Source: Macrostomum hystrix
Lineage: Eukaryota; Animalia; Platyhelminthes
Reading direction: 5' to 3'
Assembly (NCBI GenBank): GCA_950097015.1
Contig: CATNEN010000001.1
Coordinates: 25,606,001 to 25,670,000, forward strand
Length of the DNA stretch: 64,000 nucleotides
Every line of letters starts with the position of its first letter. The first letter of the stretch is position 1. This document shows, piece after piece, positions 1-64,000 of this stretch. Under the pieces are notes generated by a model, which saw only the letters and a list, made by a program, of their open reading frames with translations, was not told the DNA's origin and did not search any database. The position numbers and the translations under genes were made by a program.

Positions 1-284
1 ATTCTGAAGACTTATATTGTTTAGCCAAGTGACACACCCGCCAATTACAATTTACTGCACAGTGAATACACTTTGAATTGCTTAAAAATTGTTGTGCTTC
101 AAATGGCAGAAAAATCTGTACATCAATACTTGTGAGTAGTATGTGATATGCTAATATATTCATTGTTGCCCTGGCAACCAAATTTGCAAAGCTGCTCCAA
201 TCACAGACAGCAATCACGCATATAAACTATTTGTGATTATTGTGTTCTAGTCTTCTGTCTGATCTATTTTTAGATTTATCTCAT

Positions 285-877
285 GTTTTTTTGTCACTCT
301 CTCATATCTTCTGTCACCCTCTCATATCTTCTGTCACTCTCTCATGTCTTTTGTCACTCTCTCATATCTTCTGTCACTCTCTCATATCTTCTGTCACTCT
401 CTCATATCTTCTGTCACTCTCTCATATCTTTTATCACTCTCTCATGTCTTCTGTCACTCTCTCATGTCTTCTGTCACTCTCTCATATCTTTTGTCACTCT
501 CTCATATCTTCTGTCACTCTCTAATTTCTTCTGTCACTCTCTCATATCTTCTGTCACTCTCTAATTTCTTCTGTCACTCTCTCATGTCTTCTATCACCCT
601 CTCATGTCTTCTGTCACTCTCTCATATCTTCTGTCACTCTCTCATATCTTCTGTCACTCTCTCATATCTTCTGTCACTCTCTAATTTCTTCTGTCACTCT
701 CTCATATCTTCTGTCACTCTCTCATATCTTCTGTCACTCTCTCATATCTTCTGTCACTCTCTCATATCTTCTGTGACTCTCATATCTTCTGTCACTCTCT
801 CATATCTTCTGTCAGTCTCTCATATCTTCTGTCACTCTCTCATATCTTCTGTCACTCTCTCATATCTTCTGTCACTC
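285..877. repeat. Minisatellite, 20-bp unit ctctcatatcttctgtcact
   Basis: About 30 tandem units; paralogous array at 23117-24635. Confidence 0.97.
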
Positions 878-2649
878 CCATCGACTTATCCCTTCAGCAA
901 ACACATTGGCAATGAATTAACAGCTCAACAACATAACATAGACGGTGGCAGTGCCAGAGCATTCGGCTGCGTCTTCAGCAACGGTGGAGGAGTCAGGAAG
1001 TGACAAATTTCAATGCGCGATGCACACTACTCGAACGCTTGGTTGTCAGTAGTATCAAACGCATTCGCAGTGCAGAAACGAGACCAGACTCACCGCTGCT
1101 CCATTTCTAGTGAGCACAGACAGGCTGGATTTCACTCCAATGCTGGAGAATTCTCCGAATGGCGACACTGCTCCAGCTGATGAAGCTAGAGAGTCTGTGC
1201 ATAACATGGTTGCGAATTTCATTTCTGAAGGAATTTCATTGATTAGTTTTACCACTTCGGAAAACCAATTAAGTCGACAATCCTTACCATTTAGAGATCT
1301 TCAGCTCAGTGCACCCAAGCTGCAATAAATCTGATGTAACCGGGGGATGGAACAATGCGAGCGCTGGAAATCCCACGGGCTGATCCCAAGGTGGAAGGGG
1401 ATCAGTCAGGCCTTACTCCCCAGTGGCACCCGCCCTAGTGATCGGTTGGTAGTTGCATGGTTTGTGGTCCGATTGCTCCGATTGATGGGCTTTTCGAGGG
1501 AAAATTAAAGGCGGTGACTCAACGAGTAACGTGATTTTATAACCCAGACTGGCCCCTGACTTACAATTCTATGGGGAAAACTGGCAGATAATGCCAGTGA
1601 TCAAAAGAGTAAAATTACACTCCAAGGCCTTGGAGTGTAATTTTAAGTATAGATACTTCAAAATTCAAATGTTAGGGAAAATAAATTTTCGCTGCACAAT
1701 CTACTCAGATGTAACTTACCATTAATGATTTTACTTCGGTTGAAACATTATTTTATTTCTTAATTCGCATTTAAAATATGTCGTGCAGAATAGAACTGGG
1801 AACTGAAAACCCGGTCACGTTTCTCAGTCTAATCAGGTTGGATGGATTCGAACTAAGATTTTGAAATCGTTACTGAGTTTCCAGGGTTCGAAACAGTATA
1901 ACTCTTTAGAGTAGTAGAACGATAAAATGCGTACTAGAAATAGTAATTAATGAGTGAGTACTATCATGAAGTTTTTTTAAAACTAATAAGGAATCGATTG
2001 CAATCGTATATCACAGAAACGAATCCTATAGAATGAACTTTTTTCTTTGAACTTCGGCGTGGCTGTAAGAAAGCCTAACTGCAGTTCAGGAATTGGCGCT
2101 GTTTAGGCTCAACTTCTTTTTCGGCGGCAGACTGAAAAGGGCAGGTCTACCGCTCACTCGCTTAAAGACTTGCTAAACCCTAGGGATAAAGTGCCTTTAA
2201 TTTACAGCTACTCAATAAAATTATAGGCCCTTTTTGTAATTTGCTCAATGCTCAATAAAAATGTTTTTTTGTGTTTGTCACGATGTCTAATACACACCAA
2301 ATATTGCCTTGTATTTTTCCTTAACTTCTTTAAAGTTAGAATTTGAGAGTCTTGACATTCAAGTAAGAGTTTGATTGAGGAGTTGAAATAAGGTTTGGAG
2401 CCAGGGGGCTTGGGGCACAGGGACAGGGAGATTATGATACAGTAGAAAATTTCAATTTTCTGAAATGTAGCAATTTTTTTTCTTTAAAAAAACTCTAAAA
2501 TTTAAATCTGGGATACAGTTTAATTTTTCAAAGAAAATAATCTGAGAGTGATTGTAAAGCTATAGTCAGATATATAGTCAGTTCAGTTAGATATTGAAAT
2601 AAATAGGCCTATTTATTTAATCAGCTATATTATGTCTAATTTCTGAATC

Positions 2650-3100
2650 GGCGATTTTCCTCTTTCGTTCCTTAAATTATTTTTTCGACAGAAACAAGTT
2701 GTGACTACTGAGTAATGTCAGAAAACGACAGTAATGGGATGCTGGGACTTAAATTTTTCTCGGAAAGTTGGATGGAGTTGTTTCCTTAATATTTAACAAT
2801 AAAATTTAACAAGTGAAGACTCAATGCGATAAGTCAAAGCTCATGCGAGAGTGGGAAGGGGAGCAAGGAGCGAGTGCAAGCTGCTGCCTCCGCCACGAAC
2901 CGAGTAGGTGAGTAGTGCCATAGACATGTCTCAGCAGCAACCCCATGTCCTTTCCACTACTGCCACATCATTTTTTCAATAGGCACAATTTCAAATGCTG
3001 CCACGTCACTTTTTCGCGTCTACGCACCGATTCAAATCGAAAAAATAATTTAACGAACGTTAAATATAAATTTAACGTTAAAAATAAGATGAGGAACTCC
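2650..3100. mobile_element. Copy-1-only insertion of about 450 bp with imperfect TIRs
   Basis: Empty site ttctgaatcttatt at about 30103 in copy 2; atc duplicated on both sides; inverted ttaaattattttttcga motifs near both ends. Confidence 0.6.
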
Positions 3101-3477
3101 ATCTTATTAAATGTTTGTTAGTAAATTTCAGTACTTACACTTTGAGTACACTCAGTTTAAAACACTATATGCACCTACAAATAACCACCTAATTTAGTAA
3201 GTTAATATATTTCTTAGTATTGCAATATATCCAGTTCTATATTCTAAATTGTGTGTAGTTTGTCTTTGTTGACCTAATCTAGTAGACAAGAAAAATAAAT
3301 AGCTAAGGTGTCAAACCATTGCTGACTGACTTTCAACATCCTTAAGTTAATATTATCAGGCACATTATAATTATATGTTATATTGCATAGTTTCAACAGT
3401 TAACACTTGAGTTATAATGTAGTTGACCCAGTCTAGTTAGCTATGGAAGTTGTCATAAGTCTATGACAGTTCTGACA

Positions 3478-3932
3478 GGTCTGACTAGTGCCCTGCAGCC
3501 CTGCAGTTCTGACTAGAGCCCTGCAGTTCTGACTAGAGCCTTGCAGTTCTGACTAGAGCCCTGCAGTTCTGACTAGAGCCCTGCAGTTCTGACTAGAGCC
3601 CTGCAGTTCTGACTAGAGCCCTGCAGTTCTGACTAGAGCCTTGCAGTTCTGACTAGAGCCCTGCAGTTCTGACTAGAGCCCTGCAGTTCTGACTAGAGCC
3701 CTGCAGTTCTGACTAGAGCCCTGCAGTTCTGACTAGAGCCCTGCAGTTCTGACTAGAGCCCTGCAGTTCTGACTAGAGCCTTACAGTTCTGACTAGAGCC
3801 CTGCAGTTCTGACTAGAGCCCTGCAGTTCTGACTAAAGCCCTGCAGTTCTGACTAGAGCCCTGCAGTTCTGACTAGAGCCCTGCAGTTCTGACTAGAGCC
3901 CTGCAGTTCTGACTAGTGCCCAGCAGCCCTGC
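3478..3932. repeat. Minisatellite, 20-bp unit gccctgcagttctgactaga
   Basis: About 22 units; paralogue at 31698-32263. Confidence 0.97.
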
Positions 3933-4197
3933 AATAATTAAAAAAATATGTTGTTGTCACCCCTGGGCCAGGAAGAATTATGTTGGCGTCCTTCTGTCAT
4001 GATTTATCCCACCACTTACAATTCCTGGCTGAACCCTAGCCCTTTAAAAATGGGAGTAATTATTTCTACTAGGCATCCAGCATCTTTATTTTGAATCATC
4101 ATTAAAAGAAATGTATTGCTTATTTTCAATGATTCTACTACTATAACGTTCAGAATATAAAATTAGTTTTTTTTAATTATGTTAATATATTCAGCAC

Positions 4198-4508
4198 AAT
4201 TCATCACACATCACATTTCTCACCTACCCTAAAACACTGTACATCATTGAGCCAATCAGAACTCATCACACATCACATTTCTCACCTACCCTAGAACACT
4301 GTACATCGTTGAGCCAATCAGAACTCATCACACATCACATTTCTCACCTACCCTAGAACACTGTACATCGTTGAGCCAATCAGAACTCATCACACTTCAC
4401 ATTTCTCACCTACCCTAGAACACTGTACATCATTGAGCCAATCAGAACTTATCACACATCACATTTCTCACCTACCCTAGAACACTGTACATCAGTGAGC
4501 CAATCAGA
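4198..4508. repeat. Tandem repeat, 61-bp unit containing gagccaatcaga
   Basis: 5 units; 3 units in the paralogue at 32535-32723. Confidence 0.95.
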
Positions 4509-4729
4509 GCGTGGCTTTGCTGATTGGTTGTCCATGGTCAAGACTAGGCCAGTTACCTAGATATAATTATGACAATACAGATGTAGTCAACATAACTAAC
4601 TAGTTAACCAAATAATCATTATTTACCTTCTGGTATAGTTAATTGTAGATCATTTGGTATTGGTGTTGTATTTAATTTGGGAATATGTGACCTAATGAGA
4701 CACAATGGTCAAGCATTCTTGAGATTTAG

Positions 4730-7700
4730 ATTTAGACTGCATCATCTGCACATGCAATTTAGACTGCATCATCTGCACATGCAATTCAGACTACATCATC
4801 TGCACATGCAATTTAGACTGCATCATCTGCACATGCAATTCAGACTGCATCATCTGCACATGCAATTCAGACTACATCATCTGCACATGCAATTTAGACT
4901 GCATCATCTGCACATGCAATTCAGACTGCATCATCTGCACATGCAATTCAGACTGCATCATCTGCACATGCAATTCAGACTGCATCATCTGCACATGCAA
5001 TTTAGACTGCATCATCTGCACATGCAATTTAGACTGCATCATCTGCACATGCAATTCAGACTGCATCATCTGCACATGCAATTCAGACTGCATCATCTGC
5101 ACATGCAATTTAGACTGCATCATCTGCACATGCAATGCAATTCAGACTACATCATCTGCACATGCAATTCAGACTGCATCATCTGCACATGCAATTCCAG
5201 ACTGCATCATCTGCACATGCAATTCAGACTGCATCATCGCACATGCAATTCAGACTACATCATCTGCACATGCATTTAGACTGCATCATCTGCACATGCA
5301 ATTCAGACTGCATCATCTTGCACATGCAATTCAGACTACATCATCTGCACATGCAATTTAGACTGCATCATCTGCACATGCAATTCAGACTACATCATCT
5401 GCACATGCAATTTAGACTGCATCATCTGCACATGCAATTCAGACTGCATCATCTGCACATGCAATTCAGACTACATCATCTGCACATGCAATTTAGACGT
5501 GCATCATCTGCACATGCAATTTAGACTACATCATCTGCACATGCAATCAGACTGCATCATCTGCACATGCAATTCAGACTGCATCATCTGCACATGCAAT
5601 TCAGACTACATCATCTGCACATGCAATTCAGACTGCATCATCTGCACATGCAATTTAGACTACATCATCTGCACATGCAATTCAGACTGCATCATCTGCA
5701 CATGCAATTAGACTACATCATCTGCACATGCAATTCAGACTGCATCATCTGCACATGCAATTTAGACTGCATCATCTGCCATGCAATTCAGACTGCATCA
5801 TCTGCACATGCAATTCAGACTACATCATCTGCACATGCAATTAGACTGCATCATCTGCACATGCAATTCAGCAACTGACATCATCTGCACATGCTAATTC
5901 ATAGACTGCATCATCTGCACATGCAATTCAGACTGCATCATCTGCACATGCAATTCAGACTCAGACTGCATCATCTGCACATGCAATTCAGACTGCATCA
6001 TCTGCACATGCAATTGAGACTGCATCATCTGCACATGCAATTCAGACTGCATCATCTGCACATGCAATTCAGACTACATCATCTGCACATGCAATTTAGA
6101 CTGCATCATCTGCACATGCAATTTAGACTACATCATCTGCACATGCAATTCAGACTGCATCATCTGCACATGCAATTCAGACTGCATCATCTGCACATGC
6201 AATTCAGACTACATCATCTGCACATGCAATTCAGACTGCATCATCTGCACATGCAATTTAGACTACATCATCTGCACATGCAATTCAGACTGCATCATCT
6301 GCACATGCAATTTAGACTACATCATCTGCACATGCAATTCAGACTGCATCATCTGCACATGCAATTTAGACTGCATCATCTGCACATGCAATTCAGACTG
6401 CATCATCTGCACATGCAATTCAGACTACATCATCTGCACATGCAATTTAGACTGCATCATCTGCACATGCAATTCAGACTGCATCATCTGCACATGCAAT
6501 TCAGACTGCATCATCTGCACATGCAATTCAGACTACATCATCTGCACATGCAATTTAGACTGCATCATCTGCACATGCAATTCAGACTACATCATCTGCA
6601 CATGCAATTTAGACTGCATCATCTGCACATGCAATTCAGACTGCATCATCTGCACATGCAATTCAGACTGCATCATCTGCACATGCAATTGAGACTGCAT
6701 CATCTGCACATGCAATTCAGACTGCATCATCTGCACATGCAATTCAGACTACATCATCTGCACATGCAATTTAGACTGCATCATCTGCACATGCAATTTA
6801 GACTGCATCATCTGCACATGCAATTGAGACTGCATCATCTGCACATGCAATTCAGACTGCATCATCTGCACATGCAATTCAGACTGCATCATCTGCACAT
6901 GCAATTTAGACTGCATCATCTGCACATGCAATTCAGACTACATCATCTGCACATGCAATTCAGACTGCATCATCTGCACATGCAATTCAGACTACATCAT
7001 CTGCACATGCAATTTAGACTGCATCATCTGCACATGCAATTCAGACTGCATCATCTGCACATGCAATTCAGACTACATCATCTGCACATGCAATTTAGAC
7101 TGCATCATCTGCACATGCAATTCAGACTGCATCATCTGCACATGCAATTCAGACTGCATCATCTGCACATGCAATTCAGACTGCATCATCTGCACATGCA
7201 ATTCAGACTACATCATCTGCACATGCAATTTAGACTGCATCATCTGCACATGCAATTTAGACTACATCATCTGCACATGCAATTCAGACTGCATCATCTG
7301 CACATGCAATTCAGACTGCATCATCTGCACATGCAATTCAGACTACATCATCTGCACATGCAATTCAGACTGCATCATCTGCACATGCAATTCAGACTGC
7401 ATCATCTGCACATGCAATTCAGACTGCATCATCTGCACATGCAATTCAGACTACATCATCTGCACATGCAATTTAGACTACATCACCTGCACATGCAATT
7501 CAGACTGCATCATCTGCACATGCAATTCAGACTGCATCATCTGCACATGCAATTTAGACTGCATCATCTGCACATGCAATTTAGACTGCATCATCTGCAC
7601 ATGCAATTTAGACTGCATCATCTGCACATGCAATTTAGACTACATCATCTGCACATGCAATTTAGACTGCATCATCTGCACATGCAATTTAGACTACATC

Positions 7701-9287
7701 ATCTGCACATGCAATTCAGACTGCATCATCTGCACATGCAATTTAGACTGCATCATCTGCACATGCAATTTAGACTACATCATCTGCACATGCAATTCAG
7801 ACTGCATCATCTGCACATGCAATTTAGACTACATCATCTGCACATGCAATTCAGACTGCATCATCTGCACATGCAATTTAGACTGCATCATCTGCACATG
7901 CAATTCAGACTGCATCATCTGCACATGCAATTCAGACTACATCATCTGCACATGCAATTTAGACTGCATCATCTGCACATGCAATTCAGACTACATCATC
8001 TGCACATGCAATTTAGACTGCATCATCTGCACATGCAATTCAGACTACATCATCTGCACATGCAATTTAGACTGCATCATCTGCACATGCAATTCAGACT
8101 GCATCATCTGCACATGCAATTCAGACTGCATCATCTGCACATGCAATTGAGACTGCATCATCTGCACATGCAATTCAGACTGCATCATCTGCACATGCAA
8201 TTCAGACTACATCACCTGCACATGCAATTCAGACTGCATCATCTGCACATGCAATTCAGACTGCATCATCTGCACATGCAATTCAGACTGCATCATCTGC
8301 ACATGCAATTCAGACTGCATCATCTGCACATGCAATTCAGACTGCATCATCTGCACATGCAATTTAGACTGCATCATCTGCACATGCAATTCAGACTACA
8401 TCATCTGCACATGCAATTCAGACTACATCATCTGCACATGCAATTTAGACTGCATCATCTGCACATGCAATTCAGACTGCATCATCTGCACATGCAATTC
8501 AGACTACATCATCTGCACATGCAATTTAGACTGCATCATCTGCACATGCAATTTAGACTGCATCATCTGCACATGCAATTCAGACTGCATCATCTGCACA
8601 TGCAATTCAGACTGCATCATCTGCACATGCAATTCAGACTGCATCATCTGCACATGCAATTCAGACTGCATCATCTGCACATGCAATTTAGACTACATCA
8701 TCTGCACATGCAATTCAGACTGCATCATCTGCACATGCAATTCAGACTGCATCATCTGCACATGCAATTCAGACTACATCATCTGCACATGCAATTCAGA
8801 CTGCATCATCTGCACATGCAATTCAGACTGCATCATCTGCACATGCAATTCAGACTGCATCATCTGCACATGCAATTCAGACTACATCATCTGCACATGC
8901 AATTTAGACTACATCACCTGCACATGCAATTCAGACTGCATCATCTGCACATGCAATTCAGACTGCATCATCTGCACATGCAATTTAGACTGCATCATCT
9001 GCACATGCAATTTAGACTGCATCATCTGCACATGCAATTCAGACTGCATCATCTGCACATGCAATTCAGACTGCATCATCTGCACATGCAATTTAGACTA
9101 CATCATCTGCACATGCAATTCAGACTGCATCATCTGCACATGCAATTCAGACTGCATCATCTGCACATGCAATTTAGACTACATCATCTGCACATGCAAT
9201 TCAGACTGCATCATCTGCACATGCAATTTAGACTGCATCATCTGCACATGCAATTTAGACTACATCATCTGCACATGCAATTTAGAT
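4730..9287. repeat. Minisatellite, 27-bp unit ttYagactRcatcatctgcacatgcaa
   Basis: About 168 units; indel-rich subregion at about 5130-5960. Confidence 0.98.
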
Positions 9288-10584
9288 ATTTACACAATTA
9301 ACATGCAAATACATTAACATATACATTTAGATTTACAATTTACACATCACTCAACTGATATGTATTAGGTCTCTGAAATCATTCAACTTTTCTTTCTTAA
9401 ATTCTCGTGATTGTGATGATGCTTCTGTTAATGCTGTTTCTTAACTTTTGCACATGGTAGACATGTCTAGGTGCCCATTGTCTAGATTGGTCATTGCTTA
9501 GAGTAATATGATTGCTTTTCTAGTCCTAAATTCTATAACCATTTTTTGCTATTGCTTAAGTTTATTTGTGTTGATTGAGTTTTAACATCCTCAAGTTAAT
9601 ATTATCTGGCACATTATCTAATATATTGCAAGTTCTTACAGGCCTAAAACATGTATAAGGATAGACTTGTCCTAACCTTGGCCATAGCAGGGGTGTAGTT
9701 ATCAGGGAATACAGGGACATTGTGACGAGTGTTTAGTTAGTTGTTGTGTAGCGGATTTGGGTTGGGATTTAAATATATTGCTTTTTAAGTTTGTTTGTTT
9801 GACTAGCTGTGAGGTGGTAACGGGTGGGGACGGCGATGGCAACACTCAAAACATGCTTATTATTATAACAACAGAAAGTACTAATTGGGTGTTGAATAAA
9901 TTTGGTGCAATAATACCCAAGTGTACACTTAGGAAATAAGCCAATCAGAATATAGGGTCAAGATCAGAGCCAAGTTCTACTTTCTAGTCACAGAATAAAA
10001 TGATTATTGCGCAAAAAGTGAATGAAGAGTGAAGTGCGAAAACCAAAATAGTGTACCATACATAATATTCCGGATACTGTATTGTTATAATAAGAAAAGT
10101 AAGAAAGTAAGTATTTACAATAATTATACGGCTACGATAAACAAACACTGCCACAATATATTCTCCCATTTGTCTGCTTAAACAGTTGCCATTATATAAG
10201 TTAAAGTTTACTGATTTTTATCGCCGTATTTTCATGTTTCTTTGACAATATTTAGCATGTTTTACAAATGTAGAGTATGAATTAATGTACTAATGTACTA
10301 AACTAGAGTAAGTATGTATTCGCTAATAATGCAGTTATCATTTATATTTAAATATTTCCCACAGCTGCAGCATGCGCTCCACTCTACTGCCCTGTGAGTA
10401 GCCACCAAGGAGCACGATTCGAGAGCACTCCAAGGAGAGAGCGGCAGGCACTGACCAGCCCGTTGCCATGGCAACAATTTCAGGCATAAAAGCTGTCTCC
10501 GAGCTGCAGCGGGCCAGAGGTGGAATCGCTGTGTGCTCACCTTGAGCAGTGCTCAATCTAACTCCTCACTCTAATCCCAGTCCC

Positions 10585-12412
10585 ATGGCTGCTGGAGGCC
10601 CAAGCGATGACCAGGTGAGGGACTCAGAGCCAATCACAGTGCTTTTTCTATTGCTCAAATATTGACTGAACCTGCCCACTGACTGTTGCATTGCCGACTC
10701 TCAGCTGCAGAAACTCGCCCAGCTGACCATCCAAGGCGACTTTGGCCAGGTGCACCAACTGGCGACGCGACAGCTGGTGGCAAGCAGAGATGGCAGGCGC
10801 AGCGGAAGGACCATCTTGATGGTAGTTGCCGACGCTCTAGATACTCCCGTGGATGCTGAGAAGTGCGTATTGTACTTATTTGAGTTGGGCGCGGATCCGG
10901 CAGCGCGTGACCGGGCCGGCGACACGGCAGCGCACGTGGCAGCCAGACGGAACCACCTGCGGCTGCTGGCGCTGCTGCCGTTCGATGCGAAGTGGCTGCA
11001 GAACGAGCGAGGCGCGACACCGCTGATGGAGGCAGCTCAAGCCGGCAGCTGGGAAACCGCGAAACAACTGCTGCATCTGCTGAGGCAGAGGAGGTATAAT
11101 GAGTATAAGGAGAGAGGCAACTCGAAGAGGGATCAGCTGCTCGGCCTGCAGGACAGCGAAGGTCAAACCGCGCTCGACCTGGCGAGGCAGGGCGGCCACT
11201 CAGAGCTGGCCAGCTACATTGAGCGGTGAGTGATCAGTTCGCTGCTGTGCCCGATTCGCAGCATTGCAGCTGGGGTGGCCTGAGCATTGGTCTCAGCCCA
11301 GCCAATCAGAGCCAGTCAGCTGAAGCCGCTGTTGTTTGCATGGCCCAATGGGATTTCATTTCGGTGCAGTCGCTTTTGCATTTCTAGTTTAGCAACTCGA
11401 GCTAACTAATAAATCGAGTGGAGATCAGTCAAATGGGAACTTGTCAATCTGGGAAAGCATTAGAGATGCAGGGGAGTTTTGGTGCATGCAACTGAATCCC
11501 CATGTGTTTGTGTCTCCCACAGCCAGTTTCCCTTCCCCAATATTCTGATTGGCTGAGAATTCACTTCCCTTAACTTGGAGATTCGCAAATAGGCAATCAG
11601 CAAATCTCCAATGGCCAGTGCACAGATTTGTGTGCCACATTGGCAGCACTGAGAATTGGCATTTCTCATGCCGCAGTGCTTTCTCGACCCCAACACTTTG
11701 CTGATGCAGCGAATTTGAGGCTGAGTAAAAATGAGCTTGTCTGAAACTGCTGCCTGTTTGTGTGCGATGAGAATTTCGCATTTGATTTCTTCTGCTTTGC
11801 AGGGAGATGCGGCTGCGAGTGGATGAAGATGGCAGGATCTTCGGCCTGACAGACTCGGTGAGTGGCATCTGGGGTGCCGATGTGGGTGCAGATGAGCAGC
11901 TGTGCTCAAATTCTCCACTCGCCTTTGCAGGAGGAGGCAGAGCGAGAGGAACTGGAGCGGCTGGCCGAGGCGGGCGACTCGGCGGGGCTGCGGCGAGCAG
12001 CGACCCGCAGCAACTGCGACCTGCCGGACAGGGGGGGTCATACAGCGTTAATGAGGGCAGCTGAGAACATCCAGTGCTCTGACGGGGCTCTGTGGCAGCA
12101 TCTGCCGCAGCTCGGGGACCCCACCTGTGCTGCTGTGGGTGCTTTCAGTTCCCTGCACTTTGCAGCCGAGGCTGGCAATTCTGCCGCAGTCTCCCAGCTG
12201 CTCCATGCCGGAGCCTCCGCCAACGCCAGGGGTTGGAGGGAATCCACGGCCCTCATGTGGGCAGCCAGGGCGCCCCCCGCAACCGCCGCCGCAGTCGGTC
12301 GGGCTCTGCTGGCCGCAGGGTCGGACTGGAGCCTGAAGGACGAGGATGGCATGACTGCGCTGGACTGGGCCACAGTGGAGGGAAAGAGCGAACTGGCCGA
12401 GCTGCTGCGTGG
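10585..12412 (+). CDS. Ankyrin-repeat protein, copy 1 (N-terminal exons of a probable ankyrin-kinase gene)
   Basis: Phase-consistent GT-AG exons 10585-10614 (MAAGGPSDDQ), 10705-11225, 11803-11857, 11931-12412. Ankyrin motifs GRTILMVVA, GDTAAHVAA, GATPLMEAA, GQTALDLAR, GHTALMRAA, AFSSLHFAA, ESTALMWAA, GMTALDWAT. Ends in a donor (gg|gtgagt); candidate next exons 12546-12585 and 12647-~12797. Confidence 0.88.
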
Positions 12413-13589
12413 GTGAGTTGCCATGGCGACTGAGAATGTCTCTCATCTTGCATTATCGCACTGGGTGGGTGCAGGTCGCAGTGTTTCACTGATCAGAGTC
12501 AAAGTGGGTTGCAATTTTTAGCCAAAATATTTTCTGTCCAATCAGAGTTTTGCCCGCCTCTGCCACTCAAGCAGTTTGCAGTGCCGTAAATAATAGCATT
12601 AATATTATCAGTGGTAATAAAGCTTTCCATTTGCTGCTTTTTATAGGTGAAAATGCGCACTGCGTACCGTGCGGGCCGCTCTCACAAAGCCCAATTTTCT
12701 GTGCGCAATTCAGAGTTTGTGCAGTCCGAAGCAACTTCTGCTTTCGACGCTGTGGAAATTGGGGCTTGTGAAACGGCTGAGCATCGCTTCTGGAGGGGTG
12801 GGCGTGCGGGCGCTCTCCCATTGGCTGGCGGCCTCCCCGCCCCGTCTCTTCCATTGGCTGGCGGCCTCCGCCAGTCAGTTTTAGCGCCTCTGCGCCATTT
12901 CAGCAGAGCTGTTGCGCTGTTGCGCTGCTATTGCTGGAAAACTGACACAGCTGAGCTAAAATGCACAGTTTAGTTACAGTTTGCTGCTACTTGAACTGTT
13001 AATTGGCATTGGCATTAATTACTGCAGTGCCTTCAGCAAACACAAGCAAAGGACAGGACACACTCAGGACAAACACAAGTCAGCAATCAGACGCAGACTA
13101 AAGTGCATTGAATGAAAAACAGTCTGGCTGACTGTGGCTCACTTGGCGCAAGTGACGGCCTACAGGGTGGCTGTTAAGAAGAGGCCACCCACAGAGTGGG
13201 GGTCGAGGGCCGCACAGGCAAATGAAAATGTGCGGAGAGGCCCCCAGCGAAGGCAGGGACTGTGGAGTGGGGTGGGTGGCCCCGCCTCTCTGCCCCCTCG
13301 GCACCTCGTCACCTCGCAGCCAGCGAGTGGCAATTCTGCCCATTCCGCTGACTCCTGAGCACACACGCACACAGATGCCTTCAATAAAGTTGACAGCTAT
13401 CCAAATACTTTTGCGGAGTCTGCCTCGGTTTCCTCACCTTCTTCAGTGATTTGCCACTGGCCAAGTGAGCCTCACTGACCGAAAACTGTCAGTTGAAGAG
13501 CGGTAGAAGGGGAGTGGGATATTTTTGTATTCACTTTTCCCCACCGCATGCCAGGGCATGAATCTGACATTCTCCTTCGGTAGCATGTT

Positions 13590-13872
13590 TTGAGACTGGG
13601 GAGATGAGACTGGGGAGATGAGACAGGGAGATGAGACAGGGGAGATGAGACAGGGAGATGAGACAGGGAGATGAGACAGGGGAGATGAGACAGGGAGATG
13701 AGACAGGGGAGATGAGATAGGGGAGATGAGACGGGAGTTGAGATGGGGGGGAAATGAGACAGAGGAGATGAGACAGGGGAGAGATGAGACAGAGGAGATG
13801 AGACAGGGGAGATGAAACAGGGAGATGAGACAGGGGAGATGAGACGGGAGATGAGACAGGGGAGATGAGACA
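13590..13872. repeat. Purine-rich repeat (gg)ggagatgagaca
   Basis: 13-14 bp units; shorter paralogue at 38358-38457. Confidence 0.93.
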
Positions 13873-14169
13873 CATTATGCCCTCCCTGCTGCTAGGTGCA
13901 GTTGAGGGTCAGCTGACCTATTAGCCATGGCCATGCTGAGCCATGCACTTTCTTCAATGAAATGTGCTATGAAATGCATTGTTCTCATTGCTAGCAGAAT
14001 CTAATTGATACACATACAACTCATGTCGCTTATTCAGCGGCAAGGCTGGTAGGAGCCGGAAGTGTCAAGTCAGTGTTGATATTATATTATATTATGATTG
14101 AGTTTTTGAATGCTATTATACTAATTACTCGTTGACAATCGCCATTTCCACTAACCAATGCCCATGCAG

Positions 14170-15243
14170 GTACGAAGGCAAGGAGTACTTTGAAAAGCCG
14201 TGAGTACATACATTGCTGCTGCTTTTGTTGCATTTCTGCTCTCTGCAATCTGCAGCTCTTCTGCCCACCTGCCGCTTGCTTTCATCAGCCACTAAAAATT
14301 CCTCAGGTTTCTCATTGAGCGCTGGGAATCCTTCAAACTCATCGGCAGGGGAGGCTTCGGCGATGTCCACGAAGTGCTCACGGACACGGGCATCAGGTGC
14401 GCTGCGAAGACTCTCAGACTGCCAGTGCAGCTCGGTGATCAGCTGGACCCTTCAAAGAAAACGGAGATCGACAAGTTTATTGAGGGCGAGAAGAACCTGT
14501 GCCAGCTGCGGCACCCCAACATCGTCAGCTTCTTGCACATCGCTCAGCCTGAGTATGCGACAGTTGTTGTGTTCATGGAGCTGCTGGATGGCTGCAGCCT
14601 GGAGAGATTTCTCGACTCCAAGCCGCTGGGCGAAGAAGCCATTCGACAGTTCAGCGAGCAGGTGAGATTTGAGCAGCCTGCTCATGAGTGATGCAGTGAG
14701 TTGACTTTTTAGCGTCAGCTGACACCAGTTCCTCAACCCACCCACCTGCAGATCTGCAGCGCGCTGCACTACCTGCACAGCCGACAGCCGCCTGTGATCC
14801 ACAGAGACATCAACTGCAGCAACATCATTGTGCTCGGTGACAACAGGCGAGTCAAGCTGATCGACTTCGGCCTGTCAATCAAGCTGGAGCAGTCTGTCAG
14901 CCACCTCATAGCCTCCACTGCCACACCGAAGGGCACTCTGAACTTCATGGCGCCAGAGCTGCTGGCACCAGACGATGAAGGCAACCCGCGGTACAGCAGA
15001 GAGTCGGACATCTGGGCATTCGGCTGCTCAGTCTTCCAGATGGCCACGGGAGGCAGGCCCTACTCAAACGCCAGAAACTACTTCCACGTGGCTCAGAAGC
15101 TGAAGAAGGACGGAGCCCCCGCCCTGCCTGACGGCTGCTCGGCGGAGCTGCGGGACTTCTACAGCCGCTGCACGAAGCGAGACCGCAAGGAGAGAAAGTC
15201 AGCAGAGGAGCTGTGCCTTCACGGCTTCCTGCTGCGACGGTGA
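14170..15243 (+). CDS. Ser/Thr protein kinase domain (STE/MAP3K-like), copy 1; probably the C-terminal part of the ankyrin gene
   Basis: Exons 14170-14199 (YEGKEYFEKP), 14307-14661, 14752-15243 join in phase. Motifs IGRGGFGDV, CAAK, alphaC Glu (GEKNL), HPNIV, HRDINCSN, DFG, GTLNFMAPE, DIWAFGC. No separate start exon seen; exons linking it to the ankyrin part are unresolved. Confidence 0.9.
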
Positions 15244-15410
15244 CCAAGCTGGCAGACAGACTGGCTGACACTGATAGACCCCCTCACATTTGTAAACTTC
15301 TGAACTTACTTCAGCAGTGTAATTATTTGCTGTTTAATTTTTCCCAACGGATTTAATGCTCATTCATGAGCTGCTCCAATCCCTACTCGCTATGGTTTAA
15401 TACTGGATAA

Positions 15411-15516
15411 CCTGTGACCATCCTGTATGACTCTTGCATGACCATCCTGCATGACTCTTGTATGACCATCCTGCATGACTCTTGCATGACCATCCTGCAT
15501 GACTCTTGTATGACCA
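15411..15516. repeat. 24-bp tandem repeat atgaccatcctgcatgactcttgY
   Basis: About 4 units; identical copy at 39988-40093. Confidence 0.9.
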
Positions 15517-16994
15517 GCTCGTTTGGCTTTAATGACCAGTGCTCACATGTCCAGCTGCTCACATGTATGACAGATTCTTGCAGTTTCGCATTGTCCATCA
15601 GTTTAATTTGTCAGTGAAACACGAAACTGATGTGTTTATTACTACAGTTACTATTAGTAAACAGCCATAATATACCCAGCTTACTGTGCCAAGACAATTT
15701 TGAAACTTTTTCATTCCTCTTTGCTTTGTTGCATTCTCCGGCAGGGCAGGGGGTGGGCGGCTGCCTGGAGCCAAGCACAATGGGACAGAAGGTGCGGGTC
15801 AGCCTGAGCAGCTGCTCAGGGCTCGGTGAGACAGAAGAGCAACAATTATCAGATGAGCACTCTCTGTACTCACTCTGAGCACCTACACTCACGGTCCTCA
15901 CCTCATTGAACGAGAGACCGCAAAATTTATTATATTTCCTATCAATCGCCAGATATCAATGAAATGAGTCTATTTCTCAAAGCAGGTATTCACTGCCAGG
16001 ATGGCATTGTGCGGGGCGGCCCTCTCCCTCTACCCCACCTTGCCCTGTCTCATACGATGCAGATTTCATTCACGAGCCACGAATCCTGAGCAGTTGAGGT
16101 GGTTGGCCAGGGACATTGGAATGGGGCTACTGTCACGCAGCGTGACCATGCAGGTCATGAAATGCCTGGCATTCCATTCTCTTCCAAAAGACGGCCTGGC
16201 AGCCTTTGCCGCTGCGCTCCATCCACTGTGAGGGCGGGGCAGCTCGTCCTCTCCAGCCGCACCTCCCCCTCCTGCCCTCCCAGCCTTCTGTTGTTCAGAA
16301 AGCACAGAGAGCAGCGCAGTGCCCACCCAGCCCTGCACAGCTCGGAGATGGAGCTGGGGAGGCTGAGAGCCGGTGAGACAACTGGCTTCCATTCTCAGAA
16401 ACACCTGAGGCTGAGTTACTCTCTCCTCACTGTCTCGGCCGCAGATGCAGAAGAGAGGCTGGGCAGTGGAGTCACGTGACCGCACAGAACTCGCACCTCA
16501 TTGGCTGAGCCGTGCACTGAGACTGCGGCCTCCACTCTCTCCCAGGACCGACCGAAGTTTCTCTTGGAATCGGTTGGCCTTGCAGCGCGATTGAAAGGCA
16601 GATTATGTCCCAACTGACTACTGTGAGTAGGACTAATGCGCTGGGCAGAATTTCTGAGAAATCCAGGCCTTGGGGAATCCCGAGATTGCGGAGAATCCGA
16701 AAGGTTGCGACTATTTTTTGCTTTAGCCAACACTTGAACTTCTGCTATAACTTCTGCACAATGATCAGCCCGTCTCCAACATCCCCAGACTTTTTTGCTG
16801 GCATGGAAAGCTGCTGTTTTAATTATACAGTCACCATGGAAACCAAACACAGCTGTGACTGCACTACTGTGGCTGCGAGTATTTGAAATCTCTTACCATT
16901 GATATCACAATATTCTCTGCAGGTTAACCTGCCAGAGCAGTTGATCTGCCTTGCACTTTTAAATCTTTCAGGCACTTCTAGAACTCGTATCGAG

Positions 16995-18180
16995 TTGGGG
17001 GATTGGGGATCGATTTGGGGGAATGGGGATCGATTTGGGGGAATGGGGATCGATTTGGGGAATGGGGATCGAGTTGTGGGGATTGTGATATGGGATTGCA
17101 GTGTGGTATTGGGATGTGGGATTGGGATTACAGTGTGGTATTGGGATGTGGGATTGGGATTACAGTGAGGTATTGGGATGTGGGTTGTGGGATTACAGTG
17201 AGGCATCGGGATTTGGGATTGGGATTACAGTGAGGTATCAGGATGTAGGATTACAGTGAGGTATTGGGATGTGGGATTGCAGTGGTATTGGGATGTGGGA
17301 TTGGGATTACAGTGAGGTATCGTGATTTGAGATTGGGATTACAGTGAGGCATCGGGATTTGGGATTGGGATTACAGTGAGGTATTGGGATGTGGGATTGC
17401 AGTGAGGTATTGGGATGTGGGATTGCAGTGAGGTATTGGGATGTGGGATTACAGTGTGGTATTGGGATGTGGGATTACAGTGTGGTATTGGGATGTGGGA
17501 TTACAGTGAGGTATTGGGATGTGGGATTGAGTCAGCTGTGAGAATGGGGAGTCACCTGAGAGAATGGGGAGCCAGCTGTGAGAATGGGGAGTCAGCTGTG
17601 AGAATGGGGAGTCAGCTGAGAGAATGGGGAGTCAGCTGAGAGAATGGGGAGTCAGCTGTGAGAATAGGGAGTCAGCTGTGAGAATAGGGAGTCAGCTGTG
17701 AGAATAGGGAGTCAGCTGAGAGAATAGGGAGTCAGCTGTGAGAATGGGGAGTCAGCTGAGAGAATGGGGAGTCAGCTGAGAGAATGGGGAGTCAGCTGTG
17801 AGAATAGGGAGTCAGCTGTGAGAATAGGGAGTCAGCTGTGAGAATAGGGAGTCAGCTGAGAGAATAGGGAGTCAGCTGTGAGAATGGGGAGTCAGCTGAG
17901 AGAATAGGGAGTCAGCTGTGAGAATGGGGAGTCAGCTGTGAGAATGGGGAGTCAGCTGTGAGAATGGGGAGCCAGCTGTGAGAATGGGGAGTCAGCTGAG
18001 AGAATAGGGAGTCAGCTGTGAGAATGGGGAGTCAGTTGAGAGAATAGGGAGTCAGCTGTGAGAATAGGGAGACAGCTGAGAGAATAGGGAGTCAGCTGAG
18101 AGAATAGGGAGACAGCTGAGAGAATAGGGAGTCAGCTGTGAGAATGGGGAGTCAGCTGTGAGAATGGGGAGTCAGCTGAG
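16995..18180. repeat. Compound minisatellite (20-bp tggggatcgatttgggggaa; 26-bp gggattacagtgaggtattgggatgt; 20-bp gagtcagctgtgagaatggg)
   Basis: Three abutting arrays; apparently identical copy at 41572-42757. Confidence 0.95.
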
Positions 18181-18781
18181 TAAGGATCTGGTTGAGGCTA
18201 TGGAGATCGAAAAAAGAGTAAACATTTTCTGAAATTTGATAACCAATTCAGGCTGACAATTTGAAAGATCTTCATCCCGTGAGACCTGCAGTACTCAAAG
18301 CTCACTAGCTACTTATTTTTTTGAAGTCTCTAATTCGACTCCTGAGTCCTGGAGCATGAAATTCATTTTGAAGCAGCTCAGATTTTGGCCCTGCTCACCC
18401 TGAGCAGTGCTCACTGTTGTCTCCAGTTTGCACTGCAGGGCAGCTGGCTGAGGGAGGGCCGATGGACTCAGAATAAGGACCTCTAAAAATAGCACCTGCA
18501 CTCTGTGAGCAGAGTCGAAAACCCGATGAGATGCTCAGAATTCTAGTTGAATGGAATCGGCCATGGCAGAGAGAATTTTAGCAGCACAAATGCCTGATTC
18601 TGCAGCCTGGGCTCGAACCCACAGCCTGCGGAGTCCCAGCCGATTCTCCCAGCTGCCGTCACTCTGCAGGACATTTATAATTATGATTTATGATCCCAGC
18701 TGGCTCACCATGGGAGCGGGCAGAGGACATTGCAGCAGGAGGCGCCCACGACTGCAAGAGACAGAAGAGCGAGAGAATGAA

Positions 18782-19113
18782 GGGATTAGCATGTCCTACA
18801 AGGATTAGCATGTCCTACAAGGATTAGCATGTCCTACAAGGATTAGCATGTCTTAAAGGGATTAGCATGTCCTACAAGGATTAGCATGTCCTACAAGGAT
18901 TAGCATGTCCTACAAGGATTAGCATGTCTTAAAGGGATTAGCATGTCCTACAAGGATTAGCATGTCCTACAAGGATTAGCATGTCTTAAAGGGATTAGCA
19001 TGTCCTACAAGGATTAGCATGTCCTACAAGGATTAGCATGTCCTACAAGGATTAGCATGTCTTAAAGGGATTAGCATGTCCTACAAGGATTAGCATGTCC
19101 TACAAGGATTAGC
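18782..19113. repeat. Minisatellite, 19-bp unit aaggattagcatgtcctac
   Basis: About 17 homogeneous units; degenerate paralogue at 43507-44181. Confidence 0.95.
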
Positions 19114-19975
19114 AAGTATTTGTCCTTTAGTAAATTAGAATTCATTAAAGATTTGGGGAAGTGTTTTGGCTTAACGAAACGAATTATTTTATTTTTTATA
19201 TGGCGCTATATAATAGACATACAATTCAGACTGAACGGACAATATTTAAGCAGTTTTTTTCCGAGAAGAGAGATCTAAACTAATGCCTACTACTTAAACC
19301 GATTGTGGTCTGTGGAGGTTTCGTCTTTCAGCTTTTTGGTGAATCTGACTGTTAAACTGAACCTTCCATGCACAGTATAATCCAGTGATATAACTTATAT
19401 GTTTTAATATAAAAAAACAACAGTAAGAGTGCTTCATCTCTACTGTGCTATTAATACGAACATAATTACTTAATAGAGTTTTTGTAATCTCCAGCTGGTA
19501 TTTTTAATAAATCTTTATCAGAATTGCTAAGTTGTCACAATAATTCATTATGCAAAGACAATTTAGAAAGAATAACCCTACACAGAATTTTATTTGCTGA
19601 AATGGTCACATGTGATAAAATTAAACACCTGTCTTAATTTCTGTATTTTTAATGCTTAATGCTAATGGTTCTTTCAACTGAACGATCCACTTAAAAAATA
19701 AATATGTGGTAATTTTTTAAACGATTTTGCTAGTGCATTTAAACAATTATGCCTTACACAATGAATTTGTTTCCAAGAAATTATTATAAGTAGTGTAAGT
19801 TGTAAAATATTTGAAAGCTGGTAATGTGTCTGTGTATATTTCTTAGAATTATATATTATTTTTGTTTATCTTGCTACAAAATGATTGTCTACTTGTACAT
19901 TAGTTATTTATTGAATATTATAACAACTTTGGTAGCCCTAGTAACCCTAGAGCTGTCTCACCTGGGATCTTCCAG

Positions 19976-22262
19976 TGCGCGAGCAGACGCTGTACCTGAA
20001 GGCTGATCGACCGCTGCGGCCGGGCGATCGACTCACCACTCGACTGACCAGCAGCGACGATGCCGACGAAGAAATGACCGCCGCCGACAATGCCGAGGCT
20101 GCTGATCCGCAGGAACTCCAGCAGGTCCGCGTAGAAGACGACGATTGCGATGATGACGAGTCCGCGGTGCGTCCTGAAGCAGCCGAGCCGCGGAAGAGAG
20201 CGGCGAGCGTCGACGCCTGCGGCTCCGACAGTCGGCTGGCCAAGACGCCGCGCCTGCAGACGGGCCGCGCCCAGCAGGCCGAAGCCGCCGTCCGCTCTCG
20301 GATCCGCAGCTGCGCCAGGTGCGGCCTGTACTTCACCTCGGCCTGGATGCTGCGCACCCACCGCCAGTTCCACGGCCTGTTCGACAGCGGCGCAGCCGCC
20401 CAGCTGCGAAGACGGCGGCGACGACCGCTGCGCGACAGTCGGCCGGAGCTGGTGCTGGCGGCTCCCGTGCTCAGTGACTGGGGCAGCATCTCCTACGTGC
20501 CAGTCAGCCCAGCGCAGTACTCGACTGAGGCTCCGCAGCGGCTGCAACTGCGGCAGCGAAGGCGGCAGCAGCAGCGCCTGGAGGAGCAACTGATGATGGA
20601 GCAGCAGGAAGCTGGATGTTAGCGGGTGAGTATCTGTGCAAATACAATCTCTCTAATCAATGGCTTCAGTTTCTCGCACCGCCTCTGATCTCTGAAACCC
20701 GCGATTCTGTGAAACCCAGCAGCGGCTGCTCGCCAGATCTGCCATCTGAGACCGCGGCGCTGGACCTGACCCTGCCCAGAGCGCCGTCTCCGCCGAGGAG
20801 CACCGTCAGTGCGGGACCATTGTCCAGAGCGGCCCCCAGCCTTCAGCAGCAGCAGCAGCCCAGGCAGCGCAGCCGGCCGCCAGTCGACGGCCTCGACCAG
20901 CAGAGCCGCCCGGGCCCAGAGCAGTCGCCGAGTCCGAGGAAATCTCAGCCTTCGGCCGGCCCCGTGTCCAGCCTGATGAGTGTGTGCAAGGACTGCAAGA
21001 TCGGCTTCTTCAACTACAACAACTACGTTGTGCACCGCTCTCTATACTGCCAGAGCAGCCGCTTGGCTCAGGGGGCTGGCACACCCGGCAACTCGGGCCG
21101 CACAGCCAAGCTGCCACTGCAGCAGCAGCAGCAGCCAACCATCCAGCTGCAGGAGCAAAAGCAGACTCCAATCCTAGCAGTTCCTGTTCTGCCAACACCC
21201 AAGCTCGAGGCCCAACCCCCTGCGGCAGCCGGCAGCGCGAGTCACTCTCCCACTGGATCAGCCGAGCGCAAATTCCAGTGCCCCTACTGCCAGATCCGAT
21301 TCCACTCGCCATCCACCCTCACAGCGCATCAGGCGTTCTACTGCCCGGAGAATCCAGACAAAACTGCGCCCTCCAACACGGCCACCAACACTCTGCCATC
21401 GACTGCCGCAGCTCCAGCTGCTGCTGCTGCTGCTGCTGCCTCTGCATCGACTGCCGACAGTTCGGCATCAGCCACGTCAGCTGCCGCCACCGGCGACGCG
21501 GCAGGGTCCGGCTGCAGTCAGCCGTCCTGGCTGCCGATCTCTCTGGACGTCGGTGGAAGCGGAGCCGGCGGCTACAAGTGCTCCATCTGCGGCTACATCG
21601 GCCAGACTGAGCGCGGCATGAAGATGCACGCCAAGGTGCACTGCGGCTTCGGCGGCGGCAGCGGCCTCGGCACCGTGGCGGCTCCCAGCGGCGGCAGCTC
21701 CTCCTCAGCGCTGTCCCCATCGGAGACTTCAACAGGCGACGGCATCCGGCTGCCGAACGCCTTCGCCGGCGACCTGCTGTGCAGCATGAGCCCAGAGGAG
21801 CTGGGCATGCTGCAGCACAAAACACAGCCCTACAGCAAGCGGAGAACTTTTAAACGAGTGGCGCCGCCACTGGCGCAGCAGCAGCAGCAGACACTCCAGC
21901 TGCCACTGTCGCTTCACCCGGAGCTGCTCCGACATCAGCTCCAACAGCTGCATCAGCAGCACCAGCTGGCCATCTCTGCTGCCGGAGTCAGCGCCACAGC
22001 CGGTGCTGCTGCGGCCGTTGCTGGAGCTGGCTTTCGACTGAGCCGATGCGGCAGAGACATCGAAGACGCTCAGCAGCAGCAGCAGCTGGATCAGCTGGTC
22101 TGTGTTCGCTGCGGCGAGTCATTTGAACAGCTGGAGTCCCTGCTGGAGCATCAGGAGACCGCCTGCGCCGGCCTGAGCACCACTGCCGCGGCTGCCGTAG
22201 AAGCGGCGGCTGCGGCCGTCAAGCTGGAGGTGCGGGCAGCTGACAGCCTTGGCAGAGTTTAG
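19976..22262 (+). CDS. ZFPM: FOG/ZFPM/U-shaped family zinc-finger cofactor, 3' exons only (5' part not in window; possibly a truncated duplicate)
   Basis: Acceptor ttccag|tg at 19975, then LYLKADRPLRPGDRLT resembling the end of a PR/SET domain. C2H2 finger CARC..HRQFH; CtBP-type motif ALDLT; FOG-type CCHC fingers CKDC..HRSLYC, CPYC..HQAFYC, CVRC..HQETAC; C2H2 finger CSICGYIGQTERGMKMHAKVH. Donor at 20626, acceptor at 20669 or 20736. aataaa at about 22825. Confidence 0.8.
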
Positions 22263-22421
22263 TGGATGCGGCTCAACATTTTCTATGCGTAATATACTAC
22301 TGCCCTTCTCTATGATGCCATTTCAATACATCAATGGGCTGCAGATGGGATTCGAATACAACCTTTGAATGCTTCTGTGACTGGGAATCAGGATTCTTCG
22401 AATCATGGGAATCTGACGACA

Positions 22422-22700
22422 GGGGATTCTGTGAATCATGGGGATTGGGGAAAGATTGGATTCTGTGAATCATGGGGATTGGGGAAAGATGGGATTCTGT
22501 GAATCATGGGGATTGGGGAAAGATGGGATTCTGTGAATCATGGGGATTGGGGAAAGATGGGATTCTGTGAATCATGGGGATTAGGGAAAGATGGGATTCT
22601 GTGAATCATGGGGATTAGGGAAAGATGGGATTCTGTGAATCATGGGGATTGGGGAAAGATGGGATTCTGTGAATCATGGGGATTGGGGAAAGATGGGATT
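22422..22700. repeat. Minisatellite, 34-bp unit gggattctgtgaatcatggggattggggaaagat
   Basis: About 8 units downstream of the ZFPM stop codon. Confidence 0.95.
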
Positions 22701-23116
22701 CTTTTAATTATGGAAATTGTTAAAATGGGAATGGGATTCTATGAATCATGGGGATTGAGGAAAGATGAATTTTTAAAAATATCTTTTCATCCCATCCGCA
22801 CTCCAGTAGGACATGAGTTTAAACAATAAATAATTTCAAATTTAGATTCTGAAGACTTATATTGTTTAGCCAAGTGACACACCCGCCAATTACAATTTAC
22901 TGCACAGTGAATACACTTTGAATTGCTTAAAAACTATTGTACAGAAAAATCTGTACATCAATACTTGTGAGTAGTATGTGACATGCAAATATATTCATTG
23001 TTGCCCTGGCAACCAAATTTGCAAAGCTGCTCCAATCACGGACAGCAATCACGCCTATAAACTATTTGTGATTATTGTGTTCTAGTCTACTGTCTGATCT
23101 ATTTTTAGATTTATGT

Positions 23117-24635
23117 CATGTTTTTATGTCACTCTCTCATATCTTCTGTCACCATCTCATATCTTCTGTCACTCTCTCATATCTTCTGTCACTCTCTCAT
23201 GTCTTCTGTCACTCTCTCATGTCTTTTGTCACTCTCTCATATCTTCTATCACTCTCTCATATCTTCTATCACTCTCTCATGTCTTCTGTCACTCTCTCAT
23301 ATCTTCTATCACTCTCTCATGTCTTTTGTCACTCTCTCATATCTTCTGTCACTCTCTCATATCTTCTGTCACTCTCTCATGTCTTTTGTCACTCTCTCAT
23401 ATCTTCTATCACTCTCTCATATCTTCTATCACTCTCTCATGTCTTTTGTCACTCTCTCATATCTTCTGTCACTCTCTCATGTCTTCTGTCACTCTCTCAT
23501 GTCTTTTGTCACTCTCTCATATCTTCTATCACTCTCTCATATCTTCTATCACTCTCTCATGTCTTTTGTCACTCTCTCATATCTTCTGTCACTCTCTCAT
23601 ATCTTCTGTCACTCTCTCATGTCTTTTGTCACTCTCTCATATCTTCTATCACTCTCTCATGTCTTCTGTCACTCTCTCATATCTTCTATCACTCTCTCAT
23701 GTCTTTTGTCACTCTCTCATATCTTCTGTCACTCTCTCATATCTTCTGTCACTCTCTCATGTCTTTTGTCACTCTCTCATATCTTCTATCACTCTCTCAT
23801 ATCTTCTATCACTCTCTCATGTCTTTTGTCACTCTCTCATATCTTCTGTCACTCTCTCATATCTTCTGTCACTCTCTCATGTCTTTTGTCACTCTCTCAT
23901 ATCTTCTATCACTCTCTCATGTCTTCTGTCACTCTCTCATGTCTTCTGTCACTCTCTCATGTCTTCTGTCACTCTCTCATGTCTTCTGTCACTCTCTCAT
24001 ATCTTCTGTCACTCTCTCATGTCTTCTGTCACTCTCTCATGTCTTTTGTCACTCTCTCATGTCTTCTGTCACTCTCTCATGTCTTCTGTCATTCTCTCAT
24101 GTCTTCTGTCACTCTCTCATATCTTCTGTCACTCTCTCTTATCTTCTGTCACTCTCTCATGTCTTCTGTCACTCTCTCATATCTTCTCTCACTCTCTCAT
24201 GTCTTCTGTCACTCTCTCATGTCTTCTGTCACTCTCTCATGTCTTCTGTCACTCTCTCATGTCTTCTGTCACTCTCTCATATCTTCTGTCACTCTCTCAT
24301 GTCTTCTGTCACTCTCTCATATCTTCTGTCACTCTCTCATGTCTTCTGTCACTCTCTCATATCTTCTGTCACTCTCTCATATCTTTTATCACTCTCTCAT
24401 GTCTTCTGTCACTCTCTCATATCTTCTGTCACTCTCTAATTTCTTCTGTCACTCTCCCATGTCTTATGTCACTCTCTCATGTCTTCTGTCACTCTCTCAT
24501 ATCTTCTGTCCCTCTCTCATATCTTCTGTCACTCTCTCATATCTTCTGTCACTCTCTCATATCTTCTGTCCCTCTCTCATATCTTCTGTCACTCTCTCAT
24601 GTCTTCTGTCACTCTCTCATATCTTCTATCACTCC
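23117..24635. repeat. Minisatellite, 20-bp unit actctctcatRtcttYtRtc
   Basis: About 76 units. Confidence 0.97.
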
Positions 24636-25151
24636 CATCGACTTGTCCCTTCAGCAAACACATTGGCAATGAATTAACAGCTCAACAACATACCATAGAC
24701 GGTGGCAGTGCCAGAGCATTCGGCTGCGTCTTCAGCAACGGTGGAGGAGTCAGGAAGTGACAAATTTCAATGCGCGATGTACGCTACTCGAACGCTTGGT
24801 TGTTAGTAGTATAAAACGCATTCGCAATGCAGAAATGAGATCAGACTCACCGCTTCTCCATTTCTAGTGAGCACAGACAGGCTGGATTTCACTCCCATGC
24901 TGGAGAATTCTCCAATCTCCGAATGGCGACACTTGCTCCAGCCGATGAAGCTAGAGAGTCTGTACATAACATGGTTGCGAATTCCATTTCTGAAGAAATT
25001 TTATTGATTCGTTTTATCATTTCGGTAACCCAATTAAGTCGACAATCCTTACCATTTAGAGATCTTCAGTGCACCCAACAAGCTGCAAAATCTGATGTAA
25101 CTGGGGGATGGAACAATACGAGCGCTAGAAATCCCACGGTGCTGATCCCAA

Positions 25152-28100
25152 CCCTGGACCCCCGATCATGGATAAATGGTCTAGTGCAAATACATGCATG
25201 TAGCATGCATGAAGCATGTATGTTTTATCCATGTTCCATGCATGTTGCATGCATGTTACATGCATGGGTATCCATGTGTTAACCGTGTGTTTTCTAAAAA
25301 CATGCGTGACTTATCCATGCGTGCAAGCCGCACATGCATGTTTTGCCCATGAATATCCCAATTGCACTATATACATGCACTTTCTGTGGATGCAGTCAGA
25401 TGTAGGAAGCAAACCCAAAGCGAATTGCGGAATTCAAAAGAAATAAAAAAGCCCGTAATATAAACATCAGTCAAAGGAAGCAGCATCAGTTAATTAATGA
25501 CTAGGCTCACTTCCATGCTAAGAGGTTAAATAGCGAAGTTATACTGTTTATAAAATATACTTGGAGGTTGCAAATTACGCTCGTATTATCATGTGATAGT
25601 GATCAACACAGAATTTGTGCAACATAGTAGAAAGTGAGATATTAGATGAAAGAACCGCCAATCGTTTACAATTACATCATTAAAATGCGTAGAAAGTTGC
25701 AGAGTGCAATACAGAAAGCAACAAAGGAGCACATCAATATACAGTATGAGCATTCACAAGTATGACAGGAGTACGTACATTCGAAAGAAGGGAGCAGGGA
25801 TAATAAAACGGCACGCTTTTAGGGCAGGTTGCATGTGCAAGAAGGGAGCAGGGATAATAAAACGGCACGCTTTTAGGGCAGGTTGCATCTGCAAGAAGGG
25901 AGCAGGGATAATAAAATGGCACGCTTTTAGGGCAGGTTGCATCTGCAAGAAGGGAGCAGGGATAATAAAACGGCACGCTTTTAGGGCAGGTTGCATCTGC
26001 AAGAAGGGAGCAGGGATAATAAAACGGCACGCTTTTAGGGCAGGTTGCATCTGCAAGATGGGAGCAGGGATAATATAACGGCACGCTTTTAGGGCAGGTT
26101 GCATCTGCAAGAAGGGAGCAGGGATAATATAACGGCACGCTTTTAAAGCAGGTTGCATCTGCAAGAAGGGAGCAGGGATAATAAAACGGCACGCTTTTAG
26201 GGCAGGTTGCATCTGCAAGATGGGAGCAGGGATAATAAAACGGCACGCTTTTAGGGCAGGTTGCATCTACAAGAAGGGAGCAGGGATAATAAAACGGCAC
26301 GCTTTTAGGGCAGGTTGCATCTACAAGAAGGGAGCAGGGATAATAAAATGGCACGCTTTTAGGGCAGGTTGCATCTGCAAGAAGGGAGCAGGGATAATAA
26401 AACGGCACGCTTTTAGGGCAGGTTGCATCTGCAAGAAGGGAGCAGGGATAATAAAACGGCACGCTTTTAGGGCAGGTTGCATCTGCAAGAAGGGAGCAGG
26501 GATAATATTACGGCACGCTTTTAAAGCAGGTTGCATCTGCAAGAAGGGAGCAGGGATAATAAAACGGCACGCTTTTAGGGCAGGTTGCATCTGCAAGAAG
26601 GGAGCAGGGATAATATTACGGCACGCTTTTAAAGCAGGTTGCATCTGCAAGAAGGGAGCAGGGATAATAAAACGGCACGCTTTTAGGGCAGGTTGCATCT
26701 GCAAGAAGGGAGCAGGGATAATAAAATGGCACGCTTTTAGGGCAGGTTGCATCTGCAAGAAGGGAGCAGGGATAATAAAACGGCACGCTTTTAGGGCAGG
26801 TTGCATCTGCAAGAAGGGAGCAGGGATAATAAAATGGCACGCTTTTAGGGCAGGTTGCATCTGCAAGAAGGGAGCAGGGATAATAAAATGGCACGCTTTT
26901 AGGGCAAGTTGCATCTGCAAGAAGGGAGCAGGGATAATAAAACGGCACGCTTTTAGGGCAGGTTGCATCTGCAAGAAGGGAGCAGGGATAATAAAACGGC
27001 ACGCTTTTAGGGCAGGTTGCATCTGCAAGATGGGAGCAGGGATAATAAAACGGCACGCTTTTAGGGCAGGTTGCATCTACAAGAAGGGAGCAGGGATAAT
27101 AAAACGGCACGCTTTTAGGGCAGGTTGCATCTACAAGAAGGGAGCAGGGATAATAAAATGGCACGCTTTTAGGGCAGGTTGCATCTGCAAGAAGGGAGCA
27201 GGGATAATAAAACGGCACGCTTTTAGGGCAGGTTGCATCTGCAAGAAGGGAGCAGGGATAATATAACGGCACGCTTTTAAAGCAGGTTGCATCTGCAAGA
27301 AGGGAGCAGGGATAATAAAACGGCACGCTTTTAGGGCAGGTTGCATCTGCAAGAAGGGAGCAGGGATAATAAAACGGCACGCTTTTAGGGCAGGTTGCAT
27401 CTGCAAGATGGGAGCAGGGATAATAATACGGCACGCTTTTAGGGCAGGTTGCATCTACAAGAAGGGAGCAGGGATAATAAAACGGCACGCTTTTAGGGCA
27501 GGTTGCATCTGCAAGAAGGGAGCAGGGATAATAAAACGGCACGCTTTTAGGGCAGGTTGCATCTGCAAGAAGGGAGCAGGGATAATAAAACGGCACGCTT
27601 TTAGGGCAGGTTGCATCTACAAGAAGGGAGCAGGGATAATAAAACGGCACGCTTTTAGGGCAGGTTGCATCTACAAGAAGGGAGCAGGGATAATAAAACG
27701 GCACGCTTTTAGGGCAAGTTGCATCTGCAAGAAGGGAGCAGGGATAATAAAACGGCACGCTTTTAGGGCAGGTTGCATCTGCAAGAAGGGAGCAGGGATA
27801 ATAAAACGGCACGCTTTTAGGGCAGGTTGCATCTGCAAGAAGGGAGCAGGGATAATAAAACGGCACGCTTTTAGGGCAGGTTGCATCTACAAGAAGGGAG
27901 CAGGGATAATAAAACGGCACGCTTCTAGGGCAGGTTGCATCTGCAAGAAGGGAGCAGGGATAATAAAATGACACGCTTTTAGGGCAGGTTGCATCTACAA
28001 GAAGGGAGCAGGGATAATAAAACGGCACGCTTTTAGGGCAGGTTGCATCTGCAAGAAGGGAGCAGGGATAATAAAATGGCACGCTTTTAGGGCAAGTTGC

Positions 28101-28958
28101 ATCTGCAAGAAGGGAGCAGGGATAATAAAACGGCACGCTTTTAGGGCAGGTTGCATCTGCAAGAAGGGAGCAGGGATAATAAAACGGCACGCTTTTAGGG
28201 CAGGTTGCATCTACAAGAAGGGAGCAGGGATAATAAAACGGCACGCTTTTAGGGCAGGTTGCATCTACAAGAAGGGAGCAGGGATAATAAAATGGCACGC
28301 TTTTAGGGCAGGTTGCATCTGCAAGAAGGGAGCAGGGATAATAAAACGGCACGCTTTTAGGGCAGGTTGCATCAGCAAGAAGTACAGGGCGCCAAAAAAT
28401 GAAACTAGTCATGCATGTAGCGATAGACCGGTACACTGAAAAATAATGAGGGACCGCGCCATGGAATTAAAGTACAGGGCGCCAAAAAATCGGACAGCGG
28501 GACGTTAAATATAGCGCTAGGACGAGCAATGTTATAGATGTTGAAGGAAATGAATTGGTTGGCATTAATGATCGAGTCGACTGTCTCCATCATTGCAACG
28601 TCTCTCGCACAGAATGAAGTACCTTCATTGTTAAGTGTCTCGCGAATGACAGACGTAATGGGGTCAACAATACGCAAAGAAGCCATTTGACCTGTAATGC
28701 TGGATATAATACCGATCTGCTTACCGCGCAGGAAAACAATCGAGTTCTTTGTCCTGCGAGCGGCATCCTCGTCAGAAGAACAGTACATACCCTGGTAGAA
28801 CTGGATCCGATAGAAATCATCGTCAGTGCCATGAGTTGAACTCTTTCGCTAGGCGATGATGACAATACACGGAATAATCGTTTTATCAGCAGCGTCTTTG
28901 ATGCCATTTGACAAGCATAATTCCGTGTGCCCATTAACAACTTTTTGTAACGACCTAT
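25152..28958 (-). mobile_element. Second EnSpm-like element remnant, carrying a 54-bp minisatellite
   Basis: Copy-2-only block starting ccctggacc with dense catgcatg repeats. Minus-strand 28956-28405 encodes GRYKKLLMGTRNYACQ..., then in another frame ..TKNSIVFL..GIISSI..YRYMHD*, resembling a transposase C-terminus. Matching second terminus not found. Confidence 0.5.
25785..28380. repeat. Minisatellite, 54-bp unit aagaagggagcagggataataaaacggcacgcttttagggcaggttgcatctgc
   Basis: About 48 units, copy 2 only. Confidence 0.98.
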
Positions 28959-30169
28959 GGAAAATAAAAGGCGGTGACTCATCGAGTAACCTGATTTTAT
29001 AAGCTGGCCCCTGACTTACAATTCTATTGGGAAAACTGGCAGATAATGCCAGTGATCAGAAGAGTAAAATTACACTCCAAGGCCTTGGAGTGTAATTATA
29101 AGTATAGATACTTCAAATCTGTGTTAGGGAAAATAAATTTTCAGTGCACAATTTACTCAGATGTTACTTACTATTAATAATTTTACTTTGTTTGAAACAT
29201 TATTATATTTTTAATTCGCACTTAAAATATGTCATGCAGAATAGAACTGGGAACTGAAAACCCGGTCACGTTTCTCAGTCTAATCAGGTTGGGTGGATTC
29301 GAACTAAGATTTTGAAATCGTTACTGAATTTCCAGGGTTCGAAACAGTATAACTCTTTAGAGTAGTAGAACGATAAAATGCTAACTAGAAATAGTAATAA
29401 TTGAGTGAGCACTATCATGAAATTTTTAAAAACTATTAAGGAATAGATTGCAATCGTATATCACAGAAACGAATCCTATAGGGCCTAGAATGAACTTTTT
29501 TCTTTGAACTTCGGCGTGGCTGTAAGAAAGCCTAACTGAAGTTCAGGAATTGGCGCTGTTTAGGCTCAACTTCTTTTTCGGCGGCAGACTGAAAAGGGCA
29601 GGTCTACCGCTCAGTCGCTCAAAGACTTGCTAAACCCTAGGGATATAGTGCCTTTAATTGACAGCTACTCAATTTAATTATAGGCCCTTTTTGTAATTTG
29701 CTCAATGCTCAATAAATATGTTTTTTGTGTTTGTCACGATGTCCAATACACACCAAATATCACCTTATATTTGTCCTTAACTTCTTTAAAGTTACAATTT
29801 GAGAGTCTTGACATTCAAGTAAGAGTTTGATTGAGGAGTTGTAATAAGGGTCTGGAGCCAGGGGGCTTGGGGCACAGGGACAGGAAGATTATGATGCAGT
29901 AGAAAATTTCAATTTTCTGAAAAGTAGCTATTTTTTATTCTTTAAAAATTTGTAAAATTTAAATCTGGGATACAGTTTAATTTTTTAGATTAAAAATATT
30001 GAAAGTGATTGTAAAGCTATAGTCAGATATAAAGTCAGTTCAGTTAGATATTGAAATAAATAGGCCTATTTATTTAATCAGCTAGGCCTATATATATCTA
30101 ATTTCTGAATCTTATTAAATGTTAGTTAGTAAATTTCAGTAGTTACACACTTACACTTAGACTTAGAGT

Positions 30170-30834
30170 CATGGATGAATGAATAGAATGGATTGCTATT
30201 CTGGCTCTGGCTATTTTCGTTTTTGACTCTTTTGCATCCGGTTCCCCCCATGCCTTTTCATTGGTTGATGATTGCCATAGACAATTTTTGGCATTCGCCC
30301 CTTTCTTTCGATGCACAAATGCAAAGAACTGAGAATCTCGGTTACTTGCAGAGATTATCGAGCGCTCGTTATTCTCTGGTTACTTGTTTGTCAATTGAAG
30401 TTGTTAATTGAAGCAGAGGAATGATAACAAATCCCCTGCAAATTACAACAGTAGGGCCTAATGATTTCAGATTTTCATGTCAAGGGTGATGATGAGGGTG
30501 CGATGACAATGCTTCAATAATGGATTACTGGCGATGCTTTATCTGAATTTTACTATTGGAGTTATGAAATTGGTTTTAAAGTTCTATTTCAACACAAGTA
30601 ACTTCTATTTTGCCCAGAACTCTGAATAAAGGGGGAAGACCTACAAGCACGATTCGAGAGTCAATTCGTCTACAATAAAATCAGTTCTTTGCACTTGTGC
30701 ATCGAAAGAAAGGGGCAAAGGCCGAAAATTGTCTATGGCAATCATCAACCAATGAAAAGGCACGGGGGGGAACTGGATGCAAAAGAGTCAAAAACAAAAA
30801 TAGCCAGAGCAATCCATTCTATTCATTCATCATG
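30170..30834. mobile_element. P-element-like MITE with long (about 165 bp) TIRs
   Basis: 30170-~30332 is the inverted copy of ~30681-30834. Termini catg(g)atgaatgaatag; flanks cttagagt / cttagatt (8 bp, one mismatch). Absent from copy 1. Confidence 0.85.
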
Positions 30835-31697
30835 CTTAGATTACTACCTATCTATTTGCAGGGGGGCCTGGGGCACTTGTCACACAAGCAATGGAACGGC
30901 ACGCCCCCAGACTGGCGAACTAGGTGCTTAGTGCCCATTGCGCCACCTCCCCTGAGCAGGCACTACATACAGCAGCACAGACCAGCCAGGGAGGGCAGGA
31001 GGCACCCAGAAAAGGCAGCAATGCCTGCCACCCCAGCCCCTCACGCACAGAGCACACCAAGCTGGGGTGGAAGGCTGATAAGAAATCAGTCCTCAGGGGG
31101 GCCGGTTGATGAGTGTACACTTATCCAATTGCGCACTATATGCACCTACAAATAACCAAATTTAGTAAGTTAATATATTTATTAGTATTGCAATATATCT
31201 AGTTCTATATTCTAAATTGTGTGTAGTTTGTTTTTGTTGACCTAATCTGATAGACAAGAAAAATAAATAGCTAAGGTGTCAAATAATTGTAACAGTGCTT
31301 ATCACTTGTTCGATCACTTGGTATATCACTTGGCATAAGTGGACCCTCTTGAACTCCTTTATTGGAACCAGCCTTCACTGGGCATTTTCCATGGATCACT
31401 GGGTCATGGCCTCAAATAACCAACTCAACACTTTATCATGTTTCTGAATCTTTGCCACACAGGCATGTTGTTTTGTCACAACAAAAATTACAGTTGCTTA
31501 CGTACATAAAACTGTTTGTTAAAGTGAATGACTTTACAGAAAATGTATATTGCTTTACATATAAATAATATTTTGTGCATTTAAACAAAGAACATAGGTA
31601 CAAATGTGACTTTCAAAATGAGTGATTATTTCATGAGTAAAGTATGTGCATGCATATAGACTAAAGTACATGAAAAAGTATCCAATCCACTTTAGCT

Positions 31698-32263
31698 AGT
31701 TCTGACTAGTGCCCTGCAGTTCTGACTAGTGCCCTGCAGTTCTGACTAGTGCCCTGTAGTTCTGACTGGAGCCCTGCAGTTCTGACTAGAGCCCTGCAGT
31801 TCTGACTAGTGCCCTGCAGTTCTGACTAGAGCCCTGCAGTTCTGACTAGAGCCCTGCAGTTCTGACTAGAGCCCTGCAGTTCTGACTAGTGCCCTGCAGT
31901 TCTGACTAGAGCCCTGCAGTTCTGACTAGAGCCCTGCAGTTCTGACTGGAGCCCTGCAGTTCTGACTAGTGCCCTGCAGTTCTGACTGGAGCCCTGCAGT
32001 TCTGACTAGAGCCCTGCAGTTCTGACTAGAGCCCTGCAGTTCTGACTAGTGCCCTACAGTTCTGACTGGAGCCCTGCAGTTCTGACTAGTGCCCTGCAGT
32101 TCTGACTAGAGCCCTGCAGTTCTGACTAGAGCCCTGCAGTTCTGACTGGAGCCCTGCAGTTCTGACTAGTGCCCTGCAGTTCTGACTGGAGCCCTGCAGT
32201 TCTGACTAGAGCCCTGCAGTTCTGACTAGAGCCCTGCAGTTCTGACTAGAGCCCTGCAGCCCT
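31698..32263. repeat. Minisatellite, 20-bp unit gccctgcagttctgactaga
   Basis: About 28 units. Confidence 0.97.
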
Positions 32264-32945
32264 ACAATAATTAAAAAAATGTTGTTGTCACCCTTGGGCC
32301 AGGAAGAATTATGTTGGCGTCCTTCTGTCATGATTTATCCCACCACTTACAATTCCTGGCTGAACCCTAGCCCTTTAAAAATGGGAGTAATAATTTCTAC
32401 TAAGAGTAGGCATCTAACATCTCTACATTGAAGCATCATTAAAAGAAATTTATATGCTTATTTTCTATTATTCTAGTACTATAACAGTCGAAATAAAAAA
32501 TTAGTTTTTTTAATCTGTAAATATATTCAGCACAATTCATCACACATCCACATTTCTCACCTACCCTAGAACACTGTACATCAGTGAGCCAATCAGAACT
32601 CATCACACAACCACATTTCTCACCTACCCTAGAACACTGTACATCGTTGAGCCAATCAGAACTAATCACCCAACCACATTTCTCACCTACCCTAGAACAC
32701 TGTACATCAGTGAGCCAATCAGAGCGTGGCTTTGCTGATTGGTTGTCCATGGTCAAGACTAGGCCAGTTACCTAGATATAATTATGACAATACAGATGTA
32801 GTCAACATAACTAACTAGTTAACCAACTAATCATTATTTACCTTCTGGTATAGTTAATTGTAGACCATTTGGTATTGGTGTTGTATTTAATTTGGGAATA
32901 TGTGACCTAATGAGACACAATGGTCAAGCATTCTTGAGATTTAGA

Positions 32946-33762
32946 TTTAGACTGCATCATCTGCACATGCAATTTAGACTGCATCATCTGCACATGCAAT
33001 TTAGACTGCATCATCTGCACATGCAATTCAGACTGCATCATCTGCACATGCAATTCAGACTGCATCATCTGCACATGCAATTTAGACTGCATCATCTGCA
33101 CATGCAATTTAGACTGCATCATCTGCACATGCAATTCAGACTGCATCATCTGCACATGCAATTCAGACTGCATCATCTGCACATGCAATTTAGACTACAT
33201 CATCTGCACATGCAATTTAGACTTCATCATCTGCACATGCAATTTAGACTGCATCATCTGCACATGCAATTCAGACTGCATCATCTGCACATGCAATTTA
33301 GACTGCATCATCTGCACATGCAATTTAGACTGCATCATCTGCACATGAAATTCAGACTGCATCATCTGCACATGCAATTCAGACTGCATCATCTGCACAT
33401 GCAATTTAGACTGCATCATCTGCACATGCAATTTAGACTGCATCATCTGCACATGCAATTCAGACTGCATCATCTGCACATGCAATTCAGACTGCATCAT
33501 CTGCACATGCAATTCAGACTACATCATCTGCACATGCAATTCAGACTGCATCATCTGCACATGCAATTTAGACTGCATCATCTGCACATGCAATTTAGAC
33601 TGCATCATCTGCACATGCAATTCAGACTACATCATCTGCACATGCAATTCAGACTACATCATCTGCACATGCAATTCAGACTGCATCATCTGCACATGCA
33701 ATTCAGACTGCATCATCTGCACATGCAATTCAGACTACATCATCTGCACATGCAATTTAGAT
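32946..33762. repeat. Minisatellite, 27-bp unit (paralogue of 4730-9287)
   Basis: About 30 units, no indels seen. Confidence 0.97.
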
Positions 33763-35060
33763 ATTTACATATTTTTCATACATATACATTAACATATACA
33801 TTTAGATTTACAATTTACACATCACTCAACTGATATGTATTAGGTCTCTGAAATCATTCAACTTTTCTTTCTTAAATTCTTGTGATTGTGATGATGCTTC
33901 TGCTAATGCTGTTTCTTAACTTTTGCACATGGTAGACATGTCTAGGTGCCCATTGTCTAGATTGGTCATTGCTTAGAGTAATATGATTGCTTTTCTAGTC
34001 CTAAATTCTCTAAACATTTTTTGCTATTGCTTAAGTTTATTTGTGTTGATTGAGTTTTAACATCCTCAAGTTAATATTATCTGGCACATTATCTAATATA
34101 TGGCAAGTTCTTACAGGCCTAAAACATGTATAAGGATAGACTTGTCCTAACCTTGGCCATAGCAGGGGTGTAGTTATCAGGGAATACAGGGACATTGTGA
34201 CGAGTGTTTAGTTAGTTGTTGTGTAGCGGATTTGGGTTGGGATTTAAATATATTGCTTTTTAAGTTTGTTTGTTTGACTAGCTGTGACGTGGTAACGGGT
34301 GGGGACGGCGACGGCAACACTCAAAACATGCTTATTATTAGAACAACAGAAACTACTAATTGGGTGTTGAATAAATTTGGTGCAATAATACCCAAGTGTA
34401 CACTTAGGAAATAAGCCAATCAGAATATAGGGTCAAGGTCAGAGCCAAGTTCTACTTTCTAGTCACAGAATAAAATGATTATTGCGCAAAAAGTGAATGA
34501 AGAGTGAAGTGCGAAAACCAAAATAGTGTACCATACATAATATACCGGATTCTGTATTGTTATAATAAGAAAAGTAAGAAAGAAAGTATTTACAATAATT
34601 AAACAGCTGCGATAAACAAACACTGCCACAATATATTCTCCCATTTGTCTGCTTAAACAGTTGCCCATTATATAAGTTAAAGTTTACTGATTATTATCGC
34701 CGTATTTTCATGTTTCTTTGACAATATTTAGCCTGTTTTACAAATGTAGAGTATGAATTAATGTACTAATGTACTAAACTAGAGTATGTATGAGTTCGCT
34801 AATAATGCAGTTATCATTTATATTTAACTATTTCCCACAGCTGCAGCATGCGCTCCACTCTACTGCCCTGTGAGTAGCCACCAAGGAGCACGATTCGAGA
34901 GCACTCCAAGGAGAGAGCGGCAGACACTGGCCAGCCCGTTGCCATAGCAACAATTTCAGGCATAAAAGCTGTCTCCGAGCTGCAGCGGGCCAGAGGTTGA
35001 ATCGCTGTGTGCTCACCTTGAGCAGTGCTCAATCTAACTCCTCACTCTAATCCCAGTCCC

Positions 35061-36887
35061 ATGGCTGCTGGAGGCCCAAGCGATGACCAGGTGAGGGACT
35101 CAGAGCCAATCACAGTGCTCTTTCTATTGCTCAAATATTGACTGAACCTGCCCACTGACTGTTGCATTGCCGACTCTCAGCTGCAGAGACTCGCCCAGCT
35201 GACCATCCAGGGCGACTTTGGCCAGGTGCGCCAACTGGCGACGCGACAGCTGGTGGCAAGCACGGATGGCAGCGGAAGAACCATCTTGATGCTGGTGGCC
35301 GACGCTCCAGATACTCCCGTGAAGGCTGAGAAATGCGTATTGTACTTATTTGAGTTGGACGCGGATCCGGGAGCGCGTGATGGGGCGGGTGACACGGCAG
35401 CGCACGTGGCAGCCAGACGAAATCACCTGCGGCTGCTGGCGCTGCTGCCGTTCGATGCGAAGTGGCTGCAGAACGAGCGAGGCGCGACACCGCTGATGGA
35501 GGCAGCTCGGGCCGGCAGCTGGCGAACCGCGAAACACCTGCTGCATCTGCTGAGGCAGTGGAGGTATAATAAGTATAAGGAGCATGGCAACTCGAAGAGG
35601 GATCAGCTGCTCGGCCTGCAGGACAGCGAAGGTCGAACCGCGCTCGACCTGGCGAGGCAGGGCGGCCACTCAGAGCTGGCCAGCTACATTGAGCGGTGAG
35701 TGATCAGTTCGCTGCTGTGCCCGATTCGCAGCATTGCAGCTGGGGTGGCCTGAGCATTGGTCTCAGCCCAGCCAATCAGAGCCAGTCAGCTGAAGCCGCT
35801 GTTGTTTGCATGGCCCAATGGGATTTCATTTCGGTGCAGTCGCTTTTGCATTTCTAGTTTAGCAACTCGAGCTAACTAATAAATCGATTGGAGATCAGTC
35901 AAATGGGAACTTGTCAATCTGGGAAAGCACTAGAGATCCAGGGGAATTTTGTGCATGCAACTGAATTCCCCATTTGTTTATGTCTCCCACGGGCAGTTTC
36001 CCTTCCCCAATATTCTGATTGGCTGAGATTTCACTTCCCTTAACTTGGAGATTCGCAAATAGGCAACCAGCAAATCTCCAATGGCCAGTGCACAGATTTG
36101 TGTGTGCCACATTGGCAGCACTGAGAACTGGCATTTCTCATGCCGCAGTGCTTTCTCGACCCCAACACTTTGCTGATGCAGCGAATTTGAGGCTGAGTAA
36201 AAATGAGCTTGTCTGAAACTGCGGCTTGTTTGTGTGCGATGAGCATTTCGCATTTGATTTCTTCTGCTTTGCAGGGAGATGCGGCTGCGAGTGGGTGATG
36301 AATATGGCTGGATCTCCGGCCTGACAGACTCGGTGAGTGGCATCTGGGGTGCCGATGTGGGTGCAGATGAGCAGCTGTGCTCGAATTCTCCACTCGCCTT
36401 TGCAGGAGGAGGCAGAGCGAAAGGAACTGAAGAGGCTGGCCAGGGCGGGCGACTCGGCGGGGCTGCGGCGAGCGGCGACCCGCGGCAACTGCGACTTGCC
36501 GAACAGTGGGGGTCAGACAGCGTTAATGCATGCAGCTCGGAACATCCAGTGCTCTGACCGGGCTCTGTGGCAGCATCTGCTGCAGGTCGGGGACCCCACC
36601 TGTGCTGGTGTGGATGCTCACAGTTGCCTGCACAGGGCAGCCGGGGCTGGCAATTCTGCCGCAGTCTCCCAGCTGCTCCATGCCGGAGCCTCCGCCAACG
36701 CCAGGGATTGGGAGGAATCCACGCCCCTCATGTGGGCAGCCTGGGTGCCCCCCGTCACCGCCGCCGCAGTCGGTCGGGCTCTGCTGGCCGCAGGGTCGGA
36801 CTGGAGCCTGAAGTACGAAGATGGCATGACTGCGCTGGATTTGGCCACAGAGGAGGGAAATAGCGAACTGGCCGAGCTGCTGCGTGG
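35061..36887 (+). CDS. Ankyrin-repeat protein, copy 2
   Basis: Exons 35061-35090, 35181-35695, 36275-36332, 36406-36887 with the same phases as copy 1 and only in-frame indels (-6 nt, +3 nt); 8 ankyrin motifs. Confidence 0.88.
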
Positions 36888-37916
36888 GTGAGTTGCCATG
36901 GCGACAGAGAATGTCTCTCATCTTGCATTATCGCACTGAGTGGGTGCAGGTCGCAGTGTTTCACTGATCAGAGTCAAAGTGGGTTGCAATTTTTAGCCAA
37001 AATATTTTCTGTCCAATCAGAGTTTTGCCCGCCTCTGCCACTCAAGCAGTTTGCAGTGCCGTAAATAATAGCATTAATATTATCAGTGGGAATAAAGCTT
37101 TCCATTTGCTGCTTTTTATAGGTGAAAATGCGCACTGCGTACCGTGCGGGCCGCTCTCACAAAGCCCAATTTTCAGTGCGCAATTCAGAGTTTGTGCAGT
37201 CCGAAGCAACTTCTGCTTTCGACGCTGTGGAAATTGGGGCTTGTGAAACGGCTGAGCATCGCTTCTGGAGGGGTGGGTGTGCGGGCGCTCTCCCATTGGC
37301 TGGCGGCCTCCCCGCCCCGTCTCTCCCATTGGCTGGCGGCCTCCCCGCCACGTCTCTCTCATTGGCTGGGGGCCTCCGCCAGTCAGTTTTAGCGCCTCTG
37401 CGCCATTTCAGCAGAGCTGTTGCGCTGCTATTGCTGGAAAACTGACACAGCTGAGCTAAAATGCACAGTTTAGTTACAGTTTGCTGCTACTTGAACTGTT
37501 AATTGGCATTGGCATTAATTACAGCAGTGCCTTCAGCAAACACAAGCAAAGGACAGGACACACTCAGGACAAACACAAGTCCTGTCCTGAGGACAGAGAG
37601 ATCAGATCAGACGCAGACTAAAGTGCATTGAATGAAAAACAGTCTGGCTGACTGTGGCTCACTTGGCGCAAGTGACGGCCTACAGGGTGGCTGTTAAGAA
37701 GAGGCCACCCACAGAGTGGGGGTCGAGGGCCGCACAGGCAAATGAAAATGTGCGGAGAGGCCCCAGCGAAGGCAGGGACTGTGGAGTGGGGTGGGTGGCC
37801 CCGCCTCTCTGCCCCCTCGGCACCTCTCTGCCCCCTCGTCACCTCTCTGCCCCCTCGGCACCTCTCTGCCCCCTCGGCACCTCGTCACATCGCAGCCAGC
37901 GAGAGGCAATTCTGCC

Positions 37917-38357
37917 TAGGGGTCCCAAATCCCGGACATTTTACAATCCCGGGATCCCGGACAAAAAAATGACCCAATCCCGGGATCCCGGGCCAATCCC
38001 GGGATTGAACAAACAAATTTACCGGAAGCTTTCCATTGTCCTAAAAAACAAATTTCTCAACCAAATGAGCATCATTTGGGTTTCTACTTTCCAGCTTACA
38101 CTGCATTGATAAAAGAGTTAAAGATAGTTCATATCACTTATCCTTGGTCACTTATTTCTTGTTGTCACAATTGTCACATTCCTTCCTTCCATCGATGGAT
38201 TCGATGCAATATATTTCCATCCATATTTCCATTTCCAAGTACATAGAATTGACATTTGATTTGACACTATAGCAGTCAGCACGCAAGCTACTTTTTGTGG
38301 TCAGCAAAGTGGGCTCTCAGCAGGGCAAGCTTGGAGAGTGTCGTATCGTTTCATCTC
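37917..38357. mobile_element. hAT-like transposon end replacing intron sequence in copy 2
   Basis: Begins taggggtcccaaatcccgg followed by atcccggg(at) repeats. Copy 1 has unrelated sequence (13341-~13600) after the same caattctgcc junction. Confidence 0.6.
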
Positions 38358-38749
38358 AGGGGAGATAAGACAGGGGAGATGAGACAGGGGAGATGAGACA
38401 GGGGAGATGAGACAGGGGAGAGATGAGACGGGAGATGAGATAGGGGGAGATGAGACACATTATGCCCTCCCTGCTGCTGGGTGCAGTTGATGGTCAGCTG
38501 ACCTATTAGTCATGGCCATGCTGAGCCATGCACTTCCTTCAAGGTGCTATGAAATGCATTGTTCTCATTGCTAGCAGAATCTGATTGATACACATACAAC
38601 TCATGTCGCTTATTCAGCGGCAAGGCTGGTAGGAGCCGGAAGTGTCAAGTCAGTGTTGATATTATGTTATATTATGATTGAGTTTTTGAGTGCTATTATA
38701 CTAATTACTCGTTGACAATCGCCATTTCCACCAACCAATGCCCATGCAG

Positions 38750-39820
38750 GTACGAAGCCAAGGAGTACTTTGAAAAGCCGTGAGTACATACATTGCTGCT
38801 GCTTTTGTTGCATTTCTGCTCTCTGCAATCTGCAGCTCTTCTGCCCACCTGCCGCTTGCTTTCATCAGCCACTTAAACTTCCTCAGGTTGCTTATTGAAC
38901 GTTGGGATTCCGTCAAGCTCATCGGCAGGGGAGGCTTCGGCGATGTCCACGAAGTGCTCACGGACACGGGCATCAGGTGCGCTGCGAAGACTCTCAGACT
39001 GCCAGTGCAGCTCGGCGACCTGGAGCCTTCAAAGAGAAAGGAGATCGACAAGTTTATTGAGGGCGAGAAGAACCTGTGCCAGCTGCGGCACCCCAACATC
39101 GTCAGCTTCTTGCACATCGCTCAGCCTGAGTATGCGACAGTTGTTGTGTTCATGGAGCTGCTGGATGGCTGCAGCCTGGAGAGATTTCTCGACTCCAAGC
39201 CGCTGGACGAAGAAGCCATTCGACAGTTCAGCGAGCAGGTGAGATTTGAGCAGCCTGCTCATGAGTGATGCAGTGAGTTGACTTTTTAGCGTCAGCCGAC
39301 ACCAGTTCCTCAACCCACCCACCTGCAGATCTGCAGCGCGCTGCACTACCTGCACAGCCGACAGCCGCCTGTGATCCACAGAGACATCAACTGCAGCAAC
39401 ATCATTGTGCTCGGTGACTACAGGCGAGTCAAGCTGATCGACTTCGGCCTGTCAATCAAGCTGGAGCAGTCTGTCAGCCACCTCACAGCCTCCACTGCCA
39501 CACCGAAGGGCACTCTGAACTTCATGGCGCCAGAGCTGCTGGCACCAGACGATGAAGGCAACCCGCGGTACAGCAGAGAGTCGGACATCTGGGCGTTCGG
39601 CTGCTCAGTCTTCCAGATGGCCACGGGAGGCAGGCCCTACTCAAACGCCAGACACTATTACCACGTGGCTCAGAAGCTGGAGAAGGACGGAGCCCCCGCC
39701 CTGCCTGACGGCTGCTCGGCGGAGCTGCGGGACTTCTACAGCCGCTGCACGAAGCGAGACCGCAAGGAGAGAAAGTCAGCAGAGGAGCTGTGCCTTCACG
39801 GCTTCCTGCTGCGACGGTGA
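38750..39820 (+). CDS. Ser/Thr protein kinase domain, copy 2
   Basis: Exons 38750-38779, 38887-39238, 39329-39820. Same motifs as copy 1 (GRGGFG, AAK, HRDINCSN, DFG, APE); one-codon in-frame deletion. Confidence 0.9.
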
Positions 39821-41571
39821 CCAAGCTGGCAGACAGACTGGCTGACACTGATAGACCCCCTCACATTTGTAAACTTCTGAACTTACTTCAGCAGTGTAAT
39901 TATTTGCTGTTTAATTTTTCCCAACGGATTTAATGCTCATTCATGAGCTGCTCCAATCCCTACTCGCTATGGTTTAATACTGGATAACCTGTGACCATCC
40001 TGTATGACTCTTGCATGACCATCCTGCATGACTCTTGTATGACCATCCTGCATGACTCTTGCATGACCATCCTGCATGACTCTTGTATGACCAGCTCGTT
40101 TGGCTTTAATGACCAGTGCTCACATGTCCAGCTGCTCACATGTATGACAGATTCTTGCAGTTTCGCATTGTCCATCAGTTTAATTTGTCAGTGAAACACG
40201 AAACTGATGTGTTTATTACTACAGTTACTATTAGTAAACAGCCATAATATACCCAGCTTACTGTGCCAAGACAATTTTGAAACTTTTTCATTCCTCTTTG
40301 CTTTGTTGCATTCTCCGGCAGGGCAGGGGGTGGGCGGCTGCCTGGAGCCAAGCACAATGGGACAGAAGGTGCGGGTCAGCCTGAGCAGCTGCTCAGGGCT
40401 CGGTGAGACAGAAGAGCAACAATTATCAGATGAGCACTCTCTGTACTCACTCTGAGCACCTACACTCACGGTCCTCACCTCATTGAACGAGAGACCGCAA
40501 AATTTATTATATTTCCTATCAATCGCCAGATATCAATGAAATGAGTCTATTTCTCAAAGCAGGTATTCACTGCCAGGATGGCATTGTGCGGGGCGGCCCT
40601 CTCCCTCTACCCCACCTTGCCCTGTCTCATACGATGCAGATTTCATTCACGAGCCACGAATCCTGAGCAGTTGAGGTGGTTGGCCAGGGACATTGGAATG
40701 GGGCTACTGTCACGCAGCGTGACCATGCAGGTCATGAAATGCCTGGCATTCCATTCTCTTCCAAAAGACGGCCTGGCAGCCTTTGCCGCTGCGCTCCATC
40801 CACTGTGAGGGCGGGGCAGCTCGTCCTCTCCAGCCGCACCTCCCCCTCCTGCCCTCCCAGCCTTCTGTTGTTCAGAAAGCACAGAGAGCAGCGCAGTGCC
40901 CACCCAGCCCTGCACAGCTCGGAGATGGAGCTGGGGAGGCTGAGAGCCGGTGAGACAACTGGCTTCCATTCTCAGAAACACCTGAGGCTGAGTTACTCTC
41001 TCCTCACTGTCTCGGCCGCAGATGCAGAAGAGAGGCTGGGCAGTGGAGTCACGTGACCGCACAGAACTCGCACCTCATTGGCTGAGCCGTGCACTGAGAC
41101 TGCGGCCTCCACTCTCTCCCAGGACCGACCGAAGTTTCTCTTGGAATCGGTTGGCCTTGCAGCGCGATTGAAAGGCAGATTATGTCCCAACTGACTACTG
41201 TGAGTAGGACTAATGCGCTGGGCAGAATTTCTGAGAAATCCAGGCCTTGGGGAATCCCGAGATTGCGGAGAATCCGAAAGGTTGCGACTATTTTTTGCTT
41301 TAGCCAACACTTGAACTTCTGCTATAACTTCTGCACAATGATCAGCCCGTCTCCAACATCCCCAGACTTTTTTGCTGGCATGGAAAGCTGCTGTTTTAAT
41401 TATACAGTCACCATGGAAACCAAACACAGCTGTGACTGCACTACTGTGGCTGCGAGTATTTGAAATCTCTTACCATTGATATCACAATATTCTCTGCAGG
41501 TTAACCTGCCAGAGCAGTTGATCTGCCTTGCACTTTTAAATCTTTCAGGCACTTCTAGAACTCGTATCGAG

Positions 41572-42757
41572 TTGGGGGATTGGGGATCGATTTGGGGGAA
41601 TGGGGATCGATTTGGGGGAATGGGGATCGATTTGGGGAATGGGGATCGAGTTGTGGGGATTGTGATATGGGATTGCAGTGTGGTATTGGGATGTGGGATT
41701 GGGATTACAGTGTGGTATTGGGATGTGGGATTGGGATTACAGTGAGGTATTGGGATGTGGGTTGTGGGATTACAGTGAGGCATCGGGATTTGGGATTGGG
41801 ATTACAGTGAGGTATCAGGATGTAGGATTACAGTGAGGTATTGGGATGTGGGATTGCAGTGGTATTGGGATGTGGGATTGGGATTACAGTGAGGTATCGT
41901 GATTTGAGATTGGGATTACAGTGAGGCATCGGGATTTGGGATTGGGATTACAGTGAGGTATTGGGATGTGGGATTGCAGTGAGGTATTGGGATGTGGGAT
42001 TGCAGTGAGGTATTGGGATGTGGGATTACAGTGTGGTATTGGGATGTGGGATTACAGTGTGGTATTGGGATGTGGGATTACAGTGAGGTATTGGGATGTG
42101 GGATTGAGTCAGCTGTGAGAATGGGGAGTCACCTGAGAGAATGGGGAGCCAGCTGTGAGAATGGGGAGTCAGCTGTGAGAATGGGGAGTCAGCTGAGAGA
42201 ATGGGGAGTCAGCTGAGAGAATGGGGAGTCAGCTGTGAGAATAGGGAGTCAGCTGTGAGAATAGGGAGTCAGCTGTGAGAATAGGGAGTCAGCTGAGAGA
42301 ATAGGGAGTCAGCTGTGAGAATGGGGAGTCAGCTGAGAGAATGGGGAGTCAGCTGAGAGAATGGGGAGTCAGCTGTGAGAATAGGGAGTCAGCTGTGAGA
42401 ATAGGGAGTCAGCTGTGAGAATAGGGAGTCAGCTGAGAGAATAGGGAGTCAGCTGTGAGAATGGGGAGTCAGCTGAGAGAATAGGGAGTCAGCTGTGAGA
42501 ATGGGGAGTCAGCTGTGAGAATGGGGAGTCAGCTGTGAGAATGGGGAGCCAGCTGTGAGAATGGGGAGTCAGCTGAGAGAATAGGGAGTCAGCTGTGAGA
42601 ATGGGGAGTCAGTTGAGAGAATAGGGAGTCAGCTGTGAGAATAGGGAGACAGCTGAGAGAATAGGGAGTCAGCTGAGAGAATAGGGAGACAGCTGAGAGA
42701 ATAGGGAGTCAGCTGTGAGAATGGGGAGTCAGCTGTGAGAATGGGGAGTCAGCTGAG
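41572..42757. repeat. Compound minisatellite, copy 2
   Basis: Matches 16995-18180 at offset 24577. Confidence 0.95.
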
Positions 42758-43506
42758 TAAGGATCTGGTTGAGGCTATGGAGATCGAAAAAAGAGTAAAC
42801 ATTTTCTGAAATTTGATAACCAATTCAGGCTGACAATTTGAAAGATCTTCATCCCGTGAGACCTGCAGTACTCAAAGCTCACTAGCTACTTATTTTTTTG
42901 AAGTCTCTAATTCGACTCCTGAGTCCTGGAGCATGAAATTCATTTTGAAGCAGCTCAGATTTTGGCCCTGCTCACCCTGAGCAGTGCTCACTGTTGTCTC
43001 CAGTTTGCACTGCAGGGCAGCTGGCTGAGGGAGGGCCGATGGACTCAGAATAAGGACCTCTAAAAATAGCACCTGCACTCTGTGAGCAGAGTCGAAAACC
43101 CGATGAGATGCTCAGAATTCTAGTTGAATGGAATCGGCCATGGCAGAGAGAATTTTAGCAGCACAAATGCCTGATTCTGCAGCCTGGGCTCGAACCCACA
43201 GCCTGCGGAGTCCCAGCCGATTCTCCCAGCTGCCGTCACTCTGCAGGACATTTATAATTATGATTTATGATCCCAGCTGGCTCACCATGGGAGCGGGCAG
43301 AGGACATTGCAGCAGGAGGCGCCCACGACTGCAAGAGACAGAAGAGCGAGAGAATGAAGGGACAAGCAATGCTGATGGGCCTGTGGCGTTTGCCCCACTG
43401 GCAACTTTTGGTTGTGCTTGCAAAAGAGAAATGTTGTTTCTCATTGTCACGGTGCTTATTTGGTATCCAAGGCCTCAAGGATCTCAAGGACATCTACGCG
43501 TCTGAC

Positions 43507-44181
43507 AAGGATTAGCATGTCTTACAGGGATTCGCATGTCTTAAAGGGATTAGCATGTCCTACAGGTATTAGCATGTCCTACAAGGATTAGCATGTCCTA
43601 CAAGGATTAGCATGTCCTGCAAGGATTAGCATGTTCTAAAAGGGTTAGCATGTCCTAGAAGGATTAGCACGTCTTAAAGGGATTAGCATGTCCAACAAGG
43701 ATTAGAATGTTCTAAAAGGATTAGCATGTCCTACAAGGATTAGCATATCCTACAAGGATTAGCATGTCCTACAAGTATTAGCATGTCCTACAAGTATTAG
43801 CATGTCCTACCAGGATTAGCATGTCCTACAAGTATTAGCATGTCGTACAAGTATTAGCATGTCCTAAAAGTATTAGCATGTCCTACAAGTATTAGCATGT
43901 CCTACCAGGATTAGCAAGTCCTACCAGGATTAGCATGTCCTACCAGGATTAGCATGTCCTACAAGTATTGGCATGTCCTACCAGGATTCGCATGTCGTAC
44001 AAGGATTAGCATGTCCTACAAGTATTAGCATGTCCTACAAGTATTAGCATGTCCTACAAGGATTAGCGTTTCCTGCATGGATTAGCATGTCCTACAAGTA
44101 TTAGCATGTCCTACAAGCTAAGTATTGGCATGTCCTACCAGGATTAGCATGTCGTACAGGGATTAGCATGTCCTACAAGGA
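43507..44181. repeat. Degenerate 19-bp minisatellite
   Basis: About 35 units with many variants (aagtattagc, caggattagc). Confidence 0.93.
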
Positions 44182-46813
44182 TCGCATAAGATTTCTGCGA
44201 AAAATTCGAAAGCAAATGGTGCTGGTCAAACGGGATGCCGAGTGTTAATATAAAAAATACATTTTTCCTTGAGCTGAATGTGAGGCCGGATGAGCACGGG
44301 AAGTTACGAATGGAGAAGTGGGGATCGAGTTGAGTGAACCGATCCGTTAAGGTAATGGGTTTGAAAAAAATCTATAAATTTGTCATTTTGAGTCAGAGGT
44401 TTTTCATGCAAATTTTTATGTGATAACCTTGAGCTGAAATTGTGTTCGCAAGCGAGACTGAGACAATGAATCCAGTTCGAACCAGTTTAGCTGTTTTGCA
44501 CCTTAAGTTTTGAGCGGCGATACCCTAGTTGACAATCTTACATTCTGCCTTGTAAGATCTGACTTATCCTATAAAATCTTGGCAGAACTGCTAAGATCTG
44601 TTAGGAATAGGTAAGAAAATAAAATATGCGCTAACTGTCACGGCTACCAAAAAAACAAATTTAACTGTGTTGCAGTTATTCTTGTAGTAAAAAAATTCCA
44701 TTTTTTCTAATTTTCATTAAGTCTGCTTCCTTTGGGTTTCTTGACAGATATGATCAGATCCGGCAAGAGACAGTAAGATGTCACAGCTATAGTAAATAAA
44801 AAAATAATGTTTTCACCAACAACTATTGTCTTGAAAAGTCAGTTCATAAATGATTTACAACATTTTGGAAGTGAGAAACAATAAAATTTTTGGTATAGTC
44901 ATTCAGTTTACTTTTTTTGTTTTTTTCACAGATATGGTCAGATCTGACAAGTCAACCTGATAAGTATGCAAAATAATTTGTACATTTAATATTTTCCGAA
45001 GTTAACATTGTATATAGCGAATATTTAAGTGCACACATGCATAACGATACATGCATAACGATTTCGAACGATACCGTTCAACAGGTATTTTAAATATTCT
45101 TTCCCTAGAACTGAACATATTGTGCAATTTGTATAAAACTGGCAGATTCCAGTGTTCGTTGGTAAACCACAAACACCATTAAAATTAAAAAATAAGTAAT
45201 AAGAAACTATTTAAGCGAAATATATATGCACATTTGTCTAACGTACAAGGGCCGCGATTATAGATAATTAACTGTTTTTGTTTTAACACCTAACATTTGA
45301 ACATTTTTGCCAGCTTTTTCTCGCTATTCTTTTTCTTTTATTTATCACATACATCACATAAATTATATATTCTTTACTTTACACTTTCTTTACTTTACTG
45401 CTGTCCTGGATTTCTAATTTCTAAATCTCGCATATTGTAGGCATTTATTCTGTTGCATATCAAACATACCGCTCCAATGCAGAGCTCAATCACTACCACG
45501 CCCAAATCTTCCTCCTCAAAAAGGCAATTAAGACAGAATCCACTAACTCGAGTCCAGGAGATTAAATTGAACTCAACATACTGCATATTGTGGTATAATA
45601 GTACTAAGTACTTTAGTCAGACTTTAAAACTGAGTGATGGCCGATTCGAGACATATTCAGCAGAAGAGCGCCTACGTTGGAGTGCTGTGAGCCATTGCAT
45701 GTTAGACTGTAGTATAGTGCATAGGCTTGTTTGATATCTAGGCGGCTATGGGCCTAGATCTTTAGGCTGTCTAACTCTAATGTTAAGAATTATAAACATG
45801 TTATAACTAAGCAATATTATTAACTGTATAAGCTGGTAGTATGTTTTATATTAGCTTAAATAAAAACTTGAGATTCCTTGATTTTCTATTGCTTAACAAT
45901 TTAGTCTTAAGACGATATATATTCCATCCATACTCTGGATTGTCATGGCAGAGTATATGCTGGACATAAGTGAATATTTCTTGCCATATACCAATCTACA
46001 TAAAAAATGATCAGGGCTAACATTTTGTATTCAACAATTAGGTTAAGTACAAATTATAAAATGTATTCTGGGAATCATAAAAAACTTACCAATTATTATT
46101 AAAACAGAAGAAAAAATATAATCAAATACATGCATGTCATAATTTAAGAACAGTTCAATAATTTACCATCATTATTATATATAGGGTAATGTATCATCAA
46201 CCAAACAAGAATGTTTATTTTTTAACTTCAAACCTAAGCTACAGATTTTCTATTTAAGATATGATGATAAATCAAAATCCAAGTTATAGAAAACAGTTAC
46301 ATCTTTCTAAAAAGTTTCTGCTTTTGCTATTTTGTCAAATAGACAAAAGTTATTCCTGCTTTTTATCTAAAACCAAACAATGATTTTTATGTATCTTCAA
46401 ACCAAACAGAGAATTTGATGTTTGGTTTTACAATTTGAGTGAGTGGTTTAATCTTATTTTAAGGAGTGTATCATAGATTATGTCATTTGAAAGCATTTTT
46501 CATGCTCTATAAATAACTACATTTATGGTCATTTAATTGGCTATTGGCAAGCAACCACATACAATCTTTGTCTAAAGTACCTACTGAAAAATTGTTGTCA
46601 AAAAGTATGCTTTTGCAATAAAAAATTCTACTGAAACATCAATATCTTTTTTTCCTCCTAATGCTTCATTGAACATCATGCCTCAGCTTGTAGATAATTT
46701 CTTCAACTTTCTAATTAGATGTTCTATGAAACACACTAGCTTGTTTCTGTCTTGCACGAGACCAAGGAAAGAGTCAAAATTTTTGTTCAGTTTTGAAGTA
46801 CACTGGTTGATGA

Positions 46814-48066
46814 CCATAGTCAGGAAGGTGGCAGAGTGTGCGCCGGAATAAATTTTGGAGGGACAATCTGTGCGCCGTCTGTGCGCCATCTGTGTGCCGT
46901 CTATGCGCTGTTTCTGTTCCTTAGCCCTGACCCTACACAGGAAAGCACCCTATGTTAACCTAAGGGTTATATTATGTATTAATGTTACGAAATAAAATAC
47001 ATTCATCATACAGTTAGGTTATCGCATTTGTTGTAGGCCTCTGTCTATATTATTACTAAATTTTATTTCCAATAATGCGAATCCCACTGCTGTTCCCAAA
47101 GTTGTTGTAATCTTTACTGTTAATGTTTCTTAGAATTAATTTCTGAGAATGTATTCTATATATCCAAAAGAATTTCTTGGTAGCGTATTTAGTTATCTTT
47201 GAATATCGTCTTTAGTTGGTCTAAGGTAGCGTATTTAGTTATTCTGGCCGATTAATTATCGCATGGATGTATTTCTGAGTATAGGCTTTCCAAAGAGCGT
47301 TACCAATGATCTCAAGTGTACAGCAATACTTTCTATATCTTTCTTTCTCTTGAATCTTTCTTGGTATTTGTCTCCGTATGTTTTAAAAGAATGAAAGAAC
47401 ACGATTCTGAGTATGTTATACGAACTTTGTTGTCAACTGCGTTGAACAAGGTTAGTTTTCCTCTCAATTTTACTCCTGTATTTATACCCAAAAACGTATC
47501 ATTTAAAACAAATAATTATACCCTATTAAAACAACGTATTTCCGCATTTAAAACAAATAATTGTATTTTACGTGTATTAAAACAAAATATAAAAGATTTT
47601 CGCATTTAAAACAAATAATTGCATTTTACGTGTATTAAAACAAAATTGGCGGTTTTTCGGTTTTGAAATCGGTCTACATCACATTCACAGATCGCAGATT
47701 TATATGTAATATTGAAAAAAACTGAATCGAAACGAAAGCAGTAATTGTAAGTTGTAACACAGTTCGGACAGTTGATGGGAAACAGGAAATACGAAAAATA
47801 TTTACGAGTTACGACAATGATACAAGATGTTCAATCATACAATTTAAAAAATTATGAACAATTTCAATATTTGAAAAATGCCGTTAGAATAACAAATATG
47901 CAATTTACGACAAATTACGACTTCTTGGAATTTATAGTGTGTACTGCAGCTTATGAGCCAATGCGCCGAGACCCTTTGTGTGTGCCGCACTTGTGCGCCG
48001 ATGTGCTCCGAGACCCTTTGTGTGCGCCGGAATTTTCCGCCTCAGAGGCCACCTTCCTGACTATGG
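46814..48066. mobile_element. Non-autonomous TIR element (Mutator- or hAT/P-like) nested in the EnSpm element
   Basis: Perfect 19-bp TIR ccatagtcaggaaggtggc; direct repeat gttgatga at 46806-46813 and 48067-48074; subterminal tgtgcgcc repeats. Confidence 0.85.
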
Positions 48067-48441
48067 GTTGATGATACATTACCCTAATAAAATGATTATT
48101 GTTTTTTTTCGAAATTTTCTCTAGTAATTCTAGTAATTAGGTTAAATATCTCAACAACTACGGCTATTTTTCAGAAACTAGTGCTAATAAATAGCAACTG
48201 ATATTTAGTTTAGTGTTAGACCTATTATTATTCAATATTTTATTAATACCGTTAGTTATTTATCAATTCAGTATTACCCTTAGTTAGGCCTAATTATTTA
48301 AGCAAAAAAAGTTAACTAACTTTCAACATTATGCATGTAGACATGGATCAGTGCAACCTTGGTAATCACTGCTGTTTCCATTGGCTATATATACATGTAA
48401 GCCATTATTAGTTCAGAGTGGTCATAGGACTACCATTTTAT

Positions 48442-48823
48442 TAGAGGTTGGACGATATCTAAATCTCAATCATAGTGATCTTGGCACTTTTTTCAATCTC
48501 AATCTTGGTTTTGAGATCTCAAAAAAGGTTAAGATTCAAGATTTTATTTTATAATTTTATTTAGTCTACAGTTGTACTTCTTCACAACTTTAGAAAAAAT
48601 TAGCAAAAAAGTTCTCTTTTATATGCAAGTGATGGGTTCCAGGAAGAAACTTTGTAGAATCATAATATATACTGGACTAGAGTAAATAAGCACTAGATAC
48701 TGTTTGATGATTATGATTGTTAATTTCAGTCAACAGTCTTTTTTACTATTTTACACTCATAGGCCTAATGCACTAATCTTGAATCTTGATCAACTCTCTA
48801 AAAGTGATATTGCCTGACCCCTA
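48442..48823. mobile_element. hAT-like MITE
   Basis: Imperfect TIR tagaggttggacgatatc / gatattgcctgaccccta; 8-bp TSD cattttat at 48434-48441 and 48824-48831. Confidence 0.7.
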
Positions 48824-49059
48824 CATTTTATCTAATAAAAACTCTAGTAAGTGTGTTGCCTATAAAAATGGTCAAGAAAACCCAAAGTTGCAGATATAAT
48901 TTTAGAGAAGCAACCTATATTGAACTATATAGCTTATATAAGGTAATCATATTTATATATTTGATATTAAATGGGGTTAAAAATATGTACATTGTCATTT
49001 AACCCTTCTTATTTTTGTGCCTGTCACTTGGCTTAATTCACTTACACTAGAGATAAGGT

Positions 49060-49340
49060 CATACATGCGCAACCTCCCGAATCTTAGCCGGCCGTGTGAC
49101 TTAGTTTTTGCTCTCATTTGCGACTTAGTTCGTTTCATTGCTCTATTTACGACTTAGTTTGCTCTCATTTGCTCTCTTTTTCTCTCCCCTTTTTCCTTTT
49201 CTTCACGCCTTCCTTTTTTGTCCCTTGGTCCCCCCTTTGATTTTTTTGCGCTTGGTCAATTGGTTTTTGCGACTTACCTTGCTTAGCCCTCGTTTCACCC
49301 GGCCGGTTCGGCCGGGTCGGCCGGGTGTTGCGCATGTATG
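49060..49340. mobile_element. hAT-like MITE, 281 bp
   Basis: Perfect 14-bp TIR catacatgcgcaac; 8-bp TSD gataaggt at 49052-49059 and 49341-49348; internal gacttag repeats. Confidence 0.88.
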
Positions 49341-49830
49341 GATAAGGTAGTGAATCTTTTAGTGAATCTATGCATCTTTTATGTGTATCTAGATGCTATG
49401 CTGGTTGTTTTTGCTACTTGATTTTTAAGGAAAAAAATTTTTAGCTGAATTCAAGGGAAATTGTGTAATGATTGGGCAGCTATAGTTCAGATTATATAAT
49501 ACATATGCCTAAAATTTTGTATGCATCTATATTACTAGCAATGTTCAGTTTAACTCAATTACAATATACTTTTATCACTCTATCCATAACCCCAACCATA
49601 AGTGCATCTTTCTTGACTAGGTAATCTTTATTAACTTTTGATTTAAAAAGTAAAGTGTAACATGCTATAGCAAATAGCAAAGCAATAGGCATAGCTTAGC
49701 TAGGTAAAGGCATTTTTAGCAAATTAAGCAACTTAGTAACATTTTCATTTTCACATTGCATGAAATTTTGGCTTTAATATCTGTATATAGGTTCCTTAAT
49801 AACTTTATTTCCTTTTCTTTATTTTCTTAG

Positions 49831-50356
49831 GGAGCAACGGTTTTGGTCAACGAAAATGAGCAGAAGCATGTTGCTGCTTGATTGGTTTTTCATCAAAAGT
49901 CCTCGAGCGGCTCAAACATTTCGGTTTATTCAAGGAAGAAAGGCGAGCCGAGGCCGATCACGCCGGACACCTGAATCAATGAAGATTAATGGCATCTCTT
50001 TTCACAGTATCAGCAATAAGCGCAAAGGTTCATCTGTCAGTTATATCTGCGAGTATCAGCAGCCCGATTCGAACGCGAGATGCTTTGGCACGATTCTAAA
50101 GTTTGAATCCGAAACGGTCGCTACAGTTGCTCCTCTCCCCAAAGCGACACATTTTCAGACGCATTTCAGCATGTGCACTGATGTGCCGCTAATCGATCTG
50201 TTCGTTCTCGAGCGGGATCGACAAGATGTCCCGATCTCTGAGGACCAGTTAAAGGTCGACTGCAGATATCTACGCCGAAAGTGTGTACTAATCCCTTTAG
50301 CGAACTCGAAAATTACTTTTGTCGCACCTATTTTGCTACTAAATGAACATAATTAA
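49831..50356 (+). pseudogene. Last exon of an EnSpm-like transposase (fragment)
   Basis: Strong acceptor ttttcttag at 49830. INGISFHS..K..SSVSY..FGTILKF..KCVLIP..NEHN* resembles animal CACTA transposase C-termini as I recall them (not searched). Lies inside the TIR-bounded element. Confidence 0.55.
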
Positions 50357-50372
50357 ACTGTCATTGCTCATT

Positions 50373-50665
50373 CCCGTTGCGTTGCGTTGCCCATTCATGT
50401 AGCATTCACATTGCCTATTCACGTTGCCTATACACACTGCCCATTCGCATTGCCTATTCACGTTGCGTTGCCAATTCATGTAGCATTCACGTTGCCTATT
50501 CACGTCGCCTATTCACGTTGCCTATACACGTTGCGTTGCCAATTAATGTAGCATTCACATTGCCTATTCACGTTGCCTATACACACTGCCCATTCGCATT
50601 GCCTATTCACGTTGCGTTGCCAATTCATGTAGCATTCGCATTGCCTATTCACATTGCCTATTCCT
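50373..50665. repeat. Degenerate 13-bp-subunit repeat ttgcctattcacg
   Basis: Directly downstream of the transposase-like exon. Confidence 0.85.
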
Positions 50666-52602
50666 AAGGCAAGAATTAAAGGATTATGGATTAAGATTTA
50701 AGGATTATATCGAATTAAGGATCCGTATGAGAACCAATAAGGTTTTAAGCACTTATCGTCTCTTGAAAACTGACTTGCTTTCTTAATTTGAACGTTCTTC
50801 CTAATAATTTCAATAATTCAAAGTGCATGAAAATCGGGATCCGTCACTATAAATTCTTGCAAAAATCTTAACAGATCTTATTGTATTCTTAAACGATCTT
50901 GCCAGATCTGACTACTTTTCTTGTAATATCTTGCCAGATCGGTCAAGAAAACTCAAGTCAGATCTTATACTTTCTTTGCAAAAAGTGCACGATTTTGTAA
51001 GTCAGATATGGCAAGATGGCGAAAGTCATTGTCGACTAGGGTAGGCTTGGGGATGCACTTTGATTACTTTTTTTAACCGACCGCTTTTTACTGCATCTCA
51101 ATTAAATAGCCATTCGGCCTTCCCTCGCTCCGAGAGCGCAGATGAAAGAAGCTGAGAGATGGGCCGAGCAGAGGGCGACAACAATGCCACAAACACGAGA
51201 AACTTGCGGCTGCGGAGTGGCGCCACGTGCATTGCCCTATTGTACGTGAGCGGTAGACTGCAATGGCGGCTGCTTCTGAGCTGAGAAACTTGTCCACTGA
51301 CGAAAATAGACAAACAATAATAGGCAAAGATATGAAGAGATGCAAATAAATAATTTACATTTAGCGAAGGGATAGAAACGAAATCTACTGCCAGTAGCTG
51401 TGGCTTAGCACAAAGCCGATGAAATATTCTGAAACGGACACACGTTTTTGCTTTCGCAAAAGCAACGCAAACATTTTTGCTACAGAACAGGATGGGAAGC
51501 CTCCTGGCTTGCATCGCCCCTGAGCCTGAATATAGAACCTGGAAGGACACTTCCCACGAAACCCGGGGTTGTAATGTAAATTAACTCGTAAAATACACAA
51601 GTAATAACAAAAAGTATTTGTCCTATAGTAAATTAGAATTCATTAAAGATTTGGGGGACTGTTTTGGCTTAGTCAAAACTAATTATTTTTTTTTGTATGG
51701 CGCTATATAATAGACATACAATTCAGACTGAACGGACAATATTTAAGCAGAATTTTTCCGAGAAGAGAGATCTAAACTAATGCCTACTACTTAAACCGAT
51801 TGTGGTCTGTGGACGTTTCGTCTTTCAGCTCATTTTTTGGTGAATCTGACTGTTAAACTGAACCTTCCATGCACAGTATAATCTAGTGATATAATTTATA
51901 TGTTTTAATATAAAAAAACAACAGTAAGAGTGCTTCATCTCTACTGTGCTATTAATAATATCTACTGTACTACATAATTACTTAATATAGTTGTTGTAAT
52001 CTCCAGCAGGTATTTTTAATAAATCTCTCTCATAATTGCTAAGTTGTCACAATAATTCATTATGCAAAGACAATTTAGAAAGAATAACCCTACACAGAAT
52101 TTTATTTGCTGAAATGGTCACATGTGATAAAATTAAGCATCTGTCTTTAGTTTTGTGTTTTTAATGCTTAATGCTAATGGTTCTTTCAACTGAACAATCC
52201 ACTTAAAAAATAAATATGTGGTAAATTTTTCAACGATTTTGCTAGTGCATTTAAACAATTATGCATTACACAGTGAACTTGTTTCCAAGAAATTATTATA
52301 AGTAGTGTAAGTTATATAATAATTGAAAACTGCTAAAATGTCTGTGTATATTTCTTAGAATTATATTTTATTTTTGTTTATCTTGCTACAAAATGATTGT
52401 CTACTTGTACATTAGTTATTTATTGAATATTATAACAACTTTGGTAGCCCTAGTCAAATGATTGACAAACAATTTACTACAATAGGTCAGGGTTATATTT
52501 GTGGCCCATATAAGTTATGTAAAACTTCAAATACAGTACTAAACTTGCATTATAAATCTATTGTTTTATTTTCAGCTATACAAAATCTATTAAGATGAGC
52601 TG

Positions 52603-55146
52603 ATGGACAAACACAAGGACAAGATGAATGGCTCACAATGCACCTGCTCAAATCCAGAATCATGTGCCACTGCTATGCAGCTCAAAATGGTCATATCCTG
52701 GGCTGTTAACTATAGTGTAAGTCGTGATTTGGTAATGAAAGCTTGGGATCTCATTTTTTATTTTAAAACAAATTCTGCTATAAAACTCCTTGCATGAATT
52801 TTAGTTGAGTCAGCTAGACTCAGTCTCTGAGCATGAGTCTCTGGCTGCAGAAGATTTCATTGGTGTTCACAAGGTCACCGTGTCTATGGAACATTTGCGA
52901 GTGTAACTTTCTCATGCTCAAGTATTGACTTTTATTTCAATTAATAAGCTTTAGATTCTTAGTTTTCTATGAATAACAATATTAGAGTCTACTAATTAGA
53001 TGACGAGGCATATAAGTGCACAAAATACAGTATAGTTACTCCTGTCGTTTACCTGAGTGCAATACAGGTGCTTACACTATCTAAATGGAAGTGCACTTGA
53101 TACTTGCAGCAACAGCAGCGGCCTGCCAAGCAGCTTCGAGGTCAAAGAGTACAGTCCTCGAGTCTTTGCTCATCTTCGTTTTCAATTCGGTTCGGGTCGC
53201 CCAAATGGAGTTGCAGGCGAGTTCAGCGAGCTGTTCCGCGCCTCCTGGACCTTCCAGCCACCAGCCTGGGACACGGACTGTCGGGGCCATTCAAACAGCA
53301 GGTTCTTGCGATCAGCTGACCGCGCATTCTATGCTAAGACTATTGCGAGAGCCGAGGCTGTCACACTGCGGCAGATGCTGTCCGACTATTGGAGTCACGT
53401 GACTGCCAGCCACAGTGCCAGCATGCTGCCACAGCTTCTGGCACTCTACCGCATCAGCATGGCTGGCTCCAAGTTCTACATATTGATCATGAGGTGAGCG
53501 ACCTCCGCAACTGATAATAAGGGATGGGGAGGTCAGGGAGATGGCTGAGGGAGGTCAGGGAGATGGCTGAGGGAGATCAGGGTGATGCCTGAGGGAGGTC
53601 AGGGTGATGGCTGACGGGAGGTCAGGGTGATGGCTGAGGGAGGTCAGGGAGATGGCTGAGGGAGGTCAGGGTGATGGCTGAGGGAGGTCAGGGTGATGGC
53701 TGACGGGAGTCAGCAGTTCCATGGGTACAGTACACCAGGTAATACTGATAATAAGGGATGGGGAGGTCAGGGAGATGGCTGAGGGAGGTCAGGGTGATGG
53801 CTGAGGGAGGTCAGGGTGATGGCTGTGGTCAGGGTGATGGCTGAGGTCAGGGTGATGGCTGAGGGAGGTCAGGGTGATGGCTGAGGGAGGTCAGTGTGAT
53901 GGCTGAGGTCAGGGTGATGGCTGAGGTCAGGGTGATGGCTGAGGGAGGTCAGGGTGATTGCTGAGGGAGGTCAGGGTGATGACTGAGGTCAGGGTCATGG
54001 CTGAGGGAGGTCAGAGGAATGCTGAGGGAGGTCAGGGTGATGGCTGAGGGAGGTCAGGGTGATGGCTGAGGGAGGTCAGGGTGATGGCTGAGGTCAGGGT
54101 GATGGCTGAGGGAGGTCAGGGTGATGGCTGAGGGAGGTCAGGGTGATGGCTGAGGGAGGTCAGGGTGATGACTGAGGTCAGGGTCATGGCTGAGGGAGGT
54201 CAGAGGAATGCTGAGGGAGGTCAGGGTGATGGCTGACGGGAGTCAGCAGTTCCATGGGTACAGTACACCAGGTATTCTCTCCCTCAGCTCCGTGTTCAAC
54301 AGCAGTCATCCGCTGATACGCAAATTCGACCTCAAAGGCTGCAGCGTGGCCCGCAGCGCCACCAAGGCGGACGTCTCCAGCCAGGGCGTGCCCACCCTGA
54401 AGGACTTGGACTTCGCAAAGACTGGCGAGTGCTTGCTTGTTGGGCCCGCTGTTAAATCGGCAATCATGGAATGCCTGAGGCGAGATGTGCAGTTTCTGCA
54501 GCAGCACAACACAATGGACTATTCTCTGCTGGTGGGGGTGCACGAGTGGTCTGAGGACTGCGGGAACCAGCGGGAACATTGTGAGAATTCGCTTTTATCC
54601 GAGCTTGTTTTTGTTTTATCCTATCATATGTTTCTATTTATTCCAAGTTAAAATCCTTGACTGTTTCCTTCATGATTTTAGTGCCATAATTCCATTCTTT
54701 GCCTTCAACGATTCCGGACTTTCCTACCCCTTGTCTTTATCCCATTCAGTCTTTGTCTAATCAAAATTCGTTATCATTATTGCATTATCATCAACGTCAT
54801 CTCATCATCAACAGCATCATCAGCAGCAGCATCATCATCATCAGCAGCAGCAGCAGCAGCCTTCAGCTCATCAGGTGTGTTCGATCGCTACCTGATCCCA
54901 TCGTTAATTAGCAGTCCAGATGTCTCAATCGATCAGTCGGGCTCGAGTCGCAGGTGCAAGCAGCAGTTCTACAGCCTTGGCGTGATTGACATCCTCACTA
55001 ACTACGGCTGGATGAAGCGAGCCGCCAGCGTCTGCAAGCGAGTCCGATACCCGGCTGCTGGCGGCTCTGCCAACACGTTCAGCACTGTGCCACCAGCCCA
55101 GTACGCTGACAGGTTTCTAGGCTTTGCCGAGTCCTGCTTCCAGTGA
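52603..55146 (+). CDS. PIP4K2: Phosphatidylinositol-5-phosphate 4-kinase (type II PIP kinase), divergent
   Basis: Phase-consistent exons 52603-52716, 52805-52902, 53110-53493, 54288-54580, ~54875-55146. Motifs SWAVNYS (cf. MWGVNHS), FEVKEYSPRVF, YAKTI, LPQLLALYR, KFDLKGC, PTLKDLDF, MDYSLLVGVH, GVIDILTNY, STVPPAQYADRF. Activation loop KRAAS has the type II Ala rather than the type I Glu. Confidence 0.9.
53525..54238. repeat. Intronic 22-bp minisatellite gggaggtcagggtgatggctga (PIP4K intron 3)
   Basis: Fills most of the intron 53494-54287. Confidence 0.95.
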
Positions 55147-55211
55147 CAGCCCTGACAGTCTGGGGACAGTCAGTTCTCGGATTTGGAAGTCACTGAACAG
55201 ACTTTGACACT

Positions 55212-55402
55212 TTATTCAGCCTGTTCAGTCCGTGGACTGGGGGCCGCAAGGTACACTGAAATGTCCACCTTAGCTGATGCTGGTTCCCATTTAGCCAGCT
55301 GGGTGAACTGAAGCACTGGGCAATGAGGCGTCTTACTCAAGGACTCAAAATGTTTCGCTTTTTCTGAGGTTTGAACTCCCGACCCTTGACTACACAAACT
55401 CC
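55212..55402 (-). mobile_element. Degenerate tRNA/CORE-like SINE
   Basis: Minus strand reads gggagttcaaacc (B box) ... ccttgagtaagacgcc ... cagttcacccagctggctaaatgggaacc, which resembles a CORE-type SINE body. Confidence 0.55.
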
Positions 55403-55513
55403 ATTAGGATTAATTAGCAAGATTAATTATCTCTGTGATATAAACTTACGATAGTTAAATCACTACTTTCAGTTTGGTTTCCATTTTTTTGACGAAACTG
55501 TCGCGTACAGCTT

Positions 55514-55938
55514 TATTATAATAATAATAATAATAAAATAATAATGATAATAATAATAATAAGAATAAGAATAAAATAATAATGATGATAATAACTGCAG
55601 GAGGGCTGCAGGCAATGGCACTTTGGTGACACTAGACCCGCAGCCAGCGAGGAGGCAATCGTGCGCATTAAGCTGACTCCTGAGCACACACGCACACAGA
55701 TACTGTACGCAGGCATACGCTCGCACAGGTGTGTACATCTGCCCTGACTTTCTCATCGTCAGGCAGTGTACACTCGAACTGTGCCTTGGAGGTCGGCCCT
55801 CAAGGGCGTAAATTGCACGACAAGCCCCCAAGCCTTCTCTCCATCGTTATCCCAAATAAATGTGGCCTCGCCGCGGAATCGAGCTCAAGGACCTTGGTGC
55901 GAGAGGCAACGCGTTGACCGCTCAGCCACCGACCCCCC
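55514..55938 (-). mobile_element. tRNA-derived SINE, apparently full length
   Basis: Minus-strand head gggggtcggtggctgagcgg (A box) ... gctcgattcc (B box); (TTA)n tail 55514-55593; direct repeat cgcgtacagctt at 55502-55513 and 55949-55960. Related fragment at about 13316-13376. Confidence 0.8.
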
Positions 55939-56466
55939 TTAATTATTCCGCGTACAGCTTAATAAAAGCGATAAATTAATGAGAGCTTTCGCTGTCCTTG
56001 ACATTTGATTTCGGATTTCAGCTATTATTCCTAGGAATAGTACATTTATTGAGGTAACCAGTAACAGTAAGAGAATGGGAACTGTTTTCAATGAAAATAA
56101 ACTTAGCACACGCATTATAATACTTTCAGGCCTCTGTAAGGCTGCCTAATTTTATGGCTTGTTAAATTTCCTGATTTCTGATCTCTGAGCAGGTTTATTG
56201 AATCCCTTACTCAGTGATTTTGCTTGCAGCCTCTGCTTCGGCTATGAGTTGCTGATGTATTTAATTAAGTTTCAGTTTTTTGTATCTGTGCAATCTCTGC
56301 TAGTTGCACCGAACTCTATTTGAATGTGTGAGCACTTTCCACAGCATTTCCCTCTGTCTGCTTCGACAAGCTTGGGTTGTGTTTTTCAAATTGTCCGTGA
56401 TTTTTTTACTTTTTGCAGTGTGGCTTCCATGCTAGCTTGAGTTCTTCAAGAGAAAAGCCTATGACC

Positions 56467-58790
56467 GACTTCTGATCCCCATTCTAGGCTTCTGATCCCC
56501 AATCTAGACTTCTGATCCCCATTCTAGGCTTCTGATCCCCATTCTAGACTTCTGATCCCCATTCTAGACTTCTGATCCCCATTCTAGACTTCTGATCCCC
56601 ATTCTAGGCTTCTGATCCCCATTCTAGACTTCTGATCCCCATTCTAGGCTTCTGATCCCCATTTTAGACTTCTGATCCCCATTCTAGACTTCTGATCCCC
56701 ATTCTAGGCTTCTGATCCCCATTCTAGACTTCTGATCCCCATTCTAGACTTCTGATCCCCATTCTAGACTTCTGATCCACATTCTAGGCTTCTGATCCCC
56801 ATTCTAGACTTCTGATCCCCATTCTAGGCTTCTGATCCCCATTCTAGACTTCTGATCCCCATTCTAGACTTCTGATCCCCATTCTAGACTTCTGATCCCC
56901 ATTCTAGACTTCTGATCCCCATTCTAGACTTCTGATCCCCATTCTAGGCTTCTGATCCCCATTCTAGACTTCTGATCCCCATTCTAGGCTTCTGATTCCC
57001 ATTCTAGACCTCTGATCCCCATTCTAGACTTCTGATCCCCATTCTAGGCTTCTGATCCCCATTCTAGACTTCTGATCCCCATTCTAGACTTCTGATCCCC
57101 ATTCTAGACTTCTGATCCCCATTCTAGGCTTCTGATCCCCATTCTAGACTTCTGATCCCCATTCTAGACTTCTGATCCCCATTCTAGACTTCTGATCCCC
57201 ATTCTAGACTTCTGATCCCCATTCTAGACTTCTGATCCCCATTCTAGGCTTCTGATCCCCATTCTAGACTTCTGATCCCCATTCTAGACTTCTGATCCAC
57301 ATTCTAGGCTTCTGATCCCCATTCTAGGCTTCTGATCCCCATTCTAGGCTTCTGATCCCCATTCTAGACTTCTGATCCCCATTCTAGGCTTCTGATCCCC
57401 ATTCTAGACTTCTGATCCCCATTCTAGGCTTCTGATCCCCATTCTAGGCTTCTGATCCCCATTCTAGGCTTCTGATCCCCATTCTAGACTTCTGATCCCC
57501 ATTCTAGGCTTCTGATCCCCATTCTAGACTTCTGATCCCCATTCTAGACTTCTGATCCCCATTCTAGACTTCTGATCCCCATTTTAGACTTCTGATCCAC
57601 ATTCTAGGCTTCTGATCCCCATTCTAGACTTCTGATCCCCATTCTAGACTTCTGATCCCCATTCTAGACTTCTGATCCCCATTCTAGACTTCTGATCCCC
57701 ATTCTAGACTTCTGATCCCCATTCTAGACTTCTGATCCCCATTCTAGACTTCTGATCCCCATTCTAGACTTCTGATCCCCATTCTAGACTTCTGATCCCC
57801 ATTCTAGGCTTCTGATCCCCATTCTAGACTTCTGATCCCCATTCTAGACTTCTGATCCCCATTCTAGGCTTCTGATTCCCATTCTAGACCTCTGATCCCC
57901 ATTCTAGACTTCTGATCCCCATTCTAGGCTTCTGATCCCCATTCTAGACTTCTGATCCCCATTCTAGACTTCTGATCCCCATTCTAGACTTCTGATCCCC
58001 ATTCTAGGCTTCTGATCCCCATTCTAGACTTCTGATCCCCATTCTAGACTTCTGATCCCCATTCTAGACTTCTGATCCCCATTCTAGACTTCTGATCCCC
58101 ATTCTAGACTTCTGATCCCCATTCTAGGCTTCTGATCCCCATTCTAGACTTCTGATCCCCATTCTAGACTTCTGATCCACATTCTAGGCTTCTGATCCCC
58201 ATTCTAGGCTTCTGATCCCCATTCTAGGCTTCTGATCCCCATTCTAGACTTCTGATCCCCATTCTAGGCTTCTGATCCCCATTCTAGACTTCTGATCCCC
58301 ATTCTAGGCTTCTGATCCCCATTCTAGGCTTCTGATCCCCATTCTAGGCTTCTGATCCCCATTCTAGACTTCTGATCCCCATTCTAGGCTTCTGATCCCC
58401 ATTCTAGACTTCTGATCCCCATTCTAGACTTCTGATCCCCATTCTAGACTTCTGATCCCCATTTTAGACTTCTGATCCACATTCTAGGCTTCTGATCCCC
58501 ATTCTAGACTTCTGATCCCCATTCTAGACTTCTGATCCCCATTCTAGACTTCTGATCCCCATTCTAGACTTCTGATCCCCATTCTAGACTTCTGATCCCC
58601 ATTCTAGACTTCTGATCCCCATTCTAGACTTCTGATCCCCATTCTAGACTTCTGATCCCCATTCTAGACTTCTGATCCCCATTCTAGACTTCTGATCCCC
58701 ATTCTAGACTTCTGATCCCCATTCTAGACCTCTGATCCCCATTCTAGACTTCTGATCCCCATTCTAGACCTCTGATCCCCATTCTAGACT
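56467..58790. repeat. Minisatellite, 20-bp unit cttctgatccccattctagR
   Basis: About 116 units. Confidence 0.98.
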
Positions 58791-59029
58791 TTAGACTTCT
58801 AGATAGTTTGTATTTATTCCATTTAAATAAACTATTAAAATTCATATTTTGAGCTCATTAGAAGCAATTCAGTTGCAGTGTGTTGCATACCTCACTGAGC
58901 AGGTCACTGATTGATCTGGGGCAAATTTGCTTCTGTCTTGCTTGCTTTTTTAAGAACCTCAAAATAAAAATAAATTTGATTGATAGGTTCTCTGTGTACC
59001 GCTGTTCAGTCCGCGGACTGGGAACGCAC

Positions 59030-59526
59030 CCGAGTTTCTGCCCCAGCTGATGCCGGAACCCATTTAACAGCTTGGTGAACTGAAGCACCGAGTTTCTGCC
59101 CCAGCTGATGCCGGAACCCATTTAACAGCTGGGTAAACTGAAGCACCGAGTTTCTGCCCCAGCTGATGCTGGAACCCATTTAACAGCTGGGTAAACTGAA
59201 GCACCGAGTTTCTGCCCCAGCTGATGCTGGAACCCATTTAACAGCTTGGTGAACTGAAGCACCGAGTTTCTGCCCCAGCTGATGCTGGAACCCATTTAAC
59301 AGCTTGGTGAACTGAAGCACCGAGTTTCTGCCCCAGCTGATGCCGGAACCCATTTAACAGCTTGGTGAACTGAAGCACCGAGTTTCTGCCCCAGCTGATG
59401 CCGGAACCCATTTAACAGCTTGGTGAACTGAAGCACCGAGTTTCTGCCCCAGCTGATGCCGGAACCCATTTAACAGCTTGGTCAACTGAAGCACCGAGTT
59501 TCTGTCCCAGCTGATGCTGTAACCCT
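59030..59526. repeat. 58-bp tandem repeat related to a SINE core
   Basis: About 8.5 units of ccgagtttctgccccagctgatgccggaacccatttaacagcttggtgaactgaagca. Confidence 0.95.
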
Positions 59527-59751
59527 TTTCAATGGATATGGATATGGAATTAAGTAAGCAGGTAAAGATGTGGGTGTGCTTTTATTTATTGAAGTTCTGT
59601 GGAGGTCGCGACCCAATGAGTGCACACTCCATTGGTAAATCAACAAAAGTTCATCTTGCCATTTTGGGAAAATTTCATAATTGGTCATTTCACAATTAAG
59701 CTGCCAATACTGGTGCGCAGCTGGCAAACTGCTCAATATTTTACTCTATTT

Positions 59752-61640
59752 AGAGACAGGTAGAAAGGGAATGGGAGACAGGTAGATAGGGAATGGGAGA
59801 CAGGTAGATAGGGAATGGGAGACAGGTAGATAGGGAATGGGAGACAGGTAGATAGTGAGTGGGGAGACAGTGAGGGAATGGGGAGACAGGTAGATAGGGA
59901 ATGGGAGACAGGTAGATAGGGAATGGGAGACAGGTAGATAGAGAATGGGAGACAGGTAGATAGGGAATGGGAGACAGGTAGATAGGGAATGGGGAGACAG
60001 GTAGATAGGGAGTGGGGAGACAGGTAGATAGGGAATGAGAGACAGGCAGATAGGGAATGGGAGACAGGTAGATAGGGAGTGGGGAGACAGGTAGATAGGG
60101 AGTGGGGGAGACAGGTAGAAAGTGAGTGGGGAGACAGGTAGATAGGGAATGGGAGACAGGTAGATAGTGAGTGGGGAGACAGTCAGGGAATGGGGAGACA
60201 GGTAGATAGGGAATGGGAGACAGGTAGATAGGGAATGGGAGACAGGTAGATAGGGAATGGGAGACAGGTAGATAGAGAATGGGAGACAGGTAGATAGGGA
60301 ATGGGAGACAGGTAGATAGGGAATGGGGAGACAGGTAGATAGGGAGTGGGGAGACAGGTAGATAGGGAATGAGAGACAGGCAGATAGGGAATGGGAGACA
60401 GGTAGATAGGGAGTGGGGGAGACAGGTAGATAGTGAGTGGGGAGACAGGTAGATAGGGAATGGGAGACAGGTAGATAGTGAGTGGGGAGACAGTCAGGGA
60501 ATGGGGAGACAGGTAGATAGGGAATGGGAGACAGGTAGATAGGGAATGGGAGACAGGTAGATAGGGAATGGGAGACATGTAGATAGGGAATGGGAGACAG
60601 GTAGATAGGGAATGGGAGACAGGTAGATAGGGAGTGGGGAGACAGGTAGATAGGGAATGGGAGACAGGTAGATAGGGAATGGGAGACAGGTAGATAAGGA
60701 ATGGGAGACAGGTAGATAGGAAATGGGGAGATAGGTAGATAGGGAGTGGGGAGACAGGTAGATAGGGAATGGGAGACAGGTAGATAGGGAGTGGGGAGAC
60801 AGTCATAGGGAATGGGGAGACAGGTAGATAGGGAATGGGAGACAGGTAGATAGGGAATGAGAGACAGGTAGATAGGGAGTCGGGAGACAGGTAGATAGGG
60901 AGTGGGGAGACAGGTAGATAGGGAGTGGGGAGACAGGTAGATAGGGAATGGGAGACAGGTAGATAGGGAGTCGGGAGACAGGTAGATAGGGAGTGGGGAG
61001 ACAGGTAGATAGGGAGTGGGGAGACAGGTAGATAGGGAGTCGGGAGACAGGTAGATAGGGAGTGGGGAGACAGGTAAATAGGGAGTGGGGAGACAGGTAG
61101 ATAGGGAGTGGGGAGACAGGTAGATAGGGAGTGGGGAGACAGGTAGATAGGGAGTGGGGAGACAGGTAGATAGGGAGTCGGGAGACAGGTAGATAGGGAG
61201 TGGGGAGACAGGTAGATAGGGAGTTGGGAGACAGGTAGATAGGGAGTGGGGAGACAGGTAGATAGGGAGTGGGGAGACAGGTAGATAGGGAGTGGGGAGA
61301 CAGGTAGATAGGGAGTCGGGAGACAGGTAGATAGGGAGTGGGGAGACAGGTAGATAGGGAGTGGGGAGACAGTCATAGGGAATGGGGAGACAGGTAGATA
61401 GGGAATGGGAGACAGGTAGATAGGGAATGAGAGACAGGTAGATAGGGAGTCGGGAGACAGGTAGATAGGGAGTGGGGAGACAGGTAGATAGGGAGTTGGG
61501 AGACAGGTAGATAGGGAGTGGGGAGACAGGTAGATAGGGAGTGGGGAGACAGGTAGATAGGGAGTGGGGAGACAGGTAGATAGGGAGTCGGGAGACAGGT
61601 AGATAGGGAGTGGGGAGACAGGTAGATTGGGAGTGGGGAA
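59752..61640. repeat. Purine-rich minisatellite, 20-21 bp unit gggagacaggtagatagggaat/gagtg
   Basis: About 90 units. Confidence 0.97.
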
Positions 61641-62202
61641 TGGGCATTTGAGTTACTGAACAAGAGTCCAAACGATGCCATGATTAATAAAGCAGCTGAG
61701 AACAGATGAGTTGCTGGGATCAAAGAAGCCGTTACTGCTGTTCCCTGATGCTCCCGGATATTGGATATTTGATTCCCGCTAGCTGCCCTGACTCGCCCAC
61801 TTGTGCCAAAGTTTCATTCTCCTGCCTGAGTGAGGCTGCATCTGAGAATGAAAAAGAAATTAAAGGCCAGAATGGATGCTGTGTATTCCCCTTTCTTGGG
61901 AAGAATATTTGCTGAGCACACAGCCTGTGAGAGCTAGTCCAATATAGGTTTTGAGGCCATCATTCCGGTATAAATGAGCACACTGTGGACTCGTGGCATG
62001 ACGCATTCGTTTGTTCTGGGCCATCAGCCTTGGAAGCTAAGTGTATTTTCTATCATATGAGGACGATTCTTTGTCTAGCGATGAATACCTTAGGATTGCC
62101 CGTCTCTGAGTGTTGTTTTATACTATGGAATTCCCCATTTCTAAATTTTTAGATTTATTTTAGATGATGAGATTCCCTATCTCTAAGTAAATGTTTTACG
62201 TT

Positions 62203-64000
62203 GTGGGATTCCCCATCTCTTACTGCTGTTTTATGCTATGGGATTCCCCATCTCTTACTGCTGTTTTATGCTATGGGATTCCCCATCTCTTACTGCTGTT
62301 TTATGCTATGGGATTCCCCATCTCTTACTGCTGTTTTATGCTATGGGATTTCCCATCTCTTACTGCTGTTTTATGCTATAGGATTCCCCATCTCTTACTG
62401 CTGTTTTATGCTATGGGATTCCCCATCTCTTTCTGCTGTTTTATGCTATGGGATTCCCCATCTCCTACTGCTGTTTTATGCTATGGGATTCCCCATCTCT
62501 TACTGCTGTTTTATGCTATAGGATTCCCCATCTCTTACTGCTGTTTTATGCTATGGGATTCCCCATCTCTTATTGCTGTTTTGTGCTATGGGATTCCCCA
62601 TCTCTTTCTGCTGTTTTATGCTATGGGATTCCCCATCTCTTATTGCTGTTTTGTGCTATGGGATTCCCCATCTCTTTCTGCTGTTTTATGCTATGGGATT
62701 CCCCATCTCTTACTGCTGTTTTATGCTATGGGATTCCCCATCTCTTTCTGCTGTTTTATGCTATGGGATTCCCCATCTCCTACTGCTGTTTTATGCTATG
62801 GGATTCCCCATCTCTTACTGCTGTTTTATGCTATAGGATTCCCCATCTCTTACTGCTGTTTTATGCTATGGGATTCCCCATCTCTTACTGCTGTTTTATG
62901 CTATGGGATTCCCCATCTCTTACTGCTGTTTTATGCTATAGTATTCCCCATCTCTTACTGCTGTTTTATGCTATGGGATTTCCCATCTCTTACTGCTGTT
63001 TTATGCTATGGGATTCCCCATCTCTTACTGCTGTTTTATGCTATGGGATTCCCCATCTCTTACTGCTGTTTTATGCTATGGGATTCCCCATCTCTTTCTG
63101 CTGTTTTATGCTATGGGATTCCCCATCTCCTACTGCTGTTTTATGCTATGGGATTCCCCATCGCTTACTGCTGTTTTATGCTGTAGGATTCCCCATCTCT
63201 TACTGCTGTTTTATGCTATGGGATTCCCCATCTCTTACTGCTGTTTTATGCTATGGGATTCCCCATCTCTTACTGCTGTTTTATGCTATAGGATTCCCCA
63301 TCTCTTACTGCTGTTTTATGCTATGGGATTTCCCATCTCTTACTGCTGTTTTATGCTATGGGATTCCCCATCTCTTACTGCTGTTTTATGCTATGGGATT
63401 TCCCATCTCTTACTGCTGTTTTATTCTATAGGATTCCACATCTCTTACTGCTGTTTTATGCTATAGGATTCCACATTTCTTACTCCTGTTTTATGCTATG
63501 GGATTCCCCATCTCTTACTGCTGTTTTATGCTATGGGATTTCCCATCTCTTACTGCTGTTTTATGCTATGGGATTCCCCATCTCTTACTGCTGTTTTATG
63601 CTATGGGATTTCCCATCTCTTACTGCTGTTTTATGCCATGGGATTCCCCATCTCTTACTGCTGTTTTATGCTATAGGATTCCCCATCTCTTACTGCTGTT
63701 TTATGCTATGGGATTTCCCATCTCTTACTGCTGTTTTTTGCTATGGGATTCCCCATCTCTTACTGCTGTTTTATGCTATGGGATTTCCCATCTCTTACTG
63801 CTGTTTTATTCTATAGGATTCCACATTTCTTACTGCTGTTTTATGCTATGGGATTCCCCATCTCTTACTGCTGTTTTATGCTATGGGATTCCCCATCTCT
63901 TTCTGCTGTTTTATGCTATGGGATTCCCCATCTCCTACTGCTGTTTTATGCTATGGGATTCCCCATCGCTTACTGCTGTTTTATGCTGTAGGATTCCCCA
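62203..64000. repeat. Minisatellite, 35-bp unit ggattccccatctcttactgctgttttatgctatg (runs off the window)
   Basis: At least 50 units. Confidence 0.98.

Follow-up and report, generated by a model that had tools for sequence, protein, structure and literature searches.

The question raised by this locus, a window of 64,000 nucleotides from the genome of Macrostomum hystrix, is why one ankyrin exon (exon 4) of two duplicated ankyrin-kinase genes, referred to as A and B, has diverged by 8.7%, while all introns of the pair differ by 1.1–3.0%. The reading we favour, at a probability of roughly 60%, is that the two genes belong to a germline repertoire of ankyrin binding specificities, in effect natural DARPins, in which each paralogue would bind a different ligand and pass binding on to an effector. 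The coordinates of the delineated features are collected in Table 1. Minisatellites are abundant in the duplicated region.

Table 1. Duplicated segment and exons of genes A and B, in positions of the window.
Feature	Positions	Strand	Basis and remarks
Tandem segmental duplication (~20 kb), copy A	1..19114		Self-BLAST, aligned divergence profile; copy B at ~22846-43897
Gene A exon 1, coding part	10585..10614	+	Start codon, MAAGGPSDDQ; GT..AG joint 10611>10702 in RNA-like contigs; ORF check
Gene A exon 2, ankyrin block 1, of moderate variability	10705..11225	+	Pfam Ank_2 E 1.7e-16; joint 11224>11802, loose ends at 11226; omega 0.48
Gene A exon 3, linker of 18 codons	11803..11857	+	Joints 11224>11802 and 11856>11930; family alignment
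Gene A exon 4, hypervariable, two N-terminal cap helices and four ankyrin repeats	11931..12412	+	Diversifying selection at 29 codons
Gene A exon 5, 30-base mini-exon linking ankyrin module to kinase	14170..14199	+	Phase 2 in and out, fits exon 4; joint 14199>14307 GT..AG
Gene A exon 6, N-lobe of the kinase with GRGGFG loop and AAK lysine	14307..14661	+	Pfam Pkinase; joints 14199>14307 and 14657>14748
Gene A exon 7, C-lobe of the kinase with HRDINCSN, DFG and APE, plus stop codon	14752..15243	+	Pfam Pkinase E 4e-34
Gene B exon 1, coding part	35061..35090	+	
Gene B exon 2, ankyrin block 1	35181..35695	+	
Gene B exon 3, linker with hypervariable hairpin	36275..36332	+	One codon more than in A
Gene B exon 4, hypervariable ankyrin exon	36406..36887	+	Paralogue of 11931-12412
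Gene B exon 5, mini-exon	38750..38779	+	
Gene B exon 6, kinase N-lobe	38887..39238	+	
Gene B exon 7, C-lobe of the kinase, plus stop codon	39329..39820	+	

Both genes were reconstructed as seven-exon open reading frames (654 amino acids for A, 652 for B) with GT..AG borders at all introns and no internal stop, so that the reading frames of neither copy show signs of the pseudogene status considered in the first-pass annotation. The transcribed 5' part of exon 1 of gene A begins near position 10364. At the exon 4 donor of this gene (GG/GTGAGT), intron retention would read GGG TGA and, with it, a stop codon. Transcription and splicing of the family were evident from exon-enriched coverage in RNA-like short contigs, which stem from four runs, none of them on record as RNA. 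Five of the six introns of the gene model are supported by spliced contigs of this kind, and the joint 12412>14170, leading from exon 4 to the kinase side, was not seen among the contig joints. The best contig over exon 4 has one mismatch to paralogue L003 and five to copy A.

The domain calls made from the bare sequence were borne out by Pfam: exon 4 of gene A matched Ank_2 with an E-value of 9e-14, placing it among the ankyrin repeat domains (CL0465), and Pkinase (PF00069) scored 118.6 bits in exon 7 and 36.6 bits in exon 6 at a cut-off of 31.7. Pfam scans of exons 2, 4, 6 and 7 of gene A, taken as ORF spans, returned only ankyrin and kinase families, with NACHT and NB-ARC absent; the same was found for P0006, a full-length relative from M. 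lignano. In these scans, which cover all of the 654-residue model but three short exons (10, 18 and 10 codons) and leave nothing sizeable unassigned, gene A does not display the central NACHT or NB-ARC domain of an NLR or STAND receptor. With NCBIfam, the exons matched only bacterial models of kinases and ankyrins, all of them below threshold. Database searches and folding were performed on single exons, and joined exons were used only for the frame check and the kinase codon statistics.

Comparison of exon 4 between A and B (11931-12412 vs. 36406-36887) revealed 42 nucleotide differences; the 28 amino-acid changes and 5 silent codons among them are exactly those counted in the first-pass annotation. 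Seven of the 33 changed codons carry two or three base changes, including the four pairs singled out there (AGG/CAT, TTT/AGG, GAG/CGG and TTC/CAC). The adjacent intron, described as nearly identical, is without mismatch over 185 bases (11226-11410 vs. 35696-35880), and the kinase domains, estimated to differ at about 12 of about 280 residues, differ at 13 of 281 positions; the quoted peptides were found in the sequence as written. For the A/B pair alone, dN was 0.107 and dS 0.054, a ratio of 2.0 with borderline significance (Fisher p 0.05–0.10), and the statistical case for selection was therefore based on a family of 15 members.

With those of A and B counted in, no fewer than 15 close and intact copies of exon 4 were found, all of them open; they share 78–88% amino-acid identity and sit on a single contig, at 22.1–26.9 Mb. 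The ratio dN/dS exceeds 1 in 104 of their 105 pairs (median 2.3), and the mean pairwise pN/pS, a tree-free measure, is 2.07, with a codon-bootstrap 95% interval of 1.45–3.00 and all 5000 replicates above 1. A site-model analysis of the kind proposed in the first pass was run on these copies, partly with in-house codon likelihood code whose lnL matches that of IQ-TREE, branch lengths being fixed to the M0 estimates. The one-ratio omega for the whole exon was 2.77 (IQ-TREE, GY+F3X4), and omega = 1 was rejected (2dlnL 45.9, p 1e-11). Comparison of M1a with M2a and of M7 with M8 gave 2dlnL values of 314 and 311, respectively, with 21–24% of codons, about 22% under M8, at omega ~13 and 29 sites at a posterior above 0.95; since these tests assume one tree, and 38% of informative site pairs in the family alignment fail the four-gamete test, the likelihood ratios and single site calls are inflated to an unspecified degree. 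Selected codons have a pN of 0.41, and the framework codons of exon 4 have a pN/pS of 0.63. In BLAST-aligned flanks of family paralogues, the downstream intron diverges by ~2% on average, as against 9.4% for exon 4. We conclude that positive diversifying selection on exon 4 is supported, with recombination as a caveat to the site models. Exon 3 encodes a hypervariable DxxGx hairpin with a pN/pS of 3.99, and its length varies among paralogues.

The position of the selected sites on the ankyrin fold was determined from the secondary structure of an AlphaFold model (pLDDT 93.9, four helix pairs) together with a HMMER alignment to the consensus DARPin NI3C (2xee), by which repeat positions were assigned; solved ankyrins and DARPins are matched at E-values up to 6e-25. 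Twenty-six selected sites lie within the four repeats, and 23 of these occupy positions 1, 2, 3, 5, 10, 13 and 14, i.e. the beta-turn and helix 1, filling 23 of the 28 cells that these positions form across four repeats. The second helices contain no selected site. This agrees with the placement of the changes proposed in the first-pass annotation, as does the match to the positions randomised in DARPins: positions 2, 3, 5, 13 and 14 hold 16 of the 26 in-repeat sites (hypergeometric p 2e-10). The library described by Binz and co-workers in 2003 reportedly varied these five positions and position 33. The four repeats of exon 4 are strongly unlike one another, and all 15 paralogues have the same number of them, differing in length only by an insertion of 8 codons in L011 and by indels of one codon.

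With regard to the effector, M. lignano A0A1I8GU44 (671 amino acids) was found to have the same ANK-ANK-kinase layout, and its alignment with the ANK-caspase Mlig009377 (55% identity over 374 amino acids) stops exactly at the exon 4 boundary. Modular pairing of the ankyrin module with either kinase or caspase was thereby demonstrated, for the caspase form in M. lignano proteins only. In M. hystrix, paralogues p25473 and p25442 are followed on the same strand by caspase exons with phase-compatible acceptors, at distances of 5.7 and 10.3 kb, respectively, and their joining is predicted; behind exon-4-like exons of more distant kinship, either a kinase or a caspase is encountered. Paralogue p25571 is apparently ankyrin-only, since the next gene begins 1.5 kb past its exon 4. 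That all six close paralogues are ankyrin-only was considered and rejected, given the caspase exons of p25473 and p25442 and a kinase 8.2 kb downstream of p25513. Ankyrin-only proteins of 385 amino acids occur in M. lignano.

Kinase and ankyrin block 1 (exon 2) are under net purifying selection, as supported by omega values of 0.45 and 0.48, respectively. Their pN/pS values are 0.66–0.68, and the constraint on the kinase (0.67) is rather relaxed. The motifs GRGGFG, AAK, HRD, DFG and APE are present, and the solved kinases closest to the C-lobe are MAP2K7, MAP2K6, WNK1/3, ASK1 and PAK1 (E 1e-23 to 1e-18). The catalytic loop reads HRDINCSN, with Asn in place of the Lys of HRDxKxxN (HRDVKPSN in MAP2K7), a replacement that the paralogues have in common with P0006 of M. 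lignano. Because this lysine is missing, the kinase of A and B may be weak or a pseudokinase. The conserved kinase output proposed in the first pass is put in doubt by the pN/pS of 0.67, by the loss of the catalytic-loop lysine, by the broken kinases of some paralogues and by others in which the ankyrin module is apparently followed by a caspase or by no effector.

According to the favoured reading, A and B would be members of a recently expanded, Macrostomum-restricted family of cytosolic proteins, in which a first ankyrin block, a linker hairpin and a second ankyrin block precede an effector domain at the C-terminus. Strong diversifying selection acts on exons 3 and 4, on the groove side of the hairpin and of the second ankyrin block, with the coding scaffold probably held by purifying selection and the similarity of the non-coding parts likely due to recent duplication and gene conversion. 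Each paralogue is proposed to recognise a different, fast-changing intracellular protein ligand and to relay binding to the attached effector, which would be an STE-like kinase in the majority of copies, A and B among them, a caspase in relatives from M. lignano, and lacking in ankyrin-only copies or isoforms. Such ligands may be non-self or conflict-related, i.e. proteins of pathogens, parasites, selfish elements or mating partners, and their binding would be expected to regulate the effector. The innate or allorecognition sensor suggested in the first-pass annotation is a candidate role. Only tentatively do we extend this to a NOD-less class of germline, DARPin-like receptors in Macrostomum, exon-shuffled via phase-2 junctions to kinase or caspase, which would turn non-self recognition into signalling or cell death.

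A less likely explanation, still deserving weight, places the ligands inside the animal: the variable face would co-evolve with endogenous partners, such as the worm's own caspase and kinase families, selfish elements, or sperm and seminal proteins, the last received by a hermaphrodite with hypodermic insemination, and the ankyrin proteins might act as natural DARPin-like inhibitors or adaptors. The related families in the genome are indeed large, with 74 caspase and 48 kinase matches, and free ankyrin modules are suggested by p25571, by the stop at the exon 4 donor and by the 385-residue proteins of M. lignano. Caspase-binding DARPins are cited in PMC11463336. The fusion to an effector, however, suits a receptor better than a free inhibitor. 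The selection pattern itself would be alike for external and internal ligands.

An origin by mutation or recombination is improbable. Here, short-tract gene conversion, fed by paralogues and fragment donors, or a raised local mutation rate would have created the variation, selection being merely permissive. Such an origin would account for the incompatible site pairs and the Hudson–Kaplan minimum of 19 events in 480 bases, for the recurrence of the same residues in differing combinations among exon 4 copies, for the multi-base codon changes between A and B, and for a synonymous divergence of the exon (0.035–0.097) above that of introns (0.011–0.030); partial copies are also at hand, namely L017 and L019 with broken exons and two fragments. 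However, shuffling by itself cannot lift dN over dS, and the tree-free interval excludes 1. The changes affect single codons at structural periodicity with invariant codons in between, and a donor cassette array was not found. The PHI-type recombination test was not significant (p 0.14), the incompatibility showing no dependence on distance, which fits recurrent substitution and conversion equally.

Relaxed constraint has very little to recommend it as an explanation, in which a recent amplification would be decaying, the ankyrin surface would tolerate any residue and copies would drift to pseudogenes. Neutral drift leads to an omega of about 1, as against 2.8 for the exon and ~13 in a fifth of its codons, and the framework codons of the same exon are constrained. 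It is true that pN/pS of kinase and ankyrin block 1 is above that of typical conserved kinases, that the catalytic-loop lysine is absent, and that several copies have frameshifts (the kinase of p23928), lost acceptors (non-AG in m26161 and m26147) or missing exons; nevertheless, 15 of 15 copies of exon 4 are open, A and B are fully intact, and the family is transcribed and spliced.

Hardly credible is an assembly artefact, in which alleles, or repeats collapsed or expanded, would pass for separate loci, be it A and B alone or a large part of the copies: the 3.5 kb lying 3' of the kinase (15244-18782) are identical in A and B (0 mismatches) and the region is rich in minisatellites, but the two copies lie 24.5 kb apart with unlike satellite lengths and 1–9% divergence outside the identical stretch, fifteen distinct exon sequences are spread across 5 Mb of one contig, and one RNA contig is specific to a third paralogue.

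Ankyrin repeats and a kinase share one polypeptide in ILK, TNNI3K, RIPK4/ANKK1 and DAPK, the ankyrin part being N-terminal in ILK and TNNI3K. These are conserved single-copy genes with kinases of the TKL and CAMK groups, and we know of no report of hypervariable ankyrin faces in any of them. Sequence searches of the exons indicated no orthology to ILK, TNNI3K, RIPK4/ANKK1 or DAPK. With STE-group kinases, the flatworm proteins share HRD, DFG and APE as well as their best, albeit distant, C-lobe matches, from which the putative designation STE-like is taken; unlike these kinases, they have the HRDINCSN loop and an N-terminal ankyrin module. Literature searches, including those by M. lignano gene identifiers, found no description of the present family; in a paper on flatworm gene duplications, ankyrins and kinases figure only as superfamilies among which in-paralogues are frequent.

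The Platyhelminth ANK-caspases, among them Mlig009377, possess a homologous bipartite ankyrin module. They combine an ankyrin pro-domain with Peptidase_C14, whereas A and B end in a kinase. ANK-caspases were described as specific to parasitic flatworms, and neither hypervariability nor selection was reported for their ankyrin part (PMC11463336).

If true, our reading would bring a new NOD-less receptor architecture, in which an ankyrin groove is coupled to a kinase or caspase, to animal innate immunity or conflict biology. Known diversified repeat-scaffold receptors comprise the LRRs of plant and animal NLRs, the lamprey VLRs, and the ANK, TPR and WD repeats of fungal NLRs. Ligands and function can be tested, since RNAi, transgenesis and inbred lines make Macrostomum amenable to experiment. 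In Podospora NLRs with hypervariable ANK, TPR or WD repeats, diversifying selection acts on the ankyrin concave face, at the inner helix and the beta-hairpin loop (Dyrka et al. 2014, PMC4986451). Like these fungal NLRs, the flatworm family is expanded, turns over fast, bears signs of recombination or concerted evolution and swaps effectors; unlike them, it is without NACHT/NB-ARC (exons 2, 4, 6 and 7), resides in an animal and carries a C-terminal kinase or caspase effector. Fungal arrays of high internal conservation have repeats more than 85% identical and polymorphic in number, whereas the flatworm repeat number is fixed and the repeats are unlike within a protein, so that conservation is seen between paralogues and not between repeats.

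The closest likeness in terms of the binding surface is to DARPins (NI3C, PDB 2xee), with which the family shares an invariant scaffold and variation at positions 2, 3, 5, 13 and 14. It differs from them in that positions 1 and 10 vary in every repeat and position 33 is unselected, and also in its natural origin, its fusion to an enzyme and the insertions in repeats 1 and 3. If our reading is true, the family would be the natural counterpart of DARPins and would reveal the positions that evolution randomises of its own accord, 1 and 10 among them.

Codon-by-codon comparison of exon 4 between the two ankyrin-kinase paralogues of the window, genes A and B, revealed 42 differing bases, corresponding to 28 amino acid and 5 silent codon differences, and seven codons differed at two or three bases. 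This reproduced the counts from which the first-pass annotation had proposed diversification at the ankyrin binding face. The intron stretch regarded there as nearly identical (11226-11410 versus 35696-35880) showed no mismatch over 185 bases, and the kinase domains differed at 13 of 281 positions, in line with the earlier estimate of about 12 of about 280. Divergence between A and B was 1.1-3.0% in introns, 8.7% in exon 4, 6.2% in exon 2 and 1.4-3.7% in the kinase exons. Taken on its own, the pair gave a dN of 0.107 and a dS of 0.054 (ratio 2.0) with a borderline Fisher p of 0.05-0.10, and it is the family of 15 paralogues that decides for selection.

A six-frame search of the same genome returned 35 matches to exon 4, 15 of which are intact close paralogues (78-88% identity), all within the 22.1-26.9 Mb interval of a single contig. 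Their alignment consists of invariant stretches, between which variable columns hold as many as eight different residues. In tree-free analysis, dN/dS exceeded 1 in 104 of 105 pairs (median 2.3), and the mean pairwise pN/pS was 2.07, with a 95% interval of 1.45-3.00 upon codon bootstrapping and none of the replicates at or below 1. With IQ-TREE (GY+F3X4), an omega of 2.77 was obtained. Likelihood-ratio tests were performed with a purpose-written codon-model likelihood that matched the IQ-TREE log-likelihood in every digit; branch lengths were taken from the M0 fit and adjusted by one scale factor only. An omega of 1 was rejected (2dlnL 45.9, p 1e-11), M2a was favoured over M1a (2dlnL 314) and M8 over M7 (2dlnL 311), with 21-24% of codons in a class with omega of about 13. 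The excess of amino acid change suspected from the A/B pair is, thus, present in a proper alignment both tree-free and by likelihood, revealing diversifying selection on the binding groove.

Under M8, 29 codons had a posterior >0.95, including 18 of the 28 A/B amino acid differences. In DARPin libraries, repeat positions 2, 3, 5, 13 and 14 are randomised. With the repeat register fixed by a HMMER alignment of exon 4 with the consensus DARPin NI3C (PDB 2xee), 26 selected sites were located inside the four repeats, filling 23 of the 28 cells given by positions 1, 2, 3, 5, 10, 13 and 14 in each repeat. The match to DARPin-randomised positions claimed by the first-pass annotation was borne out by 16 of the 26 in-repeat sites (hypergeometric p 2e-10). 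In an AlphaFold model from 19 family sequences (mean pLDDT 93.9), the selected sites, as read from secondary structure, occupied the first helices, the turns leading into them or the residues directly following them, with two sites in the N-terminal cap helix. None was placed by the model in the second, outer helices (residues 52-61, 84-92, 116-128 and 153-159), which is consistent with the proposed concave face. Selected sites most often hold tryptophan, arginine, glutamate or aspartate, tryptophan making up 12% there versus 2% of the framework. Exon 3, with 18 codons in gene A and 18, 19 or 23 among the paralogues, encodes a DxxGx hairpin varying at equivalent positions (pN/pS 3.99), so that the variable surface probably spans exons 3 and 4 together.

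Coordinates of the duplication copies and gene features in the window (domains according to Pfam)
Feature	Positions	Strand	Content
Tandem segmental duplication (~20 kb), copy A	~1-19114		
Tandem segmental duplication (~20 kb), copy B	~22846-43897		
Gene A exon 1	10585-10614	+	start codon
Gene A exon 2	10705-11225	+	ankyrin block 1
Gene A exon 3	11803-11857	+	
Gene A exon 4	11931-12412	+	ankyrin
Gene A exon 5	14170-14199	+	
Gene A exon 6	14307-14661	+	protein kinase
Gene A exon 7	14752-15243	+	protein kinase, stop
Gene B exon 3	36275-36332	+	
Gene B exon 4	36406-36887	+	ankyrin

Database searches and folding were run exon by exon, and exons were joined only for frame checks and codon statistics. 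Joining resulted in a reading frame of 654 amino acids for gene A and, from seven corresponding exons with introns all GT..AG, of 652 amino acids for gene B. Both frames are open, without internal stops. All of the nearest database proteins belong to Macrostomum lignano. A hydrophobic N-terminus was absent from the protein sequence, implying that the protein is presumably cytosolic.

Short contigs from public runs, with exon depth far above that of introns, bridged five of the six introns with GT..AG joints (10611>10702, 11224>11802, 11856>11930, 14199>14307 and 14657>14748). The joint 12412>14170 was not among them and is predicted from reading phase and M. lignano proteins only; in one relative (P0006), "...SELAELLRG" continues straight into the kinase, and in another (P0008), "...LLRR" is followed by an exon 5-like "YEGRSYF" peptide. 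As the exon 4 donor GG/GTGAGT reads GGG TGA in frame (12411-12416 in A, 36886-36891 in B), intron 4 retention would yield an ankyrin-only protein ending in "...LLRG". A stop is found at the same spot in the distant paralogues L025-L030, and ankyrin-only proteins of 385 amino acids exist in M. lignano. Intron 4 carries a GAGACAGGG-type satellite of 14/27 bases (13286-13867), with a contig depth of thousands versus ~100 for exons in RNA-like runs; it is presumably a dispersed repeat transcribed or abundant elsewhere.

The kinase C-lobe is nearest to the STE group, with MAP2K7 (E 1e-23) followed by WNK, MAP2K6, ASK1 and PAK1. Gly-rich loop, beta-3 lysine, HRD, DFG and APE motifs are present, and the catalytic loop HRDINCSN (14803-14826 in gene A), common to the whole family and M. 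lignano A0A1I8GU44, has asparagine in place of the HRDxKxxN lysine that MAP2K7 retains. This renders activity uncertain, and the domain could be a weak kinase or a pseudokinase. A0A1I8GU44 (ANK-ANK-kinase) shares 55% identity over 374 residues with M. lignano Mlig009377 (ANK-ANK-caspase), the likeness breaking off precisely at the exon 4 end. In the source genome, two-exon caspase domains lie on the same strand 5.7 kb and 10.3 kb downstream of paralogues p25473 and p25442, respectively, with acceptors fitting the phase-2 donor in predicted splicing; p25513 has a kinase 8.2 kb downstream. Among distant exon-4-like exons, the next domain is a kinase in L020-L025 and L030 and a caspase in L026-L029, splicing again being predicted. 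Published work covers "ANK caspases" of platyhelminths as well as one M. lignano caspase whose pro-domain is kinase-like, variability being absent from that account (PMC11463336).

In paralogue p23928 (C1:23926800-23934900; L033, L045), the exon encoding the kinase Gly loop is frameshifted by one base, and an exon for the second half of a caspase lies 1.7 kb past the kinase; the locus resembles an ANK-kinase-caspase arrangement in decay. Acceptors of m26161 and m26147 are non-AG, and L017 and L019 are broken. Paralogue p25571, with an 8-codon insertion in repeat 3, lies head to tail with p25575 at a distance of 3.4 kb (C1:25569945-25579944, L039); the next gene follows after 1.5 kb, too close for a kinase or caspase to fit in between, and p25571 seems ankyrin-only. 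The family is in flux.

We propose that these proteins would act as sensors, in which ligand binding controls the attached kinase or caspase, the ligands possibly being non-self or conflict-related. An internal arms race or a regulator role appears rather unlikely to us.

That the diversity is mainly driven by conversion or mutation is a doubtful explanation. The four-gamete test was failed by 38% of informative site pairs in exon 4, with a minimum of 19 recombination events in 480 bases and no distance dependence (PHI-type p 0.14), implying very frequent short-tract exchange or codons that are substituted recurrently. One tree describes such a family poorly, and the likelihood ratios are overstated by an unspecified margin; the conclusion of omega >1 is independent of the tree. 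Mean divergence among paralogues was 2.2% in the aligned downstream intron versus 9.4% in the exon. Synonymous divergence was 0.035 in exon 4, measured at codons with an invariant amino acid, and 0.085 in exon 2; across exons 2, 4, 6 and 7, including those under purifying selection, it was 0.035-0.097 and exceeded that of introns (0.011-0.030). This excess could reflect stronger intron homogenisation, older exon lineages, conversion bias, CpG-rich coding sequence or approximations of the counting method.

Relaxed constraint is very improbable. Omega was significantly below 1 in ankyrin block 1 (0.48, 13 genes) and the kinase (0.45, 7 genes), and within exon 4, framework codons had a pN/pS of 0.63 and selected codons a pN of 0.41.

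An assembly artefact is hardly credible for two copies, each with one gene, that diverge by 1-9% over most of the duplication, the exception being ~3.5 kb 3' of the kinase stop (15244-18782 in A, 39821-43410 in B) with no mismatch in 3539 aligned bases, which suggests very recent gene conversion or assembly collapse. The window as a whole is minisatellite-rich eukaryotic DNA. A 27-base minisatellite has 168 copies 5' of gene A (4730-9286) versus only 30 5' of gene B (32945-33761), and other large arrays include 54 bases x 48 (25785-28382), 20 bases x 116 (56467-58791) and 35 bases x 52 (62192-64000).

Literature searches returned no description of a Macrostomum ankyrin-kinase/caspase family. 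The closest described likeness to the sensors proposed here is found in fungal NOD-like receptors, whose ankyrin repeats are under positive diversifying selection on their concave face (PMC4986451). Unlike these, the A/B family is animal, has no NOD domain according to Pfam in the searched exons and the M. lignano relative, has repeats that are dissimilar within one protein and fixed in number, and carries its effector, a kinase or caspase, at the C-terminus. The family works like a diversified repeat receptor, yet by these features it falls outside the NLRs.
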